DNA from: a virus
IMG/VR virus record: IMGVR_UViG_3300045988_033451
DNA: 60,779 nucleotides
Direction: 5' to 3' (one strand)
How positions within the stretch are numbered: the stretch's first letter is position 1; the number at the start of each line of letters is the position of its first letter. The position numbers were made by a program, and so were the translations under genes. Below, piece after piece: positions 1-60,779 of this stretch. The notes beneath the pieces were generated by a model. It saw only the letters and a list, made by a program, of their open reading frames with translations, made no database searches and had not been told where the DNA came from.

Positions 1-270
1 GCCGGAGCTTCCAATCTGTGCGTAATAGCCGGAGCTTCCAATCTGTGCGGAATCGCCGGAGCTTCCAATCTGTGCGTAATCGCCGGAGCTTCCAATCTGT
101 GCGTAATAGCCGGAGCTTCCAATCTGTGCGTAATAGCCGGAGCTTCCAATCTGTGCGTAATAGCCGGAGCTTCCAATCTGTGCGTAATAGCCGGAGCTTC
201 CAATCTGTGCGGAATCGCCGGAGCTTCCAATCTGTGCGTAATCGCCGGAGCTTCCAATCTGTGCGGAATT
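1..270 (-). repeat. 27-bp tandem repeat, 10 units (GCCGGAGCTTCCAATCTGTGCG + TAATA/GAATC/TAATC). Bases 1-265 duplicate 60515-60779.
   Basis: Unit-by-unit manual comparison. The spacer-variant order (TAATA, GAATC, TAATC, TAATAx4, GAATC, TAATC) is the same at both window ends. Confidence 0.9.
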
Positions 271-624
271 TTTTCCATTGTCGTAGTCCGTGCATTCTTC
301 GGCATTTTCAATTCTTGTTTTCTCGATTGTAAAGTCGACGCAAGCTTTAACAAATCCTTTAAGCCCTAACTTCGCTCCAATGTGTAATTTGTTCGTTGCA
401 CTCTTGTTTCCATCTTTCTTTACTTCTCCGACGGCTTCAACTTCGGCAAAATCGGAAATATCTCCATCCTCATTTACAAGCGGATAATAATCAAGAACAT
501 CATACGGATTTTCGCAGAAATGCATCATTCCATCTTCTTCGTATGTCGTGTTTTCCTTGTATTGTTTTCCGCTGCACGTCATATCTTTGTTAAATCCCTT
601 ATACCCTTTAATCGTTTCTCCCAT
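1..624 (-). CDS. N-terminal part of a repeat-containing phage protein whose gene crosses the window junction and continues 60514->60023. About 371 aa after removing the 265-bp overlap. The family resembles what I recall as DUF7666.
   Basis: ATG at 624-622. Translation is MGETIKGYKGFNKDMTCSGKQYKENTTYEEDGMMHFCENPYDVLDYYP..., running into IGSSGD(Y/S)AQ / IGSSGYYAQ nonapeptide repeats. The frame is continuous with the 60023..60229 ORF. Confidence 0.7.
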   Translation of the reverse strand, partial: MGETIKGYKGFNKDMTCSGKQYKENTTYEEDGMMHFCENPYDVLDYYPLVNEDGDISDFAEVEAVGEVKKDGNKSATNKLHIGAKLGLKGFVKACVDFTIEKTRIENAEECTDYDNGKNSAQIGSSGDYAQIGSSGDSAQIGSSGYYAQIGSSGYYAQIGSSGYYAQIGSSGYYAQIGSSGDYAQIGSSGDSAQIGSSGYYAQIGSSG

Positions 625-1393
625 TTTCAATCTCCCTTCCTAAAAATTTATTCACAAAATACAGCTGCCCTTTGCCAGTAATCTTAGTTGTGCGTGTAAT
701 TCTCACGCTTCCATCCGGGTTCTGCACGTTGCTTTCTTTCACTTCGAACAATCCTTGTTCGACATATCTCTGCATCGGCATGTTGCGTGATGAACCACTC
801 TTACACAGATATCCGTTGTTTCTCAACCATTCAAACAACCGCTTCTGCCCGATCTGATATCCATTCTGACAAATCAGCTTTGCCAAATCTCCGATAAGAA
901 TAGATGTCCGGCTTGTAGCCACCGCATCTGCAAATATCGATTTCGGTTTCATCTGTTCAATTCTTGCCTGTTTCTGCTCGATAATCTTGTCTCTTTCAGC
1001 GATCTTGTTATGTGCCACAAGCAACGCCTTTGAAAGCAATTCATCGTCAGATAGTGTTTCTTGCCCGGCTATATAACCTCCATTTTTACGAATTGAAGGA
1101 AGAACCTCTGATGTTACCCAATCTGTAAAACGTTCTGCGGATTCTTTCCTGCTTTGAAAGATTGTCTTGTAAAGGTTTGCTTCACTGATAAATGTCATTT
1201 TCTGCATTCCACCCTTTGTAGGGGTATCCGCAGTATGGATACCCTTTTCGGATAACCTCTGCTTAACATTTCCTACATTAGATATTTCTAATGCTTTGCA
1301 CACATCAGACAGGCAAAACATAGGTTCATTATTCGCTACTACTGTTCGAATTTCTCCAAATTCTTCGTTGTTAAAAATCTGTAATTCGTTCAT
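608..1393 (-). CDS. Phage antirepressor (BRO-N/KilAC-type)
   Basis: MNELQIFNNEEFGEIRTV... is a typical Bro-N start with an AGGAG RBS. The C-terminal half resembles the KilAC antirepressor domain. Confidence 0.8.
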   Translation of the reverse strand: MNELQIFNNEEFGEIRTVVANNEPMFCLSDVCKALEISNVGNVKQRLSEKGIHTADTPTKGGMQKMTFISEANLYKTIFQSRKESAERFTDWVTSEVLPSIRKNGGYIAGQETLSDDELLSKALLVAHNKIAERDKIIEQKQARIEQMKPKSIFADAVATSRTSILIGDLAKLICQNGYQIGQKRLFEWLRNNGYLCKSGSSRNMPMQRYVEQGLFEVKESNVQNPDGSVRITRTTKITGKGQLYFVNKFLGREIENGRND

Positions 1394-1446
1394 TTCTACT
1401 CCTTTCTGTGTTATACTCTCCTTATAAAACGAAGGGAGGTGTTGCC

Positions 1447-1611
1447 ATGGATATTGATTTAACAAAAGTTACAGAGGTAAGGCTTGTTCGAGTGGAAGAA
1501 ACCTGCAACAATTTGATAAAAGATGGTTGGAAACTAATAAATGTGTGCAGTTATTCGGACCCATTCGAAAAAGAATCCGGCACGGAATTTACCCTTGCTC
1601 GGTTTCAATAA
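1447..1611 (+). CDS. Small hypothetical protein (54 aa)
   Basis: GGGAGG RBS before MDIDLTKV. Its 3' end overlaps a minus-strand small ORF, so only one of the two may be real. Confidence 0.3.
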   Translation: MDIDLTKVTEVRLVRVEETCNNLIKDGWKLINVCSYSDPFEKESGTEFTLARFQ

Positions 1612-1735
1612 CCTTTGCCATAATGTAGATTGTTGGTGTGGTGGATGTGTTCATGTTGAGATATGTCCACCCATCATCAAGCAACTTGTTTGCTTCATCC
1701 ACGGTTACTTCTTTAATTGCTTCGATTTTTCTCAT
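1589..1735 (-). CDS. Small hypothetical protein (48 aa), translationally coupled to the Cro-like gene
   Basis: TAATG stop/start overlap with 1735..1965. Translation is MRKIEAIKEVTVDEANKLLDDGWTYLNM... The ORF is below the track's length cut-off. Confidence 0.35.
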   Translation of the reverse strand: MRKIEAIKEVTVDEANKLLDDGWTYLNMNTSTTPTIYIMAKVIETEQG

Positions 1736-1965
1736 TATTCCACCTCGCTTTCTAAATCTGAAAAATCTGTAACCGGCATAGACAAATAATTCGCAATTAA
1801 AATCATTGTGTCTAACTTTGGCTTGCTTTTATCATTTTTCCAATCTGATAAAAGCATTGGCGAAATATTAAGATCGGTTGCTACTCTGTAAGGGGTAATT
1901 CCTTTTTCAGATAATTTCTTTTCGAATTTGGAATATGATTGACCATATTTTCTGATTTTCGACAT
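1735..1965 (-). CDS. XRE-family HTH regulator (Cro-like, heads the leftward early operon)
   Basis: The HTH_3-like sequence LSEKGITPYRVATDLNISPMLLSDWKNDKSKPKLDTMILIANYL. It is divergent from a second XRE gene. Confidence 0.85.
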   Translation of the reverse strand: MSKIRKYGQSYSKFEKKLSEKGITPYRVATDLNISPMLLSDWKNDKSKPKLDTMILIANYLSMPVTDFSDLESEVE

Positions 1966-1976
1966 AAAACTTCTCC

Positions 1977-2137
1977 TTTCCTTAAAAATTCATTGCAATT
2001 ATTAAGGAAATCCGTTATAATGAAATCGTCGAATAACAATATAACAAAACAGCCTAGGTTTTAAGGATTTCCTTAATCTAGGTCTAGTATATTATGGTTT
2101 TCTTTAATTGTCAATAGAAAATTAAAGATTTCCTTAA
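1977..2137. promoter_or_regulatory. Immunity-switch operator region with four TTAAGGAAA/TTTCCTTAA sites
   Basis: TTTCCTTAA at 1977-1985, TTAAGGAAA at 2002-2010, the palindrome TTAAGGATTTCCTTAA at 2061-2076, and TTAAAGATTTCCTTAA at 2122-2137. Confidence 0.6.
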
Positions 2138-2158
2138 TATTTTGGAGGTGCGCGTAAA

Positions 2159-2467
2159 ATGTACGAAATATACCAAAAATTACTAGACATGAATGGAGTA
2201 AAAAGTGCAGATGTTGCAAGAGCTACAGGAATATCTAATATGACGTTTTCGGATTGGAAAAAAGGAAAGTCTACGCCTAAGATGGACAAAATTGAAAAAA
2301 TTGCAAAATATTTTGGCGTTACGACAGATTATATGATGGGAAAGAAGTCGGAAGTACCATCTTTGTCAATGGCGGACGAACATTTTGAACTAATCAAATT
2401 ATACTCTTCACTTTCAGAAGCAGATCAGAAAGCTATTATGCAAATAATGCGCAGCATGGCCAAATAA
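2159..2467 (+). CDS. XRE-family HTH regulator (CI-like repressor candidate)
   Basis: N-terminal HTH (VKSADVARATGISNMTFSDWKKGKSTPKMDKIEKIAKYFGV) plus a C-terminal extension. GGAGG RBS. Confidence 0.85.
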   Translation: MYEIYQKLLDMNGVKSADVARATGISNMTFSDWKKGKSTPKMDKIEKIAKYFGVTTDYMMGKKSEVPSLSMADEHFELIKLYSSLSEADQKAIMQIMRSMAK

Positions 2468-2483
2468 TAAAGGGGGATTTTAT

Positions 2484-2849
2484 ATGGATAATCAGCAATC
2501 TAATAACTATATGATATGCCCTAGGTGCAATCAGTATATTCCTTATGGATCTGCTTTCTGCAATTATTGCGGATTACAGTTTCAACCTCAAAGAAATGTT
2601 CAAATTGACACAAAACCAAAAAAGAAAACTGAAAGCCCATTGAGTGCATTATCTGGAATAATCAGTCTTGTTGGTTTTTTCACTTTTGGATTTTTGATTA
2701 TTGTAGGATTTATTATTTCTGTGATAGATTTGGCAATCGGACAATCTAAAAAATATGATAATCACATTCACGCTTGCTCTTGGTTTTCGGTTGTATTGTT
2801 TATAATTTTAATAATTTTAATGATTTTTGGCTTGTATAGAATAATATAA
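2484..2849 (+). CDS. Zinc-ribbon membrane protein in the repressor operon (superinfection-exclusion candidate)
   Basis: CPRCNQ...CNYCG zinc ribbon followed by two hydrophobic segments. Confidence 0.65.
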   Translation: MDNQQSNNYMICPRCNQYIPYGSAFCNYCGLQFQPQRNVQIDTKPKKKTESPLSALSGIISLVGFFTFGFLIIVGFIISVIDLAIGQSKKYDNHIHACSWFSVVLFIILIILMIFGLYRII

Positions 2850-2854
2850 AAATA

Positions 2855-2882
2855 AAGGCAGAGTTTTTGTTTTCTCTGCCTT
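2855..2882. terminator. Bidirectional hairpin terminator
   Basis: AAGGCAGAG / CTCTGCCTT stem with flanking A and T runs. Confidence 0.6.
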
Positions 2883-2888
2883 TTCTCT

Positions 2889-3110
2889 TTAGTTCCACTC
2901 TTTGATGGCTAACTCAATAAACCTAATCAAGTAGTCCATCAATTTCTCATTTGTAATGCGTGACATCATGTCACACAACTTCTGCCTCTTCTCTTCCACG
3001 TCGTAACCCCCTAACACATAATTTCGCAAATCCATATGCCTATTATAGAACATATGTTCTTTTGTGTCAATATTTAAGGGGAGAATGTGATAAATATAGG
3101 GCGATAGCAC
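2889..3110 (-). CDS. Hypothetical protein (start uncertain)
   Basis: ORF only. No convincing RBS at any of the three candidate ATGs. Confidence 0.3.
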   Translation of the reverse strand: MLSPYIYHILPLNIDTKEHMFYNRHMDLRNYVLGGYDVEEKRQKLCDMMSRITNEKLMDYLIRFIELAIKEWN

Positions 3111-3227
3111 TCAACTACCGCCCCGACCAGAATATTGAGGGGGATTCTGGTGTTCCTATTGAGAACATATTTATAATAGCACTATAACTTTGATATTTCT
3201 ATCGAAATCGTACGTCAAAGTTCGACA

Positions 3228-4154
3228 TTATTCCGGTTTGATTCTCACCGATTCAATTCTCTTCGAAAGTCCTACGGTTCCTTGCAAATTGCCGAATCCT
3301 TCCGCCCATCCGATTGTTTGAATATGACATTGTATCATTGCACCATGTATTTCGATAGCTTCAAGCCGTCTTGCTTCGCCTGTCGTTCCGATAATCGTGT
3401 CCTTTGTGATGATGCCATAATCTCTCCATCCAATGCCTTGAATATGCGCCTTAACTGAAATCTGTCTACCGGCTGGATCAATTTGGATTGCTTCAAGTCT
3501 CTTTGCTTGTCCTGTTACTCCGGCTTCTTCGCCCTCGTTCTTCCAATCTGACCATCCATATGTCTGTTGATGTACTCTATACTTCATAACTCCTTTTACC
3601 TCCTCAATATCATAACTAGGTCTGCCATATCCATAAATACTGTTTGAATTGATGTCGTAAGACTTCTTACATACGCCACCTCCATTCGCGATAACACCAC
3701 TTGCTCCGGACGTGTTTCCCTCGATTGTATAAACTTTGTATCTGTCAACTGCATAAACAAGTCCTGTGTGCTTCACGTTTGATGCACTTCCAAAGAATAT
3801 CTGATCGCCGACCTGTGGCGAAGTAAAGAATCTTCCGATCTGCTTAAAATAGTTAGCAGAATATCCGCATCCGGCTCCAAGCGACTTATCCGGTTGGTTC
3901 AACAACTTCTTAGCATTTTCAATTCCATACGCTTGAATAAAGCACCAATCAACGAACACGTCGCACCATGCATATCCGTTTTTCTTTCCGTTGTAGAAGT
4001 TTGGATATTTGGTGTCAATATCGTTCGCATATTTGGTGTAGTTGTTCGTTCCAGCATTTGCGGTCTTATCGTACAACTGCGCGTTCGTTTTCTTTTCGAG
4101 ATATCCAACTTCATTCATTGCTACCGCAATTACTTTGCTTGCATATAATTCCAT
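3228..4154 (-). CDS. Endolysin with an N-terminal CHAP-like amidase/peptidase domain and three ChW repeats
   Basis: The YAWCDVFV...HTGLVY region is CHAP-like. Three repeats of the (H)xQxxGW...G..G...RLEAI.I type follow. AGGAGG RBS. Confidence 0.85.
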   Translation of the reverse strand: MELYASKVIAVAMNEVGYLEKKTNAQLYDKTANAGTNNYTKYANDIDTKYPNFYNGKKNGYAWCDVFVDWCFIQAYGIENAKKLLNQPDKSLGAGCGYSANYFKQIGRFFTSPQVGDQIFFGSASNVKHTGLVYAVDRYKVYTIEGNTSGASGVIANGGGVCKKSYDINSNSIYGYGRPSYDIEEVKGVMKYRVHQQTYGWSDWKNEGEEAGVTGQAKRLEAIQIDPAGRQISVKAHIQGIGWRDYGIITKDTIIGTTGEARRLEAIEIHGAMIQCHIQTIGWAEGFGNLQGTVGLSKRIESVRIKPE

Positions 4155-4159
4155 ATGCG

Positions 4160-4211
4160 CACCTCCTAAAATAAAAACATCAAAACAAGACCTACATATT
4201 CCATTAGGTCT
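4160..4211 (-). terminator. Rho-independent terminator/attenuator between the tail-fibre region and the endolysin
   Basis: AGACCTA...TAGGTCT hairpin (4188-4211) followed on the minus strand by TGTTTTGATGTTTTTATTTT. Confidence 0.5.
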
Positions 4212-4308
4212 AAAAATTATATAAAGCCATTAGGCGATATATCGTTATGCTACTTTTCTATGTTCGATACAAGCACCTTGTAAAATCCTTCTAAAAAGTT
4301 TTTTAGGA

Positions 4309-4641
4309 ATGATTATACCACAGATGTCAAGACCCGGTCTAAATAAACTAAACTCGAATATCGGAAATATAAAACAATATAAAGATTATACAATATCAAC
4401 TGAATTAACAATTTCAAATGGTTTTTCAGTTCGGCAAATTGTTGGTTCAGGAGATTGGAGTTCACTTAAACAAACACCAGGAATAAATACAGTAACAAGC
4501 ATATGGGTAAGCGGTGGTTATGCGGATCAGTGGCAAATTACAGCATCATTATATGGTGACAATAGTTTGTGGATTCAATCATATTCTAAGTATAGCGGAA
4601 ATCTAAAAAACAATATCTTGATTCATCTTGTTTATTATTAA
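4309..4641 (+). other. Silent alternative tail-fibre C-terminal cassette, tail-to-tail with the expressed tail-fibre 3' end
   Basis: No usable RBS. GLNKLNSNIGNIKQY aligns with tail-fibre GALSTLNSNIDVVKHY. A shared 15-bp inverted repeat lies in the same codon phase in both copies. Confidence 0.55.
4347..4361. repeat. Inverted repeat, left copy (ACTAAACTCGAATAT)
   Basis: Exact reverse complement of 4981-4995. About 34/45 identity when the flanks are included. Confidence 0.8.
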
Positions 4642-7013
4642 TTGATATAATATGTACCAAATAGCTTAATAAATGATCCAGTTGTTATACTTCCGCTATA
4701 TGTTGGTGCTAAATATCCATTTCCAGATGGAGATATGTAACAAATTCCAATATTACCATCAGAACTTATCAATGTACCACAGTACGTACTATCTTTAGTC
4801 TTATTTTGAAGATTTGCTGGAATTTGTACTAATTTTGCCCAATCGTGAATTGTTGCAACAACTGTTGCGACAACTTGAAAATCAACTCGTTTATCTTGAC
4901 TATGTAAAATAAACGAGCAGTCTCTAACATCGGACAATAAATCTGTGTTAATAGAACCAACATAATGTTTTACAACATCTATATTCGAGTTTAGTGTACT
5001 TAGCGCACCTGTGACGGTACCATCTCCAAGCGAAGAAATATCCGTTGTTCCAATCTTCGATAAAAGCCATCTTACGTTTTTGAAGATAGTTGAAACTTTG
5101 CTAAAAATCGAAGCATGTGTCTCTCCACTTTTTAATAGTGCTGGCGCCGTAGAATCGCCTGTTTTTGAATCGTTTGATGTAAATTTTACTGTATTCTGGT
5201 AACTGTCGCTCCTAACATTCATAAGATTAACAGTCATTGCAGAACTTCCATCGTATTCTATAGCTTCTGTAATAATCTCATCTCTGAAATACAAATCATT
5301 GTATTCGTTAATAGGAGATGTAATTGTCAGTTTGTTCGATACTTTAGCTGATGTACTAGCACTTCCTGCACTTGTAGCATATTTGACACTTTTATTTGCA
5401 TCGGCGGTGTTATCAACATTCCCAAGTCCAACATTTGCTTTAGTTATATTGACATTCCCACGTCTAAAAGTTGTTTCATTTGCTCCCTTAACTCCTGTTA
5501 CCGGGCTTCCAGCTAAGACATCCCACTTTCCGGCTTCTGTCTTGTAAACATTGCTTCCTGCCGGTTCTGTGATTCCTGCACCCTCAACAAAATCATAAGT
5601 TGTCACGAACTCATCGGAAATATTATACATATCACCGGCACTTACAGAACTAACTGCCGGAAGATTTGCAAATGTGACAGTTCCCATCGGGCGCAATGCT
5701 CCGCTGAATGATTCAGAGATTGCTTTTGCCTGTTCGTAATACTTTTTTGCATTTGCTTCTGACGTGGCGGCGTTGGTTGCACTTGTGGATGCCGCTGATG
5801 CTTTGGATGTGGCTGTGGATGCTCCGCTTGCGGCGTTTGTTTCCGAAGTTTTTGCATTTTTTGCACTTGTAGCAGATGCGGTCTCGCTTGCTTTTGCGTT
5901 AGATGCACTTGTTGATGCCGCCGTTGCGGATGTACTCGCTGAATTAGCGAATGCTTTAGCCTCTGTGGCTCTATTAACAGCGTCAGATGCACTAGAATTA
6001 GCCGCAGATGCAGATGATTCCGCCGCCATTGCGTAAGATGATGCATCCTTTGCTTTTTGCGTGGCTGTTGTTGCAGATGCACTTGCTGATTCCGCACTTT
6101 CAGAAGCATTGCTTGCAGATTCGGATGCAGACGAAGCACTACCACTTGCAGATGTCGCACTTTTAGACGCTTCACTCGCTTTAGTTGATGCCGTAGATGC
6201 ACTTGTGGCGGCAGATGATGCACTCTTGCTTGCGTTGCTCTCCGACGTTGCAGATTTGGTTGCAGATGCACTTGCAGATGATGCACTTACCGATGCTTCA
6301 CTTGCCTTAGTGCTTGCCATGCTTGAAGAATCAGCAGATGCAATCGCACTATCACTCGCTTGTTCACTGTAATACTTCGAGTTGTCAGTATCTTCGCCAT
6401 CTCGAACACTTGCACCGCCGATAGCGTATGACTGTGACAGTTTTGCGTTATTGTATGCGGAATTGCTACTTGTCGTCGCCGAATTCGCCATGTTTGTTGC
6501 TTTAGCCACTTCGGTTTTGATTTCTGCTAAGTAGTCAGTCTTTAGGTGCCTATCTTCGATTGAACCATCTGCAATGTGTGCTTTAATATGACCGTTAGGA
6601 AGCGCATTAAAAATTATTGTATCCGAATCATCAAACTCGTATTGAGTAATAAGTGCAGACATATCAACATATTGTTTATTCCCGTCTGGCAATTCCAAAA
6701 CAAGTCTTTGATATGCATAGTCATACTCAAAGTTTACGGCAATTTTGTTTAAATTCGTATTGTACTGAGACACTTGACCGCCGTATCTTACAACTGTTAG
6801 AAATCCTGTATCAAGATTAATAGAAACGCTAGATACAAGAGATGGCAACACACTTGAATCTGCTTTTAGTGTGTCCAATTGTACAATCCTATCGTCCAAC
6901 GCGTCAATTCCTGATTCTATGTGGTTCATATCCGATGCGTTGAGCGGTGTGTCTGTTGATGGTCTGTTTTTCCAAAATAATCGCTCAAACGCTTTTTTCC
7001 AACCTTGTGACAT
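4638..7013 (-). CDS. Tail fibre protein (791 aa) with a long Ser/Ala-rich central region
   Basis: N-terminus is WKNRPSTDTPLNASDMNHIESGIDALDDRI, typical of Firmicute prophage fibres. It has about 240 aa of SAS/ATS low complexity and lies downstream of the Tal-like gene. Confidence 0.85.
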   Translation of the reverse strand: MSQGWKKAFERLFWKNRPSTDTPLNASDMNHIESGIDALDDRIVQLDTLKADSSVLPSLVSSVSINLDTGFLTVVRYGGQVSQYNTNLNKIAVNFEYDYAYQRLVLELPDGNKQYVDMSALITQYEFDDSDTIIFNALPNGHIKAHIADGSIEDRHLKTDYLAEIKTEVAKATNMANSATTSSNSAYNNAKLSQSYAIGGASVRDGEDTDNSKYYSEQASDSAIASADSSSMASTKASEASVSASSASASATKSATSESNASKSASSAATSASTASTKASEASKSATSASGSASSASESASNASESAESASASATTATQKAKDASSYAMAAESSASAANSSASDAVNRATEAKAFANSASTSATAASTSASNAKASETASATSAKNAKTSETNAASGASTATSKASAASTSATNAATSEANAKKYYEQAKAISESFSGALRPMGTVTFANLPAVSSVSAGDMYNISDEFVTTYDFVEGAGITEPAGSNVYKTEAGKWDVLAGSPVTGVKGANETTFRRGNVNITKANVGLGNVDNTADANKSVKYATSAGSASTSAKVSNKLTITSPINEYNDLYFRDEIITEAIEYDGSSAMTVNLMNVRSDSYQNTVKFTSNDSKTGDSTAPALLKSGETHASIFSKVSTIFKNVRWLLSKIGTTDISSLGDGTVTGALSTLNSNIDVVKHYVGSINTDLLSDVRDCSFILHSQDKRVDFQVVATVVATIHDWAKLVQIPANLQNKTKDSTYCGTLISSDGNIGICYISPSGNGYLAPTYSGSITTGSFIKLFGTYYIN
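4981..4995. repeat. Inverted repeat, right copy (ATATTCGAGTTTAGT), inside the tail-fibre gene
   Basis: Exact reverse complement of 4347-4361. Encodes LNSNI in the tail fibre. Confidence 0.8.
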
Positions 7014-7015
7014 TG

Positions 7016-9151
7016 CTATCTACCTCCAATCTGCTTCTCTAATTCTTTTATTCTCTCGTTCTGCGATTGCACCGTTGCTACAAGGTCAGCGATCAGTTCT
7101 TCATACCGAAGTGCCTTACCGCCATTTTCTCCTGTGTCAATATTTGCATCGCAGTACACTCCCCAATCACTATGCATGGAATCGTGAATCTCCTGTGCTA
7201 TAAATCCATGATGCAAGCGATCAGATGTGCCGTCTTTATACTTGTACTCAACTGGATTCAAGGCATAAATAAAGTCACTAGATTTTTTTGTATCTAGTGA
7301 CTGAATATTTGTCTTGACATCTTTATCGGAGCCAATAACCGGTGAAGATCCCAAATATGCTGTCCCACTTGTAAAAAATCCGGCAACTTCAACTTTGGCA
7401 TAATCTCCGGTGGCTGGGTATCCATCTTCATATACGCCCATCCCTGTCGGTGTGATTATCGTGTGTCTTAATGTCGCTCCGAGAATAGATATCAACTCTT
7501 GCATAATTAAATAACCGACATCATCCTCATATCCTTCTGCTGACAATCTCATTTCTGAATATTTTTGCCCGTTGTAATAAAACTCACTCTTGAACGTTTT
7601 TGCATTGATATCGCCTTCAATGTCTGCGCCCTTGCAAGTCATTTTTCCTTCTTTGGTGACGCTAAAATTGTCAGAAGTTATCGCAATGCTCTTACCTGTA
7701 AGATTGATTGTTCCACCGGACAAAAGATTGATAACATCGCTTGCAGATAGTTTTATATTATCTGCATCAACCTTAAATTCTGTTCCACTTCCTGTATCTC
7801 CAATAAGTGATACTTGAACAATTTTTCCTGTTGCAGAATCCACACGCAAAACAATTTGTTGTTCAGTTTGTTCAATTCTTGTAGACAACTCACTCTCTGC
7901 GTCTGTCGCACGTTTAACTTCCGATTCCAAACCTTTTTCTGTGACTTGTACGGATGTCTTAACTTTTTCGGTTGTTTTATTAAGGCGTTGAATCTGTGCG
8001 GTTACTCCATTCATATCGTTTTCAAGCATTTCCTTGCCTTTACAAATAAAGGAATCGCGAAGTGCCTTAACGCCTGTTAAATCCCTCTGAAAAACGTATG
8101 CTTCAAAGCCATAGCCGTTGACTTCTCCACTGATAAAATCGCCACACTCAACATGCGGTTGACCTTTTATTTTCGATGAATTGATCGGTCTGTAAGATAT
8201 AGACGAAATCTTACTCAGCAACGCATTTGCAAGTGCTGTAATCGTTTCGTGTGTCTGCCCCATGATTACGAAGTTATCTTGCACGTAATACGGATTTTGA
8301 TTGTACTCTGTGACGACTTGTGCGCCCTCTGAATCCACAATTATTACGCCATCAATATTAGACGTGAAGAAATCTTCAACCAACGGATGCTCGTACATAA
8401 GCGAAGTCGGAATATTGAACGAATTTTCGCTGTTTCCACTTCCTGCAGATGGGTATAAGTCATTCGCCGGGTATAAATCATCGGCTGGCAACAGCATAGA
8501 AGATTCAAGAGACAAATAATCAAACTTGCCATATCTATCCATCCGGCCAAACACACCGCTGATTTCGCATATCTGTTTCATCAGAGAAAGCCCGTTGATT
8601 CCGCTTGAAGAATCCAACTCTTTTGTAAGCACGATATTATCTGCAATCAGCGTTGTTTCATTCTGTTCCACACCGACATACTCACAAAGGCTATCTCTAA
8701 AATTCTTAACACTTATAGGTAATGTAAGGTTGTCATACCAATCCTTGACATCCACATCGAAATACCGCATCTTATCGTATGAAGTAAGTTTCTTATAGTC
8801 TTTTCCGGCATATTTCTCTATCGTTTCCACGTAGAACACACCCAACGGAATCTCCGTTTTGTTCGTGATAAGTACCGGCTCAATCTCATATCCCTTAATT
8901 CCGCTGTTTAGATTGAATACTGTCAATTCAAAGCTGGATGCATTGCAACCGCCAAATTTTAATTGTTCTTCTTCACAGATAGATTCATGCAACGTCATTT
9001 GTTCAGAAAGCACGTCTGAACCTTTGATTGTCGGAAACGCATTATCCTTGAATCTCACTTCTAATTCAATCGGTGTGCTATCTTCGATATACAGTTTTTT
9101 AATTGCTTTTGATATCTTAATCATACTGTTTTCACTCCATAAGAAATCCAT
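7016..9151 (-). CDS. Tail-associated (Tal-like) structural protein with a C-terminal S74 intramolecular-chaperone domain
   Basis: The C-terminus (...YALNPVEYKYKDGTSDRLHHGFIAQEI...RYEELIADLVATVQSQNERIKELE) matches the S74 autoproteolytic chaperone pattern. Confidence 0.8.
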   Translation of the reverse strand: MDFLWSENSMIKISKAIKKLYIEDSTPIELEVRFKDNAFPTIKGSDVLSEQMTLHESICEEEQLKFGGCNASSFELTVFNLNSGIKGYEIEPVLITNKTEIPLGVFYVETIEKYAGKDYKKLTSYDKMRYFDVDVKDWYDNLTLPISVKNFRDSLCEYVGVEQNETTLIADNIVLTKELDSSSGINGLSLMKQICEISGVFGRMDRYGKFDYLSLESSMLLPADDLYPANDLYPSAGSGNSENSFNIPTSLMYEHPLVEDFFTSNIDGVIIVDSEGAQVVTEYNQNPYYVQDNFVIMGQTHETITALANALLSKISSISYRPINSSKIKGQPHVECGDFISGEVNGYGFEAYVFQRDLTGVKALRDSFICKGKEMLENDMNGVTAQIQRLNKTTEKVKTSVQVTEKGLESEVKRATDAESELSTRIEQTEQQIVLRVDSATGKIVQVSLIGDTGSGTEFKVDADNIKLSASDVINLLSGGTINLTGKSIAITSDNFSVTKEGKMTCKGADIEGDINAKTFKSEFYYNGQKYSEMRLSAEGYEDDVGYLIMQELISILGATLRHTIITPTGMGVYEDGYPATGDYAKVEVAGFFTSGTAYLGSSPVIGSDKDVKTNIQSLDTKKSSDFIYALNPVEYKYKDGTSDRLHHGFIAQEIHDSMHSDWGVYCDANIDTGENGGKALRYEELIADLVATVQSQNERIKELEKQIGGR

Positions 9152-9540
9152 GCCATTCTTGTTGATGTGTATTGAATTTTTGTTGCATCCGCAAAGTACA
9201 TTGTCGGTTCAAAGTCAGCCATATACATATCGCTTGTCACATACTTATCCAATTCCGGCACATATACTTCAACGCTTGCCCTCTTCTCAACAGCGTTCTT
9301 GTAATTCGATTGAATATTTGCAAAAATGCTCGACATCTGTGTGTTATCAAGCATATTCCTCGTTTCAAATTCAACCTTGGGTGCCGTGTTGGATAATGCC
9401 GTTCGATGCAAGATTCCATCGACATCACGCGTTGAATCCAAATCTTGACCGTAGTTTGTTGCCTTGTAGCTCTCCGCCTTTATCATCGAAAGCGGAAATA
9501 TGTAATTGCCAATCTTAATTAAATAGCCTTTATATGCCAT
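9121..9540 (-). CDS. Distal tail protein-like
   Basis: Lies between the tape measure and Tal genes. GAGG RBS before MAYKGYLIKIGNY. Confidence 0.55.
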   Translation of the reverse strand: MAYKGYLIKIGNYIFPLSMIKAESYKATNYGQDLDSTRDVDGILHRTALSNTAPKVEFETRNMLDNTQMSSIFANIQSNYKNAVEKRASVEVYVPELDKYVTSDMYMADFEPTMYFADATKIQYTSTRMAWISYGVKTV

Positions 9541-9597
9541 ATAAAAACCTCGCATAAAAAGGGCAGACACGCTTATTTGCCTACCCTATAAAAATTC

Positions 9598-12500
9598 TTA
9601 ATATAACAATGGATTCGTACCTGTTCGGTTATACGCTTGCCGGTTCGACCGCTTTACGCTCTCAAAAATATCATTTGACGATATTCCTGTATCTTTCGCA
9701 AGCAACTGTCTAAGCAATTCGTTCTGTTCGCGCAATAGCCGGTTCTGATCTGCCTGTGACATCGACATTCCATCTACGATGCCACTTGCAATGTCTGTTG
9801 ACATCCGACCTGTGTCAATAACTGTCGATGTGCTTGTTGCCACATCTGTGTTGATTGATGATGCAATATACGCTGACATATCAGCTAAATCTTGCAATGG
9901 GTCTGTAAACTGCAAGGATGTGTTGAATGCAGATGTCAAATCTGTAGCCATTCCGCTTGCATCACTTAACAACTTAGGCATGGCACTTTCCATACCCAAA
10001 CCGATGCCGGGTGGCAAGAATTGACCGATTTCTTTATTCCATAATCGAGACGGAGAATGAATACCAAACGCACGTTTTAATGCGGATGTCAATCCTCTTG
10101 CAAGTGAAACTATGCCTCCAATAAGTCCATATTGTCCTCGACTATTCCACTTGTCAGACAATCCAATTCTAAGTCCATCTACAAGATTCGAGCCGGCTAC
10201 CCCCCAAGGACTTTTTTCATCTTCTACTTTTTTCTTTGCTTTCCATAAATTTGAACCGGTGTCAGATATAACTCCGCCCCATTGATTATTTGCTCCACCG
10301 CGAAGTCCGGCTAAAGCACCGACAAATGCGTTAGTCACGTTCTTACCGCCGCTTGATGAATCCGCTTTCATCTTGGCAAATTTCTGTGCCATATCGGATG
10401 CCATACCATTAAGAGTTGTGCCAGAACTGTTCTTCATTCCTGTTAAAGCATTAATCACAGACAACGACATACCATTAGCTGAGCTTGTAGCATTTTTAGT
10501 CATAACAGAAAAATTGTTTGTAGAATTTCCTGCCATTCCTTGAATACTTGTTACAACCGACCCAGCCATTCCTTGTACGCTTGATGTCGTATTCTGTGAC
10601 ATATTTTTGACACTGTTAGATGCGCTGTTGTTCATGTTATTGTAATCGGAAACTACACTATTTTTAGTCTGCTTAACAAGCGACGTTATTTGATTTTTCC
10701 CATTTGCAACAGAAGCTCCAACATTGGCTAATCCGTTTTTAGTCTTTCCATCGACATCTTTCCCCGTTTGTTCCACATATCCAGGAATCAATTTTAAAAA
10801 TCCGCTGAATTTTTCAGTCATTTTCCATGAAGCATTTTCGATTGCTTCACTAAGCACACCAAAAGAAGATCTTCCTGTTTTTCCTATGCTTTTTAATGGT
10901 TTTTCACCCATTGCAACGGATTTCCATACTTTTTGTACCTGCGGTGGCAGATCTGATATTTTTTGCTCCATAATTTTTATGTTGCTTATTTGTTCTGCTA
11001 CCTGTTCTCCTATGCTAGTATGTCCTTCTTTGATTGTTTCTACCAATCCTTTGATAGCTTTGAATGGCGTATCGTATTCTCTATAATACGATGCCAATTC
11101 GCTGTCTCCCTGTGATTCTGCAAGAGATGCAAGACCTGTATTTACTTGTTTTCCGATCAATTCTCCAAGTCCAAGACCTGCAGCAATGGCAATCCCTATT
11201 TGTCCCAAAGAAGCGGTTGCGGCGCTTGTCTTAAAGTAAGCCGCCATCCCACTAAGCAAACCTCCTCCTGCCGCATTTCCTACGGAAGAAGATGCAAAAT
11301 GAGTAACTATTGCATTTGTGATTGCGTTTTTTGCAGCCGATGTTAGTTGCACAGCCGTAATCACAACGCCAAGAGAAGCAATCGTAAGGCTAATAGCCTT
11401 TGCAATGTTTACATTCCCCTCTTTGTCTACAAGCCACTTTGCAACTACATCTGCAAACTTACTGAACGGTGTATTTTCGTACAGCCAATTTCCAACCTTA
11501 AATCCAATTACCGCTGTTGTAATTGAGATAGAAATTGCTTTGCTAAGAGGAATGGTTTTATCGCCAATTCCTGTTGATATTTCCTTTGCAAGCAAATTCT
11601 TTAACACGCCTGTGGCAATCTCTTTACCGCCATGCATCCATTTAAAAGCACCGATGGCAATTACAACCGTATCAAGGTCTAATTCGGTAAGGAAATCAAC
11701 ACCACCTTTTAATACATCCGACCATGATATATTTTTTAAGGCAGTAAATATTGTATCTTCGATTCCATCTACCCAACCATTGATAGCCTTTGCAAACTTC
11801 TTAAAATCAAAGTTTTGGAAAAATCCGTTTATTCCATACGCAATGGACAATCCAAGGTCGTCAAAATCAAAGTTATCTGTAAAACTAAGTGATGCAGTAA
11901 TTGCAGTGTTTAACGAATTTGCAATAGTTTTTCCTGTTGCGTAGAAAAGCTGTGGAGATATAAGACCTGTTAAAAAGTCTGCCAATCCTTTTCCGAAATT
12001 CTCCGCACCCTTGTAAGCACTATCCCAATCAATGCTTTCAAGTTCTTTTGTCAGATTTATTCCGATGTATTCTCCCAAACCTCTAAGGTTAGAAATGGCA
12101 CTCTTGTAAAGTCCGTCTGTCTCTGTGACATTAAACTTCATTCCACCGCTTGAACCACCGGAAGATGCACCGCCACCACCACCAGAGCCACCATTACCGC
12201 CGGAACTATCGTTAGGCGTATTCAACACATTCAGTTCATCAAAGCCTTGTAACTGTTGCTTTAACTTCTTAGCATTATCAGCCGCTTTGCCTGTTCCAGA
12301 CGCAAGATCGTCTGCGCCTGTTGCCGCATTCTCAAAATCATCCGCAAGTGCGCCACGCTGGATTTCTAATTTCCAACCGAATATAGCACCCAATGCGTTG
12401 ACAATGCTTTCCGAAAAATTGATAACTGCATCCAAGCCTTTGTTAAGTGCTTGAAGCAAAGGCTTTAACATGTTGATGCCAGCATTGCCCCATATGGCAC

Positions 12501-14076
12501 CAAGTCGCGTGAAATTCTCTCCAAGTAATCGCACTTGGTTGTTCCATGTATCAGCGGTTCTTGCAAAATCGCCTTGCGCCATGGTGGTTTGCGACATAAC
12601 GTACTGATAGCGAAGCATTGTCTTTTCAGCCTGTGACATGCTATCAATATTTGCATTTAAGCCGTTATTCATCGCCCATTGCTTCAACGTAGCCTGTGTA
12701 AGATCAAGTCCATATTTACGCAAAGGAACGACCATGCCGGTATATACCGCCTGTAAATCTTCCGCAACGTCGACTTGCGACTTATCATAGAACGATGCAA
12801 TATCTCCGGCTAACTTAGTCAGATTCAGAGACACATCCGCCATATCGTCAGATGCCTGTACATATCCATCTGTGGACTTTGCGAGGAAGTTGTTTGCATC
12901 GCCTACTTGCTTTGCTGTAATACCCATAGCAAGACCCATTGATTGATATGTTGATGCATATTGCTTGAACGACAATTCGGACATGCCGAGGGTATAAATC
13001 GCATTCTTAGCCTGCTCTTCGACCTTATCCATAGACGGTCCGAAACTGTGTGATACGACGTTCTGAACCTCTGTTAAAGCTCCACTTATATCTATTGCTT
13101 TACGGAATACTCCCAGCGCACGGAATAACATCCAATATGTCGCATACACTTTACCGATTGCAGATGCAAGGTTAAATGAGTGCTTTGATGCTTTCTTTGC
13201 AGAATTTCCCCAGCTATTAAGCGAAGATGTAAGTCCGCGTGTCACTCCACCGACGCGATTACCGTTCGATGCAAGTTGTCCGATTGCTTGCGTCATTTGG
13301 ATAATGTTTGCATTAACTGTCGGTGCGGTTGACATTGTTTGCATAAACCGCTTCAATGCTTCCGCAAGTGCATCAAGATTTGCGGCGGTCTGTGCGGTTC
13401 TGTTTCCGGCAGATGCAAGAAGTCCTAACGCCGATGCAAACTGTATTGTATTCTCTGATACAACTCCAGCCTTTGACAGCGAATTTATCAGACGTTTAAG
13501 GTTTGCTCCTAAGAGCGGTAATGCTGTGCTTGTTGCCTGTGCATTTGCTCCGGCACTTGCCAATCTCGACACCGCATTTACGACTTGAATAGTGTTGCTT
13601 GAAACAGTTTTTGAGCTGTTTAATGCCGATGTAAGTTGATTTATGTTTGCGCCTAACTGTGCGAAATTTACGGAGTTAAGACCGCTCACGTTTGAATTTG
13701 ATAATCTTGTAATCGAATTTATAAAATTCACAAGACCTTTGTTGTCAAAATTCAAACCGCTAAGCGTTGCAATTCCACTTGCAAGCGGTGTCAACGTGCT
13801 TGATAACTGCGATAGCTTTGTTCCATCCACCGCTTCAAATTTCTGTATACCCTTGGCAATTCGTGTAAAATCAGACAGTTTTACGCCCTGAAAACTCTGC
13901 ATTGCGCCACTAAGAATATTTACGCCACTAGCCAGCTTTTGCAGGCCTTTTGTGTCTACACTACCAAGAGATTTAGACAGAACACCCAATTTATTTATGA
14001 GTTTGTCGATTTCGTTATTCGCCTTTGGCGCTTCCGCCCCGATTTTAATTTGCAAGCTATCAATTTCCGTTGCCAC
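9598..14076 (-). CDS. Tail tape measure protein (1492 aa)
   Basis: Size, position, helical Ala/Gly/Ser-rich repeats and a GGGSGG tract. Confidence 0.9.
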   Translation of the reverse strand: MATEIDSLQIKIGAEAPKANNEIDKLINKLGVLSKSLGSVDTKGLQKLASGVNILSGAMQSFQGVKLSDFTRIAKGIQKFEAVDGTKLSQLSSTLTPLASGIATLSGLNFDNKGLVNFINSITRLSNSNVSGLNSVNFAQLGANINQLTSALNSSKTVSSNTIQVVNAVSRLASAGANAQATSTALPLLGANLKRLINSLSKAGVVSENTIQFASALGLLASAGNRTAQTAANLDALAEALKRFMQTMSTAPTVNANIIQMTQAIGQLASNGNRVGGVTRGLTSSLNSWGNSAKKASKHSFNLASAIGKVYATYWMLFRALGVFRKAIDISGALTEVQNVVSHSFGPSMDKVEEQAKNAIYTLGMSELSFKQYASTYQSMGLAMGITAKQVGDANNFLAKSTDGYVQASDDMADVSLNLTKLAGDIASFYDKSQVDVAEDLQAVYTGMVVPLRKYGLDLTQATLKQWAMNNGLNANIDSMSQAEKTMLRYQYVMSQTTMAQGDFARTADTWNNQVRLLGENFTRLGAIWGNAGINMLKPLLQALNKGLDAVINFSESIVNALGAIFGWKLEIQRGALADDFENAATGADDLASGTGKAADNAKKLKQQLQGFDELNVLNTPNDSSGGNGGSGGGGGASSGGSSGGMKFNVTETDGLYKSAISNLRGLGEYIGINLTKELESIDWDSAYKGAENFGKGLADFLTGLISPQLFYATGKTIANSLNTAITASLSFTDNFDFDDLGLSIAYGINGFFQNFDFKKFAKAINGWVDGIEDTIFTALKNISWSDVLKGGVDFLTELDLDTVVIAIGAFKWMHGGKEIATGVLKNLLAKEISTGIGDKTIPLSKAISISITTAVIGFKVGNWLYENTPFSKFADVVAKWLVDKEGNVNIAKAISLTIASLGVVITAVQLTSAAKNAITNAIVTHFASSSVGNAAGGGLLSGMAAYFKTSAATASLGQIGIAIAAGLGLGELIGKQVNTGLASLAESQGDSELASYYREYDTPFKAIKGLVETIKEGHTSIGEQVAEQISNIKIMEQKISDLPPQVQKVWKSVAMGEKPLKSIGKTGRSSFGVLSEAIENASWKMTEKFSGFLKLIPGYVEQTGKDVDGKTKNGLANVGASVANGKNQITSLVKQTKNSVVSDYNNMNNSASNSVKNMSQNTTSSVQGMAGSVVTSIQGMAGNSTNNFSVMTKNATSSANGMSLSVINALTGMKNSSGTTLNGMASDMAQKFAKMKADSSSGGKNVTNAFVGALAGLRGGANNQWGGVISDTGSNLWKAKKKVEDEKSPWGVAGSNLVDGLRIGLSDKWNSRGQYGLIGGIVSLARGLTSALKRAFGIHSPSRLWNKEIGQFLPPGIGLGMESAMPKLLSDASGMATDLTSAFNTSLQFTDPLQDLADMSAYIASSINTDVATSTSTVIDTGRMSTDIASGIVDGMSMSQADQNRLLREQNELLRQLLAKDTGISSNDIFESVKRSNRQAYNRTGTNPLLY

Positions 14077-14121
14077 GATTCCACCAACTTTCTGTCACAT
14101 AGTAAAAAAGACGGTACAAAC

Positions 14122-14454
14122 TTATGTTGTACCGTCTGTATTCTTCTCAACTTTTGGATGCTCTAATTCATAATTTGCCTGCATAGCAAGAAGTCCAGCC
14201 AAAAATGCTTCACGTTGCTTTTGCAAATCTTCTTCTCGCGTTTCCATAGCCAAGATAACAGGTTTTTTCATATACTTGCCTTTTGGGTTCTTTGCGAAGT
14301 TTGCTTCAATAGCAACCGCAACCGCAGACATAGTATACTGACCACTCATCCAATTTAGAGCATCTATCTGTTTGATTTTTTGCTTATATCCGTCTCTTAC
14401 ATATTCCAACTTACGCGGATTCATATGCTTAAATTCCTCATACGAAATTCCCAT
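14122..14454 (-). CDS. Tail assembly chaperone, T-like downstream frame
   Basis: Lies immediately upstream of the tape measure. It has no RBS. Its frame is -1 relative to 14487..14972 and stays open for more than 35 codons upstream of its ATG. Confidence 0.5.
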   Translation of the reverse strand: MGISYEEFKHMNPRKLEYVRDGYKQKIKQIDALNWMSGQYTMSAVAVAIEANFAKNPKGKYMKKPVILAMETREEDLQKQREAFLAGLLAMQANYELEHPKVEKNTDGTT

Positions 14455-14486
14455 AGAATATGCCGAAGGGAAGAAACCCTTCCATA

Positions 14487-14972
14487 TTACTTCGTGGACG
14501 CTTTGGAAGGCTTCTTGTGGTCTTGCGGAACTACCTTCGGTGCCTGTTCCGCATTCTCTTCTTGTTCCATTGCCTGATTCATGGTCTCGATCATCTTCTC
14601 GATTCCACTCATCACGAAAAAACCATCATCCTCCATGCATGGCATTAGCACTTCATTGTACACGTCCGTGCAAGACTTCTTTTCTTGTTTCATATATTTT
14701 TTCAACAGAGTTTTTGCTTCGTCCATAGAAACCGGGCTATGCTCTAAACATCCGGCATAAATGGCAAGCACGCAAATCTTAGGAATTGTAGCCAGCATCT
14801 CACTTGTTCCATCAAGCATTGCAACCGCAATATTGTTTCCCTCCTGTGCCGACCGCGCAATATAGATGCCTGATTTAACCTCAAACATTTTTTGCACAAG
14901 GTCTCCCACTTCTACTGCATCAAAACCAAACTCTAACTTATATTCTTTTCCATCAACTGTAATTGTTTTCAT
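14487..14972 (-). CDS. Tail assembly chaperone (G-like)
   Basis: MKTITVDGKEYKLEFGFDAVE... in the expected position between the major tail protein and the tape measure. Confidence 0.65.
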   Translation of the reverse strand: MKTITVDGKEYKLEFGFDAVEVGDLVQKMFEVKSGIYIARSAQEGNNIAVAMLDGTSEMLATIPKICVLAIYAGCLEHSPVSMDEAKTLLKKYMKQEKKSCTDVYNEVLMPCMEDDGFFVMSGIEKMIETMNQAMEQEENAEQAPKVVPQDHKKPSKASTK

Positions 14973-15144
14973 AATTAAATACCTTTTACCTTTCCTCCTA
15001 TGTCTTTCACATAGGAAAGGGGCAGACCGAAGTCCGCCCTTTCTGTGCAATGTCATTATTCATCATCATACGATGAATAGGTGTTTACCGCATTCGATTC
15101 TTCGTCACTCATCACTGCGGTATTAGAATTTAACGAGTGACTAA

Positions 15145-15621
15145 CTATTCCCCCGGTGTAAATGCCACGGATGTATCCATTCCCTTGTACTCTTCAATCG
15201 TAAGATTCATCTCGATTGTAAGCAGTTCGTTCTGTCCGATTTCCGGCTGTGGGATCTGCTCTGGTGGCTGTGCTACAACAAAGAACGACTTCTCGATTCC
15301 CGGAATAATTGTCTCAAACCACATTCTCTTTCCACCGGACAACGCCTTGTACTCTGTGATAAGAGCCTGCCACTCTTCGATTGTCTCTGCTGTAAAGTTT
15401 ACTGTTACAGGGAATGATCCGCCTGTGTCCGCACGCCCCTTTACGTATCTGGTTATGAAATCTTCCAAAGCAGATGCGTCAATCTGTTCCGGCTCAATGT
15501 TGATACCGGCTATTGCGTTGATACGTGTCAACTGCTTAAATGACGTTGGCTTTGTTCCAGCGGTTGCCTCTGAGCCATAGCCGAATGTAATTCCAAGTGT
15601 TGAAATACCTGCTGCTGCCAT
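15145..15621 (-). CDS. Major tail protein
   Basis: AAGGAGG RBS. Translation is MAAAGISTLGITFGYGSE...FKQLTRI... Size and position fit. Confidence 0.75.
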   Translation of the reverse strand: MAAAGISTLGITFGYGSEATAGTKPTSFKQLTRINAIAGINIEPEQIDASALEDFITRYVKGRADTGGSFPVTVNFTAETIEEWQALITEYKALSGGKRMWFETIIPGIEKSFFVVAQPPEQIPQPEIGQNELLTIEMNLTIEEYKGMDTSVAFTPGE

Positions 15622-15677
15622 CTTTTTTACCTCCTTAAAAATATGCATAAAAAAAGAACCCAAAACAGGTCCTTAAA

Positions 15678-16115
15678 TTATTTGTTCATCAATCTATCAT
15701 TTGCTCCGAGTATTCTTCTGAATCTCGCAACGCTTCTGTACACTGTTCCATCAGACTTAAATTCCGGCATTGGTGTTGCCTCGAATCTCATAGTCTTAAA
15801 TACGTCTGAAACTATTGCAAGCATAATCTTTGCATCATACTGTGATGTGTTCGTGAACGTCTGAACCTCAAACGTGGTTAAAACACCATTGATATTCTGA
15901 CCGTCTAATGTCCGTCCTTGCTCTGTTCCGGGCAATTCGTGAACGTAAATTGTCGGAAATGTTGGCTTTGATAATCTGATTTCAAGGTTTGTGATTGTAA
16001 CCCCTTGTTGCCATTTCATTTTTGGAAATTTCTTTCTTAACTTTGGGATGGCATATGAATTAAGAATACCCAAAACCTTTGTTTCATTTTCATACGCCCA
16101 TGTGTTATCAACCAT
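15678..16115 (-). CDS. Tail completion/terminator-like protein
   Basis: Position only. Confidence 0.45.
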   Translation of the reverse strand: MVDNTWAYENETKVLGILNSYAIPKLRKKFPKMKWQQGVTITNLEIRLSKPTFPTIYVHELPGTEQGRTLDGQNINGVLTTFEVQTFTNTSQYDAKIMLAIVSDVFKTMRFEATPMPEFKSDGTVYRSVARFRRILGANDRLMNK

Positions 16116-16683
16116 TCTTGAATACCTCTTTTACAGTTTTCTCAACCAATTTCATGAGTTGAAGAGATGTATAATACATAAAAGGTCTGCTTGGCATACC
16201 CTTTGTGATATGCAGTTTCCCATCATCTCCGATGTAAGTCCAATAATATTCGCCAGCCTTAACAAATGTATCTCCATTTATAGATATGTCTTGCATAGCC
16301 TGTCTAATTGTCTTACCACTCGCATAATCCCACGTTACTCCATCCGGCAATTTTCCCGGATAAGGATGCTCTTGACCTACAATTCCTGTTCCAAACTCAA
16401 CGAACATCGCATGATCTGTGCCAGCTACAACCGCCCATACACCTCCACCCTTGACACTTCCAGCATATTCAGAGTGAATGCTTTTTATCAAATCTTGATT
16501 AAATATCGCATCAAGGTCTGCAATCTGTACTCTCGCAATCTCTACGCCCTTTTCAGCCAACTTTTGAGCTACCATTTGACATTTGTATGTCAAACTATCT
16601 TGATACGCTCTAAGCTGTTTTATTGCGTTCTGAATGCTTGATTGAGACAGACAATTCATACTGATTGTCTTTTTACGTGCCAT
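16108..16683 (-). CDS. HK97 gp10-like neck/tail component
   Basis: HAMFVEFGTG motif, and position. Confidence 0.6.
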   Translation of the reverse strand: MARKKTISMNCLSQSSIQNAIKQLRAYQDSLTYKCQMVAQKLAEKGVEIARVQIADLDAIFNQDLIKSIHSEYAGSVKGGGVWAVVAGTDHAMFVEFGTGIVGQEHPYPGKLPDGVTWDYASGKTIRQAMQDISINGDTFVKAGEYYWTYIGDDGKLHITKGMPSRPFMYYTSLQLMKLVEKTVKEVFKNG

Positions 16684-16691
16684 GCCATCAC

Positions 16692-17174
16692 CTACTCTGC
16701 GTTCTTGACATTCTTACGGAGCAGATAAAGGTCAACTGTCAATCCTTCATCTGCTACGCCCTTGACGATGTAATCTGCCGACGTGGAATCAATAATTGTT
16801 TTTTCGTTGTCCTTATAGCCAACTTCCGACCGCTTCCATATCAATGCACCTTCCACAAGTGGAAATGCGTTTTTGTCTGTAACAAGTTGTGCATAGTTGG
16901 TTGAATCATCTATTCCAAACTCTTTCGCGGTTGCTTCGCTTAGCTTGTTGCTTATGGATGAATAAAAAATAACAGGCTCCGTATATGCTTCAATCGGTTC
17001 TCCTGTTACTTCTGGTATTTTATTGCCATCTTCATCCAAATATGGAATAAACGTGCCATCATCGTCTATATATCCGGTATATATGATATTCCCATCATCG
17101 TCACGTCTGTACTGCGGTTGCAATCCAAGGCTAAGTGAATACATCATCTTTTGCTTGTTGATTTCCAACGACAT
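16692..17174 (-). CDS. Head-tail adaptor-like protein
   Basis: Position only. Confidence 0.4.
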   Translation of the reverse strand: MSLEINKQKMMYSLSLGLQPQYRRDDDGNIIYTGYIDDDGTFIPYLDEDGNKIPEVTGEPIEAYTEPVIFYSSISNKLSEATAKEFGIDDSTNYAQLVTDKNAFPLVEGALIWKRSEVGYKDNEKTIIDSTSADYIVKGVADEGLTVDLYLLRKNVKNAE

Positions 17175-17486
17175 TTACTTCACATCCTTACCGAAACGCT
17201 TCCATAATTCAGATAGCTTTTCCCATCCGAACATGGCGACAAATGCAACAATAAATCCGGCAATAACGGATGCGAAAATCATATACCATAGCATTGCCGC
17301 GCCAATATACTGCATATATGCGACAAATGCTGTTACTGTAAGAGCAATCGACAAAACAAATACAACTAAGTCGGTCGGAATGTTTTTGAATATTCCCTTA
17401 ATCACCTGTGTAATTACAGACACAATAAATGCCAAGCCTCCAACCACCGCAAGTAATAATGTTGAGTTGCTTAATAATTCCTGCAT
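17175..17486 (-). CDS. Holin (three predicted TM segments)
   Basis: 103 aa with three hydrophobic helices and a charged C-terminus (WKRFGKDVK). Adjacent to the XhlA-like gene. Confidence 0.7.
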   Translation of the reverse strand: MQELLSNSTLLLAVVGGLAFIVSVITQVIKGIFKNIPTDLVVFVLSIALTVTAFVAYMQYIGAAMLWYMIFASVIAGFIVAFVAMFGWEKLSELWKRFGKDVK

Positions 17487-17487
17487 A

Positions 17488-17805
17488 TCAATTACTCCTT
17501 TCCATATTTAGTCGCTCTTCAATGCCATCTAAACGATGATGAAAAGATTTGACACTTTCTTCCACTTTAACAATACGGCTGTCGTGCGAATTGATTTCTT
17601 TTCGCATTTCGGACACTTCATTTTTTATGTCTGTTGTATTGTTAGAAATGGCATCTAACTTCATATTGATTCTCGTGTTTTCTTTCACACGTTCCTCAAT
17701 GTCTTTGGCATCTGTCCTTTTATTGCTTTTCAATCCCATAAAGACGGAAAAACCAAGTGATAACACGCTTATAATGATTGCTGTTGATACCTCAATAGTC
17801 ATCAA
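17488..17805 (-). CDS. XhlA-like membrane/coiled-coil lysis accessory protein
   Basis: N-terminal TM segment followed by a heptad-rich region. Paired with a holin, as in PBSX xhlA-xhlB. Confidence 0.55.
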   Translation of the reverse strand: MMTIEVSTAIIISVLSLGFSVFMGLKSNKRTDAKDIEERVKENTRINMKLDAISNNTTDIKNEVSEMRKEINSHDSRIVKVEESVKSFHHRLDGIEERLNMERSN

Positions 17806-17874
17806 TCATATACCGCCTTTCTATTTTAGTTGGTGTGCCGCCCACCACCCTTGATGCACACCGCCTGCTACCAA

Positions 17875-17889
17875 ATTTGCACCGCAAAT
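17875..17889. promoter_or_regulatory. ATTTGC-acc-GCAAAT inverted repeat upstream of the XhlA/holin pair
   Basis: Seen directly. It has the same TGCAAAT word as the 10-bp-phased boxes at 22463-22510. Confidence 0.35.
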
Positions 17890-17909
17890 CTGATAACGCA
17901 CAATCTTCT

Positions 17910-18266
17910 TTATAATGCCTTTACAAACGGATATACACCCACAAACAAGCTGTCTCTATCTCTCCAATGGCGCGATACTCCATTTTCAGAATAGCTAGTC
18001 ATGTAGTTCTCGCCAGCTTGTGAATAGTCGTACACAACAAGGTTTACTATGACACCCTCAAAAGAGTTCATATCTTCTTCAATCATTTCCTGTGTGTAAG
18101 AATCCGGGTAGCACCGTTTTGCAACAACATCTTTCTTTGCTTGCTCAATTAGTTGTTCAATAAGCGGATTGTTTTCGATTTCATCAAACAAAACAACATC
18201 TTTTCCGTCAGCCTTCTCCATATGAAATTGTTTCAATCGAATTTTGACTTGTTCTAATGTTGTCAT
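17910..18266 (-). CDS. gp6-like head-tail connector protein
   Basis: Size, position and acidic helical sequence. Confidence 0.55.
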   Translation of the reverse strand: MTTLEQVKIRLKQFHMEKADGKDVVLFDEIENNPLIEQLIEQAKKDVVAKRCYPDSYTQEMIEEDMNSFEGVIVNLVVYDYSQAGENYMTSYSENGVSRHWRDRDSLFVGVYPFVKAL

Positions 18267-18276
18267 ATTTATTCTC

Positions 18277-18537
18277 CTATAAGCCCAAAACGCTAATCAA
18301 ACAATCTTTCAGCTCTTCGCCTGTTTTTTCTTCTGCATCTTCAATTCCGTATTCAGAAGCAAGTTCTCTAAGATTTCCAACAGGCATACGCTTAATTTCT
18401 GTCTTTGTAAAATTTTTTGACGGTGGCGTCATAAAGTCAGAAGTATCAGAGGAAGTGTTTTTATCCACTTCCTCTTCAATCTCATCTCCAGCTTGATACC
18501 ACACGCCATTATATTTAATGCCGTATTCAGCGATCAT
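18277..18537 (-). CDS. Small protein with a Rho-N/SAP-like C-terminal motif
   Basis: ...MPVGNLRELASEYGIEDAEEKTGEELKDCLISVLGL. Confidence 0.4.
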   Translation of the reverse strand: MIAEYGIKYNGVWYQAGDEIEEEVDKNTSSDTSDFMTPPSKNFTKTEIKRMPVGNLRELASEYGIEDAEEKTGEELKDCLISVLGL

Positions 18538-18540
18538 AGG

Positions 18541-19629
18541 CTACTCCTTAACCTTCATTACAAGCACGCTATCCATTCCCTCAAATGTAGGCAGACCAAT
18601 CATAGATACTACGCAATGAGTATTGATTGGATGATTTGTTGCGTATGTGTAAACAGATACACCTGTCTCGACAATAGACAGATTTCCGTCCGTGAGACTT
18701 CCGCTTCTCTCTTCTGGTGTCTTACCAAATACATAATCGCCAAGGAAAACGCCTGCTGTCTGTGCAGATACAATTCCTGTTGGCACAAAATACTTGGTTG
18801 TTCCTGTTTCATCAATATACAGTTTGTCGTATACCTCAATCTCGATTCCGTATCCACGAAGATACTCTGTAACTTGTGCCTGCTGCAATCTGATACCGCC
18901 ATTATAAGCTGTGATACCAAGCACCTGTTTCTTTGTATCCTCTGCCTTGAGTACCATCTCCCATGTTTCGGTGTTCATCGTAAATCTTGTAAGAGAATAT
19001 CCTGTAGCCTTTGCGAAATCTCTACGTGCTGTAATCAGATCATCAAGAGGTGCCGCTGTTGAAGGTTTATCCCATGTGCTTGTTCCTGTGATGGCTTTGA
19101 AGTGCTTTTGTTTATGTTCTGCTCCTTCATCCGATGTATAATCAACATAATATGGCTTGTTATCGATAACGACCTTTACTCTTGGAATACCATCTTCCGG
19201 TGCAAGCAACTGCCAAATCTGTCTCTCTGGTACAACAAGCGCACCCTCGATTAGGTTCATAGGTTTCTTGCTGATTTCTCTAAGTACATCATTTGCAAGG
19301 CTTGAATTTTCTGCGCTTCTGTAGTTATCGTAGTCCTGCTCTTCTCTCTCGGTAACCATATATGATTCCCGGTAAAAAGGCATTTCGTTTTGAATGTCAG
19401 AGAAACCACCAACATCTCTCAACTCTGCCTGTGCATCAAAGTTTGATGCCTTTAATGAAACCGGAAGTCCGTTCTTTCCCTTAATGAATCTAAGCGAAAG
19501 GGAACTCTGCTTTCTTGTTCCAAACTTTTGTCTGCCAAGATAAGGGGCAGAACCTAATGTCTTTTGGTAATTGTCCCACATCACACCGAGGCTTCTCGCT
19601 GTGAATGCTTCTGATAATGGTAATGCCAT
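18541..19629 (-). CDS. Major capsid protein (gpE-like family)
   Basis: 362 aa. The N-terminus resembles the capsid-E family as I recall it. Flanked by scaffold and decoration genes. Confidence 0.8.
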   Translation of the reverse strand: MALPLSEAFTARSLGVMWDNYQKTLGSAPYLGRQKFGTRKQSSLSLRFIKGKNGLPVSLKASNFDAQAELRDVGGFSDIQNEMPFYRESYMVTEREEQDYDNYRSAENSSLANDVLREISKKPMNLIEGALVVPERQIWQLLAPEDGIPRVKVVIDNKPYYVDYTSDEGAEHKQKHFKAITGTSTWDKPSTAAPLDDLITARRDFAKATGYSLTRFTMNTETWEMVLKAEDTKKQVLGITAYNGGIRLQQAQVTEYLRGYGIEIEVYDKLYIDETGTTKYFVPTGIVSAQTAGVFLGDYVFGKTPEERSGSLTDGNLSIVETGVSVYTYATNHPINTHCVVSMIGLPTFEGMDSVLVMKVKE

Positions 19630-19642
19630 GTTCTTCTACCTC

Positions 19643-19999
19643 CTAAACACTTTCTGTTGTAGCTTTAATTGCCGGCGCACCATAGAATGTTACTCTTGGT
19701 GTTGCCGATCTTGCTTTGTCTGTAATTGAAAGTCCTGTAACCTTAGTCCAGTCAATCGTTCCTTGATATACATATGTTCCCGGAGCATCTCCCTGTGTCA
19801 CATCAACGTCATGGAGTAAATATCCAACGCAGTTTTCGTCGTTACTTGGGAACGGCGTGCCAGCTTTTACAATTTTTCTTCCGTTTTCGTCTGGGCTTGA
19901 TACGGATGCCTGTGTTACAAGGCACGCTGCGCCTTCATACGGAAAAAACTTCAAAATTCCTTTTTCCTGAGAAAAATCTCTTACGATTGGTTTTCCCAT
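19643..19999 (-). CDS. Head decoration-like protein
   Basis: Lies between the scaffold and capsid genes. 118 aa. Confidence 0.45.
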   Translation of the reverse strand: MGKPIVRDFSQEKGILKFFPYEGAACLVTQASVSSPDENGRKIVKAGTPFPSNDENCVGYLLHDVDVTQGDAPGTYVYQGTIDWTKVTGLSITDKARSATPRVTFYGAPAIKATTESV

Positions 20000-20014
20000 C
20001 GTCTCTACCTCCTG

Positions 20015-20566
20015 TTAAATCACATAACCGTTTTTTGCGTCTGAATTAGATGCTGGATTGCCAAATGTTATTTTTTCGGCATTTTCAACATCTGCTGTTT
20101 TTTCTTTATCTTTGCCGCCAGCACTTCCACCGCCCGGAACATCTTGATTCTTAGCAATCTCCTGTTCCTTTGCTTGTGCAGCGGCTGTCTCTTTGTCGGA
20201 CATAATCTTTCCAAGAGATTCATAATCAAGGCTTCCATCATCCTTGACTACTGTCTTTGCCTGCTCAGCCGTAATCTTGAAGTTAGTCATGGCAGCTTCT
20301 CTCTGATCTCTAATTGCATTGTCTTTCTGTAACTTAGCGATCTGTTCATTTGCCGCATCCAAGGCTTTGTTTGCCTTCTCAACCTCTGTCAACTGCCCGG
20401 CTTCTAATTCATCAAGTTTCTTCTGCAATTCATCAGCTGTTCCAGCCTTTGCTTTATACTCATTAGCTTTAGCATTTGCTTTCTGAATTGAGCTTCCATA
20501 ATCTGCCATGATCTTGTCTGCGTTTTCGTCACTAACTCCCATAGCGATCAATTCTTCTCTTGTCAT
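20015..20566 (-). CDS. Capsid scaffolding protein
   Basis: GGAGGT RBS before MTREELIAMG. Charged coiled-coil sequence located between the portal and capsid genes. Confidence 0.7.
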   Translation of the reverse strand: MTREELIAMGVSDENADKIMADYGSSIQKANAKANEYKAKAGTADELQKKLDELEAGQLTEVEKANKALDAANEQIAKLQKDNAIRDQREAAMTNFKITAEQAKTVVKDDGSLDYESLGKIMSDKETAAAQAKEQEIAKNQDVPGGGSAGGKDKEKTADVENAEKITFGNPASNSDAKNGYVI

Positions 20567-20679
20567 AATTACCTCCGACATGTCATACGAATTTTTATAC
20601 GGTGCAACGACACCGAGTGACATTGCTGTTTTATACGCTCACAGCTTTGCGAATTTATAAAAATAAAAGCAACTACCGA

Positions 20680-22116
20680 TTATTCAGTAATTGCTTTATC
20701 TTTCTTATTAATTTGATCTACTATTTCTTGTGCTTTTGCTTTTTGTGCTTCTGCATCATCAATAGTCTTATACAGATTTTCGAGATACGGTTTCGATAAG
20801 TTAAATGTCTTTTCCGCGTCTCCCCACAGTCCTACTGTTGCTATCGCAATAAGGGGATGTATGCCGGCTTGAAGCAATACTGTAAGTGTTTGTGCCTTGG
20901 TGTACATATTATCCTGTGGGCTATGATTGATCTGTACATCAAAATCTCTTATTGACAACTTTAGATCGTTATCATTTACTCTAAGGATATTTAACACGAC
21001 ATTTGCAAGCCGCTTTTCTGCCGATTTAACAATTGGGTCTTTCAGCTTTGCCCTTGTCTTAGAGAAGTCCCAGCCATTACGAAGCTCTACGGCTCCCTGT
21101 GTATCTCCTCCGGTATTTCCTTGTTTGTTCGGTATTGCCAAAATAGATAGTGTATTATCCCATATATCATCCTTTGCTACTTGACATTGTGTTTGATTTA
21201 ATTCCTGTGTCATAATATCGACGTCGGATTTATTATCTCCATTGTTCGACTTAACTGCCAAAGCATGGCTTCTCTTCATTTTCTCGAACTCTGCTTCGTC
21301 GATTTGGCAATTCACGAATTTTATCCAATACTGCACAAATTGTTCAACGCCATCCATTCTATTGGACTGCATATTGTTTATCGCATCCAGCATACCAATA
21401 ACAAGCTCGATATCGGAAATTCTTTCGTGATTGTTAGGGAACTCAACAATCGGTATTCCACCGTATGTGTGAAGTTTGCTCTCAATCAATTTCCCATCTT
21501 GAATCTTATAAGATGTCGTGTCAGAAAACGCCAATTTATACCAATTTCCGTTTTCGTCTTTAAGTTCTTGAACGGAAAGCATCGGCTCTTCTGTGCTATC
21601 GTTATAGATTGAAAAAGTATTCATCGGCGTTGGTGCAACAATTAAAAATGGAACATCTGAATTTGCTTTAGGTCTTGCCGCCTTAAATGATGTTCCTGTT
21701 GCGGATTGCCACTCACCAGCTTTGATGTCTTTTTCTTGCTTGTTTGCATCTGCCATAAAATCATTGAGCATATCCACAGCCTTGTTGACTGCTTCATCAT
21801 CTTTTCGGCTAATGAATTGAATCGGCTCGCCGTAGGTCTGCCCCACTTTGAACTGAACAATTTCGTATGCATGATTTTCCACGATTCTGTTTGTGATATC
21901 TTCATTTGTTAACTTCTGTCGATACAAAATCGGTTGATCTCCCTTGTAATAATTCCAAAGATATCGGATAACAGATTTGTTGTAGTAAAATGTTCCAATG
22001 CATTCTCCAATAACTTTGACAACATTATCTGCGGTTATCTTATCAACGCTTGTATATGCAATTTTTCTTCCGTATCGACCTTGAACAAGGTCTTGTAGAT
22101 ACATTCTGTTATTCAT
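20680..22116 (-). CDS. Portal protein (SPP1 gp6-like)
   Basis: 478 aa, downstream of terL, with a typical portal N-terminal region. Confidence 0.85.
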   Translation of the reverse strand: MNNRMYLQDLVQGRYGRKIAYTSVDKITADNVVKVIGECIGTFYYNKSVIRYLWNYYKGDQPILYRQKLTNEDITNRIVENHAYEIVQFKVGQTYGEPIQFISRKDDEAVNKAVDMLNDFMADANKQEKDIKAGEWQSATGTSFKAARPKANSDVPFLIVAPTPMNTFSIYNDSTEEPMLSVQELKDENGNWYKLAFSDTTSYKIQDGKLIESKLHTYGGIPIVEFPNNHERISDIELVIGMLDAINNMQSNRMDGVEQFVQYWIKFVNCQIDEAEFEKMKRSHALAVKSNNGDNKSDVDIMTQELNQTQCQVAKDDIWDNTLSILAIPNKQGNTGGDTQGAVELRNGWDFSKTRAKLKDPIVKSAEKRLANVVLNILRVNDNDLKLSIRDFDVQINHSPQDNMYTKAQTLTVLLQAGIHPLIAIATVGLWGDAEKTFNLSKPYLENLYKTIDDAEAQKAKAQEIVDQINKKDKAITE

Positions 22117-22126
22117 TCTGCCACAC

Positions 22127-22318
22127 CTAAATAATCATTACTCCGCTAGAAACTTCTCTTTGCGGTCTGTCTTTTATCTTTATCTCGTTGTCTGCCGGAT
22201 TGAACAAAACTCTTTTACCGCATTTCCGGCAACTATATGTCATTATGAATGATGACCGCCCATCATAGATGCCAACCTTACGTTTGCATCTCGGACAGTA
22301 AATTGTTTTACTTTTCAT
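22127..22318 (-). CDS. Zinc-ribbon small protein
   Basis: CPRCKRK...CRKCGKR. Confidence 0.55.
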   Translation of the reverse strand: MKSKTIYCPRCKRKVGIYDGRSSFIMTYSCRKCGKRVLFNPADNEIKIKDRPQREVSSGVMII

Positions 22319-22342
22319 CCTATGCTCCTAAAAAATTGCATT

Positions 22343-22371
22343 AAAAAAGCACCGTGATAGCGCCACGATGC
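22343..22371 (-). terminator. Rho-independent terminator
   Basis: GCATCGTG...CACGGTGC hairpin followed by T6 on the minus strand. Confidence 0.55.
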
Positions 22372-22462
22372 TTTTCCAAGGATTTTTCTATGAAAGAAAT
22401 TGAAATGTCTTTAGACAACATTTGCAGTTTAACTATATAATACTTTTGATGATGAAACAATA

Positions 22463-22510
22463 TGCAAATGTGTGCAAAATAGTGCAAATGTACGCAAATT
22501 TACGCATAGT
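22463..22510. promoter_or_regulatory. Five 10-bp-phased (T/C)GCAAA(T/A) boxes
   Basis: GCAAA at 22464, 22474, 22484 and 22494, with a degenerate copy at 22504. They lie between the regulator gene and the portal operon. Confidence 0.45.
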
Positions 22511-22925
22511 ACAATCTTCCGAACATTTTTTCAAATGTTTTCATTGCATTTGCCTTGATTGCATTTACTTTTCTGATACTACAATCTTTGAATTTTGCAC
22601 ATTCCTTCATAGTATATCCGTCAATGAAGTACAGATGCAGTATCTCGTATTGTTCCATATCTTCCATCTGGTCGATCTGCTTAATAATCTCTTGTTTCTT
22701 AGACACGTAAATGTCAATCAAACAGTCGATTTCTTTCTCCGTGTCAATAATCTTTGCAACGGTGTCACCCAATTTGTCACGCTTAATAGAAGTCTGCACT
22801 CGTTCGCCATCACCGGTGCCACCTGTAGATGTCGCAATTTCACGTAACCTGTTTTTTTCTGCAATCTTCCGGTCAATTTTAATGTCAAATTCTTTAATCT
22901 GTGATAGATATTTTGCCGTTGTCAT
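22500..22925 (-). CDS. Late-gene transcriptional regulator candidate (sigma70 region-4 / ArpU-RinA-like)
   Basis: Coiled-coil N-terminus and a C-terminal HTH (YFIDGYTMKECAKFKDCSIRKVNAIKANAMKTFEKM). Confidence 0.55.
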   Translation of the reverse strand: MTTAKYLSQIKEFDIKIDRKIAEKNRLREIATSTGGTGDGERVQTSIKRDKLGDTVAKIIDTEKEIDCLIDIYVSKKQEIIKQIDQMEDMEQYEILHLYFIDGYTMKECAKFKDCSIRKVNAIKANAMKTFEKMFGRLYYA

Positions 22926-24740
22926 TTAATAGCCTCCTGTTCTAAACGGATTTGCCGTTGCTGTTGCCGTTGCAAGATTATTTGGATTCTCGATAAACAT
23001 TTCAAGCTGTGTAAGTCCATCGGCAGCATCATCATGTTTGTTCTCTCCGATTGATACAAACATGGTCAATTCGTCCATGGCCGCTTGATATTCGTCGTTT
23101 CTTCGATATCGGACAACTCCTAATTCTGCATCTTTCTGTAACTGATCCTGCGTAACCTTTTTTGATTCAAGGAAAATAAATTTTCGTTTTATGTCGCCAG
23201 AATACGCTATGATTTTTGATAGCTTTTCAATTTTGTTCGGTGCCTTCCTACTTGTACACGAACATTTATATTTCTGATCCTGTAACCGTTCATCAACATA
23301 TTGACAATATAATTCTCCACCCGTGTTTCCCTCAAATCTTGTTTGCCTTATTCCGTTTCCTATAATTCTTCCTACCACCAAAGGCAATGTAACCTCTTTT
23401 GCTCCTTTATTGAACACCCAATCATAGATATATACATCTCCGTTATCATATTCTGCACCAATCGGCATTGATAAGCTATCTCCGCCGCCCCATGCAACAT
23501 CCACAACTCCAATACGGCGAAAATCTCCATCCGGCAATATTCCGTTGAAATATCTTAATTCGTCCGTAGGGAAAAGCAATCCCTCACGCACAAATGGTCG
23601 CTGCATAAATTTAGCTTCCCATTCAGCCTTGTCAAGTTTCTCTCTCATATCCCTGTAATATGCCGTAGAAAAACCATTTATTTCATAATCAAAATTACTT
23701 TCGTCGTTTTCATCAAGTGCCGGTATTCTTCTAAATCTGTACTCTGGATTTCCGTCATAAGATTTTCGTAATCGTTCCAACGGATCAAGGACATTCCATA
23801 ATGTACCGACCATCAGTTCTCTTGCTCCATCGTTTTTACGGTCAACCATCTTATTCAGATATTCTTGATACGTATTTTCCATTCGAGTAGGACTAAGGGA
23901 ATGTTCACGATCTCTTACCAAGTCATCCACATATAAATATCCATCTTTTGATACATCAACAGCACCGGTCCATGTTCCGTCAATACCTCGACAAGTAACT
24001 GTTGCGAATCTATCTGGATCACCCAAAGTAATTGTAAATTCATCCGCGCTTTTGTCTGTTACAAGAGATTTATTTGCATATTCTGGATTCCAAAAGAAAA
24101 ATAATTCATCAAATGCATATTCTTCTGTCGAAAACAAATTCATAAGTTCCTTATAAAATCCTTTTGCAAGGATTCCAGAGTGTCCTCCCATTGCAGAGTG
24201 GCTATTTGGTCTACGCATTGCAACCCAGGCAAGGAAGAATATGCATATTGTTGATTTTCCGACACGGGATGGCATTGACAAGCCGTAAAATTTGATCTTT
24301 CTGTTTTCCAAATCTTCAAGGTCATTTACAACAACCTTCAAAGTTTTTCTTCTTGGATAATAAAACCGCTTACTCCAATTACGTTTGCGCTCCATATAAT
24401 ACATAAAGCTCTCAAAATTGTAATAGCTTTCCAATTTTAGAAGTTCATAATATTTGTCTATTAGGTCATATGGCGTATTATGATCTTGTGCATATTTCTC
24501 TAAATCCCATATAGTTCCGCCTGTCTGTTTCATGCAGAATTGCTCTATAATGCCCTTAGACCGCTTTGTAAGTTGTAACCCATACTCAATATCCTTTTCG
24601 CCATTTATAGCCACCTTACAGGCTTCAATGTATGCAGATATTACGGATTCATCGACCAAATGTGTCTTTATAAAATTGTCATATTGATTTACTGTGTTGA
24701 TTAACTCTTTGGATGCCAAAGAAAAAGCACCTCCGCTCAT
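22926..24740 (-). CDS. terL: Terminase large subunit
   Basis: Walker A-like motif SMPSRVGKST. 604 aa, upstream of the portal gene. The start could instead be the TTG 18 nt downstream. Confidence 0.9.
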   Translation of the reverse strand: MSGGAFSLASKELINTVNQYDNFIKTHLVDESVISAYIEACKVAINGEKDIEYGLQLTKRSKGIIEQFCMKQTGGTIWDLEKYAQDHNTPYDLIDKYYELLKLESYYNFESFMYYMERKRNWSKRFYYPRRKTLKVVVNDLEDLENRKIKFYGLSMPSRVGKSTICIFFLAWVAMRRPNSHSAMGGHSGILAKGFYKELMNLFSTEEYAFDELFFFWNPEYANKSLVTDKSADEFTITLGDPDRFATVTCRGIDGTWTGAVDVSKDGYLYVDDLVRDREHSLSPTRMENTYQEYLNKMVDRKNDGARELMVGTLWNVLDPLERLRKSYDGNPEYRFRRIPALDENDESNFDYEINGFSTAYYRDMREKLDKAEWEAKFMQRPFVREGLLFPTDELRYFNGILPDGDFRRIGVVDVAWGGGDSLSMPIGAEYDNGDVYIYDWVFNKGAKEVTLPLVVGRIIGNGIRQTRFEGNTGGELYCQYVDERLQDQKYKCSCTSRKAPNKIEKLSKIIAYSGDIKRKFIFLESKKVTQDQLQKDAELGVVRYRRNDEYQAAMDELTMFVSIGENKHDDAADGLTQLEMFIENPNNLATATATANPFRTGGY

Positions 24741-24825
24741 TAAAGCAGAGATGCCAAAAAGAAATCTCTGCCTATAATTTTTCTAGGGTAGCGACTGAAA
24801 CTATTTATCAGCCGGTAATTGTGAT

Positions 24826-25029
24826 TTACCAAAATTTTATGTTTGATTTTGTCACATCAATTTTTCTTGTCATTTCAATTTCTGTTCCATTTTCATCTTT
24901 TGTTCTAACGCAAACTTCCGTAGTAGCGTCTCTATTCCGATTGTCGAACCATATTTCTGTTTTCCTATCCTCGAACGGATAGCACTCTCGCATTTTCTCA
25001 ATGCAGTTATTCATTTCTGTTATCTTCAT
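24826..25029 (-). CDS. Hypothetical protein
   Basis: ORF in the operon context. Confidence 0.45.
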   Translation of the reverse strand: MKITEMNNCIEKMRECYPFEDRKTEIWFDNRNRDATTEVCVRTKDENGTEIEMTRKIDVTKSNIKFW

Positions 25030-25039
25030 AACCTCGCTC

Positions 25040-25573
25040 CTAACAGTTTATTTTTATTCCCTCTGTCAACACTTCTGTCTTATCATCATTCAGAATCACA
25101 TTTCCGTTTTCATCCTCTTTATGCCATTGAGCATCGACAGTAATCATCGGATTACTGTCTACATGACCGCTAAAGTGTAATTCCATATCGGTGCATTTTA
25201 CCTTTTCACCATCAATAAACACTTGTGCCGTTTCGCCATCAGATATTATCTTAATTTTTTCTTTCATCCCTCCACACACCCTTTCTGGAAATTCGCAAGT
25301 TTCAATTTTTTCTGTCGATTCACCAATTTCTTTTTCCCTATCAATCGGTTCCCATCTGTAAGCAGATTTCCAGTTATCCTCATACCACCTATCCATTTCT
25401 CCGATAACTGAATTTGCATAATATGTCGGTTTACTCATTGTTTTTGTTCTACTGCATAAAACCTCTTGATAGTTTTCGACAATAAACTCGCATTCAGCTC
25501 CGTTATACTCATAATCTTTGTAGAATCTATAAAACGATTTTAGATTCTTGATGAATTTAATTAGTGTTTTCAT
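25040..25573 (-). CDS. Hypothetical protein
   Basis: ORF in the operon context. Confidence 0.5.
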   Translation of the reverse strand: MKTLIKFIKNLKSFYRFYKDYEYNGAECEFIVENYQEVLCSRTKTMSKPTYYANSVIGEMDRWYEDNWKSAYRWEPIDREKEIGESTEKIETCEFPERVCGGMKEKIKIISDGETAQVFIDGEKVKCTDMELHFSGHVDSNPMITVDAQWHKEDENGNVILNDDKTEVLTEGIKINC

Positions 25574-25785
25574 TCTACCACCCCATATTTGTCAATCAAT
25601 TCATCAGTTATTTTCTCGACATTTTTTATATCATCTTTGTCATATCCGAAAACAGGAGGATATAAACAATGATATTTAGCTGATTCTGTTTCTCCTGTGC
25701 TAATTTTGCGGACTGTTACCTCAACTTCCATTCCTTCAAAAGTAGTTTCATATGAAACGCCACGTTCTTGTCCTGTAAATTTCAC
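25570..25785 (-). CDS. Hypothetical protein
   Basis: ATGA overlap coupling with its neighbours. Confidence 0.5.
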   Translation of the reverse strand: MKFTGQERGVSYETTFEGMEVEVTVRKISTGETESAKYHCLYPPVFGYDKDDIKNVEKITDELIDKYGVVE

Positions 25786-25982
25786 TCTTCCACCAGCTTT
25801 CTACCGCACACAGGGCAATAATTTACATCTATCGTTCCAGGACATCCGCTATCGCCTGTATTTATGTACAAGAAAATTGTTCCATTTTCATTCGCAATAA
25901 AATCCTCTTGCGTCATAAGTGCATCCAAAAATCCTGTTTTAACATCAACTATTTTTCTACATAAGTCACACATATCTCTCAC
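25782..25982 (-). CDS. Zinc-finger small protein
   Basis: CDLC...CPVCG. Confidence 0.5.
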   Translation of the reverse strand: MRDMCDLCRKIVDVKTGFLDALMTQEDFIANENGTIFLYINTGDSGCPGTIDVNYCPVCGRKLVEE

Positions 25983-25984
25983 TC

Positions 25985-26857
25985 CTATATTCGTTTCATG
26001 TAAATATTCTCTCTGATCTTCCCGGAAAAGAAATGCTGCAAACTCTTAGATACGCGCCTGCCATTCATCTTGTAGTCGGTTGCAAAATAATCATCAATCA
26101 TCCACATATAATCTTCTGCTTCACAATCAACTACTTTGCCGGTCGGGTGGAAATACGCATCGACGATACTCTTAATTGCGCTGTCTGATACGTCTATATG
26201 CCTTATATCCGATTCTTTTTCGTATCTGCTGATGAAATATTGAATAATGTTTCTAAGGTCGATTATTCGGCTTCCTAACGTGTTCGGTTCTGCATATTGA
26301 CCGATAAGATACGGAACATCCTCTATCCGATATTTAACATTGCTTTGCCCGACTGCCTTTTCGTCAGAAAAGCATAATGTTCCTTTTCCTTTAGGAAAAG
26401 CATAAGAGTAATCTTTAGTAGTATTCTTTGGTATTGGTCTGTCATATTGTCCTTCTCGACAGGACATTTTGTCCTCTTCGGAGATTTTATTAGAATCATA
26501 AGCCTTTATCATCTCTTCAAGCACTTCAAAATCTATTGAATACCACTTTGTTTTATCAATGCACATCTTGTTATAATTTGCAGAAATAACGATTCCTTTG
26601 TTTTCAAGACGTGTGAATGTTCTTTGTATTGTTTTTTCACTCCAATAAGGGAAATCATTTTCTCTCCACTCCGCATAAGAGTTATAAACCCAATATTTCC
26701 CATCAATAAAATTCTTGTCAGCCTTTTTGTTGATTTCAAGCCAATAATTTAACTGATTAAGAATTATTGCTTCGTTCAGATCGCCCAATACAAGTGCTAA
26801 ATCTGTATTTACAATAAGTGTCTTTGACTTATCTATAAATAAATCTCTCAAATTCAT
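25985..26857 (-). CDS. Winged-helix DNA-binding protein (replication-organizer/DnaD-N-like fold)
   Basis: AIILNQLNYWL...DGKYWVYNSYAEWRENDFPYWSEKTIQRTFTRLENKGIV pattern. Confidence 0.5.
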   Translation of the reverse strand: MNLRDLFIDKSKTLIVNTDLALVLGDLNEAIILNQLNYWLEINKKADKNFIDGKYWVYNSYAEWRENDFPYWSEKTIQRTFTRLENKGIVISANYNKMCIDKTKWYSIDFEVLEEMIKAYDSNKISEEDKMSCREGQYDRPIPKNTTKDYSYAFPKGKGTLCFSDEKAVGQSNVKYRIEDVPYLIGQYAEPNTLGSRIIDLRNIIQYFISRYEKESDIRHIDVSDSAIKSIVDAYFHPTGKVVDCEAEDYMWMIDDYFATDYKMNGRRVSKSLQHFFSGKIRENIYMKRI

Positions 26858-26980
26858 TTTATATTACCTCCTGTGAAAGATAACAGCACTCCACTTGTGC
26901 TTAGAACCTGTGAACAACAAATCAGCAAACAGACGGTCACAGTTCCGCTTTTCGCTTCGTCAAGCTAGTTTGCTGTAAAG

Positions 26981-27063
26981 TGTAGCAGGTGGATTCGAAC
27001 CACCATCCGGCTTTCATCGTTGTTTTCTGTGCGCACGCCACTCTACCATTGAGATATGCTACA
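26981..27063 (-). ncRNA. tRNA-like element A, with good acceptor, D and T arms but no anticodon stem
   Basis: TGTAGCA/TGCTACA acceptor, GGTGG-TTCGAAT-CCACC T arm, and a 34-nt middle with only 3-4 bp of pairing. Confidence 0.4.
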
Positions 27064-27339
27064 ATGTGCGGTTTCCGATGCAGACATTGTAACCGGTGTG
27101 GTATGCCATGCATCGGAATTTTTTTATTTCAGCAGGGATTACTGCAACGCCTGCTTATTCGGGACTACCCGACCGCTTGATGCGGCGTGGATTTGCACCA
27201 CACATATTCTTCTATAGCAGAACAGACACCCTCCGGGTCCTGCTTACCTATTTGCATACGCATCAACTGAAAAGCAAGATGGTTTTACGGATGCAAAGAT
27301 AACCAACAACTAAGCTCCGAGGTTCATTGCTTTTTCAAA

Positions 27340-27430
27340 CGCCGACAATAGGACTTGAACCTATACGCCGCATAAGCGACTACTGACAGTTTAGCAAACT
27401 GTTCCCTTACCAAATTAGGGTTATATCGGC
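27340..27430 (-). tRNA. tRNA-Ser (GCU), class II
   Basis: GCCGATA/TGTCGGC acceptor, ACAGT-TTGCTAA-ACTGT anticodon arm, 21-nt variable arm and ATAGG-TTCAAGT-CCTAT T arm. No CCA is encoded. Confidence 0.75.
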
Positions 27431-27496
27431 AAAACACCGCCTGTTACGGTATGCACATCCGAAAATGTGCATGGTTGGATTCCACAACATTGGGAG

Positions 27497-27523
27497 AAAC
27501 AAAAAATGTCCCTTTGCAAGGGA
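27497..27523 (-). terminator. Rho-independent terminator after tRNA-like B
   Basis: TCCCTTGCAAAGGGA hairpin followed by CATTTTTTGTTT on the minus strand. Confidence 0.5.
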
Positions 27524-27597
27524 ATCGACACGGAAGATTCGAACTCCACCTATATCGCAATATGCGAATTATGCTATCCAATTACACTACATGTCGA
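27524..27597 (-). ncRNA. tRNA-like element B, cloverleaf-compatible but with a 5-nt (ATATT) or non-canonical 7-nt (CAUAUUG) anticodon loop
   Basis: TCGACAT/GTGTCGA acceptor, TGGAG-TTCGAAT-CTTCC T arm and TCGC-ATATT-GCGA anticodon region. If it is a tRNA, the anticodon would be UAU with A33. Confidence 0.4.
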
Positions 27598-27789
27598 AGC
27601 GACTTTTTTCGCCGCGGGTTAGTCGAAATTGTGTGGCGCACGCGTGAACACCGCGCAAAATCCAAGACTGTTCGTTAGTCAATTATCGCGAATCAGTGAC
27701 ATAGAATCAGACAAGATATTACACTCACAACCCGATAAAAAATAGTTTGTTGCGTCAAAACGTATTCGTGGGTATGCAGGTTGTGAGAT

Positions 27790-27873
27790 ACGAAGCACCC
27801 GGAATCGAACCGGAATTTACGGGAAAACGTGGGGTGTGTAAAACCGTATGATCTGCCATTGATCTATGCTTCG
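27790..27873 (-). ncRNA. tRNA-like element C, with perfect acceptor, D and T arms and a 5-bp anticodon stem closing a 21-nt loop
   Basis: CGAAGCA/TGCTTCG acceptor, GATC-AATGGCA-GATC D arm, TACGG[TTTTACACACCCCACGTTTTC]CCGTA anticodon region and TCCGG-TTCGATT-CCGGG T arm. Confidence 0.4.
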
Positions 27874-28060
27874 TGTGCGCATCCTCTTGGGGAGACAGAC
27901 GCGCAAAAGGAGAAATGTGTGTTCCCCATGGAATAAAGGGGTTTATACGCGCCGGCATTCAACCGGCAAAACCCACCGAGCCTTGTGACGGCTCTTAACA
28001 GCTTTCCGCTAGTGGGTTACGAAAGGAGGATCCTAAAATGAAAAACATTAAGAATCCAAG

Positions 28061-28132
28061 CTGCCCTAGTTGGATTCGAACCAACAACTGCAGGAATCAA
28101 AGTCCTGTGCCTTACCATTTGGCGATAGGGCA
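28061..28132 (-). tRNA. tRNA-Gln (UUG)
   Basis: TGCCCTA/TAGGGCA acceptor, CAGGA-CTTTGAT-TCCTG anticodon arm and GTTGG-TTCGAAT-CCAAC T arm. Close to the Bacillus tRNA-Gln as I recall it. Confidence 0.85.
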
Positions 28133-28140
28133 TAAAACGC

Positions 28141-28734
28141 TTATGCAGCGTGTTCTGACAAAATTCTGTCTAAAGTCGGTCTTGATACACCAATGTTCTT
28201 CGCAAATGCAGACTTGGTGATCTTACCGGACCGGTAAAGAATCAAATTGCTGTCAAGCAATTCGCTATCTACAGTTTTCTTTGTACCGCCCTTGTATTTG
28301 CCTTCTTTCTTTGCAATAGCGATTCCTTCTGCCTGCCGCTCTCTGATATGTTCTCTTTCAAGATTCGCAACGTAGGAAAGAATCTGCAATACCAGATCGG
28401 CGATAAATGTGTCTGTCAAGTCTCCGGTTCTTCCAATAGTCGTGTCAAGTAGTGGCATATCGAGGACCTTAATGCCTGCTTTAATAGTCTTAGTAATTCT
28501 ACGCCATTCCTCCATGATCTCGTCATAGTTTCTGCCGAGCCGGTCGATAGAAAGGATAATTAGAACATCGTCGCTTGTTAAGTTGGCAATCATCTTTTGA
28601 TAATCAGGTCGTTCAAAATCCTTGCCTGATAACTTGTCTGTGTAAATCTTTTCGCATCCAGCATTTTTAAGTGCTTCTAACTGTCTTGCAAGGTTCTGTT
28701 CCTTGGTTGACACTCTCGCATAGCCTATAATCAT
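28141..28734 (-). CDS. Small serine recombinase (resolvase/invertase family, 197 aa)
   Basis: MIIGYARVSTKEQNLARQ... catalytic-Ser motif, SIDRLGRN, and a C-terminal HTH (SAFAKNIGVSRPTLDRIL). Confidence 0.85.
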   Translation of the reverse strand: MIIGYARVSTKEQNLARQLEALKNAGCEKIYTDKLSGKDFERPDYQKMIANLTSDDVLIILSIDRLGRNYDEIMEEWRRITKTIKAGIKVLDMPLLDTTIGRTGDLTDTFIADLVLQILSYVANLEREHIRERQAEGIAIAKKEGKYKGGTKKTVDSELLDSNLILYRSGKITKSAFAKNIGVSRPTLDRILSEHAA

Positions 28735-28782
28735 AATCACACACCCCTTATCTTTAATTGATATGGGTATTATATCACAAAA

Positions 28783-28847
28783 TGCAATGCTTTGCAATGC
28801 TTTGCAGTGCATTTTATTGCTTTGCAGTGCTTTGCATTGCAATATTT
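28783..28847. promoter_or_regulatory. Six 10-bp-phased TGCTTTGCA(N) repeats overlapping the divergent promoters
   Basis: Units begin at 28788, 28798, 28808, 28818, 28828 and 28838. A TTGCAA-17-TATATT promoter faces the RHH gene. Confidence 0.5.
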
Positions 28848-28886
28848 ATTCGTTTATGTTATATTATGCTTATGGAGGTGTAATAT

Positions 28887-29039
28887 ATGGCTAAAAAGCA
28901 AAAGCAAAACGATGCTCAAATAACAGTTCGTGTTCCAAGTGAATTGCGTGTTGATCTGGAAGCAATTGCAAAAAAGCAAGGTCGCTCTCTTTCTAATCTC
29001 GTGATACACATTCTAACATCATATGTCGAAGATAATTAA
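28887..29039 (+). CDS. Ribbon-helix-helix (CopG/Arc-like) protein, 50 aa
   Basis: GGAGGT RBS. Translation is MAKKQKQNDAQITVRVPSELRVDLEAIAKKQGRSLSNLVIHILTSYVEDN. Not in the ORF track because it is under 60 aa. Confidence 0.65.
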   Translation: MAKKQKQNDAQITVRVPSELRVDLEAIAKKQGRSLSNLVIHILTSYVEDN

Positions 29040-29059
29040 GTCGCAAATTAGCGGCTTTT

Positions 29060-29422
29060 TTATTTTTCCGACAATTCGATATATTTATCCAGATACCATT
29101 TCGCCTTTTTAATATCTTCAACGCCATTTTTGTTATTGTGACGGTAGATGTACTTAAAAGCATTGCACACGCAGAAGTCCATAACAGCTTCTTTTCCTTG
29201 TGTTTCAATCATTACGTCGATGCACTCAAAGTTTCCTGTCTCATAATGCGACGGATGATTGACATTATCATTTGTTGATGTGGAATCGGATTCTCCTTCG
29301 GAAAGAACAAGCCGAACTATGTCATTCATACTTTCGGAAATGTTTTTTAATTTATCGTTCAACTTATTTATTTCTGTATTTATTTCGTCTATTTTTTGTT
29401 TTGTAAATCTCATTAAATCCAC
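29060..29422 (-). CDS. DUF3310-like protein
   Basis: NHPSHYETGNFECIDVM...AFKYIYR motif, as I recall for DUF3310. Confidence 0.65.
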   Translation of the reverse strand: MDLMRFTKQKIDEINTEINKLNDKLKNISESMNDIVRLVLSEGESDSTSTNDNVNHPSHYETGNFECIDVMIETQGKEAVMDFCVCNAFKYIYRHNNKNGVEDIKKAKWYLDKYIELSEK

Positions 29423-29598
29423 CTCTTAACTATCCGTATTGCGTATGCGTGAGATAAAATCCACTTTGCAATCGTTGATACCGGGTTTCCATCGTATTCT
29501 TGCCTTGAGTACAAAGACACCAAATAAATTCGATCTGTGATTCCGTAAACCTTATATCCTGTAGAACGGAGCCGGTGTATGTCTCGATACGTTATCAT
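29413..29598 (-). CDS. Hypothetical protein
   Basis: ORF, overlap-coupled to its neighbours. Confidence 0.4.
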   Translation of the reverse strand: MITYRDIHRLRSTGYKVYGITDRIYLVSLYSRQEYDGNPVSTIAKWILSHAYAIRIVKRWI

Positions 29599-29786
29599 GC
29601 TTCTTCTCCATATAGTTTGCTACGAACAGAAATATCATCTTGACAGCAAGGACATTTAATCGTCCATCTGTCTGAAACATCCGACCAATTAAACCTTAAA
29701 AGCGCATTGCATCCATTGCATCTAATCTGTTCATATTTCCCACGTTCAATTATTTTAATCATGCTTCTTCTACCTCGTCTCCCCAC
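29595..29786 (-). CDS. Zinc-ribbon small protein
   Basis: CNGCNA...CPCC. Confidence 0.45.
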   Translation of the reverse strand: MGRRGRRSMIKIIERGKYEQIRCNGCNALLRFNWSDVSDRWTIKCPCCQDDISVRSKLYGEEA

Positions 29787-30181
29787 AGTTCCAGATATTT
29801 CTGAACGTCATAATCGCCGACTGTTCTTTTTGCATAATCTTCGTTGATTGGAATAATATTTGAATAACTGATTGTTTTTTCATAAACAATGTATTTGCAT
29901 ATATCAAGGTCTAAGTACACATATTTCTTTGTTTTTTGTAAGCAACGAAACCATCTTCCGTTTTTTGTCTTAAATAACGCAGCCTTTTCTTCTTCACAAG
30001 AATCTGAATATTTAAAACAAACGACCAACTCTGAATCTTCTGTACTGTAAAGAAGTCCGTTGCAAATGCGTTGCGAGTGAATAATGGTTGTACGAGGTTC
30101 TTGCTCTTTGCGTTCTATCTCTTCTCGATTTTCAATTTCTGAATTTTTGTTTTTACGCTTAGAAAACAGTTTCATGTTCAA
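29759..30181 (-). CDS. Hypothetical protein
   Basis: GGGAGGAG RBS. Confidence 0.5.
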   Translation of the reverse strand: MNMKLFSKRKNKNSEIENREEIERKEQEPRTTIIHSQRICNGLLYSTEDSELVVCFKYSDSCEEEKAALFKTKNGRWFRCLQKTKKYVYLDLDICKYIVYEKTISYSNIIPINEDYAKRTVGDYDVQKYLELWGDEVEEA

Positions 30182-30534
30182 TCTCCTCCCATACGATCAC
30201 GTCCTTTTTTGTTTTTTGAAAAATTTTTAGATTCTAAAATGCTGGTCCATATCCACCATGCATGATTATTCACTCCTTAAATATCTATATATCAGTCACT
30301 ATAAAGCCTTTATATAATATTTATATATATTATGTGTATGTGAATAATGAGTATATATATTTGTTATATAATAAGACTCTTTTTGTTTTGAAAAATGTTT
30401 GGGGTGCTTAGTAGAGGTGTTTTCCTGGTCCTGTCAAACCCCCACCCCCTGCCGGCTGATCTGTTGGAGCTGATCTACTGCCGTTTTTCTATCGTCAAAT
30501 TGCACAAATAAAACAGGAAATCCGATTGTAAAAA

Positions 30535-31191
30535 CTAAGTACACTCTGGTTTTACACTATCAATCACTATATCTTGTGGTTTTGCTTCTATCTGTGCTAT
30601 ATCTTGTGTGCTATTGCCTAACTGTGGAAGATCGGCAGCGGTTAAGGCTTGCTTTGTGTCGGCTCTGTCTCTTGCTCCCGGCATACTCCAGCCGTGTACC
30701 TTGTTCAGCTTTGGAAGTATCTTCATTGGGTTATTGCGTCGGTCTTTCATAAGTGAAAAAAGACTTTCTTCATTATCTTCCATGATTTTTTCTTGCAGGT
30801 CGGAACGTTGAGAGTTTAGCCGCCCATTTGCCCAGTCATAAAGAGTTTGCTTTCCTATGCCGGCCATATCACAGAATCCCTTTTGGCTAACCTCTTGGCA
30901 ATGTCTATTGCATAGCCTTTTATATATATTATTATATATATATACTACTCTATCTATATCATAATCATTATATTGGGCATTATCTTTTTTCAATAACTTA
31001 TTACACGGTCTAAATAATTTAATATATAATTCTGTGATAATGTCATTCCAGATGCTTGGATATATATCCGACTCATCTATGTTATTAATTTTGCAATACT
31101 TTGAAACAATATCGGCAGCGATTGCTGGCATATCTTCAACGCATGATATAAATTGCGTGTATTCACTTTCCTGCTCTTTGATCTTTGCCAT
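30535..31191 (-). CDS. Terminase small subunit-like protein
   Basis: GGGAGGG RBS. An HTH (GFCDMAGIGKQTLYDWANG) is followed by NPMKILPKLNKVHGW, which resembles the TerS NP..IF.LKN..GW motif. Confidence 0.5.
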   Translation of the reverse strand: MAKIKEQESEYTQFISCVEDMPAIAADIVSKYCKINNIDESDIYPSIWNDIITELYIKLFRPCNKLLKKDNAQYNDYDIDRVVYIYNNIYKRLCNRHCQEVSQKGFCDMAGIGKQTLYDWANGRLNSQRSDLQEKIMEDNEESLFSLMKDRRNNPMKILPKLNKVHGWSMPGARDRADTKQALTAADLPQLGNSTQDIAQIEAKPQDIVIDSVKPECT

Positions 31192-31466
31192 GCTGTGCCC
31201 TCCCTTCCTGATCTTTGGCAAATAAAAAAGCCGGCTAGAAATGAATCTAACCAGCGAACGTTTAAATACAAGCGCCCTCTTGCCTTGGCTTGGTTGTTCA
31301 TATGCTCCGGGCGCATCCGCATATAACAATTATATACAAGCTTTATAAATTGGCTATACTATACCACTATATCTTGAATATGTCAATAATCTATGGGTTT
31401 ATAGGCTCTATATCTTGTATATGGCTTTTATATATCTATCAGGCATATATTTATATAATTTAATCA

Positions 31467-31495
31467 TTGACATATAAATAATATAAGTGTATATT
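31467..31495 (+). promoter_or_regulatory. Near-consensus sigma-70-type promoter (TTGACA-17-TATATT), plus strand
   Basis: TTGACA at 31467-31472, a 17-nt spacer, TATATT at 31490-31495, with a TG just upstream. Confidence 0.5.
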
Positions 31496-31502
31496 ATAAG
31501 CA

Positions 31503-31670
31503 CGATATAACCATATTGGAATGTTGAATAAATCTATTCAATTTATCAACCAATATAGCCATATTGGAATATAAAGTAAAAAGAATATTTCAATTTTGCA
31601 ATTTAACCGATTCGGAATGTAAAGTAATCTAATTAAATTTATATTTACGATATAACCATATTGGAAAAGA
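31503..31670 (+). ncRNA. Candidate non-coding transcript made of about 3.5 tandem 48-bp units with the core ATAACCATATTGGAAT
   Basis: GGAA cores at 31518, 31566, 31614 and 31663. The unit is bracketed by a promoter and a hairpin terminator and contains no ORF. Confidence 0.4.
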
Positions 31671-31671
31671 A

Positions 31672-31695
31672 AAAGGCACCTTGTTTGGTGCCTTT
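31672..31695. terminator. Bidirectional hairpin terminator
   Basis: AAAGGCACC...GGTGCCTTT stem with T runs on both strands. Confidence 0.6.
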
Positions 31696-31699
31696 TGTG

Positions 31700-32149
31700 T
31701 TATCTGTGCCATTGATTTAATAGTGCCCGCCTGAAAGTTATTCCATCGCATCTATCCGATTCTATATAGTGATTTTTAAACTCTTCCGGAGAATAATCAT
31801 GTACATATTGGGCGGATATGGTATAAATATTATTACCACCATATCCATTTTCTCGGCTTTTGTATAATTTGCGTTGCATCGGTATAATGCAATACGGGAT
31901 ATAGCTAACTGCAAGCGATCTTGTAACAGATATATGCGAATTGTAACAAGGAGCCTGCCGGAGATTTAAAGCGAAATCATAAGCGATATTATCAAGCTCC
32001 AGATCCGGACAATTTTCTTTTTCGTGTTCGTATAGCTTTTCTTTGCTGATATGCTCGCCCTGATCGTCTAAATAATTAAATATATCATCATACAAAATCT
32101 TATCTATCAATGTTTTCTTGTTATACACAAACATAGCATGAATTGTCAT
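31700..32149 (-). CDS. Hypothetical protein
   Basis: ORF, last gene of the leftward early operon. Confidence 0.5.
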   Translation of the reverse strand: MTIHAMFVYNKKTLIDKILYDDIFNYLDDQGEHISKEKLYEHEKENCPDLELDNIAYDFALNLRQAPCYNSHISVTRSLAVSYIPYCIIPMQRKLYKSRENGYGGNNIYTISAQYVHDYSPEEFKNHYIESDRCDGITFRRALLNQWHR

Positions 32150-32160
32150 ATATGCACCCC

Positions 32161-32427
32161 CTAAAATTCATCTGGAAGAAATGAAATTTCTTCCATTTCA
32201 GAATTAAAAAACCGGATTTTTTGCGGGAACTCTGGCACAGCGGTTTCTTCATCACCATTTTTTTCCTCTGCTCCGTAGATTTCAGCATATCCAAATTCTG
32301 CTTTTAATCGAAAATCACCGAATTTGCCGCCTGAAATATTCCATTCCGCATTTTCTGCAAATGTTTCCGCCTGTTGTTTGTCCTTTATTTCTCCACTCTT
32401 GAGAATTTCTAACAACTCTTTAATCAT
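32161..32427 (-). CDS. Small acidic protein
   Basis: 88 aa, rich in Glu/Asp/Phe. Confidence 0.5.
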   Translation of the reverse strand: MIKELLEILKSGEIKDKQQAETFAENAEWNISGGKFGDFRLKAEFGYAEIYGAEEKNGDEETAVPEFPQKIRFFNSEMEEISFLPDEF

Positions 32428-32442
32428 AAATACCGCCCCTTT

Positions 32443-32892
32443 CTAATCTTCTAAATACTGCTGATACAGATCATCCCATGCTTCGTGATCGTGGTTATTT
32501 TCAAGCTCCATAGAAGCTTCAAATGGTGTCTCTTCTTCATGGTCAATCACGCTATCAATTGGAATTGTATATTGATTTCCGCGAACTTCAACCCACACCT
32601 GCTTGCTGTCATTCTGGACGCCGTTTCCCTCTTCTGCTTCCCGGATGAAGTCCGGAAGATCAATTTTGAAATCTAATGTGCTGTAATCGAAACACTCGCA
32701 ATCTTCGCTCTCAATATCTTCTTCATACATGCGGATTTCTACCGTTTCGTCGTTGCCGTCTCTTCTATTCACGAAGTCCTCTTTCTTTGCCGCCTTGATA
32801 GCTTCCTCCTTGTCGTTGGTCTTGAGAATCTCAAATTCGTTGCCCCGCTTATCAATCGCCGTCACATAATATTTATATTTCATACTTTCCAC
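32443..32892 (-). CDS. Highly acidic protein (DNA-mimic/anti-restriction candidate)
   Basis: 149 aa with a very high Glu/Asp fraction, in an early-operon position. Confidence 0.5.
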   Translation of the reverse strand: MESMKYKYYVTAIDKRGNEFEILKTNDKEEAIKAAKKEDFVNRRDGNDETVEIRMYEEDIESEDCECFDYSTLDFKIDLPDFIREAEEGNGVQNDSKQVWVEVRGNQYTIPIDSVIDHEEETPFEASMELENNHDHEAWDDLYQQYLED

Positions 32893-32933
32893 CCTTCGCC
32901 ATCTGGCGTCCTTTCGTTTTTGTTTGGTCTTAT

Positions 32934-32951
32934 TATAACGATATCGTTATA
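32934..32951. promoter_or_regulatory. Perfect 18-bp palindrome TATAACGATATCGTTATA
   Basis: Seen directly. Same word family as the sites at 33231-33434. Confidence 0.6.
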
Positions 32952-32978
32952 TTATGTCAATAGTTTTTCCTACTTTTT

Positions 32979-33209
32979 TCAATCCATAAACGGACATTTC
33001 CCCGGATCACCTTGATCCGCTTGATCTTCTGTGTTTTTTTGCTGATCTTCTAAGTGATCAAGCACGCATTTAACTATAAACCCGTTCAGGCTTTCGCCTG
33101 CCGCCGCTCTGATCCGCTCCTCGTCTTCTTTTCTGAATCTTACTAGAGCTTTAAAATATGCGTTTTTCTCATATTTAGCGGTTGCTTTTGCTTGTGCCTT
33201 TGTTGCCAT
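32979..33209 (-). CDS. Ribbon-helix-helix regulator
   Basis: KALVRFRKEDEERIRAAAGESLNGFIVKCVLDHL has an RHH pattern. The gene is flanked by palindromic sites. Confidence 0.6.
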   Translation of the reverse strand: MATKAQAKATAKYEKNAYFKALVRFRKEDEERIRAAAGESLNGFIVKCVLDHLEDQQKNTEDQADQGDPGKCPFMD

Positions 33210-33230
33210 AATAACGCCACCTTTCTATAT

Positions 33231-33434
33231 AATGATATCGTTATTATAACGCTACTATATATATAAGTCAATACTTTTTATAAAGCTATCGTTATTATAA
33301 CGATACTATATAATATAGAAGAAAAACAGTATATAAAGCTGGCTTTATACATATTGCACAACAAATATATAATGATAGCGTTATATATTTGTGCATTATT
33401 CCGTCTTGCAATAATATAACGATAGCGTTATACT
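33231..33434. promoter_or_regulatory. Divergent early control region with at least four ATAACGATA(T/G)CGTTAT-type sites and a TTGCAA-17-TATACT rightward promoter
   Basis: Sites near 33234-33254, 33285-33306, 33372-33388 and 33415-33430. The -35 is at 33406-33411 and the -10 at 33429-33434. Confidence 0.55.
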
Positions 33435-33481
33435 ATAACCAAGTTAAGAAACCAAGCACCAAACGAAAGGAAGAAAACAAT

Positions 33482-33595
33482 ATGAAAAATTACAAAATCA
33501 CAGACAAGGCAACAAAGGCAATAATCGGGATCATAGCAATGACACCAGATCAGGCGCGGAAGGTTGAAAAGGATTTCATAGTTAAGGAGGTATAA
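33482..33595 (+). CDS. Tiny ORF P1 (37 aa)
   Basis: AAAGGAAG RBS, first gene of the rightward operon. Confidence 0.4.
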   Translation: MKNYKITDKATKAIIGIIAMTPDQARKVEKDFIVKEV

Positions 33596-33597
33596 AC

Positions 33598-33852
33598 ATG
33601 ATAATAGGAATGTTAAACAACGGAACAACATGTACATACGATTTACCATCAGAGGTAAAGACAGCGGAAGAATTTAAAAGCCTTATATATGGCTACAATG
33701 ACGGAAGAATGGCAGAAAGCCAGCGTGAAGAACTTTACAACCAGCCTAAATTATTGGGCTTGAATGGTCCTATGTGGGGCGGCTGGGGAACTCTTAAAAG
33801 CACAGGCGAAACGGTCGCAATAATTCGATATGAAAAACCTTTAAATTTTTAG
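33598..33852 (+). CDS. Small ORF P2 (84 aa)
   Basis: GGAGG RBS. Confidence 0.55.
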   Translation: MIIGMLNNGTTCTYDLPSEVKTAEEFKSLIYGYNDGRMAESQREELYNQPKLLGLNGPMWGGWGTLKSTGETVAIIRYEKPLNF

Positions 33853-33913
33853 CCGAAACGCTCCGATCTTGGAGCGTCCACCGCGGGACGGTCTCCCGGT
33901 GCTGATGATGGCA
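33851..33913 (+). ncRNA. Hammerhead ribozyme motif HH1 (type II topology)
   Basis: GAA at 33855-57. Stem III is ACGCTCC/GGAGCGT (A15.1-U16.1) and C17 is at 33878. Stem I hairpin spans 33879-33901 and CUGAUGA spans 33902-08. Stem II is short (GGC/GCC with one extra U). Confidence 0.55.
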
Positions 33914-33932
33914 GACCAGAAAGGAAAAAAAT

Positions 33933-34085
33933 ATGAAATACACAATCAAGATCAGCGGAAAACAGTATAACGACAATTACACATATGACACACATAATGA
34001 CGGTGACTTCTTCGGAGAGATCAAGGAGATCATCGAAGAGATCGAAAAGGGAAATATTGATACCTTGGAATTATCAAAAAATTAG
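33933..34085 (+). CDS. Tiny ORF P3 (50 aa)
   Basis: AGAAAGGA RBS. Translation is MKYTIKISGKQYNDNYTYDTHNDGDFFGEIKEIIEEIEKGNIDTLELSKN. Preferred over the track ORF 33985..34233. Confidence 0.5.
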   Translation: MKYTIKISGKQYNDNYTYDTHNDGDFFGEIKEIIEEIEKGNIDTLELSKN

Positions 34086-34145
34086 TGTCGAAACCGCCCG
34101 CGCGGCGGTCTTGCGTAGGCTGGCAACCTTGCAACTGATGAGACA
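34086..34145 (+). ncRNA. Hammerhead ribozyme motif HH2 (type II topology)
   Basis: TGTC precedes GAA (34090-92). Stem III is ACCGCC/GGCGGT and C17 is at 34110. Stem I hairpin spans 34111-34134, CUGAUGA spans 34135-41, and GACA pairs with TGTC to form stem II. Confidence 0.65.
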
Positions 34146-34175
34146 AGCCGGATATATGAAAGGATGGTTGATTTT

Positions 34176-34352
34176 ATGGAATTTATGGAAAAATTGCAGA
34201 AGCAGAAAGACGAAGCAAAAGCGGCATACATAAAGGCGCGCGGCGAATGGTGGGAAACAAGAACCGCGCAAAATGTCAATGGCGATTTTGAAAAATGGAA
34301 AATTGTATGTGACAAAAAGCGCGATTGTATGCGCTTGGGCGTTCTTGTGTAG
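34176..34352 (+). CDS. Small ORF P4 (58 aa)
   Basis: AAAGGA RBS. The ATG at 34164 is an alternative start. Confidence 0.45.
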   Translation: MEFMEKLQKQKDEAKAAYIKARGEWWETRTAQNVNGDFEKWKIVCDKKRDCMRLGVLV

Positions 34353-34400
34353 GCAAGTGCAGACGGTGCAACTTTCCGGGGTTCGATCTCCCCGGCTTGC
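34353..34400 (+). ncRNA. T-arm/acceptor-like minihelix element 1
   Basis: GCAAG...CTTGC outer stem stacked on CCGGGG-TTCGATCT-CCCCGG. It starts at the first nt after the stop codon and is followed by TTTT. Confidence 0.4.
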
Positions 34401-34446
34401 TTTTACCCGGATAACCGGGTAAAATTAAAACATGGAGGTGTTGAAC

Positions 34447-34641
34447 ATGACAATTATTGAAAAAATGCAGAAGGACGGATATCCGAAAATTATAAAAGGA
34501 AATGGAGGTTTTAGAGCATATTTGAAAGATATACAGCCTTTGGGCGGTGGTGATTATATGGCCATATATAGTTATCCCGGCGGCGAATGCTGCCACAGCC
34601 TGGAAGAGATACAAAAATGTTTTGAAATCATCGAACAATAA
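34447..34641 (+). CDS. Small ORF P5 (64 aa)
   Basis: TGGAGGTG RBS. Confidence 0.55.
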   Translation: MTIIEKMQKDGYPKIIKGNGGFRAYLKDIQPLGGGDYMAIYSYPGGECCHSLEEIQKCFEIIEQ

Positions 34642-34686
34642 CCGCCGCAGAGGATGCACGCCGGAGCGATACCGGCGGCGGTTTTT
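34641..34686 (+). terminator. Minihelix element 2 / intrinsic terminator
   Basis: ACCGC...GCGGT outer stem with a CGCCGG-AGCGATA-CCGGCG inner stem, or alternatively an 8-bp ACCGCCGC/GCGGCGGT stem. Followed by T5. Confidence 0.5.
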
Positions 34687-34726
34687 CCCGGAATTGGGAA
34701 TAATTGAAATATGGAGGTATGGAACT

Positions 34727-34891
34727 ATGGAGATAACGAGGAAATTTGCAAGTTGCTATTCAGTGACACAAGGGGAAAAGATTTTATTTAATGGCAGCAT
34801 GGCGGAGTGCGTCGAGTATTTGAAAAAGCGCGGAATAGTTGTTGAATTTTGCGGATTATGCAACGAAAAAATAAAGTATAGCCGCATATAG
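34727..34891 (+). CDS. Small ORF P6 (54 aa)
   Basis: TGGAGGTA RBS. Confidence 0.5.
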   Translation: MEITRKFASCYSVTQGEKILFNGSMAECVEYLKKRGIVVEFCGLCNEKIKYSRI

Positions 34892-34933
34892 CAACGTTTG
34901 AGCATTGCGCCCGGTTCGATTTCGGGCGGTTGC
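34891..34933 (+). ncRNA. T-arm/acceptor-like minihelix element 3
   Basis: GCAAC...GTTGC outer stem stacked on CGCCCGG-TTCGATT-TCGGGCG. The loop matches the tRNA T-loop consensus. Confidence 0.4.
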
Positions 34934-35053
34934 ATTTGTTCTTGAAATAATAATAAAAAGGTGTATAATATGTATAATTTCTGCTATTGCAGATAATAAC
35001 ATATATCTTTATTTTGAGGACGCAAAAAATAAAACAAAATGGAGGTATACAAA

Positions 35054-35299
35054 ATGGAAAATTTGACACAGAAAGAAATGGAAGCTATCAAAAAAGCACT
35101 TGAAGAATTGGGATATTCAGAAATTGCGAAAAACTCAGACGACATGGCGCGCTGGTATGATGATGGGACTATAAGCATTAACACCGCTCGGAATGGTCGC
35201 GCTGTTGCTTGGGTGCTTCTTGAATCTTCCGAAAAGGCGTTATATGTCGACACGCTCGAAGAGTTGAGTGAAAAAGAAATAATCGATCAATTATGCTAA
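35054..35299 (+). CDS. Small ORF P7 (81 aa)
   Basis: TGGAGGTA RBS. Confidence 0.55.
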   Translation: MENLTQKEMEAIKKALEELGYSEIAKNSDDMARWYDDGTISINTARNGRAVAWVLLESSEKALYVDTLEELSEKEIIDQLC

Positions 35300-35304
35300 T
35301 TCAA

Positions 35305-35327
35305 AGCCGGGAAACCCCGGCTTTTTG
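35305..35327 (+). terminator. Rho-independent terminator of the rightward operon
   Basis: AGCCGGG-AAAC-CCCGGCT hairpin followed by TTTTT. Confidence 0.7.
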
Positions 35328-35334
35328 TCGTACC

Positions 35335-35363
35335 TTGACAATTTGACGACATAGGCATATTAT
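35335..35363 (+). promoter_or_regulatory. Near-consensus promoter (TTGACA-17-TATTAT) firing into an ORF-poor region
   Basis: TTGACA at 35335-40, a 17-nt spacer, TATTAT at 35358-63. Confidence 0.5.
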
Positions 35364-35507
35364 AGCCTTAATTATATCTATAGCGCTTTTATATGCCTTG
35401 TATGGTTCGCGTGGCTCTGTGAGCGTTCTACGCGTTAAGAAGTGTAAATATTCGCATGTGATAGGATTTAATTTACGCGCCTTGAAATTCTGCAACCACG
35501 CCCGGAC

Positions 35508-35716
35508 AGATCAGCAAGACAGACACCCGGAGAAGTGCGCCCGGATTCCATATGCCGGAGCATGGCGGAAGATCAGGACACCAAACCGGCGCAGCGGTAT
35601 ATCCGGAATTTGTGCAACATGTCGGCGATCTGCAAAAGATCAGCGCAAACGATCAGCACGCACCCGGACAGGTCCCGGAGTGAATCGCCCAAGATCAGCC
35701 AGCCGGCGAAGATCAG
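35508..35716 (+). repeat. Cluster of six direct (A/C)GATCAG heptamers plus one inverted GATC site within 210 bp
   Basis: Copies at 35508, 35570, 35637, 35650, 35692 and 35710, with the inverted site at 35627. The local sequence is GC-rich. Confidence 0.7.
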
Positions 35717-35920
35717 AAAAACAGGCAGAAAAATTGTGAAATCGTGAAATTTCCGACCGAAATCTGCGAAAAAATTTTTTGATGGTCGTGGGAATATTTA
35801 GGAAACAGTGGGGCGTTCAAATCCTGCCAGAACCTAAAATTGAAAATCGAAAATTTTTTGAAAAAATTCTGAAAATTATTTTTCTTTAGTCTCTGTAATT
35901 TCTCATAACATAGGGGGATA

Positions 35921-36076
35921 TTAAATTCTCGTAGACCCATCCACAACATTTTGAAATCCAAAAATCAAAGCTCTCGCAGAATACTCACACTTTCCTAATT
36001 CTTCTATCAGCTTATCACGTGTCATTTCCGGGTTCGTCCGTTTTACATATTTAAGCATTTCGTCTATCTTATCCAT
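35921..36076 (-). CDS. Small hypothetical protein (51 aa)
   Basis: GGAGAG RBS before MDKIDEMLKYVKRT. Confidence 0.4.
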   Translation of the reverse strand: MDKIDEMLKYVKRTNPEMTRDKLIEELGKCEYSARALIFGFQNVVDGSTRI

Positions 36077-36395
36077 ATCTTCTCTCCAATACATTGTGTA
36101 AAATATCGTCAGCAAGGTATATAATATCCCTACCATATAGCGACATAAAATCTGCGATTATCTCTTCTGTCGGCATATCAATATGGCAATCATAAGAGAA
36201 CGAATAACAATGCACTAATTCATGGCACAGAACCTTGTTTGTCATGTAATCAGACATACCTTTTGCTATGCTAACCGTCTTAGTGTTTCCGTCGGTAACG
36301 CCTAACGTATATACGCCATCCGAACGCCGCAATTCTTCACTGTTTGGGCGTACAAATTGTAATATCCAATTTTCTCCATTGATTTTAAATACCAT
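36069..36395 (-). CDS. HExxH metallopeptidase-like protein (ImmA/IrrE or SprT-like)
   Basis: CHELVHC motif, 108 aa. Confidence 0.5.
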   Translation of the reverse strand: MVFKINGENWILQFVRPNSEELRRSDGVYTLGVTDGNTKTVSIAKGMSDYMTNKVLCHELVHCYSFSYDCHIDMPTEEIIADFMSLYGRDIIYLADDILHNVLERRYG

Positions 36396-36445
36396 GTTTA
36401 TACCTCAAATAAGGCTATGAGCATTACACCCATAGCCTGTGTAAA

Positions 36446-37117
36446 TTACATCTTGCTTACAAGAGTTGTGAGCTTTGACTTCGCCATATTCATTTCTTCT
36501 TGTGACATACCGGACATCAAATCTGTAATGTCTGCTGAAAGTTCCTTCATGTACTTTTCAAGGTCACGCATCTTTGCTTCCTTGTCCTGCGGCGTATTTG
36601 AGCGGTGCATTTCCTTAGTCTCCGTGTAATTACGCTTTGCGCGGTCGTAATTACTCTCGCTCATTCTTACGTCGTGCATACCGGTCCCACGATCATCGTG
36701 GATTCCTGTTTCGGTATAGTGCATACGACCTCTTGTTTCGCGATCCATGTCCCGGTACATTTCCGGTGTCATGCGATATACCGGCTCCATATATCCACGC
36801 TGATACGTTCCGTGTCCTTTTGGTGCAAATCTGCCATCAGCATATCTGTAATGATCGTAGAATCTCTTACCGGCTTCATCACCAAATTCTTCTTTCAGTT
36901 CGCGAAGCAGAATCTTGTCATACTCTTCTTCCTCTTTCTTGGATTCATCCATAGACTTTGTGATTGTGGCGCGATACTCTGCTTCTGCAAGATCCTTAAT
37001 CATGTCTACTACTTCTCCCATTTCGCAAGTGTCAACATTCTCGATTCCTTTTTCAAGTTCGTTCAATGCTTTTTCTGTCAAAATTTCCTGCATTTTGTGC
37101 ATTCTTACAATATGCAT
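36446..37117 (-). CDS. Charged hypothetical protein
   Basis: GGAGGT RBS before MHIVRMHKMQEIL. Rich in Glu, Lys, Arg, Tyr and Met. Confidence 0.5.
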   Translation of the reverse strand: MHIVRMHKMQEILTEKALNELEKGIENVDTCEMGEVVDMIKDLAEAEYRATITKSMDESKKEEEEYDKILLRELKEEFGDEAGKRFYDHYRYADGRFAPKGHGTYQRGYMEPVYRMTPEMYRDMDRETRGRMHYTETGIHDDRGTGMHDVRMSESNYDRAKRNYTETKEMHRSNTPQDKEAKMRDLEKYMKELSADITDLMSGMSQEEMNMAKSKLTTLVSKM

Positions 37118-37129
37118 ACAGATCACCTC

Positions 37130-37552
37130 CTACGCTTCACGAACAACAATTAAATTGCTGTTCTGCGCTTGAATAGCCTGTGTCGAAGTATTCTGCACAG
37201 CTACCGTACTGCAACATCCGCAATCCACATCAATATATGTCTGTGCCGATACATTAAACAAATTCTCAACTGCTGCCGGGGTTACAACCATTCTTGTTGA
37301 TTGTAAAGGCTCGCCATCTACCGCAAGCGCAAGTGAGATAGATTCTACTGTACCGCCTGTTGGAATCTGAACATTTCCGGAATACGATGCAAGGAATCTC
37401 GCTCTGCACTGATTTGTGATTCCTCTCAACTTGACAATTCCACTTCCCTGTCTATGAACAATGCACTTTGAACCGCATACCGGCGTTTCTGTCAAAGCAA
37501 CATCTTCTCCGGCGGCAACAGTCTGTAATGCAATTCCTGTAAATTCTGCCAT
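37130..37552 (-). CDS. BclA-C-terminal/C1q-like jelly-roll protein candidate (spore-surface-type fold)
   Basis: The sequence pattern (...IVHRQGSGIVKLRG...FLASYSGNVQIP...ISLALAVDGEPLQSTRMVV...TVAVQNTS...NLIVV) resembles exosporium BclA-CTD-type domains as I recall them. Confidence 0.4.
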   Translation of the reverse strand: MAEFTGIALQTVAAGEDVALTETPVCGSKCIVHRQGSGIVKLRGITNQCRARFLASYSGNVQIPTGGTVESISLALAVDGEPLQSTRMVVTPAAVENLFNVSAQTYIDVDCGCCSTVAVQNTSTQAIQAQNSNLIVVREA

Positions 37553-37566
37553 AATAATATACCTCC

Positions 37567-37779
37567 TTACTTCAATTCACTTATTGACTTTGAGACATTG
37601 GCTTCAGAATCGACTTTACCTGATTTAAGAGTTTCAACCAAAGCCTCCATATAATCTTTTTTTGAAAGCTTATCTATCGTTTCCGTGATTTCAGAAACAG
37701 TTTTAAGCTCATTTACACTAAGTTTTTCGAAATCAATCTTTTTGATCGCTTCGATAAATTTCTCTTTGATTTCGTCCAT
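37567..37779 (-). CDS. Small helical hypothetical protein
   Basis: ORF with an RBS. Confidence 0.45.
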   Translation of the reverse strand: MDEIKEKFIEAIKKIDFEKLSVNELKTVSEITETIDKLSKKDYMEALVETLKSGKVDSEANVSKSISELK

Positions 37780-37799
37780 GTTGTTACCTACCTATCCAT

Positions 37800-37838
37800 A
37801 AAATAAAGGGCAAACATTATAGTCTGCCCTTGTTTTAT
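37800..37838. terminator. Bidirectional hairpin terminator
   Basis: AAGGGCA...TGCCCTT stem with T runs on both strands. Confidence 0.55.
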
Positions 37839-37905
37839 AGGTAATACTGCATAGCAGACATAATCGAGTTAAACTCAATTAAGATACTCAATTATTTTGT
37901 TGTAA

Positions 37906-38688
37906 TTAGCATCCGCAACTCTGATTGCATCCGCATCCGTATGGTACATATGTGTTTGGGTTAGGAACAACATATGCCGGGATTGCTGATGGGTTTACAG
38001 AATTGATAATCTGCTGTGTCTGTGCCGCCATCTGAGTTGTAAGCAGTGCGCTCTGACGATCCTGTGAAGCTGCTCTGCGCAGGTCGTTATTCTCTGCTTG
38101 TAATGAAGAAATTTTTTCATTGCAGAGATAATCAAGAATAGCTCTCGTTCCTGCCTGCTGGCTGTCGATGATGTCTCTTGTGTTGCTGTTCATTGTGTTC
38201 TGCAATGCGCAAGTGTTGGTTGCCATATTGTAGTTAACACCCTGAATAGCTTCACGAGTTTCACAGCAGCAGTTTGCAAGCTGTGTCTGCAATGCATTTG
38301 TGTTCTGCATGTTTGCGATTGTGTCAGCGTTGATTGCCTGCTGGATTCCATAACCTGTCTGCATAATATTGGTGTTGATTCCGTTGAATCCTGTAAGCAT
38401 ACTGTTGTTTACAGCGTAGAATCCATCACACAGACCGTTTGTGATTCCGTCAAGCTTTGAAATTACCGCCTGATTGTCGAATCCGCGCTGAATTGCGCTG
38501 TCTGTATAAGCGGCGGCTGTAGAACCCATTCCATTTCCATTTCCCCATCCGTTGTTGCCAAAACCGCCCCAACCGAAGATAAGAAGAATGACAATCCACC
38601 ATGCGCCATTGCCCCACATACCGTCGTTGTCTCTGTTGTTGCCTGTTACTGCCGCAATGTCGGCAAGGCTAACTCCGTTGTTAAACAT
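37906..38688 (-). CDS. Membrane-anchored Gly/Asn/Trp-rich, Cys-rich protein
   Basis: TM segment WWIVILLIFGWGGFGNNGWGNGNG. Internal CCC. The C-terminus is YGCGCNQSCGC. Confidence 0.55.
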   Translation of the reverse strand: MFNNGVSLADIAAVTGNNRDNDGMWGNGAWWIVILLIFGWGGFGNNGWGNGNGMGSTAAAYTDSAIQRGFDNQAVISKLDGITNGLCDGFYAVNNSMLTGFNGINTNIMQTGYGIQQAINADTIANMQNTNALQTQLANCCCETREAIQGVNYNMATNTCALQNTMNSNTRDIIDSQQAGTRAILDYLCNEKISSLQAENNDLRRAASQDRQSALLTTQMAAQTQQIINSVNPSAIPAYVVPNPNTYVPYGCGCNQSCGC

Positions 38689-38768
38689 ATTAGTTTACCT
38701 CCATTTGTTTATTTACAAATAGGGAACCGTGGTTTTTGTTGTCCGGACAAAACCCTAATATGCACTAT

Positions 38769-38999
38769 TTATCTAAGCATTTGATTTATGTCGTTCATGC
38801 TTATTCCATTTTCACCCATAAAGTTATTAAGTGTTTGCTCCACTCCAGCCATATTGCCGGATTGGATGTTCTGCAAAATTCCGCTCGCCATTTGATTTCC
38901 TTGACTTGCCGCATTCTGCAATGCTTGCATAGCCGCCCGTTGCGGATTTCTGATTGCTTTTAATTTATTTATTGCTTGCATAATTCCTTGATTCATCAT
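38769..38999 (-). CDS. Small Gln/Asn/Met-rich protein
   Basis: ORF. Confidence 0.45.
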   Translation of the reverse strand: MMNQGIMQAINKLKAIRNPQRAAMQALQNAASQGNQMASGILQNIQSGNMAGVEQTLNNFMGENGISMNDINQMLR

Positions 39000-39033
39000 A
39001 AAACCACCATCCTATTTTTAGACTAAACTTGGA

Positions 39034-39519
39034 CTAATCTTGACTAACTTTTGTTCTTGCGTTAGTCTTAGTCGAAGATTTTTCGTCTATTTTCTTTTCC
39101 AACTCTTCAATCTTTGAAAACAGGGTATCAAAGTGCTTGTTAAATACCTCTGTGGCTTCGTCTGATAGCCCTATTTTCAATTTTTCTGTATCTTGTGATA
39201 ACTTGTTAGGGTTATCATTTTGAATCGGTTTAAAAACCATTGTAGAGATTGTTCCATCTGCGCTCCATTGCTTCGCGTAAATCTCCGACAAGTCACTCTT
39301 TGGGAAAAATGCAACGCTTCCATTCATCGGAACATCATTGGCAACGATAGAATCTTGTGACTGCACGACTTTACCGAATATTCCCTGTTGAATCTGCTCC
39401 GGCTGTTGCTGTTGCTGGAATCTCTGAATGTTCTGCATAGGGTTATACGCCTGTTGATATTGTTGATACTGTGGCGCATAACTATTCACCTGTGGCATCT
39501 GATACGGATTCATCTGCAT
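39034..39519 (-). CDS. Protein with a Gln/Tyr/Pro-rich N-terminus
   Basis: MQMNPYQMPQVNSYAPQYQQYQQAYNPMQNIQRFQQQQQPEQIQQ... followed by a globular part. Confidence 0.55.
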   Translation of the reverse strand: MQMNPYQMPQVNSYAPQYQQYQQAYNPMQNIQRFQQQQQPEQIQQGIFGKVVQSQDSIVANDVPMNGSVAFFPKSDLSEIYAKQWSADGTISTMVFKPIQNDNPNKLSQDTEKLKIGLSDEATEVFNKHFDTLFSKIEELEKKIDEKSSTKTNARTKVSQD

Positions 39520-39643
39520 TTTGCTTTTCCTCCTCGTCCATAATGCTTTCGATCGCGTGAACGACCGCCGATTGTGTATTTAAGTCCAGCGTCATAATTG
39601 CTGGATGCGAAAATATTTTTGTTAAAATCTCGTCCGTAAACAT
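39482..39643 (-). CDS. Small hypothetical protein (53 aa)
   Basis: AAGGAG RBS. Below the track cut-off. It overlaps the start of the next gene. Confidence 0.35.
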   Translation of the reverse strand: MFTDEILTKIFSHPAIMTLDLNTQSAVVHAIESIMDEEEKQNADESVSDATGE

Positions 39644-39676
39644 AGATCATCACTCCTTTATGATTTAATTGTGACA

Positions 39677-39699
39677 TAAAAAAAGACGGAATATCCGTC
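39677..39699 (-). terminator. Rho-independent terminator
   Basis: GACGG-ATATT-CCGTC hairpin followed by T7 on the minus strand. Confidence 0.55.
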
Positions 39700-39737
39700 A
39701 GTTTTCCGTCTTAAAACCTTTAGATTTCCGTCATAAA

Positions 39738-39761
39738 ATAAAAAAAGATGCAAAACGCATC
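39738..39761 (-). terminator. Rho-independent terminator
   Basis: GATGC-GTTTT-GCATC hairpin followed by T7 on the minus strand. Confidence 0.55.
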
Positions 39762-39904
39762 ATTCTATTACAGGTGTTACCATATTCAAAAAGTGTTACC
39801 TATGGTGTTCACTCTTGATTTTATGGAGAAAAATAAGCGACATACAATTTTCTCCTTTCCTAGTAAAATCAAGGCTTCCCAAGGATTTTCATTTAATTAA
39901 AAAA

Positions 39905-39928
39905 GTAGCGGAAGGGGGATTTGAACCC
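39905..39928 (-). other. attP core candidate resembling a tRNA 3' end (GGGTTCAAATCCCCCTTCCGCTAC)
   Basis: T-loop plus 3' acceptor strand only, with no 5' half. It lies 40 nt downstream of int. GTGTTAC-type repeats are at 39774, 39793, 39805, 39981 and 39990. Confidence 0.55.
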
Positions 39929-39967
39929 TTTCACTATTCCTTTATCTGCGCATAAATGCTATGTTTT

Positions 39968-41215
39968 TCAGGATTTAAAAGTGTTGCCCGTGTTACCTTT
40001 TCGGCATAAAGCGTTCACAACAAGTTCTTTTACTTCATCTCTTCCGTGATTGTTGAAGTAATAATATTTTTTCGTTGTCTCTATGTCCTCATGCCCCATT
40101 TGATTCTCAATCACGCTATCAGGAACGTTTGCATCAATTAACTTCGTTGAATATGTTTTTCGTATTTTGTGAAGTGATCTCTGCTTAATTCCCAATTTGT
40201 TACATATCCGATACAGTTTTCTCGAAAACAAATATCCCTTGATGCGCTGTCCGTCTTTGAAGAATAGATAATCATTAAACGGATTCAACGCTCGAATACG
40301 CTTAATAATCATTTTCGCTTCCGGTGTCAAATACACAGTTCTGTACCCGGCTTTTGTCTTAGGTGCATCCCTTACATCAAAAACATAGTTTCCATCTTCA
40401 TCACGATATCTAATTTCCGTCTTAGTGATTGATATAGAATCTTCTTTTACATCTTTCCACATGAGGGCGGATAATTCTCCCGATCGTAGCCCGGTTTGGA
40501 ATGTAAGCAAAATTCCAAGTCCAAGTAAAGAATCTCGCTCCGCATTTATGCACCATTCAATCTTCGCTTCTTCGGAATCCGTAAAAACTTGTTCTTCGCT
40601 TGAAGTGTAGGTTTTCTTGAAAGATTTATCAGAAATCTCCAAATCTCCAATAAATGATGTAATGCTTATCGAAGTAAGTCCTCGCTTTTTTCCACGCTTG
40701 AATATTCCGTTTATGAGCGTTCTAAGATTTCCCCACGCTTTTGATGTAAGCTGTTTCTCTTTGATCGTCGTCCGAATAAAATCTTCCAGATCATCTTCTG
40801 TGATATATCTGAATTTTATCTGCGCAATATGAGAATTTTTAATATATTTAATAAAATCTGTTTTGTATCTATCTGCTGTTTGCTTTTCTATTTCTCCGTA
40901 TTTAAGCTTTCTATCTAACCATTCATCAAATACGTCATCTATATAAGGCTCGTTTTCTTGTTCCTTATAAAACTGAACAATAGCATCATTCAATGCCTGT
41001 TCTGTTGTTCTCTTTATCAACCTCTTTCCTCTGCTATATTTTTCGTCTGGCAGATATGTATAAAACTTTCCGTCTTTACTCTGCCAGATGCTATAATTGT
41101 GATTTTCAATGTACCGATTTCTTTCGTTCATTTCAATCTTTTGTTGTATGTCGCTTACGTCGATAATACCATTTTCGATAGCGAAATTCAACAATTCTTT
41201 GTCGGAAAGTTCCAT
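39968..41215 (-). CDS. int: Tyrosine integrase
   Basis: AGGAGG RBS before MELSDKEL. The C-terminal catalytic region contains ...HKIRKTYSTKLIDANV...MGHEDIETTKKYYY. Confidence 0.85.
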   Translation of the reverse strand: MELSDKELLNFAIENGIIDVSDIQQKIEMNERNRYIENHNYSIWQSKDGKFYTYLPDEKYSRGKRLIKRTTEQALNDAIVQFYKEQENEPYIDDVFDEWLDRKLKYGEIEKQTADRYKTDFIKYIKNSHIAQIKFRYITEDDLEDFIRTTIKEKQLTSKAWGNLRTLINGIFKRGKKRGLTSISITSFIGDLEISDKSFKKTYTSSEEQVFTDSEEAKIEWCINAERDSLLGLGILLTFQTGLRSGELSALMWKDVKEDSISITKTEIRYRDEDGNYVFDVRDAPKTKAGYRTVYLTPEAKMIIKRIRALNPFNDYLFFKDGQRIKGYLFSRKLYRICNKLGIKQRSLHKIRKTYSTKLIDANVPDSVIENQMGHEDIETTKKYYYFNNHGRDEVKELVVNALCRKGNTGNTFKS

Positions 41216-41415
41216 GCAGACACCTCCTTCCATTTGCGTTTTATTTCCCTGACAGTTCTTTCAACTGTGCTTACAGATATGCTTAATTTGTACGAAACTT
41301 CCTTCTGTGTGCTTCCCCGGCACAACATTCTAAAAATCTGTTCTTCTTCGTCCGTAAAGTTTGCTTTAGTAAGAATCCCCTCAATTTCCGGCTTAGTAAG
41401 TCTACTAAACTTCAT
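41188..41415 (-). CDS. Small sigma70-r4/LuxR-type HTH protein
   Basis: LTKPEIEGIL...QIFRMLCRGSTQKEVSYKLSISVSTVERTVREIKRK. Confidence 0.55.
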   Translation of the reverse strand: MKFSRLTKPEIEGILTKANFTDEEEQIFRMLCRGSTQKEVSYKLSISVSTVERTVREIKRKWKEVSAWNFPTKNC

Positions 41416-41429
41416 AAGCCATTTCTCCT

Positions 41430-42038
41430 TTAATATTTAATAAATAATGCCTTGTTACTCTTTCTTAGATAGTCTCTGTTTGCTTTCTTTGCTTTTTCGC
41501 AATTCATCTGATAGTGAATTTCGCAAATTTTATATCCGTCTTTAACAGGTCGGTCGCACCAAATGCACAATCCGCCTTTCTCTCTTTCATCTCTTAATGT
41601 TTTAGGTTTTGTCCTGCTGTTCTTTTTATTCCGGCAATTATTACATGTAACGTATCTTTTTTCTTTATTTGTTTTACCACAAACAGGGCATAAACCCTGT
41701 TCTTTTCTCCTGTCATAAATAGATTTATGATAGGAAGATATAGAATTGTTATACGATTCCCTATCTAATTCTCTTTTTAATTCTGCTTTTTCTGCATCCT
41801 TCGCTCTGCATTCAACGCATGTTTTTTCTTGCCCCATGAGCTTATTCCTTTTACAACGAGGGCAATATCCATGATTTCTATACCAATTTCGTGTCTCCGT
41901 TTGATATATAACGTCTTTTTTGGCACATTCAGAACACACTGCTTTATTGGGACGATCATTGATTTTCCCACATTGGCCGCATCTTCCCTCTGCAATATTT
42001 TTATGATATGCACTACTCATAGTTTTAAAGGATAGCAA
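41430..42038 (-). CDS. Multi-zinc-ribbon protein
   Basis: At least five CxxC pairs in repeating modules. Confidence 0.55.
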   Translation of the reverse strand: MLSFKTMSSAYHKNIAEGRCGQCGKINDRPNKAVCSECAKKDVIYQTETRNWYRNHGYCPRCKRNKLMGQEKTCVECRAKDAEKAELKRELDRESYNNSISSYHKSIYDRRKEQGLCPVCGKTNKEKRYVTCNNCRNKKNSRTKPKTLRDEREKGGLCIWCDRPVKDGYKICEIHYQMNCEKAKKANRDYLRKSNKALFIKY

Positions 42039-42088
42039 ATCGCGATTTATTGTCCGGACAAATCTATCTGCCTCCTTTCTCTGAATTT

Positions 42089-42325
42089 TTACTTCTTCTT
42101 TCGCATAACTAACTCGTAATCGGTATCCGGGTATGTGATTCGATACTCTGTACGCTTTCCATGTTCATCTTTCATATTACCGACAAACCAAGCAAAAACC
42201 GAAGAAATAACATCTTCTGTGACATCTGTTTTTGTTCCAACCCACATGCCTTTATCGGTGTCTTGGGTGCCATAAAAAATTTTGTTTGTGATTGGACTTA
42301 CTCCAAATCCTTTTTTTCTTGCCAT
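42089..42325 (-). CDS. Hypothetical protein
   Basis: AAAGGAG RBS before MARKKGFG. Confidence 0.5.
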   Translation of the reverse strand: MARKKGFGVSPITNKIFYGTQDTDKGMWVGTKTDVTEDVISSVFAWFVGNMKDEHGKRTEYRITYPDTDYELVMRKKK

Positions 42326-42361
42326 CTTCAAAACTCCTTTCTTAATCATCATACATAAGCA

Positions 42362-43114
42362 CTACCTCAATCTGTAATTGCCACTCTCTTTGAACTCGAC
42401 CACATAACCCTTAGACATCTCAATGATTCTGCTACCAAGAGCTTCATCAACCGCAAGTAAATCCTTCGGATATTTCTCCGTTGAAACAATCATAGGTAAC
42501 CGTTTCAAGTATCTGTGATTGATAAGCTCATACATAATGTTGATGTCGCTCTCAGTGATCCTGCCCTTGAACAGATCATCAATAAACAAAACACTTACAT
42601 TCTTCATTCGGTTTATCTCTTCTGAATACTCCACGTTATCTGTAATATTCTGCTTCAACCTTGTAATTGCATCCCGATAACTTACATACTGAACCGGCGT
42701 GCCGTTTTTGATAAGCTGGTTTGCAACGCAGAATCCTAACATTGTCTTTCCTCTTCCCGGAAGTCCGGTAAGCAACAAACTGTTATTCTTCTGATATCTC
42801 TGCATCGGTAAATCTTTACAATACTTCGCAGCTGTTGCTTTTGCAATCTGCAATTCCGACTCATTAAAAGTCTGAAAATCATTAAATCGGACATTCACAT
42901 CTTCCGCATCAATGCCACTTGCTTTCATCAATCTACGATATACTGTTTGTGCCATGCAATCACAATCTCTTGCTACCGATCTGCCATCTTCGTCCTTAAC
43001 GATTACAATATGGGTGTCTTTGCAGATGGGGCATTTGTAGTCTGGCTTGAAATTTCGGTTTGCGCTCTCTACTCGCATACGTCGTAGTTCATCAACCATT
43101 CCCATCTGATTCAC
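42362..43114 (-). CDS. DnaC/IstB-like AAA+ helicase loader
   Basis: Walker A motif LLLTGLPGRGKT and Walker B motif VLFIDDL. Confidence 0.8.
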   Translation of the reverse strand: MNQMGMVDELRRMRVESANRNFKPDYKCPICKDTHIVIVKDEDGRSVARDCDCMAQTVYRRLMKASGIDAEDVNVRFNDFQTFNESELQIAKATAAKYCKDLPMQRYQKNNSLLLTGLPGRGKTMLGFCVANQLIKNGTPVQYVSYRDAITRLKQNITDNVEYSEEINRMKNVSVLFIDDLFKGRITESDINIMYELINHRYLKRLPMIVSTEKYPKDLLAVDEALGSRIIEMSKGYVVEFKESGNYRLR

Positions 43115-43391
43115 ACTCCCTTATGATTTCTACCGCCCTTATAAGTCCTGCCGAAAACGTATTTTCATTTTCGCAAATAGCAACTTCTCTTGCGTATTTA
43201 TCAAAGTTTTCACAGGATGCATCTGCTTCTGCGTTCAAATTTCCAATTACTCGATTTACATTGATTGCTGTTGGAATTTCTCTTATATGCGTCAAAATAC
43301 TTTTGCCATTAACTTGCATATTATCAATACGTAAGTCGTGCAAAAGTCTCATTACAGATTTTCGAGTAATTAAATCATTCATCTTTACCAC
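43092..43391 (-). CDS. Hypothetical protein
   Basis: ORF. Confidence 0.45.
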   Translation of the reverse strand: MVKMNDLITRKSVMRLLHDLRIDNMQVNGKSILTHIREIPTAINVNRVIGNLNAEADASCENFDKYAREVAICENENTFSAGLIRAVEIIRECESDGNG

Positions 43392-43656
43392 CTGCCTTTA
43401 TGATTTCGATTGCATGTTCATAACTTCTCGCTTTCTCTTTTCCTAAATCACTGTCGTATGCATTCTCCCAAAACTTTCGCTCATTTTCCAACTGCTCCAA
43501 AACCTTATCCACATCATAAGCGGTTGGTTGTGTGTCAACAATTCCGATCAACGCAGTCTGCAACACACAAGGATATTCGGCAACTGTCAATATGTTCTTC
43601 AATTCATCTGCATCAATCAGTCTCATTGCTTGCCCTCCTGTTCTTTTATCAGACAA
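43375..43656 (-). CDS. Hypothetical protein
   Basis: ORF. The start is uncertain. Confidence 0.45.
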   Translation of the reverse strand: MSDKRTGGQAMRLIDADELKNILTVAEYPCVLQTALIGIVDTQPTAYDVDKVLEQLENERKFWENAYDSDLGKEKARSYEHAIEIIKAGGKDE

Positions 43657-43734
43657 TAATTGTAAGCCATACAGCCATCACAAGTCTGTCTTTGACATCC
43701 TTCCTCTAAATAATCCGCTCCATCTTCCATATAT

Positions 43735-44022
43735 TCAGCTTCGCTCATCTTCATCACTCCAATCTAACTTCTGTCCGCACTGGTGGCAGTACTTTAAATC
43801 GCTTCTAACTATTCTTCTTTCGCATACTGGGCATAACCATAATGCTGTACAACCTAAATTTGCAATATATAGCGGTTTCTTAGGAATTTGCTTTTCAAGT
43901 GCTTGTATTGCCATTCCATAAGCATTTTCAAAAGAACATCCCCATGAAGTATCACAAGGGATTGCCTTACCAAGTTCATTGCAGTCATATTTTAGTTCTT
44001 CGATAGCTTCACTCTCTGTCAT
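43735..44022 (-). CDS. Zinc-finger protein
   Basis: GAGGGA RBS before MTESEAIEEL. CPVCERR...CHQCGQ. Confidence 0.5.
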   Translation of the reverse strand: MTESEAIEELKYDCNELGKAIPCDTSWGCSFENAYGMAIQALEKQIPKKPLYIANLGCTALWLCPVCERRIVRSDLKYCHQCGQKLDWSDEDERS

Positions 44023-44023
44023 A

Positions 44024-44188
44024 TTATCCCTCACTTTCTTCTTCTTCCGCATTGCCTACTGCAAGTGCTAAAAATTCGTCAAATTCATCTGTTGTAATAT
44101 CCCAACTGTCGCACCAATCGTACAAGGATATTCTTTGGCACTCTTTTTTAAGTGCATATGCTATTGTTTCTGCTTTTGATTTCCTCAT
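44024..44188 (-). CDS. Small hypothetical protein (54 aa)
   Basis: GAGGGA RBS. Below the track cut-off. Confidence 0.4.
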   Translation of the reverse strand: MRKSKAETIAYALKKECQRISLYDWCDSWDITTDEFDEFLALAVGNAEEEESEG

Positions 44189-44189
44189 A

Positions 44190-44657
44190 TTATCCCTCGC
44201 TTTCTAATAACTCTTTATTGTCAAATATGTTGCCGATAACTTCATAGTCAACGGCTTTTTTATATTCTTTAAAATCATTGGTTTTCCAATCACAAATCAT
44301 TGGTTCCCATTCGCCCATTGGAATGTTATGTGAATTATTTAATACAATGTCAAATCTTGCACAAGGTACATTCCATTTAACAATAAAATAATTTCCATTA
44401 TGTAGGATATCATTCTCCCAAATCAGCTTGCCGTTCTTGTCTTTCAAGCCTGTACATTGGCAGATGGTGGATGGGTCTACTTCACAGAAATCTATACCGG
44501 TAACGTTCCAATCATCACAAGCAGTTCCGTTATATTTTTCAATAACAAGACCGCCTATAAATATTCTCCCATTTTCAAATCCATCATCAAACAGGTAGCC
44601 TTGCACCCATTCTCCGTCACTAATCCTCTTAGCCTTGAATAAATATCTATCTTCCAT
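44190..44657 (-). CDS. YopX-family protein
   Basis: FKAKRISDGEWVQGYL...CQCTGLKDKNGKLIWENDI...VIGNIFDN. Confidence 0.7.
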   Translation of the reverse strand: MEDRYLFKAKRISDGEWVQGYLFDDGFENGRIFIGGLVIEKYNGTACDDWNVTGIDFCEVDPSTICQCTGLKDKNGKLIWENDILHNGNYFIVKWNVPCARFDIVLNNSHNIPMGEWEPMICDWKTNDFKEYKKAVDYEVIGNIFDNKELLESEG

Positions 44658-44665
44658 GTTCTCTC

Positions 44666-44878
44666 CTATTCTGCTTCTGACTGAAGCCATTCTTTCCAGC
44701 ATTTAGAACATTCCGTTTTTTCACAGCAACAATCGCACGGAATGTCCGCATACTGTGAGGAAATACCATCTTCTCCGACAATATCTAAAAACTCTGCTAA
44801 CTCTTCATCCGACATATTCCTTATTCTGTCGGCTTTGGTCTGTGACTTTGCTTTTCCAATATCACTCATATTCTCCAC
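44666..44878 (-). CDS. Hypothetical Cys-rich protein
   Basis: ORF. Confidence 0.45.
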   Translation of the reverse strand: MENMSDIGKAKSQTKADRIRNMSDEELAEFLDIVGEDGISSQYADIPCDCCCEKTECSKCWKEWLQSEAE

Positions 44879-45224
44879 CTCTCAATTCTTCAAAATAGAA
44901 TTTCACATCGTCCGACATATGCTTCACGATTCCAAACCGCTCCGCCACTTGATATGGTATGCTGTCACGCATAAGCCTTTTATGTATTTCTGAAAGATAC
45001 TTTCGAAATCCCTCGACATCTAAAGTGGCTTTATAGTGGTTGCAGCTCCTACAAGCCGGCATGTAGTTCGATATGTCGTCCGTTCCACCTATCCTAAGCG
45101 GTATTGCATGGTCTACTTGCATATCCTTATAATCAATCTGTTTGCCACAATAAGCACAATGTCCGTCATACATGAGATATACAGATTGCCGCACTTTTTT
45201 AGGTATTGTTTTTCGTTTATTCAT
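44862..45224 (-). CDS. HNH endonuclease
   Basis: CAYCGK...VDHAIPL...CRSCNHYK. Confidence 0.8.
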   Translation of the reverse strand: MNKRKTIPKKVRQSVYLMYDGHCAYCGKQIDYKDMQVDHAIPLRIGGTDDISNYMPACRSCNHYKATLDVEGFRKYLSEIHKRLMRDSIPYQVAERFGIVKHMSDDVKFYFEELRGGEYE

Positions 45225-45525
45225 CGCTACATATCAATCCTTCCTGGTAATTAAAATTTTCAAAATCTTTGTAATTTGGATGCACTGTATGTATATACAA
45301 TTCGATGCCACCACCATTCCAAAGCAAAATATGATCTTCATTTTCAAACTTACATATCCACCACGAGCCTTTTTCAACCATAAATTTGTCTAAAGTATCA
45401 TCTTTGCTCAACTCAAAATCTTTGGTACAAATTCTTATATCCTTGTTTTCAAAACATTTTTCGCATTGATTATCGCAATTATCTCCTAAGATATTTTCAT
45501 AATACCATTCACAAGGTACAAACAT
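45217..45525 (-). CDS. Hypothetical protein
   Basis: ORF. Confidence 0.45.
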   Translation of the reverse strand: MFVPCEWYYENILGDNCDNQCEKCFENKDIRICTKDFELSKDDTLDKFMVEKGSWWICKFENEDHILLWNGGGIELYIHTVHPNYKDFENFNYQEGLICSDE

Positions 45526-45542
45526 ATTTTCAACCGCCTTTC

Positions 45543-45980
45543 TTATCTCAATTCTTTCAGTTTTGCTTCGGCTTCGGATTTGCTTAAAAATACCGACTTG
45601 CCGATTTCACTTTCTGCAAAACTTCCTGTAATACTCCCATTTGAATTCGTATAATAGAATACGACTTCTTTTGTTGCAACAGGTTCGTCAATGTATCCTT
45701 CACATTCACCAAACGAAAAGGCCGTTATTGTATATGCATAAGGTCTGCCATAATCGTTATCCCAGACTATATCTCCCACCATGCAAGGCAACTTAATAAG
45801 TCTGCCCTGTTCCTCTAAGTCCTCATATTCGCCAAGTTTCTTACAAACCGAATAACTAAAATCACACTCGTCACACTTTTCAGATGCCCCATTTCCGCCA
45901 CATCTTTCAAAACATTCCGGATAATAGTAGTCTCCGTTATTATTCTTTGTCAATCTATCCATAAAATCAATCTCCTCCAA
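45543..45980 (-). CDS. Hypothetical protein
   Basis: ORF. Confidence 0.45.
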   Translation of the reverse strand: MEEIDFMDRLTKNNNGDYYYPECFERCGGNGASEKCDECDFSYSVCKKLGEYEDLEEQGRLIKLPCMVGDIVWDNDYGRPYAYTITAFSFGECEGYIDEPVATKEVVFYYTNSNGSITGSFAESEIGKSVFLSKSEAEAKLKELR

Positions 45981-46887
45981 ACATTTTATTTATTTCTTCG
46001 TCGCTCAGAATTGGAACATTCTGTCTCTGACGTTCTGCAAGCGAATCCAACTGCATATCGGTTACAGATTTATGATCCGATCTGTTTTGACCGTCTTTCT
46101 TATCCGAATACTGACCCTCTAAAACCTTTGGGAAGTTGTTCGGCTTTACAAACCAATCAAATGTGATTACCCAAGCGCGCCGGCTATCACTCTTCCCTTG
46201 CAAGAAGCTGCTATGCTTAATGTTCTCGATTGCAGTTATCACATCATCAAGCGAAAACTGTTTAATTCTCGCATTCAACATCCGGTACCGGTTAGAACCG
46301 CTTGACAATTTCTTAATTGATGCAATTCCGTATTTTTCAAGTTCGTTCCACTTATCCACAACACGTCTGACATCTTGTGTCTGACATATAGTATCGTTAG
46401 ATACTATATATATATTCTTATCTTCTTTATTTCTTATATTCTTTATTTGTGGTTCGTCTGCTGGTTCGTCTGGTAGTCCGTCTGGTGGTTCTAGTGCTAG
46501 TTCGTCTGCTAGTTCGGCCGTTGGTTCGTGTGGTGGTTCGCCTTGCTTATCTTGATTCTGATAAATGCAGTAATTTACTACGTTTACAAGGGTTCCTTTG
46601 TTGGTTCGCCTAGTGACTATCATGTGTTCACGTTCAAGCACATCCAAGTAACGCTTAACCTTGTTCCGGGACCACATCCAACGATCACACAATTTCTCGA
46701 TACTAAGCATATATGAACCACGTTTAATAGTCTCAATCTTCCCATCAATCATAAGATTTTTGTCTTGGTGTTCCATAAGAAGCAACAAGTCAATCCATGC
46801 GCTTCTTTTATCGAATGGTTCTTTAATTCTCCATAAAAAGCATTCCTGTATCTGCCTGTGAAGTTTTATCCATCCACTCATAAGCAA
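45967..46887 (-). CDS. Replication initiator / replisome organizer (wHTH N-terminus, DnaD-like C-terminus)
   Basis: GWIKLHRQI...RSAWIDLLLL...SIEKLCDRWMWSRNKVKRYLDVLE at the N-terminus. The C-terminal region has WNELEKYG...RYRMLNARIKQF... Confidence 0.7.
   Translation of the reverse strand: MLMSGWIKLHRQIQECFLWRIKEPFDKRSAWIDLLLLMEHQDKNLMIDGKIETIKRGSYMLSIEKLCDRWMWSRNKVKRYLDVLEREHMIVTRRTNKGTLVNVVNYCIYQNQDKQGEPPHEPTAELADELALEPPDGLPDEPADEPQIKNIRNKEDKNIYIVSNDTICQTQDVRRVVDKWNELEKYGIASIKKLSSGSNRYRMLNARIKQFSLDDVITAIENIKHSSFLQGKSDSRRAWVITFDWFVKPNNFPKVLEGQYSDKKDGQNRSDHKSVTDMQLDSLAERQRQNVPILSDEEINKMFGGD
46450..46545. repeat. Eight degenerate 12-bp tandem units (TGGTTCGTCTGC-like) inside the initiator gene. 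Iteron/origin candidate.
   Basis: Units tile 46450-46545 exactly. They encode the linker EPPHEPTAELADELALEPPDGLPDEPADEP. Confidence 0.6.
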
Positions 46888-46890
46888 TCA

Positions 46891-47355
46891 TCACTCCTCG
46901 AAAATTTGAATACCGTTGTTCACAGCATATATCATTTCCTGAGATGCCCCTAAACTGTATTCCCATCCCTTTAACATACAAATCGCATCGCACATAGATA
47001 ACATGCATATAGACATCTTCATATATTCTTCGTGCGTCGTGTCGCCCGGCATATTAGAATTTACTTTCGCTGGGTTGATAACGCTGTATTCTCCATTTAA
47101 TCGTTTCTCCGCTGCTTCAAAACGTTCCATGTAATCTGTGGTTCCTGTGATCGGACCGCTGATATAAACCCTAATTTTTGGGCCATTGTCTTTCAACTCC
47201 TTTGCAATTTCGAGAAGATCATCACGCGTAAGATTTTTACATTCTCCTGAATAATATCCGCAATGTTTGTCTGCCGCTTTGATAAAATCATCAATCGCCT
47301 TATCATACCCAAACTTGCACAATTCTTCGTAAGTCGCCATTGCCATTCTATACAC
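46891..47355 (-). CDS. DUF4406 / nucleoside 2-deoxyribosyltransferase-like protein
   Basis: RVYISGPITG...INPA... pattern. Confidence 0.5.
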   Translation of the reverse strand: MYRMAMATYEELCKFGYDKAIDDFIKAADKHCGYYSGECKNLTRDDLLEIAKELKDNGPKIRVYISGPITGTTDYMERFEAAEKRLNGEYSVINPAKVNSNMPGDTTHEEYMKMSICMLSMCDAICMLKGWEYSLGASQEMIYAVNNGIQIFEE

Positions 47356-47581
47356 CGCCTTCCCACGCTTTAATCATCGTTTTCTTGCTATCCAGTGAAG
47401 TCTCGGTATAATAACATCCAAGCTCCCGGTAATACTGATTATCCGGCGTATAAATCGTAACCTGTGACATATAATCGCGTATCATAGCCATAGCCTTATC
47501 CTTGCGCTTCTTGTCAAGAAAAATAATCGGTCGTATTCCGTACCGATTTTTATATGCCTTTTTCCACCGCCTATTATTCAT
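47348..47581 (-). CDS. Hypothetical protein
   Basis: ORF. Confidence 0.45.
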   Translation of the reverse strand: MNNRRWKKAYKNRYGIRPIIFLDKKRKDKAMAMIRDYMSQVTIYTPDNQYYRELGCYYTETSLDSKKTMIKAWEGGV

Positions 47582-47855
47582 CGCTATTCATCCTCTCATC
47601 ACATCTACTATGTTTTTGGCATACATAAATTTGGATTTCTCTATCAGATACTCCATACACCTGTTTCAGAATATCCATACAGATCATAACGTCCGCCATC
47701 TCTTCAATGAGATTGTCTCTGTTGTCCTTGCCGCGCTTCATCTTGCTAATTGCCTGTATAAGCTCCGAACATTCCTCCATGCATACGGTCGTCTGTAAAT
47801 CATCGCCATAATGTTCGATACTCTTTTTCACTACGTTTGAATCAATAATAATCAT
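47574..47855 (-). CDS. MazG-like nucleotide pyrophosphohydrolase
   Basis: EECSELIQAISK...LIEEMADVMICMD. Confidence 0.65.
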   Translation of the reverse strand: MIIIDSNVVKKSIEHYGDDLQTTVCMEECSELIQAISKMKRGKDNRDNLIEEMADVMICMDILKQVYGVSDREIQIYVCQKHSRCDERMNSDE

Positions 47856-48250
47856 TTCAACCTCACATCCTTTTCATTCATGCGGATTGAATACTCCAAT
47901 CCGCACTCTTCTTTTAAAATTGATATCTGATCGCTCCAATCGGTATAGTTTTCGCCGATGCACTCTGCCTTGAAGTTAAAGCGCTTCTTAAATCGGTTTA
48001 ACCTATCTCTACCAAAACCAAATTCATCATGCAACGTTACAGATGCAAGAATCAGAATCGTGTCAAGCATCATGTTCTTTGCGTTATCTGTAAACTCCTG
48101 CAACGCCTTATCATCAATACGAACAGGTATGTTATATGCTCCACGCTTCTTTAAATCCTCTTCTAAAGCATCTAAACCATGTTCTCTTGCGTATCTAAGT
48201 GCATAAGACATTCCCTCGCGTCTTGCTTGTTCCTCTTTGCTTTTGCTCAT
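47852..48250 (-). CDS. Hypothetical protein
   Basis: ORF. Confidence 0.5.
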   Translation of the reverse strand: MSKSKEEQARREGMSYALRYAREHGLDALEEDLKKRGAYNIPVRIDDKALQEFTDNAKNMMLDTILILASVTLHDEFGFGRDRLNRFKKRFNFKAECIGENYTDWSDQISILKEECGLEYSIRMNEKDVRLK

Positions 48251-48263
48251 TACTCAATCACTC

Positions 48264-48476
48264 CTAACTCTCTTTGTGACGATTTTTCTTATACCGTTCC
48301 CATTGTTCCTTATGCATATCTTTTAGAGAATTATGCACAAATTTCTGTTGTCGGATACTCTCTTTGAGTTCCTCGTGTGCTTCTGTATATGCCTTATATC
48401 TGTCACATATACCATGACACCCGATATTACGATCAGAACAATCCATGCACGGGCACGGTGATAGTGGTTTAACCAT
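48264..48476 (-). CDS. Cys-rich small protein
   Basis: ORF. Confidence 0.45.
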   Translation of the reverse strand: MVKPLSPCPCMDCSDRNIGCHGICDRYKAYTEAHEELKESIRQQKFVHNSLKDMHKEQWERYKKNRHKES

Positions 48477-48480
48477 TTAA

Positions 48481-49233
48481 TCACTCCTGTTTAATATTCA
48501 AGTTTTTAAACATGGCGCACATAACATCAACGACTATACTGTTGCCAAACTGCTTGTATAACTGCGTATTACTGTTTACTGCTGCCATTTTGTCAATATC
48601 TTCATCAGATACGCCCATCAACCGACCACATTCTCTAGGGGTTAGCTTTCTAATGCGATATTGGGTTTCAATTCTGCACAATTCTTGGTTCTGTGCCATA
48701 ATTGTAGAGCATACGCTTCCACGATCCTGTACTCTGACACGTCTAGTGTCACTGTCTGGGAAACTTAAATCAGCCACTCCACCTAGTTCACATTCGGCAT
48801 ATCCTCGCTTTGTCGCTTGTTTTACAAGAACCATATTATCTTTCTGCACGCTCGTTAAACAATTACTTGTGCCTTGTGTATTCGCTTCTAACCGCTGCTC
48901 TGTTGGACTTCCTGTAGTTCTATCTGACGGATTATCAGGATTTCTGCCACGCATGGCAACTATCTGACTTTCACATATTTTAATCTGTTGTGTACCACCA
49001 CCCTCAACTGTTGTGATATTAGGGCAAAGTGCATTTTCATCATATACTGTGTTTGATTGATGTTTTCCTGTGCCATTATCCATAAATCCCAACTGCTTCG
49101 CTTCAAGAATTTTCGGCTCTTGATTACCGCCTTGCATTGTACTCAATGTTGGACTACACCCCCCCACATCATAAATTCTGTTGGTACTCTCAAATTTTGC
49201 TTCAAGAGAACCTAAAACATTTACATCTGCCAT
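48481..49233 (-). CDS. C5 DNA methyltransferase, C-terminal piece (target-recognition segments plus motifs IX-X) with its own RBS
   Basis: RIRKLTPRECGRLMG (motif IX) and QFGNSIVV (motif X). AGGAG RBS. Confidence 0.75.
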   Translation of the reverse strand: MADVNVLGSLEAKFESTNRIYDVGGCSPTLSTMQGGNQEPKILEAKQLGFMDNGTGKHQSNTVYDENALCPNITTVEGGGTQQIKICESQIVAMRGRNPDNPSDRTTGSPTEQRLEANTQGTSNCLTSVQKDNMVLVKQATKRGYAECELGGVADLSFPDSDTRRVRVQDRGSVCSTIMAQNQELCRIETQYRIRKLTPRECGRLMGVSDEDIDKMAAVNSNTQLYKQFGNSIVVDVMCAMFKNLNIKQE

Positions 49234-49378
49234 AACTACTCCTAAATCATGTGTATATGCTTCCTATTACTTCCATTCAACTACTCCATTCGTTCCGTAA
49301 TTATTCAATCCCTTATAATCTCTTGCCATAATTGTTGCCGAAACATCAATCACGGACGCTGTTGGTTCAATATCCTTA

Positions 49379-50361
<983 letters not shown>

Positions 50362-50365
<4 letters not shown>

Positions 50366-50952
50366 TCATCCCCACTTCCCAACAAACTCATAAACTTCTC
50401 GTACTGTTTCTGCGATACCTTATTGCTTTTCTTTTCGTCCTTAATTTCGATTTTAAGGTGTTTTTCTGCGATAGAGGATAATTCCCTTGCCAAAACCTTT
50501 TGACCTTGCTGTATGCCGTCTCTATATCCCTTAGCAGACTTAAATTCATTTATCTTCTCCTTTCCCTCTCCTTGACCTCCGGCAGTTTTGTTGTATCGAC
50601 ATTGATACCCCTTTTTCGTGTATTCTAAAATCCAATACTGTTCCCATTTGTCAAGTTCGCTTGCCGGATAATGGATGAAATTCAGTCTCCAACCATAAGG
50701 GTTTTCTTCGCTCCAAAATCCTCTTTTCTTGATGGATAAATCTATGTGCTGATATCCTGCAAGATGTCCGCACATCCTTTGTAAGATATGTAATGCCTGT
50801 CCGATGTAAAAATAGCCTATATTGTTTTCATCAACCCTTGTCAGAAAATATATTCCACTTTTATCATCAAGATTAGGATTTATATTTAACAACCTTTGGC
50901 TATTAACTTTTTCTATCGACTTGGCTTTTGCGATATTCTTGTATTTCTTCAC
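50362..50952 (-). CDS. GIY-YIG nuclease (homing-endonuclease-like)
   Basis: GIYFLTR...YIGQA. Confidence 0.65.
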
Positions 50953-51589
50953 TGTTTGCCACCTCTATTCTCAAATCTAAATATTTGCAATTTTGACCGC
51001 CATTTGCATAATGCATCAAATTCCAATAATCAACATTGTATTTACGAGACATATTAGCAACTGTTCCAATTTCTCCGTTTATTTTGACAAACCTGTTATT
51101 GTTCTTATTGTTGGCTTGGACAAATTTGTCAACCCATCTACAGTTGCTTGGCGAATATCCCCTGTTATTGTTTATTCTGTCTATAGTCAAACCGTCTCTA
51201 TATCCATTTGAAAGCGCCCAATTGCAAAAGTTTTCAAATCCTTTATCTCCTAACCATTCATCGCATACAGTTATCCCTCTTCCACCATATTGCAAATATT
51301 CATAATTGCTTTTCCGCAAGCATCTGTTTTTCATGTTGATATAAGCATATTGAATTTTTGTATTTGCAAGTCCGTTTTTATAATTAACTTTTGAAATCAA
51401 TTCTTTATTTAAGCATCCGCACGATTTTGTGTGTCCGCCCCTAAGATGTGATCCGTCTACTATAACAACATTCCCACATTCACACTTGCACTTCCACATA
51501 GTTCTTCTACGACCTCTTACTCCTGCATATTCAATCACAGTAAGTCGACCAAATTTCTTCCCGTGCATTTCGATTTTATAACATGCCAT
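50903..51589 (-). CDS. Homing-endonuclease-like DNA-binding protein
   Basis: FGRLTVI...WKCKCECGN...SCGC and TIDRINNNRGYSPSNCRWV motifs. Confidence 0.55.
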   Translation of the reverse strand: MACYKIEMHGKKFGRLTVIEYAGVRGRRRTMWKCKCECGNVVIVDGSHLRGGHTKSCGCLNKELISKVNYKNGLANTKIQYAYINMKNRCLRKSNYEYLQYGGRGITVCDEWLGDKGFENFCNWALSNGYRDGLTIDRINNNRGYSPSNCRWVDKFVQANNKNNNRFVKINGEIGTVANMSRKYNVDYWNLMHYANGGQNCKYLDLRIEVANSEEIQEYRKSQVDRKS

Positions 51590-51622
51590 TCGTTATTCCT
51601 TTCTTCTGTAATTCGTAGCCAC

Positions 51623-51817
51623 TTACGTCTCACACTCCTTTAAGTCGCTTGCTATCTGGTCTAAATCTGATACGATCTGTGCAAAGCAATCTGTCGGATT
51701 CTCACTTACAAGGTCTTTAATTGCCTGCACAACATCGTCCACGCCTTGATTGTACTGATTCTGTTCGTCAATATTTACCACATTTTTCACTCTCCTTTGT
51801 TCCCTACCGCCCACCAC
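51623..51817 (-). CDS. Hypothetical protein
   Basis: ORF. Confidence 0.4.
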   Translation of the reverse strand: MVGGREQRRVKNVVNIDEQNQYNQGVDDVVQAIKDLVSENPTDCFAQIVSDLDQIASDLKECET

Positions 51818-51826
51818 TTATAAAAC

Positions 51827-53054
<1,228 letters not shown>

Positions 53055-53065
53055 ATCATCAACTC

Positions 53066-53497
53066 CTACTTAAATGGTAAATCGTTGCCTGTCAATCCTG
53101 TCGGAATATCCATGAATCCGGCGTCGGAAGGCATCGGCTTCGGTGCATCCTGTGTATTACCGCCCTGCCTACTTTCGCAAAATTCGTGTTCTTCGACAAC
53201 AACGTCTGTCGTGTACACCTTATTTCCGTCTTTGTTCGTGTAACTTCCTGTCTGGATGCGTCCTACAATCGCAATCTTTGTCCCCTGCTTCAAATACTTT
53301 TCTGCAAACTCGGCGTTCTTTCCGAAAGCAATGCAGCTAATAAAATCTGCGTTCTGTTCGTTCCCAGAATTGTCTTTTCTCTGAAATCTACGATCAACTG
53401 CAAGTGTATATCTTGCGATTGCCAACGGTTCTGATGCCTGTGTGTATCTGATTTCCGGGTCGCGGGTCAATCGACCCATCAAAATTACTTTGTTCAT
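53066..53497 (-). CDS. ssb: Single-stranded DNA-binding protein
   Basis: MNKVILMGRLTRDPEIRYT... OB fold with an acidic C-terminal tail ...GNDLPFK. GGAGGT RBS. Confidence 0.9.
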   Translation of the reverse strand: MNKVILMGRLTRDPEIRYTQASEPLAIARYTLAVDRRFQRKDNSGNEQNADFISCIAFGKNAEFAEKYLKQGTKIAIVGRIQTGSYTNKDGNKVYTTDVVVEEHEFCESRQGGNTQDAPKPMPSDAGFMDIPTGLTGNDLPFK

Positions 53498-53514
53498 GTT
53501 TAATACCTCCATCT

Positions 53515-54111
53515 CTAATATGTTAAATCATCATATTTATTGCCCTTGACAATGAAATCTTCGGAATAAGACATCTCATACGATATGCCTGTCTCTTTGC
53601 ACTTGAACTCGAAACACGCTGCACTTGCAATCCACCGGCACACATACCGCTTGCCGTTCTTATCTTCGCAAATATCGTGTTCATAGATAAGTTCTCCATC
53701 TGTGTCTCTGCATCCGGTACATCGGCAAATCGTGTCCTTGTCAATGATGTGTGCCATATCCATGAGAAGTTCCTTCGCAGATCGCATACATGCTCCCTCT
53801 GATTTCTCGATAATGAATACAAAATTGTCTTTCCAATCCTGTATCACAATGCCGCCATATACCCATTCTTTATTGTCTGCATCAATGGCTTTGCACTGCA
53901 TAGCATCCTGTTTCATTCCCATTTCATAATTCCTTTCACACCAACAATCTTGGCAATAATCGTTATCGCCATCGTGAATAAACTTTTCTGCATCGGTTGT
54001 TGTCTCACCGCATCTGTCACACTCAAACACGTAATAGTCATACTGCCTACCGCAGTTAATGCATCCTTACGGGCATCCGACACAATCATTTTCTTTCCAT
54101 CTGCTCATCAT
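53515..54111 (-). CDS. Zn-ribbon + YopX-like protein with an in-frame TAA at codon 15
   Basis: The ATG at 54111 overlaps the upstream stop (ATGA). Translation is MMSRWKENDCVGCP*GCINCGRQYDYYVFECDRCGE..., with the TAA at 54067-54069. The track ORF starts at the GTG at 54030. Confidence 0.5.
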
Positions 54112-54479
54112 CCCACCGCCTTGTCCTGAATAATCTTGCCCGGCTTGATGCGTGTAAGAAGTCCAAGTTCCAATCCGTTATGCGGTCTCCACAGATGCAA
54201 GCAATTATCAACCATGTTGACGTACTCGCTTTTCTTCGGCATGATCTGATATGCTTCCTCTTCATCGTCGAAAAACGCATCTTTCAGCTCGCACATTGCA
54301 TTCCAATCAGGTAAACGTCCGTTATACGGACAGAAACTTACATGTTCATAACCTCTTTCATTGTTAGAGAAAACAACGCTGCCCTTATACTTTCCGACCA
54401 TGATTTCTGCGCTGTACGTATTGATGTCGATTTTCTTCACGTAGGAAAGCGTTTTCTTAATCTCTTCAATATCTTTCAT
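54108..54479 (-). CDS. Hypothetical protein
   Basis: ORF. Confidence 0.5.
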   Translation of the reverse strand: MKDIEEIKKTLSYVKKIDINTYSAEIMVGKYKGSVVFSNNERGYEHVSFCPYNGRLPDWNAMCELKDAFFDDEEEAYQIMPKKSEYVNMVDNCLHLWRPHNGLELGLLTRIKPGKIIQDKAVG

Positions 54480-54493
54480 GCTGTCACTCCTTT

Positions 54494-54724
54494 TTATTCT
54501 CTGTAGCCGTCATATATTTCAATAAACGGTTCTTTCGTTCCGATGAAATCTTCTCCGACAACAATTTCGCCTGAAAGTTTTGCAAGTTCCATAAGTTCTT
54601 CTGCGCTTTCAACATCGACATAAGCATCTCCATCCACAATTTCAACTTTATCCTTTAACTGTGGATATTCTGTTAAAATAGCTTCTACATCAATAGTTAC
54701 CGTTGCTATCAATCTAAATCTCAT
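54494..54724 (-). CDS. Hypothetical protein
   Basis: ORF. Confidence 0.45.
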   Translation of the reverse strand: MRFRLIATVTIDVEAILTEYPQLKDKVEIVDGDAYVDVESAEELMELAKLSGEIVVGEDFIGTKEPFIEIYDGYRE

Positions 54725-54738
54725 TTAATACTCCTTCC

Positions 54739-55476
54739 TTAAAACGGACACTCATTCGGATTCCGAAGCAACCATTCTTTTTCCGGCTCAGCAACTTCCA
54801 CATTCACATTTGGAACAGTTTTTTTCATCTTCTCAATGAATAAATCCTTGTTGGCATTATTCTTCGATAAATGGCACATAATCACATTTTGCAAGTCCTT
54901 TGAATCGTTAGCCTTAACAAAATCACAAGCGGTATCAATGCTCATATGTCCTCTAAGTACATGGTTTGCTTTTGCCGGATTACTCATGTCAACCATGCTT
55001 TTGTCATAATTAACTCCAAGAAGTATTTGGTTGATTCCATTAAAACGCCACTTAACAAACTCACAATCTGTGATATAAAGCATCTTGCCCATCTCTGGAT
55101 GTTCAATTAAAAATCCATAGCAAGGGCACTCACTGCCATCTGAGTTAGTGTGAATCCATTTATTATCTGATGTCGTTAAATCAAATATTCTAACGGTAAA
55201 ATAAGAGTTGGATAAAAATTGATTCATAATCAAAGGTTTGTATGGTCGAAAAACAGGAATACCCATTTTAATTAAATCTTCAACAGATTTGCTGTGATCT
55301 CTGTGGTGGTGCGTAACAACGCACCCAACCACATTTTTAATATTCCAGTTCAAACCTTTTTTGATTTCGGAAATCGGAACACCACAATCAAGTATAAGTG
55401 TTTCTCCACTGCTGGAAGTTAGCAGATAGCAATTTCCGGTTGATGATGAACCTAAACATTTTAGCTTCATACTCAC
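54739..55476 (-). CDS. MBL-fold metallo-hydrolase
   Basis: VVTHHHRDH motif. Confidence 0.75.
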   Translation of the reverse strand: MSMKLKCLGSSSTGNCYLLTSSSGETLILDCGVPISEIKKGLNWNIKNVVGCVVTHHHRDHSKSVEDLIKMGIPVFRPYKPLIMNQFLSNSYFTVRIFDLTTSDNKWIHTNSDGSECPCYGFLIEHPEMGKMLYITDCEFVKWRFNGINQILLGVNYDKSMVDMSNPAKANHVLRGHMSIDTACDFVKANDSKDLQNVIMCHLSKNNANKDLFIEKMKKTVPNVNVEVAEPEKEWLLRNPNECPF

Positions 55477-55841
55477 ACCTCAATTTCATCATCCTGTGGA
55501 AACTGAAAAACAGCATTGTTGATAAAATCTACTTTTGACGGCTGATTTTCTGCTCGCACCATAATGCCACATTTCTTTAATCTTTCAAATTCCTTTGCCA
55601 CATCTTCTGAAATAGCGACATTCTGCATTACGATAGGCATACCGATATATGTCTCTCTAAGCATTTCCATAGCCTTAACCGCTTTTTCCTCGGTGGAATA
55701 TTCCGCTACAATGTCAATCTCCGTGTCTCCACATAATTGTATTTCTACGCAAGTATTCCCTTTTATGCAGCTTTCATGCAGAAAAACCAAACTGTTATCG
55801 TACGGAAAATCCATTGTTCCGTTCTGCGAAATTACTCTCAT
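55473..55841 (-). CDS. Hypothetical protein
   Basis: ORF. Confidence 0.45.
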   Translation of the reverse strand: MRVISQNGTMDFPYDNSLVFLHESCIKGNTCVEIQLCGDTEIDIVAEYSTEEKAVKAMEMLRETYIGMPIVMQNVAISEDVAKEFERLKKCGIMVRAENQPSKVDFINNAVFQFPQDDEIEV

Positions 55842-55843
55842 CC

Positions 55844-56893
55844 TTACTCTCCCTTCATAAACTCCGGCTCTGCCGATTCTTCACTCACGATTTCTGAATC
55901 TACAACATCCTCGTCAAAGTCAACGGAATTGGCGTTTTCTTCAATCTCTTTTTTTGAAATCTGATATACCTCATCCATTTCCATCTGCGCCTGTCGCGCC
56001 ATAGGATCGTAATTCTTTGGATATTTTTTCGTCGCATTGTTGCACATTTTACGGACAATCATGCTTTCCGGCGTATCAAGCCATGCACCGCTGATATATG
56101 GTCTTGCAATCTCGCATTTAAGCATTTCATCAACGGTTTTGCATGATCTAAGGGCATTAAGAATCTCTTCTTTTTTTGCCTTAATCTCCGCTTTCTGCTT
56201 TTCCGTTGCTTTATATCTGTCGGCACAAATTCCGAAAGTAACATTCATCAGGTTTTGCTTAACATGCGCCATAAGATTGATTTTTACGCTGTCTCGGTCT
56301 GCCGAAAGATATGTGATATTTCCATCATTCAACTTCACAGGATATACAACCCTTACAGCCTTATCTGACAAGAATTTTTCTTCCCATTCCGGTTCTGTAA
56401 CTGTAAGTCCTTTGTGTTTTGGTGGGATATATACATCTCCTTCCTTAATTACCCAATATGGATATACCTGTTTTACATCCTTGCCATAATTAGCAAGCAA
56501 TGAATCGTAACCGCTTCCCTCGATTCCCATTTCTACCTGTTTCTGCCATACGTCTTTGTTCGTCTGCGGGTCTATTCCGACTTTTACATTACGAATTTGA
56601 AAATAGCACTCTCTCGGATATGCGCTTGCGTTCAATTTAAGCGATGCACAACGCTTTACAATCCCTCTTAAATTGCTTGTATCAAGGGTTCCCATACCGC
56701 TAACCTTTGGGTCGTTTTTGACAAGGTTGTAAATGCTTGTCATTGCTTCCATAGCGCACTCTTTCGAGTAATCATCCATCTTCATCCCACAAGACTTATA
56801 ATCTTCGATAATCAATCCTGTCATTGCATTGCTCCACTCGCTTAACGAAGTGGTAAATTCTTTCTTCTCTGCTACCTGTGTATTCTCTGCCAT
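55844..56893 (-). CDS. RecT-like single-strand annealing protein
   Basis: Size, position beside the MBL hydrolase and ATPase, and general sequence character. Confidence 0.55.
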   Translation of the reverse strand: MAENTQVAEKKEFTTSLSEWSNAMTGLIIEDYKSCGMKMDDYSKECAMEAMTSIYNLVKNDPKVSGMGTLDTSNLRGIVKRCASLKLNASAYPRECYFQIRNVKVGIDPQTNKDVWQKQVEMGIEGSGYDSLLANYGKDVKQVYPYWVIKEGDVYIPPKHKGLTVTEPEWEEKFLSDKAVRVVYPVKLNDGNITYLSADRDSVKINLMAHVKQNLMNVTFGICADRYKATEKQKAEIKAKKEEILNALRSCKTVDEMLKCEIARPYISGAWLDTPESMIVRKMCNNATKKYPKNYDPMARQAQMEMDEVYQISKKEIEENANSVDFDEDVVDSEIVSEESAEPEFMKGE

Positions 56894-56906
56894 ATTACTT
56901 TCCCTC

Positions 56907-57359
56907 CTAATCTTCTTTTACTTCCATTGCGCACATATGCCTGCCATTTACCAAATAGCTTAAATAATCTTTCACATCATTAAAATCCTTTAATGGCTTA
57001 AATGAGATAGGGTATTTAATTCCATCTATATTCACACGCCCATTTACAAATTCGTAAATATGACCGACTTTGAATGTACAAGAATCTCCATCAACGATAA
57101 AAATCTTTCCGTTGTAATACTGCTCCTGTTCTACAAGATCAATCATTTCGTCATTACACCAATATCCATGATTCTTCACGCAATGACCGAAGCAATCATG
57201 GAATTTAGGTGATTCTTCGTCGAACTCAACCGCATAATCAAGGGCGTCCTGATCGTCCTTTTCGATGTACTCAACAGTTCCTGTTCTGCCCCAAAAATTC
57301 CGACCAAGTTCTACCGGATTTACAAGTTTCACTATGTCTCCAACCTTAAATTTACTCAT
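56907..57359 (-). CDS. Hypothetical protein
   Basis: ORF. Confidence 0.45.
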   Translation of the reverse strand: MSKFKVGDIVKLVNPVELGRNFWGRTGTVEYIEKDDQDALDYAVEFDEESPKFHDCFGHCVKNHGYWCNDEMIDLVEQEQYYNGKIFIVDGDSCTFKVGHIYEFVNGRVNIDGIKYPISFKPLKDFNDVKDYLSYLVNGRHMCAMEVKED

Positions 57360-57363
57360 ACTC

Positions 57364-59310
57364 TCATTCCTCCATATCCTTAATAATCAATTCCTTGTCG
57401 TCTGTCCGGCGAATAACAATCAACTGTGTGTCAATCTCCGGGATTCTCCATGCATCCAAGGATTCCGTATCGTCAATTATGATTGGCATTTCTACGTCAT
57501 TCTTACGCTGGAATGCACGACAAATATCAATCTCTGTAAGCAACTTTGCGCCGTGGTTCATGTTGCGGTTATATGGTTCTCCCTTATACACGAACTCACA
57601 GCACTCTTCTGTATCTCCGTTAATAAGCGGTCTGAATAACCGCACTTTGCAGAAATCCAAATACTGATTGACGCTTTCGGAAAGAATCTCATTTTTCTTT
57701 CTGTCAAGCTTCTTCAACAAATCAAGAATTGATTCCTGGTCTGCAATCTTCTGTTGTGTGTCTCTCTGCTGTTCACGAAGCTGTGATATCTGGTTGTCAA
57801 TATAATCATTGACCGATGCCTTACCAATTTTCTCCGTTACATCCAACAGATCATGTTGCAGTTTTTTAAGTTCTTCCTTTAAGGAATCGGTCAAATTTGA
57901 ACCAATCGCTTCCTTATTATAAATGGATTCTTTTTCGTCCAATTCCGACTTAACTTTCTTGTATTCAGAAGTGTTCGTAATATCAACGCAAACCGGCATC
58001 CCGTCAATTCGATTGTTCAGAGAATCATATTCAGCCTGCAAATCTAATACTCTCTTGCCCCGCTCCTGTATCTGCTTCTCTGTCTGTTCAATCTCTGCCT
58101 TGCAGCGTTCAAGTTCCGATTTCTCGAAGTTCCCACTTGCAACAATGTTGTCAAGTCTCTGTTTCTTTGTCTCTTCGTACCTCTCCCGGATTTCGTCTGC
58201 ATTTTCCAGCTCTCTATGGCAAGCCGGACAGATCGTGTCATTCTCTCCGATTGTCTCTGCGTTGGTTCGCTTCCACTCTTCGGCATATTGCTCACGAAGG
58301 GAAACATGGCGCTTAAATTCTGCTTCAAGGCTCTCTTTCATACGTAACATATCGTTTTGCAGATTCTTCAGTGCAATCAATTTCTTGTTGACATCAAACG
58401 ACTTCTGCGTAAGCTCCGATCTAGTATCATCAAGGTTCCCATTCGCCTTGTTTTGCAAGCTGGACAGTTCAAATTTAAGGTTCAAAATCTCCTGTCCTAA
58501 TGCATCATGCTCCGCCGATGCATCCTTAATTTTTCCGTTTACGGCTTCGATTTTGGATTCAATTTCCGACTTCATCGACTGCAAATGCGACACATCAACA
58601 TTCGTCTTTTGCTTCATCAATTCGTCGATGCGTGGCGCATATTCATCTGCAATCTGCCGAAGTCCTTTAGACGATGATTTTCCACGTGAACCATTCAGGG
58701 TGCGATTGCAACGCTCTTTCAGTTCCTTAATTGTTCCATCTTCAAGCATCGGAACGATAGTCGCGAACTGTTCATCTTCCTGTGCGATATCTAATGTTGA
58801 TTTAGCACCGAATGTCTTTTCAAGCACTGTTCTCTGATCTGCTGGAGACTTTTTCAATAGCGATCGAGCATTTAAGCAATACTGCAATCTATCGGCGTCA
58901 AGGAACCCATCTTCAAGGAACTCTGCATAGTCCTTAACCTTTTTCGGAACGTCATTGATGTATGAATCAGTAATGTTCCCAATAAAATCTCCATTCTTAT
59001 TGATATTCTCACGGAACACCTTTTTCAGTTCTTTCTCTGTTCCGTTTATGTCAAACGTAACAGCGCACGTTGTCTCGATTCCGAAATAATCATTCCCGGA
59101 TTCGTCATGCGGCCGGATTCCTGTAATCTCCTTGCCGTTATCATCCAGACAATTAAGCACATACTGAATTGCACGCTTAATTGTTGTCTTGCCGGATTCA
59201 TTTACGCCGAAAATTTCTGTTCTGTCGAATATGTCTGCATCAACAGTATTCGCACCGAAGAATTTACCGAAATTCTGCAAGAAAATATGCTTAATTCTTA
59301 TCTTTTTCAT
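57364..59310 (-). CDS. SMC/Rad50-like AAA ATPase
   Basis: Walker A motif GVNESGKTT, a long coiled coil with a CPAC hook-like motif, and a Walker B-like C-terminus IIIDDTESLD. Confidence 0.75.
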   Translation of the reverse strand: MKKIRIKHIFLQNFGKFFGANTVDADIFDRTEIFGVNESGKTTIKRAIQYVLNCLDDNGKEITGIRPHDESGNDYFGIETTCAVTFDINGTEKELKKVFRENINKNGDFIGNITDSYINDVPKKVKDYAEFLEDGFLDADRLQYCLNARSLLKKSPADQRTVLEKTFGAKSTLDIAQEDEQFATIVPMLEDGTIKELKERCNRTLNGSRGKSSSKGLRQIADEYAPRIDELMKQKTNVDVSHLQSMKSEIESKIEAVNGKIKDASAEHDALGQEILNLKFELSSLQNKANGNLDDTRSELTQKSFDVNKKLIALKNLQNDMLRMKESLEAEFKRHVSLREQYAEEWKRTNAETIGENDTICPACHRELENADEIRERYEETKKQRLDNIVASGNFEKSELERCKAEIEQTEKQIQERGKRVLDLQAEYDSLNNRIDGMPVCVDITNTSEYKKVKSELDEKESIYNKEAIGSNLTDSLKEELKKLQHDLLDVTEKIGKASVNDYIDNQISQLREQQRDTQQKIADQESILDLLKKLDRKKNEILSESVNQYLDFCKVRLFRPLINGDTEECCEFVYKGEPYNRNMNHGAKLLTEIDICRAFQRKNDVEMPIIIDDTESLDAWRIPEIDTQLIVIRRTDDKELIIKDMEE

Positions 59311-59650
59311 TCTTGATCTCCTTCCTCATAATTTCGTCGATTGCGCCAAACGTCAAATCGCTTGAAGCCTTATAAAACCGATCTCTGAATTTTTCATCTG
59401 TAATCGACCGTCCAAGAATCATCGACCCGATCAATCGTGTTGTAGTCTCGACATCTGCACCGCCTCTTACGGCTCCGGCATACAGTTTGAACATCGGGAA
59501 ATCCTTAAATTCTCCTGCCAAGGTGTCAACCGATGCGTCCTTCGTGTTCTCAACATACTCCGCCAATCCTTCCTCAAAAGAAACATCCTCATTCAGTTCA
59601 TCTTCTAAGTGCAGTTTGTTCAAATCGAACATATTCTTTACTTCTCCCAT
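59291..59650 (-). CDS. Hypothetical protein
   Basis: ORF with an RBS. Confidence 0.45.
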   Translation of the reverse strand: MGEVKNMFDLNKLHLEDELNEDVSFEEGLAEYVENTKDASVDTLAGEFKDFPMFKLYAGAVRGGADVETTTRLIGSMILGRSITDEKFRDRFYKASSDLTFGAIDEIMRKEIKNEKDKN

Positions 59651-59852
59651 TTCTTTTATTTCTCCCTTCCATTTTTCTATAAATTCTCATTGCCTTGTTG
59701 ATCTTTTCATAGTTCCAATATCCGTATACCGTAAGCATCATGCCGATAATTAAGATAATCTTCGGGATCGTCTGAAAATCATCCGTAATCGAATATGCGG
59801 CCGTGATTGCCATAATGCTTCCGGCTACCACATATGGATTGAATCTGCTCAT
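59598..59852 (-). CDS. Small membrane protein (2 TM)
   Basis: ATGA coupling with the upstream ORF. Confidence 0.4.
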   Translation of the reverse strand: MSRFNPYVVAGSIMAITAAYSITDDFQTIPKIILIIGMMLTVYGYWNYEKINKAMRIYRKMEGRNKRNGRSKEYVRFEQTALRR

Positions 59853-60022
59853 TTTCTCGCCCTCCGAATATAATTATCAATTGTCGCTCTTCTTCCCGTA
59901 TCCTTGTGAACTAAGAATAAATGGAACTCCGTTTCTCTCCGAACCATCCATTCATCTACGTTATAGCCTTGCGAATGAACGATTTCTTTCTGCGTTCTTG
60001 TAAGTTTCTTTGGCTGCTTCAT
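59849..60022 (-). CDS. Small conserved phage protein (57 aa)
   Basis: MKQPKKLTRTQKEIVHSQGYNVDEWMVRRETEFHLFLVHKDTGRRATI... Below the track cut-off. Confidence 0.45.
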   Translation of the reverse strand: MKQPKKLTRTQKEIVHSQGYNVDEWMVRRETEFHLFLVHKDTGRRATIDNYIRRARK

Positions 60023-60779
60023 TTATTCACACTCCTTAAATTCCCCGTCAACCAGCTTGTAAAACGTATTTTCCTTAATGCGTTCTCCGTCGACGTATTC
60101 AGTCTTTACGCACTTCGGAATCCATATATAGAATCCATTTTCGTTTTTCTCTCCTGTTTTAACCCACTCGGCAAGCGTTATCCAACTTCCGATTTTTGCT
60201 CTTGCGATAGAGTTGTAGCCAGCAGCCATAACTACTGAATTTTTTCCGATAGATGTAATCTGTGCGTAATCGCCGGAGCTTCCAATCTGTGCGGAATCGC
60301 CGGAGCTTCCAATCTTTGCGTAATAGCCGGAGCTTCCAATCTTTGCGGAATCGCCGGAGCTTCCAATCTGTGCGTAATCGCCGGAGCTTCCAATCTTTGC
60401 GGAATCGCCGGAGCTTCCAATCTGTGCGTAATAGCCGGAGCTTCCAATCTGTGCGGAATCGCCGGAGCTTCCAATCTGTGCGTAATAGCCGGAGCTTCCA
60501 ATCTGTGCGGAATCGCCGGAGCTTCCAATCTGTGCGTAATAGCCGGAGCTTCCAATCTGTGCGGAATCGCCGGAGCTTCCAATCTGTGCGTAATCGCCGG
60601 AGCTTCCAATCTGTGCGTAATAGCCGGAGCTTCCAATCTGTGCGTAATAGCCGGAGCTTCCAATCTGTGCGTAATAGCCGGAGCTTCCAATCTGTGCGTA
60701 ATAGCCGGAGCTTCCAATCTGTGCGGAATCGCCGGAGCTTCCAATCTGTGCGTAATCGCCGGAGCTTCCAATCTGTGCG
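60023..60779 (-). CDS. C-terminal part of the junction-spanning repeat protein (the unique part is 60023-60514)
   Basis: The IGSSGD(Y/S)AQ frame runs into ...ITSIGKNSVVMAAGYNSIARAKIGSWITLAEWVKTGEKNENGFYIWIPKCVKTEYVDGERIKENTFYKLVDGEFKECE*. Confidence 0.7.
   Translation of the reverse strand, partial: AQIGSSGDYAQIGSSGDSAQIGSSGYYAQIGSSGYYAQIGSSGYYAQIGSSGYYAQIGSSGDYAQIGSSGDSAQIGSSGYYAQIGSSGDSAQIGSSGYYAQIGSSGDSAQIGSSGYYAQIGSSGDSAKIGSSGDYAQIGSSGDSAKIGSSGYYAKIGSSGDSAQIGSSGDYAQITSIGKNSVVMAAGYNSIARAKIGSWITLAEWVKTGEKNENGFYIWIPKCVKTEYVDGERIKENTFYKLVDGEFKECE
60254..60779 (-). repeat. 27-bp tandem repeat, about 18.8 units in this copy. The last 265 bp duplicate 1-265.
   Basis: Full units start at 60272. 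Three units carry CTTTGCG variants (60300-60410). Confidence 0.9.

Follow-up and report, generated by a model that had tools for sequence, protein, structure and literature searches.

Introduction

The tail-fibre locus of this gut phage of Lachnospiraceae raises the question of whether two alternative fibre tips, lying tail-to-tail between inverted copies of a short repeat, belong to a host-range switch that is generated by DNA inversion, and which enzyme might operate it. We analyzed a window of 60,779 nucleotides, that is, the whole stretch of DNA available, which represents a closed genome of ~60.5 kb.

Organization of the tail-fibre locus

The tail-fibre ORF (4638..7013, minus strand) encodes a protein of 791 aa, and an ORF of 110 aa (4309..4641, plus strand) lies opposite to it. 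As reported in a preliminary description of this locus, the two ORFs meet tail-to-tail and their stop codons overlap in TTAA at 4638–4641. The constant part of the fibre gene (4981..7013, minus) comprises 678 codons ending in ...GDGTVTGALSTLNSNI and is followed by the currently expressed tip of 113 codons (4641..4980, minus; DVVKHY...GTYYIN), which is identical in four long assemblies of the phage. The silent alternative tip (4362..4641, plus) comprises 92 codons and a stop codon and is open only from the repeat core onward; in the sole other copy of the plus-strand ORF, the residues before the core are not conserved. This ORF was said to lack a usable ribosome-binding site, which is borne out by an AGGA that directly abuts the ATG at 4309 and hence leaves no spacing. 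The locus consists, in short, of a fibre gene with a constant N-terminal part (4638..7013, minus) and a promoterless, inverted C-terminal cassette (4362..4641, plus).

The 15-mer ACTAAACTCGAATAT at 4347–4361 (plus), which precedes the silent tip, forms the distal crossover site. It recurs as an exact reverse complement at 4981–4995 inside the fibre gene (minus), where it forms the proximal crossover site, so that the exact 15-bp inverted repeat is present as claimed. Two copies of the 15-mer were found in 60.8 kb at up to two mismatches, where 0.15 were expected, and none of 100 shuffled sequences reached two. Ungapped extension of the repeat yielded 42-nt arms (4339–4380 and 4962–5003) with 79% complementarity, which is close to the earlier figure of 34/45 for identity including the flanks. 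The 14-bp core shared by the family described below, CTAAACTCGAATAT, occurs in perfect copies at 4348–4361 (plus) and 4981–4994 (minus). A scan of the rest of the window at up to two mismatches, including the surroundings of the serine recombinase gene, revealed no additional copy, and matches with three mismatches were at chance level.

Both cores encode L-N-S-N-I in the same codon phase, as previously stated. The core is therefore in frame at the junction between the constant and variable parts as well as before the silent cassette, and it matches breakpoints proven in relatives (L002/L005 and L019/L025). The potentially invertible segment between the two sites (4362..4980, 619 bp) contains two tail-to-tail tips and nothing else. 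Its inversion would, in line with the earlier prediction, join the 678 constant residues to the 92-residue tip GNIKQY...HLVYY in place of the 113-residue tip. A BLASTP alignment of the two tips was limited to the 15-residue junction, and Pfam searches of both tips and the fibre identified no family. With AlphaFold2, the silent tip was modeled at pLDDT 48.5 and the fibre C-terminus, from an 18-sequence alignment, at pLDDT 41.4, both too poor for a fold search.

The outer flank of the distal site (4279..4346) is conserved and corresponds to the leader of a tyrosine-recombinase gene in L001, the only other carrier of the cassette; no recombinase gene follows it here. Its motif recurs in sister phages, and it contains a promoter-like match on the minus strand (4341 to 4312), which is a consensus match only. 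The place of the recombinase gene of L001 is occupied in the window by a CHAP+ChW endolysin gene (3228..4154, minus), which marks the cassette edge and lies outside the switch, and by its upstream region (4155–4278).

Inversion at the same core in related phages

More than 120 fibre proteins share a conserved stretch of ~90 residues before LNSN and diverge completely directly after it, leading into at least eight different tips. The inverted repeat of the window is more than a chance occurrence because the same 14-mer is present at the constant/variable junction in dozens of related fibre genes and before their silent cassettes. Across 45 distinct site contexts, the conserved part is the asymmetric 14-bp core only, with the consensus (C/T)TAAACTCGAATA(T/A).

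The prophages L002 and L005 are 99.3–99.8% identical and differ by two inversions bounded exactly by the core (L002 8938–9526 = L005 9525–8937; L002 9514–10722 = L005 10721–9513), and their hybrid flanks place the exchange inside it. L002 contains six cores in alternating orientation (+ − + − + −), a pattern shared by L005, and four tips that are silent in one or the other of these prophages were found elsewhere fused to a 99–100% identical constant region. Two contigs of one MAG (L088 and L089) are 100% identical over 6206 nt and diverge at the core, and the contig ends within 150 nt past the junction in 17 of 69 related loci. L019 and L025, which have flanks like those of the window, differ by inversion of the exact core-to-core segment (identity of 94% in the segment and of 93% and 97% in the flanks). 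Both orientations are thus seen in relatives, in these three pairs and through shared tips. The invertible segments of relatives also carry the recombinase gene and an endolysin gene, and several MAGs contain two fibres of the same family.

Could the repeat nevertheless be a conserved LNSN coding motif within a tip left over from homologous recombination or duplication, with no site-specific recombination involved? It does encode a conserved peptide, and tips have clearly been swapped between unrelated phages. However, conservation of the core holds for the nucleotides themselves, synonymous positions included, and is also seen in front of silent cassettes that are preceded by unrelated, non-coding DNA. 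Moreover, near-identical genomes differ by inversions that break inside the core, one of which (in L002/L005) comprises the recombinase gene alone and no tip, and the 14 bp of homology on the distal side would not suffice for homologous recombination. We therefore consider this explanation hardly credible. Comparison of related genomes shows that inversion occurs at exactly this core in relatives, and the region 4347–4995 of the window is a real but orphan, two-site member of a tail-fibre tip inversion family of Lachnospiraceae phages.

A search of the fibre C-terminus against proteins of phage records identified a tail protein of Roseburia phage Jekyll (LR596902.1, VUE37341.1; 48% identity over query residues 53–140) as the only cultured-phage protein similar to the constant region. 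This match ties the fibre family to Lachnospiraceae hosts. In Jekyll, the homologous stretch lies within a fixed protein of greater length, and there is neither a silent cassette nor a nearby recombinase gene. A DNA search of 4200–5300 against 50,697 phage records gave no match, and a limited set of literature contained no description of a Lachnospiraceae phage shufflon.

Candidate recombinases

A 333-aa protein with PF13495 and PF00589 domains is encoded beside the cassettes of L002, L003, and L005 and matches the XerA model with 205 bits. In more distant fibre relatives (L041, L042, L070, and L075), an Xer-like recombinase gene is located within a few kb of the fibre match, and the left-hand gene of L001, directly beside the distal site, encodes a protein 55% identical to the 333-aa recombinase. 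This Xer-like tyrosine recombinase is probably the catalyst of the inversions in the family. In L013 and L029 the protein is N-terminally cut but retains the whole Xer-like core, and the site is near-identical; in the L014 group only a fragment is left.

The window encodes no dedicated Xer-like tyrosine recombinase, either at the locus or elsewhere in the entire closed genome. A tblastn search for the cognate recombinase found no match in the window, and a profile built from seven recombinase homologs matched a single product among the six-frame ORFs of at least 60 aa, a 421-aa integrase (33 bits, 20% identity over 95 aa). We rejected this integrase as the invertase: it is of the lambda-Int type and homologous to the integrase of prophage L002 (30% identity, full length), and its resemblance to the shufflon recombinase is a generic similarity of the catalytic domain.

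The preliminary description interpreted the locus as a Mu G-like switch and drew attention to a serine recombinase (28141..28734), the only one in the window and about 23 kb from the segment. Such a phage would have a self-contained switch, its own enzyme acting at a distance, comparable to Gin/Cin or to Mpi, a global invertase. The protein is indeed of resolvase/invertase size with a C-terminal HTH and weakly matches the model of the Mpi master invertase (49 bits, where the cutoff is 272), and trans-acting invertases exist (Mpi, cited in PMC6109161). However, it is 96–99% conserved in 27 of 27 related IMG/VR contigs that carry it, regardless of the cassette. Because these carriers include single-site phages, which have nothing to invert, as well as phages with their own tyrosine-recombinase gene, the serine recombinase is not tied to the cassette. 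In L002, L003, and L005, recombination at the same or near-identical cores takes place beside the tyrosine recombinase, and no serine recombinase was noted among the genes listed within ~8 kb. The asymmetric 14-bp core of the window also differs from the dyad-symmetric 26-bp gix/hix type, a dissimilarity that had been recognized from the repeat itself and that holds across all site contexts compared. Furthermore, the flipped form of the phage is unseen in its long assemblies (n = 4), and no convincing inverted repeats were found around the serine recombinase gene. A role of this enzyme as the invertase is accordingly very unlikely. What stands of the Mu G-like interpretation is the constant N-terminus, the two promoterless tail-to-tail tips and the in-frame sites, whereas an invertase of the Gin/Cin/Pin serine type is replaced in relatives by the Xer-like tyrosine recombinase. 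The absence of a chaperone gene and of an adjacent invertase was correctly noted, as the two tips wholly fill the segment and its neighbors are the endolysin gene and the fibre gene itself.

We consider it probable that the locus is a two-site, recombinase-less cassette of the Lachnospiraceae inversion family, which flips only with a recombinase provided in trans and is locked in the populations sampled. In this family, an Xer-like tyrosine recombinase of ~333 aa, encoded beside or inside the invertible DNA, would recombine the asymmetric cores, one of which is in frame at the ...ALSTLNSN junction of the fibre gene and the others before promoterless tips. Inversion between cores of opposite orientation would provide the constant fibre with another receptor-binding tip. 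With its two perfect cores and intact silent tip, the DNA of the window is predicted to be a competent substrate. As the genome contains no such recombinase, flipping could be brought about only by an enzyme supplied in trans, and the segment might flip only if a co-resident or co-infecting relative provides a Rin-like recombinase; with the enzyme missing, the switch would be either locked or dependent on a helper phage. Such action in trans on the window cassette appears possible, and judging from their gene content L013 and L029 are possible recombinase donors.

Orientation of the segment and signs of decay

Four long assemblies containing the endolysin of the phage, one of which may be the source of the window itself, all encode an identical 791-aa fibre (4/4), and the two compared at the DNA level are 99.9–100% identical to the window. 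Besides the source of the window, samples with this phage are ENA ERZ1749116 and SRA SRR1761712. Among 5.8 billion protein clusters, the silent tip was not found fused to a fibre and was present as the silent ORF only. A 35-mer that runs from the core into the first part of the silent tip had no exact match in JGI metagenome contigs and IMG/VR, and querying the JGI metagenomes with the protein sequence of this tip was equally negative; the tip is absent from both collections.

In L001, which has the recombinase gene, the orientation is the same. The region ~4279–4995 of the window (the segment and ~70 bp of left flank) is ~99% identical in L001, whereas outside the cassette the right-hand constant region is about 85–90% identical and the far-left flank is unrelated. 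A nearly identical cassette in diverged flanks would fit a possible mobility of two-tip segments as units. Between the window and L001, the silent tip has two nonsynonymous and one synonymous differences and the expressed tip none and one, respectively, which are too few to weigh selection. For the cassette of the window, the four long assemblies and L001 show one orientation rather than both, and the segment behaves as locked in the populations sampled so far.

These observations also bear on the possibility of a fossil cassette, inherited or acquired from a shufflon-bearing phage and not inverting naturally, in which the silent tip and distal site are decaying neutral remnants. A single orientation in all assemblies of the phage and in L001, a silent tip never seen expressed, and a genome without the recombinase would all be expected of it. 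Sister phages represent every stage of decay, with truncated or lost recombinase genes, single-site phages, and one silent cassette reduced to 12 codons. Both 14-bp cores are nevertheless perfect, and the 97-codon frame of the silent cassette is still open despite an A+T content of 62%. The segment of L019/L025, which has the flanks of the window and no detected recombinase gene, has flipped; of 182 IMG/VR loci with a recombinase gene, the best 80 (down to 36% identity) include neither of the two contigs. In addition, relatives that have a recombinase and an identical or near-identical core are frequent within this phage lineage and host family. On balance, we regard a fossil cassette as rather unlikely, and prefer the recombinase-less cassette dependent on an enzyme in trans.

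Implications

The phages of Lachnospiraceae, dominant commensals of the gut, have hardly been characterized. Many phages of the inversion family possess programmable receptor-binding tips, with as many as six in one prophage, and these tips presumably determine host range. The 14-bp site together with the Xer-like recombinase offers a handle on phage–host dynamics and on host-range engineering in Lachnospiraceae. Since assemblies tend to break at the site, reference genomes in a single orientation under-report the host-range repertoire. The copy in the window represents the other end of the life cycle of the system, a predicted competent substrate whose enzyme has been lost, and constitutes a natural test case for invertase action in trans between co-resident phages. 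We tentatively propose, as a possibility only, that a host-range switch is run here by the enzyme of another phage and that two-tip, core-bounded segments are mobile as units between unrelated Lachnospiraceae phages through recombinase-mediated cassette exchange. If true, the cassette would flip only in cells with a related prophage encoding the Xer-like invertase, and the receptor specificity of the phage would be set by the prophage content of its previous host.

Comparison with known systems

Of the systems described in the literature, the Rin shufflon found in prophages of Bifidobacterium and Eggerthella lenta comes closest (Mavrich et al. 2018, PMC6109161; PMC8778435). Similar to the locus studied here, a phage RBP/tail-fibre gene is composed of a constant N-terminal part and promoterless variable C-terminal cassettes, short asymmetric crossover sites are located one before each cassette, and inversions were recognized by prophage comparison. 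As in the relatives of the window, the tyrosine recombinase encoded next to the cassettes resembles Xer rather than lambda Int and is a different protein from the integrase of the prophage. Even the situation of the window has a precedent, in a two-tip inverted locus without a flanking recombinase for which an invertase in trans was proposed (PMC6109161). The novelty attributed to the locus in the preliminary description was therefore too high, because tyrosine-invertase RBP shufflons and a recombinase-less two-tip locus have been known since 2018 (PMC6109161). Different from the Rin shufflon, the hosts are Bacillota (Lachnospiraceae) rather than Actinobacteria, the site is the 14-bp CTAAACTCGAATAT rather than the 11-bp rix TTCCCTAACCC, and the fibre belongs to another family. 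The relatives of the window have alternating site orientations and invertible segments that also carry recombinase and endolysin genes, and the window itself lacks the enzyme. The likeness is one of function, with both recombinases being Xer-like.

The Mu Gin/G, P1 Cin/C, e14 Pin, and p15B Min systems reach the same outcome, an in-frame exchange of the fibre C-terminus through crossover sites in the coding sequence. In these systems, which are found in Proteobacteria, a serine invertase gene lies beside the segment, the sites are dyad-symmetric and ~26 bp long, an enhancer with Fis is involved, and the segment carries a tail-fibre assembly gene (U/U′). The Min system of p15B likewise has six sites and many isomers (summarized in PMC6109161). 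The locus described here has neither an adjacent serine invertase gene nor dyad-symmetric ~26-bp sites nor a pair of tail-fibre assembly genes.

A further parallel is the R64/IncI shufflon, in which the tyrosine recombinase Rci acts on short asymmetric sfx sites, in which only one arm and the spacer are conserved and whose asymmetry favors inversion over deletion. This shufflon is built of several segments, in each of which alternative C-termini of an adhesin (pilV tips) lie tail-to-tail. It serves a plasmid pilus adhesin and has an unrelated site sequence, whereas a phage fibre is concerned here.

Silent Tip Cassette of the Tail-Fiber Gene

The 15-mer ACTAAACTCGAATAT at 4347–4361 (+) is matched by its exact reverse complement at 4981–4995 (−), and the 60.8-kb window contains no further copy even with up to two mismatches allowed (0.15 expected; none of 100 shuffles gave two). 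Ungapped extension results in repeat arms of 42 nt with 79% complementarity. The called open reading frames (ORFs) of the tail fiber (791 aa; 4638..7013, −) and of the silent tip (110 aa; 4309..4641, +) meet tail-to-tail, their stop codons overlapping in TTAA at 4638–4641. Both cores (14-bp crossover sites) encode L-N-S-N-I in identical phase, so flipping of 4362–4980 would swap the fiber tips in frame, and the predicted product joins the constant 678 residues to a 92-residue tip (GNIKQY...HLVYY) in place of the 113-residue tip (DVVKHY...GTYYIN). Because AGGA directly abuts the ATG at 4309, leaving no ribosome-binding site (RBS) spacing, and the few residues preceding the core are unconserved in the sole other copy of the 110-aa ORF, the plus-strand ORF is a promoterless cassette rather than a gene. 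The preliminary description, which had reported the inverted 15-mer, the overlapping stops, the lack of a usable RBS, and the in-frame tip swap, is confirmed in these respects.

A long Ala/Ser/Thr-rich low-complexity stretch, whose imperfect repeats come in multiples of 3 nt, is present in the fiber (5640–6340, −) and is missing from the ~400-aa fibers of prophages related to L002 (see below). The protein encoded upstream of the fiber (7016–9151, −) ends C-terminally in a Peptidase_S74 (endosialidase intramolecular chaperone) domain.

Core Site and Six-Site Shufflon in Related Prophages

The last 253 residues of the fiber matched over 120 proteins, the majority of them from assemblies of human-gut metagenomes. 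Their alignment revealed a common constant region as far as ...GDGTVTGALSTLNSN followed by complete divergence, with at least eight unrelated tips on near-identical N-termini. Across 45 distinct site contexts, the conserved site is (C/T)TAAACTCGAATA(T/A) and nothing else; its variable first base goes with the left flank and its variable last base with the tip, which places the exchange point inside the core. As noted earlier, the repeat is unlike hix/gix sites, and its conserved part is best described as an asymmetric core of the sfx/rix kind in which gix/hix-type dyad symmetry is absent.

L002, a prophage within a 186-kb contig, carries in order the fiber gene, an opposite-strand tip, the gene of a 333-aa tyrosine recombinase (PF13495 and PF00589), and, farther on, an ordinary 427-aa prophage integrase. 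Its silent tip is the tip expressed in fiber protein P0002 of the near-identical prophage L005, in which the recombinase gene lies on the opposite strand. According to BLAST, the two prophages are 99.3–99.8% identical and differ by two inversions, one of the two-tip segment (L002 8938–9526 equals L005 9525–8937) and one of the recombinase segment (L002 9514–10722 equals L005 10721–9513), whose alignments overlap precisely on the 13–14-bp core. L002 contains six cores (+ − + − + − at 8937, 9513, 10709, 11371, 12438, and 13194) and L005 six in the same alternating pattern, constituting a six-site tail-fiber shufflon of a Lachnospiraceae-type prophage (L002 8937–13207; L005 8937–12974). Each core is followed by an open in-frame tip of 67–160 codons, and the inter-core segments contain tip pairs, the recombinase gene, and an amidase endolysin gene. 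Four different tips, each 99–100% identical to a cassette silent in L002 or L005, were found on constant regions that are themselves 99–100% identical, which indicates that the silent cassettes get expressed. The Mu-G-like logic proposed initially therefore stands, with a constant fiber, alternative tips at in-frame cores, and relatives that differ by core-bounded inversions; the serine-invertase class (Gin/Cin/Pin) proposed along with it does not, because the cassettes of relatives carry a tyrosine recombinase.

Two contigs of one Acetatifactor MAG (L088 and L089; CANQNT01) match at 100% identity for 6206 nt until, directly after a core variant, they diverge, forming an assembly bubble at this junction. 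In 17 of 69 related loci the contig ends no more than 150 nt past the junction motif, a pattern expected where an assembler meets two orientations. A genome scan identified the hosts of the family as Lachnospiraceae (Acetatifactor, Roseburia, Dorea, and Eubacterium MAGs and one cultured Acetatifactor). The sole cultured-phage relative of the fiber, Roseburia phage Jekyll, has a fixed fiber. Relatives of the Xer-like recombinase occur on 182 IMG/VR viral contigs; among the best 80 (L175–L254), many are 36–40% identical and reside in 40–83 kb phages.

Recombinase Loss in the Window and Sister Phages

The first 265 nt of the window are the same as its last 265 nt, and L119, the same phage assembled independently (99.9% identical), continues from window position 13 directly to 60513. 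Because L119 reads across the end junction, the window represents a complete genome that is circularly permuted, with a closed circle of ~60.5 kb. Both ends (1–270 and 60257–60779) lie in a tandem array of 27-bp period within a DUF7666 gene. Only two cores are present in the window, and tblastn detected no homologue of the shufflon recombinase in it. A profile of seven recombinase homologues, searched against all six-frame window ORFs of at least 60 aa, had as its sole match a 421-aa integrase (39968..41233; 33 bits, 20% identity over 95 aa), which is a full-length homologue of the L002 prophage integrase (30% identity). A type II hammerhead ribozyme was identified at 33851–33920 (+), on the strand opposite most genes (62 bits; gathering score 37).

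The window's tip pair has one other carrier, the 2.4-kb Logan contig L001, whose cassette and ~70 bp of left flank are ~99% identical to window ~4279–4995; outside the cassette, identity falls to ~85–90% in the right-hand constant region, and the far-left flank bears no relation to that of the window. The L001 gene directly beyond the distal site, the core preceding the silent tip, encodes a recombinase homologue 55% identical to that of L002. About 70 bp of the recombinase-gene leader is retained in the window (4279–4346), followed by the endolysin upstream region and the endolysin gene. Just outside the distal site, at 4312–4341 (−), a promoter-like match (TAGACC, 18-nt spacer, TG-TATAAT; 10/12, a consensus match only) faces the endolysin gene, and the equivalent L001 region precedes the recombinase gene.

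About 30 IMG/VR contigs (30–72 kb) match window 1–3232 and 6998–12000 at ~86–98% identity, and these sister phages span every intermediate state. Two sites without the recombinase occur at 11 sister loci, and a single site with the silent tip absent at ~10; the silent cassette is down to 12 codons in L009, L011, and L027. The recombinase gene lacks its first ~70 codons in L013 and L029, being cut in L013 (8761–9615) at the end of a 187-aa tip, and the L014 group has a shorter fragment between two sites (a 142-codon ORF at L014 8725–9153). These cut genes indicate repeated decay of the system. The L013-type recombinase may still be active, since the Xer-like core of the enzyme begins at about residue 60.

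The invertase initially suggested was a small serine recombinase of the resolvase/invertase type (28141..28734, −; listed region 28141–28842), which matches the Mpi model weakly (49 bits; cutoff 272). Each of the 27 related IMG/VR contigs carrying the gene conserves it at 96–99% (one match is partial, at a contig end), including phages whose single site leaves nothing to invert and phages that themselves have a tyrosine-recombinase gene. Such conservation regardless of cassette state marks a core gene of the phage lineage with some other role and makes this enzyme unlikely as the invertase. Three tRNA genes adjoin it; the gene-poor stretch directly downstream (26907–28132, −) contains tRNA-Ser(gct), tRNA-Val(tac), tRNA-Gln(ttg), and an int-alpA RNA motif.

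Potential for Inversion of the Window Cassette

An identical 791-aa fiber is encoded in all four long assemblies with the window's endolysin, one of which is possibly the window's own source; the DNA of two of them was compared and is 99.9–100% identical to the window. The silent tip was seen only as a silent ORF, with no fusion to the fiber among 5.8 billion protein clusters searched, and was not found in JGI metagenomes or IMG/VR. The cassette is thus effectively locked in the sampled populations. These observations would also fit a cassette that never flips any more, which we nevertheless consider less likely, because the flip substrate is intact in the window and because the sister phages L019 and L025, both of which share its flanks, differ by inversion of the exact core-to-core segment (segment 94% identical; flanks 93% and 97%). 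No recombinase gene was detected on either contig among the best 80 of 182 recombinase-bearing IMG/VR loci. On the distal side, donor-type phages have only the 14-bp core in common with the L019/L025 flanks, so this event must be site-specific. Assemblies show the majority orientation only, and a flipped minority form may therefore exist.

The window cassette, judged from its sequence, is probably a competent but orphan substrate, and its segment would need a recombinase from elsewhere, acting in trans, in order to flip. Plausible donors are sister phages and L002-type prophages whose core is identical or nearly so, and two fibers of this family occur together in several MAGs. This orphan cassette represents a test case for trans-acting invertases.

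Comparison With Known Systems

The window's family has the same functional logic as Mu G, P1 C, and p15B Min, and in mechanism it falls in with the tyrosine-recombinase shufflons (Mavrich et al., PMC6109161). The Rin shufflon comprises the Rc constant gene, Rv cassettes, and 11-bp rix sites, and for a simpler two-tip inverted locus without a flanking recombinase an invertase acting in trans has been proposed (PMC6109161). A Rin shufflon has since been reported for Eggerthella lenta prophages (PMC8778435), and programmed inversions in tail-fiber genes are a recognized class (PMC9881135). No description of such a system in Lachnospiraceae phages was found in the literature searched. The Lachnospiraceae systems and Rin have different host phyla, core sequences, and fiber families; unlike Rin, the former also carry the recombinase gene and the endolysin gene within their invertible segments. 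The window's copy is a defective member of an already known kind of system, and it is of value for having led to the Lachnospiraceae shufflon family.

What the first reader, a model, noticed from the sequence alone, without database searches (positions are those of the whole stretch)
26981..28132. tRNA cluster mixing two canonical tRNAs with tRNA-like genes whose anticodon arms are abnormal
An ORF-free stretch of about 1.2 kb holds canonical tRNA-Ser(GCU) and tRNA-Gln(UUG). It also holds three elements with good acceptor, D and T arms but aberrant anticodon regions:
- Element A (26981-27063) has no anticodon stem at all.
- Element B (27524-27597) has a 5-nt loop, or a CAUAUUG loop lacking U33.
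- Element C (27790-27873) has a 5-bp stem closing a 21-nt loop whose first seven nt read UUUUACA. That would present UUA, complementary to the UAA stop.

Further structured segments lie between them. One is a 9-bp long-range stem, CTCACAACC/GGTTGTGAG, at 27724-27787. Another is an AACCCAC/GTGGGTT stem enclosing a perfect 5-bp/7-nt hairpin, GAGCC-GUCACAA-GGCUC, near 27975-28022.

Possible explanations are degraded tRNA genes, decoy or inhibitor RNAs for host anticodon nucleases or tRNA-modifying enzymes, or unconventional suppressors. Published work, as I recall it, indicates that phage tRNAs can evade anticodon nucleases through anticodon-loop changes. These elements would be a far more extreme version of that.
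Basis: partly seen in the sequence, partly recalled or inferred. Interest (0 to 1): 0.65.

Follow-up and report, generated by a model that had tools for sequence, protein, structure and literature searches.

The report
Phage tRNA look-alikes that cannot decode
A gut phage's tRNA cluster holds two normal tRNA genes plus three conserved genes (and one relic) that keep a tRNA's body but lack a working anticodon loop, and one of them carries a long loop that matches the ribosome-binding site of the neighbouring recombinase gene, so it may be a tRNA-shaped antisense regulator.

Summary
On the minus strand of 26980-28132 lie canonical tRNA-Gln(UUG) and tRNA-Ser(GCU) and three true tRNA homologues: C 44.5, A 39.0 and B 34.3 bits against Rfam tRNA (cut-off 29). 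Their anticodon domains cannot decode. A has a 25-nt loop, B a 5-nt loop without U33, and C a 21-nt loop. I also found a sixth, decayed element, D (27264-27178).

They do not look like freely decaying pseudogenes. B and C occur in all 27 related IMG/VR contigs, and C in 17 further metagenome contigs. About 99% of stem pairs are kept across variants, including compensatory changes. The acceptor/D/T parts vary 2-4 times less than the spacers, while the anticodon domains vary most.

The new result concerns C. Its loop core UUACACACCCC pairs with the Shine-Dalgarno/start region of the serine recombinase gene that heads the same transcription unit, over 10-11 bp at -20.5 kcal/mol. None of 418 shuffled cores matched this anywhere in the window.

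My best reading is that these are non-decoding RNAs on a tRNA body, and that C is an antisense repressor resembling the P1 C4 RNA. The suppressor reading is not supported. The nuclease-decoy reading is untested. Partners for A and B remain unknown. All function is inferred, because no expression data exist.

The parts
28769..28797 (-). Promoter-like site of the recombinase/tRNA-like transcription unit (TTGCAA, 17 nt, TATAAT with upstream TG).
   Evidence: 10 of 12 matches. Conserved in relatives.
28736..28755 (-). Translation-initiation region of the recombinase mRNA, AAAGAUAAGGGGUGUGUGAU (SD AAGGGG), the proposed target of Element C's loop.
28141..28734 (-). Small serine recombinase (resolvase/invertase type, 197 aa). 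The true start is ATG 28734, not the TTG at 28842 listed mechanically.
   Evidence: Pfam Resolvase 7.8e-32 starting at residue 38 of the long ORF. The translation begins MIIGYARVSTKEQ.
28060..28132 (-). Canonical tRNA-Gln(UUG).
   Evidence: Rfam 67 bits.
27875..28059 (-). Structured spacer S1, with several hairpins. It includes a Y-shaped AACCCAC/GUGGGUU element with an inner GAGCC-GUCACAA-GGCUC hairpin and a U run (terminator-like, 27978-27994).
   Evidence: Fold z-score -4.0..
27790..27873 (-). Element C. It has a tRNA body (acceptor, D and T arms) and a 5-bp anticodon stem closing a 21-nt loop (27823-27843). The loop core UUACACACCCC (27831-27841) is complementary to the recombinase SD region.
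   Evidence: Rfam tRNA 44.5 bits with a 17-nt insert in the loop. Fold. Pair counts. Duplex.
27598..27788 (-). Structured spacer S2, including the 9-bp CUCACAACC/GGUUGUGAG stem. Two pairs show compensatory changes among relatives.
27525..27596 (-). Element B. It has a tRNA body with a 4-bp T stem. Its anticodon arm is a 6-bp helix with one bulge, capped by a 5-nt loop AUAUU (27559-27563). Read as 7 nt the loop is CAUAUUG, with no U33.
   Evidence: Rfam tRNA 34.3 bits with the anticodon domain skipped. Two compensatory pairs in the arm.
27498..27523 (-). Intrinsic-terminator-like hairpin UCCCUUGCAAAGGGA followed by a U run, directly after B. It is the likely end of the recombinase unit.
   Evidence: The block conserved in all relatives ends here (region position 693).
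27339..27431 (-). Canonical class II tRNA-Ser(GCU).
   Evidence: Rfam 50.5 bits.
27178..27264 (-). Element D, a decayed tRNA-shaped relic. It has a 6-bp acceptor stem, a T loop UGCAAAU and an 'anticodon' hairpin ACCC-GGA-GGGU. Only its 3' half is conserved in all relatives, where it marks a mosaic junction.
   Evidence: No Rfam hit.
26980..27063 (-). Element A. It has a tRNA body and a 3-4-bp stem closing a 25-nt loop (27012-27036). The loop has a covarying mini-palindrome (GUGCGCAC or GAGCGCUC) and an invariant purine-rich core GAAAACAACGAUGAAAG. It occupies the exchangeable 'slot A'.
   Evidence: Rfam tRNA 39.0 bits, with 25 nt replacing 13 model positions. Variants. Slot alignment.
26907..26975 (-). 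int-alpA RNA motif. It starts 5 nt after Element A and is the leader of the DnaD-like 290-aa gene (25985-26857) that precedes the terminase and portal genes.
   Evidence: Rfam RF02996 50.3 bits. PHROGs and Pfam.

Best explanation
A, B and C are tRNA-derived genes that have given up decoding and now encode small RNAs built on a tRNA body.

**Role of the body.** The acceptor, D and T arms are kept by selection. I infer that this is because the body lets host RNase P, RNase Z and the CCA-adding enzyme cut the RNAs out of a long noncoding transcript and makes them stable.

**Role of the anticodon domain.** It is no longer needed for codon reading and has been capped or turned into a display loop:
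- B has a 5-nt loop.
- C has a 13-21-nt loop across variants.
- A has a 25-nt loop.

**Element C.** Its displayed loop is an anti-ribosome-binding-site sequence. It pairs with the Shine-Dalgarno and spacer region of the serine recombinase mRNA. That mRNA starts the transcription unit in which C lies: promoter, recombinase, tRNA-Gln, S1, C, S2, B, terminator. Pairing would block 30S binding and hold recombinase synthesis down, giving negative feedback by a stable 3'-encoded RNA.

**Elements A and B.** They have no identified partner. A sits in a slot directly upstream of the int-alpA leader of the late operon, and in relatives any tRNA-shaped gene can fill that slot. A and B may therefore act mainly as processing and stability modules, or bind a protein.

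**Status of the claims.** Shown here: homology to tRNA, structural constraint, variability of the anticodon domain, and non-random complementarity. Inferred: transcription, processing, and repression.
For: **tRNA homology without a decodable loop**
- Rfam tRNA gives 44.5, 39.0 and 34.3 bits, with the anticodon domain skipped.
- ARAGORN and RNAfold structures agree.

**Constraint**
- C keeps 99.5% of 189 stem cells paired over 9 variants. One T-stem pair is compensatory and five changes are pair-preserving on one side.
- B keeps 99.4% over 8 variants. Two pairs in the capped anticodon helix are compensatory.
- Nucleotide diversity:

| Region | Diversity |
|---|---|
| Bodies of B and C | 0.016-0.038 |
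| tRNA-Gln | 0.034 |
| Spacers | 0.058-0.068 |
| Anticodon domains of B and C | 0.084-0.122 |

- B and C are present in 27 of 27 IMG/VR relatives. C is also in a Lachnospiraceae MAG and in 17 metagenome contigs. tRNA-Ser is deleted in two relatives.
- None of the three scaffolds occurs anywhere in IMG/VR with a normal anticodon arm.

**C pairing with the recombinase ribosome-binding site**
- The duplex is -20.5 kcal/mol for the 12-nt core and -21.6 for the whole loop.
- None of 418 shuffled cores reaches this anywhere in the 60.8-kb minus-strand RNA.
- GGGGTGTGT occurs exactly twice in the window, once on each strand, at these two sites.
- The net energy is about -14 kcal/mol after opening costs.
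- Within the 1.2-kb cluster, C's loop is the best partner of the initiation region.
- In relatives the target GGGGUGUGUA gives 10 perfect Watson-Crick pairs.
- The window's two substitutions in the target (A to G, U to A) keep one pair as G.U and add another.

**Transcription unit**
- A promoter-like site lies at 28797-28769 and a terminator-like hairpin directly after B.
- This block is the one conserved in all relatives.

**Slot A**
- It always holds a tRNA-shaped gene 3-6 nt upstream of int-alpA, down to 37% identity of the downstream protein.
- Its occupants have any kind of anticodon arm: Tyr, Ser, UUA, UCA, an 8-nt loop, tetraloops, or A.

**No encoded CCA**
- None of the five elements encodes CCA, so RNase Z-type 3' processing is expected (read, established knowledge).
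Against: - There are no expression, processing or aminoacylation data.
- The lineage is narrow: 3-12% divergence, about 45 contigs, all from gut. Part of the conservation therefore reflects recency.
- The loop core and the target are both almost invariant, so there is no covariation between them.
- One loop variant (AUUUUCAC...) pairs over only 8 bp with no compensating change in the target.
- One metagenome variant has a C-to-A change inside the core.
- C-rich loops have a generic affinity for G-rich Shine-Dalgarno sequences.
- A's loop has no significant target in the window, and B has no loop to pair with.
- More distant homologues of the recombinase have no tRNA-like genes downstream, so there is no independent replicate.
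- A terminator-like hairpin in S1 lies between the recombinase gene and C, so co-transcription is uncertain.
Confidence: 0.45

Rival explanations
1. The elements are processing punctuation only. Their tRNA bodies are kept because RNase P and RNase Z cuts at their ends release the flanking structured spacers and the int-alpA leader. The loops have no function. The match between C's loop and the ribosome-binding site is a footprint of how the insert arose (an inverted duplication) or a compositional accident.
For: - The body is conserved and the anticodon domain is the most variable part.
- Slot A accepts any tRNA-shaped gene.
- The elements abut hairpins, a terminator and a leader within 0-10 nt.
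- Spacers S1 and S4 are strongly structured, with z-scores near -4. S2 has compensatory pairs.
- RNase P and Z are known to process tRNA-like structures in non-tRNA transcripts (PMC4919922).
Against: - B's anticodon helix is itself maintained by two compensatory changes, although RNase P and Z do not need that arm.
- The 9-10-nt cores of the C and A loops are almost invariant while their flanks vary.
- The loop-target match is far beyond shuffled controls, and it sits exactly on the ribosome-binding site of the operon's own gene.
Confidence: 0.2
2. The elements are plain tRNA pseudogenes. They are relics of rapid gain and loss in a phage tRNA array, still intact only because the lineage is young.
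For: - The cluster is visibly a place of turnover. Element D is decayed, and in most relatives it is only a 3' half at a mosaic junction.
- tRNA-Ser comes in two allelic forms and is deleted in two relatives.
- Slot A is swapped between relatives.
- The family is confined to one gut phage lineage.
- 'Pseudo-tRNA' calls are common in phage genome papers.
Against: - Of about 14 variable stem pair types in B and C, 12 keep pairing and 3 are fully compensatory.
- The bodies are 2-4 times less diverse than the neighbouring spacers and no more diverse than the functional tRNA-Gln.
- B and C are present in every relative, whereas a canonical tRNA is dispensable.
- The anticodon arms are neatly capped or looped, not eroded.
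Confidence: 0.15
3. The elements are decoys or inhibitors for host enzymes that recognise tRNA shape, such as anticodon nucleases or toxins acting on the acceptor end. They would bind by the tRNA body but could not be cut or used, because the anticodon loop is capped or replaced.
For: - An intact L-shaped body is combined with an unusable anticodon loop.
- The anticodon domain is the fastest-changing part, as expected in an arms race.
- On the 'CGGATAG' scaffold in relatives the anticodon arm is hypervariable while the body is constant.
- Phage tRNAs are proposed to counter tRNA-cleaving defences (PMC10264068).
Against: - No nuclease, repair enzyme or other tRNA-directed gene was found among the 40 window ORFs scanned.
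- Loops of 5 nt or 21-25 nt do not mimic a nuclease's substrate loop.
- A decoy would have to out-compete a very large pool of cellular tRNA.
- This reading does not explain the match of C's loop to the recombinase ribosome-binding site.
Confidence: 0.1
4. The feature acts at the DNA level. The 9-10-bp inverted repeat (recombinase ribosome-binding site and C loop) would be a pair of recombination sites for the adjacent serine recombinase, flanking an invertible segment of about 0.9 kb.
For: - The two copies of GGGGTGTGT are in inverted orientation. They flank the recombinase gene, tRNA-Gln and S1, as in Hin-type switches (own knowledge).
- tRNA-like sequences coincide with mosaic junctions.
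Against: - All 27 relatives and the metagenome contigs are colinear.
- The predicted inversion junction is absent from IMG/VR.
- The repeat has no dyad symmetry.
- A much better candidate binding array lies upstream of the recombinase gene, over its promoter: a 10-bp-periodic TGCTTTGCA array, reported as five overlapping 24-nt copies.
Confidence: 0.05
5. The elements are unconventional decoders. C would be an ochre suppressor presenting UUA, or A and C would be intron-containing tRNAs that are spliced to give normal loops.
For: - C's loop begins UUUUACA.
- Relatives carry tRNAs with UUA and UCA anticodons in slot A.
- A more distant phage, Dulem virus 39, has an RtcB ligase gene near its tRNA cluster.
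Against: - Loop length varies from 13 to 21 nt through an indel, and the 'anticodon' bases vary.
- No RtcB, ligase or endonuclease was found in the window ORFs scanned.
- TAA is the commonest stop, and no read-through candidates were found.
- ARAGORN finds A only by inventing an intron in its most relaxed mode.
Confidence: 0.03

Closest known systems
C4 antisense RNA of phages P1 and P7 (immI operon; Rfam C4 family)
   Same: It is a small phage RNA cut from a longer precursor by RNase P. Its loops pair with, and mask, the ribosome-binding region of a gene in the same operon. (Own knowledge; Hartmann et al. 1995 is listed as an RNase P substrate paper in PMC4919922.) Element C has the same logic: a loop complementary to the Shine-Dalgarno region of a gene in its own unit.
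   Different: - C4 is not a tRNA homologue; only its end resembles an acceptor stem. C scores 44.5 bits against the tRNA model.
- No Rfam C4 match was reported in the cluster or window.
- C4 lies upstream of its target, whereas C lies about 0.9 kb downstream.
- Processing and repression of C are untested.
tRNA-like viral and cellular non-coding RNAs released by RNase P/Z (murine gammaherpesvirus 68 vtRNAs; mascRNA from MALAT1)
   Same: They have a tRNA-shaped fold used as a processing handle, are not used in decoding, and lie next to other structured RNAs (PMC4919922; own knowledge for MHV68).
   Different: Those are eukaryotic. Here the elements sit in a bacteriophage tRNA array, are clear sequence homologues of tRNA, and at least one carries a candidate antisense loop.
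Engineered 'tRNA scaffold' for expressing recombinant RNA (insert placed in the anticodon arm)
   Same: The architecture matches: an intact acceptor/D/T body with a foreign sequence replacing the anticodon loop, relying on cellular tRNA processing and stability (own knowledge).
   Different: That is a laboratory design. A natural counterpart in a phage has, as far as my searches show, not been described.
Phage tRNAs predicted to evade anticodon nucleases through anticodon-loop mutations
   Same: These are phage-encoded tRNA genes whose anticodon loops differ from host tRNAs (PMC10264068).
   Different: Those keep a 7-nt loop and decode, and only single positions at cleavage sites change. A, B and C have 25-, 5- and 21-nt loops and cannot decode.
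Pseudo-tRNA genes annotated in phage genomes; regulatory pseudo-tRNA 'tRNA-Other' of Bacillus cereus
   Same: They are tRNA homologues with a defective or odd anticodon region. tRNA-Other has a regulatory, non-decoding role (own knowledge; the phage pseudo-tRNA annotations were seen only as titles, abstract openings and term counts).
   Different: Phage pseudo-tRNAs are normally just flagged by software without analysis. Here there is evidence of constraint and a candidate target.

Membership tests
tRNA (Rfam RF00005), as homologue | 7-bp acceptor stem with discriminator, D arm with GG, and T arm with a UUCRANY loop, scoring above the family cut-off. | tested here: met
   C scores 44.5, A 39.0 and B 34.3 bits against a cut-off of 29. 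Strict shape scan. B's T stem has 4 bp.
tRNA, as functional decoder | 5-bp anticodon stem closing a 7-nt loop with U33 and a purine at position 37. | tested here: not met
   A has a 3-4-bp stem and a 25-nt loop. B's loop is CAUAUUG (A33, U37) or a 5-nt loop. C has a 21-nt loop.
tRNA, as functional decoder | Aminoacylation and use on the ribosome. | not testable with these tools
   This needs acid-gel or periodate assays.
Neutral tRNA pseudogene | No constraint: stems accumulate disruptive changes, and presence among relatives is patchy. | tested here: not met
   99.4-99.5% of stem cells are paired, with 3 compensatory pairs. Body diversity is lower than in the spacers. B and C are present in 27 of 27 relatives. 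Element D does meet this description.
Suppressor tRNA | A normal anticodon loop presenting a stop-complementary triplet, and a genome that tolerates or uses read-through of that stop. | tested here: not met
   The loop is 13-21 nt and its leading bases vary. TAA ends 29 of 62 long ORFs, with no read-through candidates.
C4-type phage antisense RNA | A loop complementary to the ribosome-binding region of a gene in the same operon. | tested here: met
   This applies to Element C only. It pairs over 10-11 bp at -20.5 kcal/mol, and 0 of 418 shuffles reach that value.
C4-type phage antisense RNA | Sequence and structure homology to the Rfam C4 family. | tested here: not met
   No C4 hit appears in any cmscan of the cluster or the window. 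C works like C4 at most; it is not a member.
C4-type phage antisense RNA | Maturation by RNase P and repression of the target's translation. | not testable with these tools
   This needs in vitro cleavage and reporter assays.
Anticodon-nuclease-evading phage tRNA | A decoding-competent tRNA with point changes at the nuclease recognition or cleavage positions of the 7-nt loop. | tested here: not met
   No 7-nt decoding loop is present in A, B or C. Definition taken from PMC10264068.
Intron-containing tRNA | A defined intervening sequence whose removal restores a canonical arm, together with splicing machinery. | tested here: not met
   Insert length differs among close relatives. No ligase or endonuclease was found in the window ORFs scanned.

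The most novel reading that the evidence does not exclude
This phage lineage may use the tRNA body as a modular chassis for regulatory RNAs. On this reading a tRNA gene is duplicated, and its anticodon arm is replaced by an effector loop, such as an antisense seed or a protein-binding motif. Host tRNA-processing enzymes then deliver a stable, precisely trimmed small RNA.

Element C would be the first natural tRNA-scaffolded antisense RNA, repressing the phage's own serine recombinase. Two further observations could belong to the same system:
- Element A, with its 25-nt loop.
- The exchangeable slot-A cassettes in relatives, which have a constant body and a hypervariable anticodon arm.
Probability: 0.3. 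Interest if true: 0.8.

Novelty: new variant of a known kind. Interest (0 to 1): 0.6.

Why it matters
Phage genome annotation routinely discards such genes as 'pseudo-tRNA'. If tRNA bodies are reused as carriers for regulatory loops, three things follow.
1. Many pseudo-tRNA calls in phage tRNA arrays may hide small regulatory RNAs.
2. Counts of phage tRNAs, and inferences about codon compensation, suppressors or anti-nuclease tRNAs, would need to separate decoders from look-alikes.
3. Nature would have anticipated the laboratory 'tRNA scaffold' trick, giving a ready-made, testable example of RNA regulation in an uncultured gut phage of Clostridia.

The C-recombinase pairing is directly testable with a two-plasmid reporter and compensatory mutations.

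Tried and rejected
1. **Known ribozymes or RNA families in the spacers (theta/HDV-like, RAGATH, others).** No Rfam match appears in the cluster at E up to 10 apart from tRNA and int-alpA. I did not run a dedicated theta-ribozyme descriptor (PMC10879173).
2. **T-box-like pairing between slot-A anticodon arms and the int-alpA leader.** Rejected. The leader is 99% identical in relatives whose slot A holds quite different genes.
3. **int-alpA generally following tRNAs.** My pattern scan was mis-specified for this family and returned mostly chance hits. The three or four plausible int-alpA copies had no tRNA within 130 nt. The adjacency is therefore specific to this lineage.
4. **The conserved tRNA 3' half as an attachment-site copy of a host tRNA.** The pattern occurs in only one of 185,579 species genomes, and that hit is the same phage in a Lachnospiraceae MAG.
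5. **Canonical-armed versions of scaffolds A, B and C elsewhere.** None found in IMG/VR. For C, none in the metagenomes either.
6. **Targets of A's loop in the phage.** None beyond shuffled expectation on either strand.
7. **Similar tRNA-like genes downstream of distant recombinase homologues.** None.
8. **Resemblance of C's loop to the 16S rRNA 1400 region.** By my own estimate an 8-nt exact run is at chance level, so I dropped it.
9. **DNA inversion at the inverted repeat.** The predicted junction is absent from IMG/VR.
10. **Literature searches for a described phage tRNA-bodied antisense RNA or decoy.** Nothing specific found.
Full report
**Setting**

The window is a near genome-length contig of an uncultured siphovirus-like, probably temperate phage. 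Its genes lie almost all on the minus strand.
- Identified genes include an SPP1-type portal (20680-22116), large terminase (22926-24740), tyrosine integrase (39968-41233), RecT, SSB, C5 methylases and replication-loader proteins.
- No cultured phage is close. The best terminase matches are human faecal contigs at 47-49% identity.
- The only hit among species-representative genomes is a Lachnospiraceae MAG.
- The finding lies between a small serine recombinase gene and the first gene of the packaging/late block.

**Checking the observation**

All elements are on the minus strand.
- ARAGORN default calls Gln(UUG), Ser(GCU) and a forced 'Val(UAC)' for C. Relaxed modes add B as Ile(UAU) with a 3-bp stem, and A only by inventing a 14-nt intron.
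- My strict shape scan finds exactly these five elements in 60.8 kb on both strands.
- The Rfam tRNA model reported only Gln and Ser in whole-window and 1.8-kb scans. When given a few hundred bases it hits all three odd elements above its 29-bit cut-off, each time skipping the anticodon domain:

| Element | Bits | Treatment of the anticodon domain |
|---|---|---|
| C | 44.5 | 17-nt insert in the loop |
| A | 39.0 | 25 nt replace 13 model positions |
| B | 34.3 | 14 nt replace 13 model positions |

They are therefore real tRNA homologues with non-canonical anticodon domains.
- RNAfold reproduces the cloverleaves with a 25-nt loop (A) and a 21-nt loop (C).
- B's 7-nt reading CAUAUUG lacks U33 and a purine at 37. 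Its arm folds better as a 6-bp helix with one bulge and a 5-nt loop.
- I add a sixth element, D (27264-27178). It is a decayed tRNA-shaped relic with a UGCAAAU T loop and no Rfam hit.

**Relatives**

Anchoring on the two flanking proteins recovered 27 IMG/VR contigs with the same cluster at 87-98% identity, plus more distant groups.
- B and C are present in all 27. C is also in the MAG and in 17 further gut metagenome contigs.
- Canonical tRNA-Ser exists in two allelic forms and is deleted in two relatives.
- Pattern scans that fix the D arm and T loop but leave the anticodon domain free found scaffolds A, B and C only in these contigs, and never with a normal arm.

**Constraint**
- Across 9 variants of C, 99.5% of stem cells pair. 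The T stem shows one fully compensatory change and several one-sided, pair-preserving ones.
- Across 8 variants of B, 99.4% pair. The capped anticodon helix carries two compensatory pairs, G-C to A-U and A-U to G-C.
- A's variants differ by a palindrome-preserving double change (GUGCGCAC to GAGCGCUC) and by one D-loop position.
- Nucleotide diversity is 0.016-0.038 in the acceptor/D/T parts of B and C, 0.034 in tRNA-Gln, 0.058-0.068 in the spacers and 0.084-0.122 in the anticodon domains.

The pattern is a conserved body with a free or diversifying anticodon domain, the reverse of what a decoding tRNA shows. It is not what neutral decay predicts either. The caveat is that the lineage is young and narrow.

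**The wider family**

The position just 5' of the int-alpA leader ('slot A', where Element A sits) always holds a tRNA-shaped gene. This holds even in phages whose downstream protein is only 37% identical.
- The occupant changes: Element A, tRNA-Tyr, tRNA-Ser(UGA), or a 'CGGATAG...CTATCCG' scaffold.
- On that scaffold the acceptor and T arms are nearly constant, with minor D-arm variation. Its anticodon arm is hypervariable: UUA, UCA and UUG triplets, an 8-nt loop, and stems capped by tetraloops.
- The cassette borders coincide with the tRNA ends to within a base or two.
- The leader does not covary with the occupant, so specific pairing between the two is unlikely.
- int-alpA copies elsewhere are not preceded by tRNAs.

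**The new result for Element C**

I scanned the whole minus-strand RNA for partners of the long loops.
- C's core UUACACACCCCA has one outstanding site at 28748-28736, with -20.5 kcal/mol against -16.4 for the next unrelated site. None of 418 shuffled cores reached this value anywhere in the window.
- The site is the Shine-Dalgarno and spacer region of the serine recombinase gene.
- Its true start is ATG 28734, giving MIIGYARVSTKEQ. This matches where the Pfam Resolvase domain begins.
- The TTG at 28842 listed by the ORF tool is therefore not the start.
- GGGGTGTGT occurs exactly twice in the window, on opposite strands, at these two places.
- After the cost of opening both partners, the interaction is still about -14 kcal/mol.
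- Within the 1.2-kb cluster, the C loop is the best partner of the initiation region.
- In relatives the target reads GGGGUGUGUA and forms 10 perfect pairs with UACACACCCC. The window's two target substitutions keep or extend pairing.
- A promoter-like site (28797-28769) and the terminator-like hairpin right after B (27523-27509) bracket a unit: promoter, recombinase, tRNA-Gln, S1, C, S2, B, terminator. This is exactly the block shared by all relatives.

There are weaknesses.
- There is no loop-target covariation, because both are nearly invariant.
- One loop variant pairs over only 8 bp without compensation.
- One metagenome variant has a change inside the core.
- C-rich loops are biased towards Shine-Dalgarno sequences.

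The DNA-level alternative is that the inverted repeat is a pair of inversion sites. It is weakened for three reasons. All contigs are colinear. The predicted junction is absent from IMG/VR. A 10-bp-periodic repeat array over the promoter is a better candidate for recombinase binding.

**Mechanism proposed**

I infer that the elements are transcribed with their neighbours, excised by RNase P and RNase Z, and given CCA. None encodes CCA. RNase P and Z are known to process tRNA-like structures in non-tRNA transcripts, including the precursor of the P1/P7 C4 antisense RNA (PMC4919922; own knowledge).
- **C** would then persist as a stable tRNA-shaped RNA whose displayed loop masks the recombinase ribosome-binding site. 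This would give negative feedback on an enzyme that usually needs tight control.
- **B**, with a capped and covarying arm, has no identified partner.
- **A**, with a 25-nt loop that has an invariant purine-rich core, also has none.
- A and B may serve as processing or stability modules, or bind a protein.

**What is not supported**
- *Suppression.* The loop is variable and over-long, TAA is the commonest stop, and there are no read-through candidates.
- *Splicing.* Insert length varies, and no ligase or endonuclease was found in the window ORFs scanned.
- *Anticodon-nuclease decoys.* This reading remains possible but has no positive evidence. It also differs in kind from the point changes described for nuclease-evading phage tRNAs.

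**Novelty and verdict**

Pseudo-tRNA calls in phages are commonplace, and tRNA-like processing handles and RNase P-matured antisense RNAs are known. My searches did not find a description of a bona fide tRNA homologue whose anticodon arm has become an antisense loop against a gene of its own operon, inside a family of tRNA bodies with capped or expanded arms. I rate it a new variant of a known kind, with interest 0.6. Confidence is 0.45 in the full reading and higher, about 0.65, in the narrower statement that these are constrained, non-decoding tRNA-bodied RNAs.

Noticed in passing
window 33851-33920 (+): A type II hammerhead ribozyme (Rfam RF02276, 62 bits against a cut-off of 37). It lies on the strand opposite to nearly all genes, in a stretch without long ORFs.
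   Followed up: no
window 26907-26975 (-); also L010, L035, L039, L045, L052 and others: An int-alpA RNA motif forms the leader of the DnaD-like 290-aa gene. In every relative it starts 3-6 nt after a tRNA-shaped gene, and a terminator-like hairpin (26885-26901) follows it before the SD. Plausible int-alpA copies in unrelated contigs have no tRNA upstream.
   Followed up: partly
relatives: L010, L015, L038, L039, L013, L041, L005/L067 (slot equivalent to window 26980-27063): One tRNA scaffold (CGGATAG...CTATCCG) keeps nearly constant acceptor and T arms. Its anticodon arm differs wildly between phages: UUA and UCA (stop-complementary), UUG, an 8-nt loop CUGCGGUA, and stems capped by tetraloops. 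The cassette borders match the tRNA ends.
   Followed up: partly
window 27176-27205 (-), part of Element D: A tRNA 3' half, AUGUGUGGU(G/U)CAAAUCCACACC(G/A)CAUCAAG, is conserved in all relatives while the sequence upstream of it is unrelated between them. It therefore marks a mosaic recombination junction. It is not a copy of any species-representative host tRNA.
   Followed up: partly
window 28778-28842: A repeat array with a 10-bp period (TGCTTTGCA on the plus strand, reported as five overlapping 24-nt copies) with internal palindromes overlaps the -35 region of the recombinase promoter. It looks like a protein-binding array, possibly a res-like site or operator.
   Followed up: partly
window 28734 vs 28842 (-): The mechanically listed recombinase ORF starts at TTG 28842. 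The real start is ATG 28734, preceded by SD AAGGGG. The 108 nt in between are promoter and repeat array.
   Followed up: yes
window 27933-27942 (-), in spacer S1: A second C-rich segment, ACCCCUUUAU, is also nearly complementary to the recombinase SD region (AUAAGGGGU, with one bulge). In the predicted fold it is half of a CCCC/GGGG hairpin.
   Followed up: no
window 28020-28220 (+): A 60-aa plus-strand ORF with a strong SD (AAAGGAGG) runs antisense through tRNA-Gln. On the minus strand the same bases read GGAUCCUCCUUUCG, which resembles the 3' end of 16S rRNA. This is probably incidental.
   Followed up: no
window 27073-27125 (+): A plus-strand terminator-like hairpin with a T run lies antisense to the cluster, just downstream of the antisense of Element A. 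No plus-strand gene is evident.
   Followed up: no
window 48481-50952 and 51827-53054 (-): Two enzymes appear split. A C5 cytosine methylase occurs as two ORFs (49379-50365 and 48481-49233) next to a GIY-YIG ORF (50362-50952). A PAPS-reductase-like protein occurs as two overlapping ORFs in different frames (52479-53054 and 51827-52561).
   Followed up: no
L001 (Dulem virus 39, PP511791) 3557-3640 and 8-1213: The nearest GenBank phage with a related tRNA cluster has only canonical tRNAs: Ile UAU, Ser UGA, Ser GCU and Gln UUG. It also has a RAGATH-27 RNA between them and an RtcB ligase gene nearby.
   Followed up: no

What the first reader, a model, noticed from the sequence alone, without database searches (positions are those of the whole stretch)
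33851..34145. Two hammerhead ribozyme motifs (type II topology) immediately after stop codons in an operon of tiny ORFs
Both elements carry every invariant hammerhead core position in the correct circular order.

- HH2 (34086-34145): TGTC, then G12A13A14, then stem III ACCGCC/GGCGGT (A15.1-U16.1), then C17 at 34110. Next come a stem I hairpin with an internal loop, then C3UGAUGA9, then GACA, which pairs with TGTC to form stem II.
- HH1 (33851-33913): the same order, with stem III ACGCTCC/GGAGCGT and C17 at 33878. Its stem II is weaker (GGC/GCC with one extra U after A9).

Stems I and III are capped by loops and stem II is open, which is the type II arrangement. From memory, hammerheads flanking small genes in Firmicute prophages have been reported, but their function there is unexplained.

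Predicted cleavage after C17 would leave each upstream cistron ending in the stem III hairpin. Each downstream cistron would begin with the stem I hairpin, about 25-30 nt before its RBS.
Basis: partly seen in the sequence, partly recalled or inferred. Interest (0 to 1): 0.8.

Follow-up and report, generated by a model that had tools for sequence, protein, structure and literature searches.

The report
Hammerhead ribozymes punctuating a phage operon
Two genuine self-cutting RNA motifs (type II hammerhead ribozymes) sit between tiny genes of a gut-bacterial phage, an arrangement described in 2011; the next gene junctions hold tRNA-shaped elements, apparently undescribed, that may do the same cutting job through host enzymes.

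Summary
HH1 (33852-33917) matches Rfam Hammerhead_II at 62 bits against a threshold of 37. HH2 (34086-34151) scores only 26.5 bits, but it has every invariant core base, three helices and the type II topology.

Both motifs belong to two hammerhead classes that recur in more than 60 related Lachnospiraceae phage contigs. Those copies show compensatory changes in stems I and III.

Clustered hammerheads flanking single prophage genes were described by Perreault et al. in 2011. The finding is therefore a new member of a known kind. The most likely mechanism is self-cleavage of the operon transcript into single-gene mRNAs with hairpin-capped ends.

One feature is new. The next three junctions (34352-34401, 34640-34683, 34891-34933) carry tRNA "top-half" mimics. 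In relatives these have a 12-bp acceptor/T helix, an invariant TTCGATT loop and strong covariation, and they sit in the same positions as hammerheads. They probably act as RNase P/Z processing sites, which argues that cleavage itself is the selected function.

One point is unexplained. Half of the class B relatives carry a U4-to-C core change.

The parts
32931..33436 (.). Regulatory region between the divergent 76-aa ORF (32979-33209, minus strand) and the small-ORF operon. It holds five copies of a palindromic operator-like site (ATAACGATATCGTTAT) and promoter-like sites on the plus strand at 33344-33373 and 33406-33434.
   Evidence: the repeat finder; promoter scan
33598..33852 (+). ORF1, 84 aa. 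Its stop codon TAG (33850-52) overlaps the first base of HH1. It is a real coding gene.
   Evidence: 48 viral loci encode it at 70-86% aa identity. Mismatches by codon position are 0.15, 0.13 and 0.40. No Pfam or PHROG family matches.
33852..33917 (+). HH1, a class A type II hammerhead. The predicted cleavage site is between C33878 and C33879. A loop I/3'-tail pseudoknot pairs 33890-94 with 33913-17.
   Evidence: Rfam RF02276 at 62 bits, above the gathering score of 37. Covariation across 31 distinct homologues, including 3 of the 5 pseudoknot pairs.
33933..34085 (+). ORF2, 50 aa. The RBS AAAGGA lies 3-4 nt after the HH1 pseudoknot tail.
34086..34151 (+). HH2, a class B type II hammerhead. The predicted cleavage site is between C34110 and U34111. 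A possible pseudoknot pairs 34120-24 with 34147-51.
   Evidence: Rfam gives 26.5 bits, below the gathering score. The core is intact. Class B covaries across 18 distinct homologues. The hammerhead fold is -18.0 kcal/mol against an MFE of -18.4.
34176..34352 (+). ORF3, 58 aa counted from ATG 34176 (62 aa if counted from 34164). The last base of its stop codon TAG is position +1 of the next element.
   Evidence: 19 viral loci encode it at 63-94% identity
34352..34401 (+). E3, a tRNA top-half mimic. The acceptor-like stem is GGCAAGU/GCUUGCU. A small hairpin lies at 34359-69. The T arm is 34376-95, with an 8-nt loop UUCGAUCU that carries one inserted base.
   Evidence: Model R1 gives 32.9 bits, E 2e-5. 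Fold z-score is -4.3. The best Rfam hit is mascRNA at 20.4 bits, below threshold.
34402..34424 (+). Small hairpin (ACCCGG AUAA CCGGGU) that starts 3 nt after the E3 acceptor end, just before the RBS of ORF4 (34447-34641).
   Evidence: A hairpin of at least 4 bp starts within 7 nt of the acceptor end in 39 of 51 distinct relatives.
34640..34683 (+). E4. It has the same Y-shaped architecture (AACCGCC ... GGCGGUU, a small hairpin, a GC stem), but its loop AGCGAUA is not a T loop. A U run and a hairpin (34685-34700) follow. Its status as a tRNA mimic is uncertain.
   Evidence: Read directly. It is conserved in 16 loci with a variable loop. R1 gives only 4.7 bits. The scan flags it as terminator-like.
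34891..34933 (+). E5, a tRNA top-half mimic (GCAAC ... CGCCCGG UUCGAUU UCGGGCG GUUGC). It lies after ORF5 (34727-34891) and is followed by a promoter-like site at 34942-34969.
   Evidence: R1 gives 15.3 bits, E 0.008 in 3 kb. The L049 copy has a canonical G53-C61 pair. Promoter scan.
35054..35299 (+). ORF6, 81 aa, the last gene of the plus-strand cluster. It is followed by a GC hairpin and T run (35306-35326), read as an intrinsic terminator.
   Evidence: sequence read directly

Best explanation
HH1 and HH2 are functional type II hammerhead ribozymes. They lie in the intercistronic spacers of a repressor-controlled operon of tiny genes in a temperate Lachnospiraceae siphophage.

Proposed mechanism: as the polycistronic RNA is made, each ribozyme folds. 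Stems I and III form hairpins. A 3-4 bp stem II closes the core. Loop I pairs with the 3' tail. The ribozyme then cuts after C17, at 33878/79 and 34110/11.

This separates the cistrons:
- Each upstream mRNA keeps its stop codon and ends in the GC-rich stem III hairpin with a 2',3'-cyclic phosphate.
- Each downstream mRNA starts with a 5'-OH on the first base of the stem I hairpin, about 20-25 nt before its RBS.

The result would be single-gene mRNAs whose stability and translation are uncoupled from their neighbours.

The next junctions of the same operon use a different device for the same purpose. These are tRNA top-half mimics that host RNase P and/or RNase Z should cut.

What is shown: the sequence and structure identity of the ribozymes, their conservation and covariation, their position, and their interchangeability with the tRNA mimics.

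What is inferred: cleavage in vivo, its effect on mRNA fate, and cutting of the tRNA mimics by RNase P/Z.
For: Identity of the ribozymes:
- Rfam RF02276 gives HH1 62 bits, E 1.9e-10.
- HH2 has the full core, with Watson-Crick pairs next to the core.
- The descriptor scan finds 2 hits in the window and 0 in 200 shuffles.

Conservation and covariation:
- Class A: 31 distinct homologues, 96.4% of cells paired, 10 pairs with compensatory changes, including the pseudoknot (GGUCU/AGACC becomes AGCCU/AGGCU, UCGCC/GGCGA or AGUCU/AGACU).
- Class B: 18 homologues, compensatory changes in stems I and III.
- The core positions that vary in relatives include N7 (U, C, A) and position 17 (C, U), which the consensus leaves free.

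Operon context:
- All hammerheads are on the operon strand. In 120 loci found only through the tRNA-mimic 25-mer, 46 hammerheads all lie 270-970 nt upstream on the same strand, and none lie on the other strand in 1.05 Mb.
- The elements abut stop codons and precede RBSs.
- After the same 84-aa gene, relatives carry class A, class B or a tRNA mimic (L045, L047). This interchangeability fits a shared cleavage role.

Precedent:
- Clustered prophage hammerheads, including C. scindens, cleave during in vitro transcription, and the A. tumefaciens set also cleaves in E. coli (Perreault 2011, PMC3088659).
- Three type II hammerheads near phage-like genes self-cleave in Desulfovibrio vulgaris cells (PMC8782182).
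Against: - No cleavage data exist for these sequences.
- HH2 and all class B copies fall below the Rfam gathering score, at 26-30 bits.
- The ribozymes are dispensable. After the same gene some relatives have nothing, a deletion remnant, or a copy with U16.1 changed to C.
- Half of the distinct class B relatives (27 of 54) carry U4-to-C at an invariant core position yet keep their helices. This is unexpected if fast cleavage is what selection maintains.
- From memory of the glmS literature, RNase J1 degrades 5'-OH RNAs in Bacillus subtilis. The effect of cleavage on downstream mRNA stability could therefore go either way.
- The stop codon overlaps stem II, so a terminating ribosome would unfold the ribozyme.
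Confidence: 0.75

Rival explanations
1. The conserved 50-70 nt elements (hammerheads and tRNA mimics) are kept mainly as homology patches at the DNA level. On this view they act as linkers at which co-infecting phages exchange small gene cassettes, and RNA cleavage is secondary or vestigial.
For: - After the same 84-aa gene and the same class A hammerhead, about ten different downstream genes follow in different contigs.
- L048 is a hammerhead 5' half fused to a tRNA-mimic 3' half.
- The tRNA-mimic 25-mer is identical in at least 120 contigs, while neighbouring proteins are 63-86% identical.
- Both U4 and C4 alleles of class B sit on several stem III backgrounds, as recombination inside the element would produce.
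Against: - A DNA linker needs no compensatory base changes, no invariant catalytic core and no pseudoknot covariation, yet all of these are seen.
- All copies lie on the transcribed strand.
- Mosaic joints are an expected by-product of any conserved intergenic sequence.
Confidence: 0.12
2. The motifs act as RNA structures rather than as catalysts. They could be intercistronic insulators, 3'/5' stabilising hairpins or protein-binding sites, and many copies could be catalytically dead.
For: - 27 of 54 distinct class B relatives have U4-to-C but keep their helices.
- A hammerhead-like RNA with cCgauga from Aedes appears in the primer table of Perreault 2011, and Aedes aegypti is named among the inactive examples of Figure S7. 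That RNA had more than one deviation from the consensus.
- Remnants and core-mutant copies exist.
Against: - The window's own HH1 and HH2 have perfect cores.
- 117 of 119 distinct copies keep GAAA. In the 3' core, 80 read exactly CUGAUGA, 31 carry the U4-to-C change and 3 differ only at the free N7 position. A mere hairpin pair would not need this.
- Class A has only one C4 copy.
Confidence: 0.08
3. Paired hammerheads excise the gene-sized RNA between them (33879-34110, 232 nt, carrying ORF2). An RtcB-type ligase then circularises it or splices the flanks, as happens with retrozymes and viroid-like RNAs.
For: - Cleavage at both sites would leave the 5'-OH and 2',3'-cyclic-phosphate ends that RtcB joins (established chemistry).
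- The stem II strands of the two classes are cross-compatible (GUC with GGC), so a joined junction could re-form a hammerhead (inference).
- Perreault 2011 raised this possibility.
Against: - Perreault 2011 looked for spliced or circular products and found none.
- Many junctions have a single hammerhead or a tRNA mimic instead.
- The operon holds no reverse transcriptase or replicase.
Confidence: 0.04
4. This rival concerns elements E3-E5 only. They would be leaky intrinsic terminators or attenuators that grade expression along the operon, not tRNA mimics.
For: - The scan flags 34376-95, 34659-77 and 34908-28 as terminator-like, each being a GC hairpin followed by a U-rich tail.
- E4 has a variable loop and a UUUUU run.
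- The second type of mimic in relatives sits right after a canonical terminator hairpin.
Against: - Terminator loops are not conserved, yet the loop here is UUCGAUU in 46 of 61 distinct copies, with the G52-C62 and G53-C61 pairs essentially invariant (one G-U among 62 rows) as in tRNA.
- The helix always sums to 12 bp wherever the bulge sits.
- 42 of 51 bulges contain GG, as the D loop does.
Confidence: 0.15

Closest known systems
Hammerhead ribozyme type II (Rfam RF02276), with a loop I/3'-tail pseudoknot (Perreault et al. 2011)
   Same: - The core, the three helices and the open stem II are the same.
- Stem II is short (3-4 bp).
- A pseudoknot of 4-5 bp joins loop I to the bases just after stem II.
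- HH1 passes the family threshold.
   Different: - HH2 and its whole class score 26-30 bits, below the threshold of 37, because stem I and its loop differ from the seed.
- Class A carries a conserved extra U between A9 and 10.1.
Clustered hammerheads flanking single genes in prophages (C. scindens, A. caulinodans, A. tumefaciens ardA locus; Perreault 2011, PMC3088659)
   Same: - Several hammerheads lie a few hundred bases apart on one strand.
- They sit between short genes of unknown function, with variable gene content.
- The host family is the same as for C. scindens (Lachnospiraceae).
   Different: - In this window the array continues with tRNA-like elements instead of further ribozymes.
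- I could not compare the actual C. scindens sequences.
Plant mitochondrial t-elements (Forner et al. 2007, PMC1920247), mascRNA at the MALAT1 3' end, and the mitochondrial tRNA punctuation model
   Same: This comparison applies to E3 and E5 and their relatives.
- They are reduced tRNA-like folds with the GGTTCRANYCC T-arm motif.
- They are embedded in long transcripts at mRNA ends.
- mascRNA is the best Rfam hit, though below threshold.
- Some t-elements also cut inside or at the stop codon.
   Different: - These elements are bacterial and phage-encoded.
- The D and anticodon arms are replaced by a 6-18 nt bulge.
- There is no sequence homology to the organellar or mammalian elements.
- Processing has not been tested.
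RNase P cleavage of non-tRNA phage and operon RNAs (phi80 M3 RNA, P1/P7 C4 antisense RNA precursor, E. coli tna/his/rbs/secG intercistronic sites). Recalled from memory, not checked here.
   Same: Host tRNA-processing enzymes are used to cut phage or polycistronic RNAs.
   Different: Those substrates are not recurrent, covarying acceptor/T-arm minihelices placed at successive gene junctions.

Membership tests
Hammerhead ribozyme | Invariant core C3-U4-G5-A6-N7-G8-A9 and G12-A13-A14 | tested here: met
   HH1 has CUGAUGA at 33902-08 and GAA at 33855-57. HH2 has CUGAUGA at 34135-41 and GAA at 34090-92.
Hammerhead ribozyme | A15.1-U16.1 pair closing stem III, followed by H17 (not G) at the cleavage site | tested here: met
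   HH1 has A33858-U33877, then C33878. HH2 has A34093-U34109, then C34110.
Hammerhead ribozyme | Three helices with standard pairs next to the core (10.1-11.1 and 1.1-2.1) | tested here: met
   HH2 has G34142-C34089 and U34111-A34134. HH1 has C33879-G33901 and G33910-C33854, but with one extra U (33909) between A9 and 10.1. That U is conserved in 30 of 31 class A copies.
Hammerhead ribozyme, type II (RF02276) | Circular order: stems I and III capped by loops, stem II open | tested here: met
Hammerhead ribozyme, type II (RF02276) | Score at or above the Rfam gathering threshold (37 bits) | tested here: inconclusive
   HH1 scores 62 bits and passes. HH2 scores 26.5 bits and fails. Class B relatives score about 30 bits and also fail.
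Hammerhead ribozyme | [quoted passage not shown] | tested here: met
   Class A: 5 pairs, 91.6% of cells paired, 3 pairs with changes on both sides. HH2 has a possible 5-bp CUGGC/GCCGG contact, with a duplex estimate of about -6 kcal/mol. Its sub-variant has too few relatives to test.
Hammerhead ribozyme | Helices supported by compensatory changes in homologues | tested here: met
   In both, 0 of 500 shuffles reach the observed values, and slid controls pair only 25-43% of cells.
Hammerhead ribozyme | Mg-dependent self-cleavage after position 17 | not testable with these tools
   This needs in vitro transcription or end mapping.
tRNA-like processing element (t-element / mascRNA-like), for E3 and E5 | Acceptor-like stem stacked on a T arm (12 bp in all) with the T-loop motif GGTTCRANYCC | tested here: met
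   Relatives: 83 hits, 97.7% of cells paired, 10 of 12 pairs with changes on both sides, UUCGAUU loop. The window copies deviate: E3 has a 1-nt loop insertion and E5 has G53-U61.
tRNA (RF00005 / ARAGORN) and mascRNA-menRNA (RF01684) | Match at the family threshold | tested here: not met
   There is no tRNA call at these sites. mascRNA scores 20-22 bits against a gathering score of 42.5. The resemblance is one of architecture, not of membership.
tRNA-like processing element | Cleavage by RNase P at +1 and/or by RNase Z after the discriminator | not testable with these tools
   Inference only.
Intrinsic terminator (considered for E3-E5) | GC-rich hairpin directly followed by a U run, with no conserved loop | tested here: inconclusive
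   The scan flags these sites. However, the loop sequence and the 12-bp geometry are conserved in E3- and E5-type copies. E4-type copies fit a terminator better.

The most novel reading that the evidence does not exclude
This family of Lachnospiraceae phages punctuates an operon of tiny genes with two interchangeable kinds of RNA cut site. One kind is the self-cleaving hammerhead. The other is a previously undescribed tRNA top-half mimic: a 12-bp acceptor/T helix, an invariant UUCGAUU loop, a GG-containing bulge, a U-rich trailer and then a 5' hairpin. Host RNase P and/or RNase Z would cut the mimic, which would make it a bacterial-virus counterpart of mitochondrial tRNA punctuation and plant t-elements. 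If so, the long-open question of what prophage hammerheads are for has a direct answer, cleavage itself. It also becomes testable by swapping one device for the other.
Probability: 0.45. Interest if true: 0.7.

Novelty: new member of a known kind. Interest (0 to 1): 0.42.

Why it matters
The hammerheads themselves add little. The family, the type II topology, the pseudoknot and the clustered prophage arrangement were all published in 2011.

Their value lies in the context. This phage group offers more than 100 natural variants of one operon. In these variants the same gene junction carries a class A hammerhead, a class B hammerhead, a tRNA-like minihelix, a decayed ribozyme or nothing.

That is a ready-made comparison for asking what bacterial and phage hammerheads do, which reviews still list as unknown (PMC6765202). 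If tRNA-processing enzymes cut the tRNA mimics, the shared property of the two devices is RNA cleavage at gene boundaries.

The frequent U4-to-C class B copies offer a natural test of whether fast catalysis is needed.

On the practical side, class B hammerheads are missed at the Rfam threshold.

Tried and rejected
- Chance match: rejected.
- Other known RNA families at the three later junctions: a relaxed Rfam scan gives only a sub-threshold mascRNA hit, with no twister, pistol, hatchet or significant RAGATH hit.
- True tRNA genes or tRNA fragments at E3-E5: ARAGORN and RF00005 find none.
- attP-type tRNA 3' fragments: rejected. Both acceptor strands are present and covary. The likely attP is elsewhere, next to the integrase.
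- Function of the small proteins: there are no Pfam or PHROG families for any of the seven plus-strand ORFs.
- GenBank phage records: only three short hits, all to the HH1 region, and none to the tRNA mimic. No annotated relative was available.
- MAFFT alignment of all tRNA mimics misplaced the 5' strand. I therefore built a covariance model from 15 equal-length copies. The pair counts on its alignment lean towards the model, but RNAalifold on the seed gives the same structure.
- Literature searches for phage tRNA-like punctuation found nothing.
- The 2015 paper that defined the RAGATH motifs is not held, so a prior description there cannot be excluded.
- Codon-position test for the 62-aa gene was noisy because of frame offsets in my slices, and I do not use it.
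Full report
**Observation**

The details are as follows.

- HH1. Stem II is GCC 33852-54 paired with GGC 33910-12, with an extra U33909 after A9. G12A13A14 lies at 33855-57. Stem III has 8 pairs (33858-65 with 33870-77) closed by A15.1-U16.1. C17 is 33878. Stem I is 33879-86 paired with 33895-901, with one bulged C. C3UGAUGA9 lies at 33902-08.
- HH2. Stem II is UGUC 34086-89 paired with GACA 34142-45. GAA lies at 34090-92. Stem III has 6 pairs (34093-98 with 34104-09). C17 is 34110. Stem I is 34111-19 paired with 34127-34, with a bulged U. CUGAUGA lies at 34135-41.
- Both have stems I and III capped and stem II open, which is the type II order.
- HH1 begins on the G of the TAG that ends an 84-aa ORF. 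HH2 begins on the base after the TAG of a 50-aa ORF.

**Is it more than chance?**

- Rfam's Hammerhead_II model (RF02276) gives HH1 62 bits against a gathering score of 37, with E 1.9e-10 for the whole window.
- HH2 gets only 26.5 bits, E 0.084 in a 14-kb scan.
- A descriptor of my own requires the core, the type II order and stems of at least 5, 5 and 3 pairs. It finds exactly these two sites on both strands of the window and none in 200 dinucleotide shuffles.
- The hammerhead fold of HH2 lies within 0.4 kcal/mol of its minimum free energy, before counting a tertiary pseudoknot.

In both elements the bases just 3' of stem II can pair with loop I. In HH1, GGUCU 33890-94 pairs with AGACC 33913-17. 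In HH2, CUGGC 34120-24 pairs with GCCGG 34147-51. Perreault et al. 2011 showed that this pseudoknot is typical of type II hammerheads and is needed for fast cleavage (PMC3088659). The elements therefore end at 33917 and 34151, only 3-9 nt before the next RBS.

**Relatives**

- The 84-aa and 62-aa proteins retrieve 67 IMG/VR loci from phage contigs of about 55-60 kb. They also retrieve two Lachnospiraceae MAG contigs.
- The window itself is a temperate siphophage genome. It encodes terminase, portal, tape measure, integrase, RecT and a DnaD-like protein.
- Both hammerheads recur in the relatives as two classes.

Class A (like HH1), 31 distinct sequences:
- 96.4% of cells are paired, and 10 of 23 pairs have changes on both sides.
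- No shuffle out of 500 reaches these values, and slid controls pair only 35-43% of cells.
- Three of the five pseudoknot pairs covary. Examples are AGCCU/AGGCU in L045, UCGCC/GGCGA in L051 and AGUCU/AGACU in L064.

Class B (like HH2), 18 distinct sequences:
- 88.9% of cells are paired, with compensatory changes in stems I and III.

Core variation and Rfam scores:
- Core positions that vary in relatives include N7 (U, C, A) and position 17 (C or U), the two that the hammerhead consensus leaves free.
- Only class A reaches the Rfam threshold. Class B never does.

**Verdict on the finding**

Both motifs are genuine type II hammerheads. The kind and the arrangement are already published. [quoted passage not shown] They show cleavage of the C. 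scindens, A. caulinodans and A. tumefaciens clusters during transcription. Type II hammerheads near phage-like genes also cleave in vivo in Desulfovibrio vulgaris (PMC8782182).

**The operon**

- A region with five palindromic operator-like sites (32931-33436) separates a divergent 76-aa ORF from a plus-strand run of tiny genes.
- The genes are ORF0 33482-33595, ORF1 33598-33852, ORF2 33933-34085, ORF3 34176-34352, ORF4 34447-34641, ORF5 34727-34891 and ORF6 35054-35299. A GC hairpin and T run follow at 35306-26.
- None of the proteins matches Pfam or PHROGs.
- ORF1 shows a coding pattern of substitution, with mismatch fractions of 0.15, 0.13 and 0.40 by codon position.

**A second kind of element**

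The three junctions after HH2 are also structured.

- E3 (34352-34401) folds with a z-score of -4.3.
- Relatives show a clear consensus: AGCAAG, a bulge of 6-15 nt, CCGGGG-UUCGAUU-CCCCGG, then CUUGCU. This is a 6-7 bp acceptor-like stem stacked on a canonical T arm.
- Wherever the bulge sits, the two helices sum to 12 bp, which is the length of the tRNA top half.
- Other copies keep the shape with different sequences: GCUUGC/GCAAGC, AGUGAC/GUCACU, GCAAC/GUUGC and GGCCG/CGGC.

A covariance model built from 15 copies gives these results:
- It finds 83 matches in the 68 sources, all but one on the operon strand.
- 97.7% of cells are paired, against 72% in shuffles.
- 10 of 12 pairs have changes on both sides.
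- The two pairs equivalent to tRNA G52-C62 and G53-C61 are essentially invariant, with a single G-U among 62 rows.
- RNAalifold predicts the same structure on its own.

Further features of the distinct copies:
- The loop is UUCGAUU in 46 of 61.
- 42 of 51 bulges contain GG, as the D loop does.
- The base after the helix is U in 36 of 51, usually followed by UUA.
- A small hairpin starts within 7 nt in 39 of 51, just before the next RBS.

Distribution and database matches:
- The exact 25-mer occurs in at least 120 IMG/VR contigs.
- No tRNA finder or Rfam family claims these sites.
- The best sub-threshold Rfam hit is mascRNA-menRNA, at 20-22 bits against a gathering score of 42.5. mascRNA is the reduced tRNA-like RNA that RNase P and RNase Z cut from the MALAT1 3' end.

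The window's own copies are somewhat off-consensus:
- E3 has one extra base in the T loop and an added mini-hairpin (32.9 bits).
- E5 (34891-34933) has G53-U61 (15.3 bits, E 0.008 in 3 kb).
- E4 (34640-34683) has the same Y shape and the same downstream hairpin. Its loop varies among 16 relatives, and it scores 4.7 bits. I leave E4 open, since it could equally be a leaky terminator.

**Why the two kinds of element belong together**

- In 120 loci found only through the tRNA-mimic 25-mer, the descriptor finds 46 hammerheads. All are on the mimic's strand and 270-970 nt upstream of it. None is on the other strand in 1.05 Mb.
- After the same 84-aa gene, different contigs carry one of the following:
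  - a class A hammerhead;
  - a class B hammerhead;
  - a class B remnant that keeps only the last 25 nt or so;
  - nothing;
  - a tRNA mimic (L045, L047).
- L048 joins the 5' half of a hammerhead to the 3' half of a mimic.
- Both devices start at or within 3 nt of a stop codon and end shortly before an RBS.

**Mechanism, and what is inferred**

The ribozyme anatomy and its conservation are shown. The following steps are inferred:
- The hammerheads cut the polycistronic RNA after C17. This leaves the upstream mRNA with its stop codon and a 3' stem III hairpin. It leaves the downstream mRNA with a base-paired 5'-OH end (stem I) ahead of its RBS.
- For the mimics, RNase Z would cut after the discriminator U. 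This fits CCA-less, U-rich trailers, as recalled from the B. subtilis RNase Z literature. The downstream mRNA would then begin 2-3 nt before a hairpin.
- RNase P may cut at +1.
- In 20 distinct copies, E3 among them, +1 is the last base of the stop codon. An RNase P cut there would remove the stop codon. This has a precedent in plant mitochondrial t-elements at nad6 and ccmC (PMC1920247), but it counts against a simple RNase P model.

**Points against, and loose ends**

- The ribozymes are dispensable, and some copies are mutated. L019 has U16.1 changed to C.
- Class B relatives split 27 to 27 (distinct sequences) between CUGAUGA and CCGAUGA. The second form changes the invariant U4. Both alleles occur on several stem III backgrounds with pairing kept. 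Class A has one such copy.
- Three readings of the C4 copies remain open. They may be dead and spread by recombination within the element. C4 may give slow cleavage that is tolerated. Or catalysis may not be what is selected.
- About ten different genes follow the same class A hammerhead in different contigs. The elements are therefore also mosaic joints. I treat that as a consequence of their conservation rather than their purpose, because DNA linkers would not show compensatory changes.

**Novelty and score**

- The hammerheads are a new member of a known kind.
- I found the tRNA top-half mimics neither in Rfam 15 nor in the searchable literature.
- The 2015 paper that lists RNAs associated with hammerhead and twister neighbourhoods was not available, so a prior description cannot be ruled out.
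- Overall interest is moderate. The reading that phages use ribozymes and tRNA mimics interchangeably as mRNA punctuation would be considerably more interesting if it were confirmed.

Noticed in passing
window 34352-34401, 34640-34683, 34891-34933 (+); relatives such as L009 3837-3884: tRNA top-half mimics (a 12-bp acceptor/T helix, a UUCGAUU loop, a GG bulge) sit at the gene junctions that follow the hammerheads. The model finds 83 copies in 68 sources with strong covariation. The best Rfam hit is a sub-threshold match to mascRNA. I could not find a prior description.
   Followed up: yes
relatives L012, L014, L017, L018, L026, L031, L045, L047, L049-L057 and others (class B hammerheads): Half of the distinct class B hammerheads (27 of 54; 43 loci against 37) read CCGAUGA. 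This is U4-to-C at an invariant core position, with all helices kept and on several stem III backgrounds. The window's HH2 has the canonical U4.
   Followed up: partly
L010, L011, L021, L022, L027, L037 at about 3253-3290; L048 3253-3300; L019 3254-3326: Decayed copies occur after the same 84-aa gene. Some are class B remnants that keep only ...AUGAGACAGGRYGCACA. L048 is a chimera of a hammerhead 5' half and a tRNA-mimic 3' half. L019 is a class A copy with U16.1 changed to C. About ten different genes follow the same class A hammerhead.
   Followed up: partly
window 32931-33436: Five copies of a palindromic operator-like site (ATAACGATATCGTTAT) lie between a divergent 76-aa ORF (32979-33209, minus strand, weak match to PHROG 13890) and the small-ORF operon. 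This suggests a repressor-controlled early or accessory operon.
   Followed up: partly
window 39895-39930 (-), just after the integrase gene 39968-41233 (-): GGGTTCAAATCCCCCTTCCGCTAC looks like the 3' part of a tRNA or tmRNA (T loop plus acceptor 3' strand), without the 5' strand. It is the likely attP core. Rfam gives only a chance-level tmRNA 3'-end hit here (9.4 bits).
   Followed up: no
window 35508-35716 (+): Five exact AGATCAG repeats, plus variants, lie in a GC-rich non-coding stretch of about 210 nt after the operon terminator. The window holds 16 copies in all against 8.2 expected. The arrangement is iteron-like and its function is unknown.
   Followed up: no
window 26907-28132 (-): An int-alpA RNA (RF02996, 50 bits) lies next to three tRNA genes (Ser-GCU, Val-UAC, Gln-UUG). 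ARAGORN alone calls the Val gene (86 nt); Rfam does not at its threshold. A serine-recombinase or invertase-like ORF follows at 28141-28842.
   Followed up: no
window 34942-34969 (+): A strong promoter-like site (TTGAAA, 16 nt, TATAAT) lies immediately after E5. ORF6 may therefore have its own promoter, and E5 may mark the 3' end of the upstream transcript. In relatives the second type of tRNA mimic sits between a terminator hairpin and a promoter-like site.
   Followed up: partly
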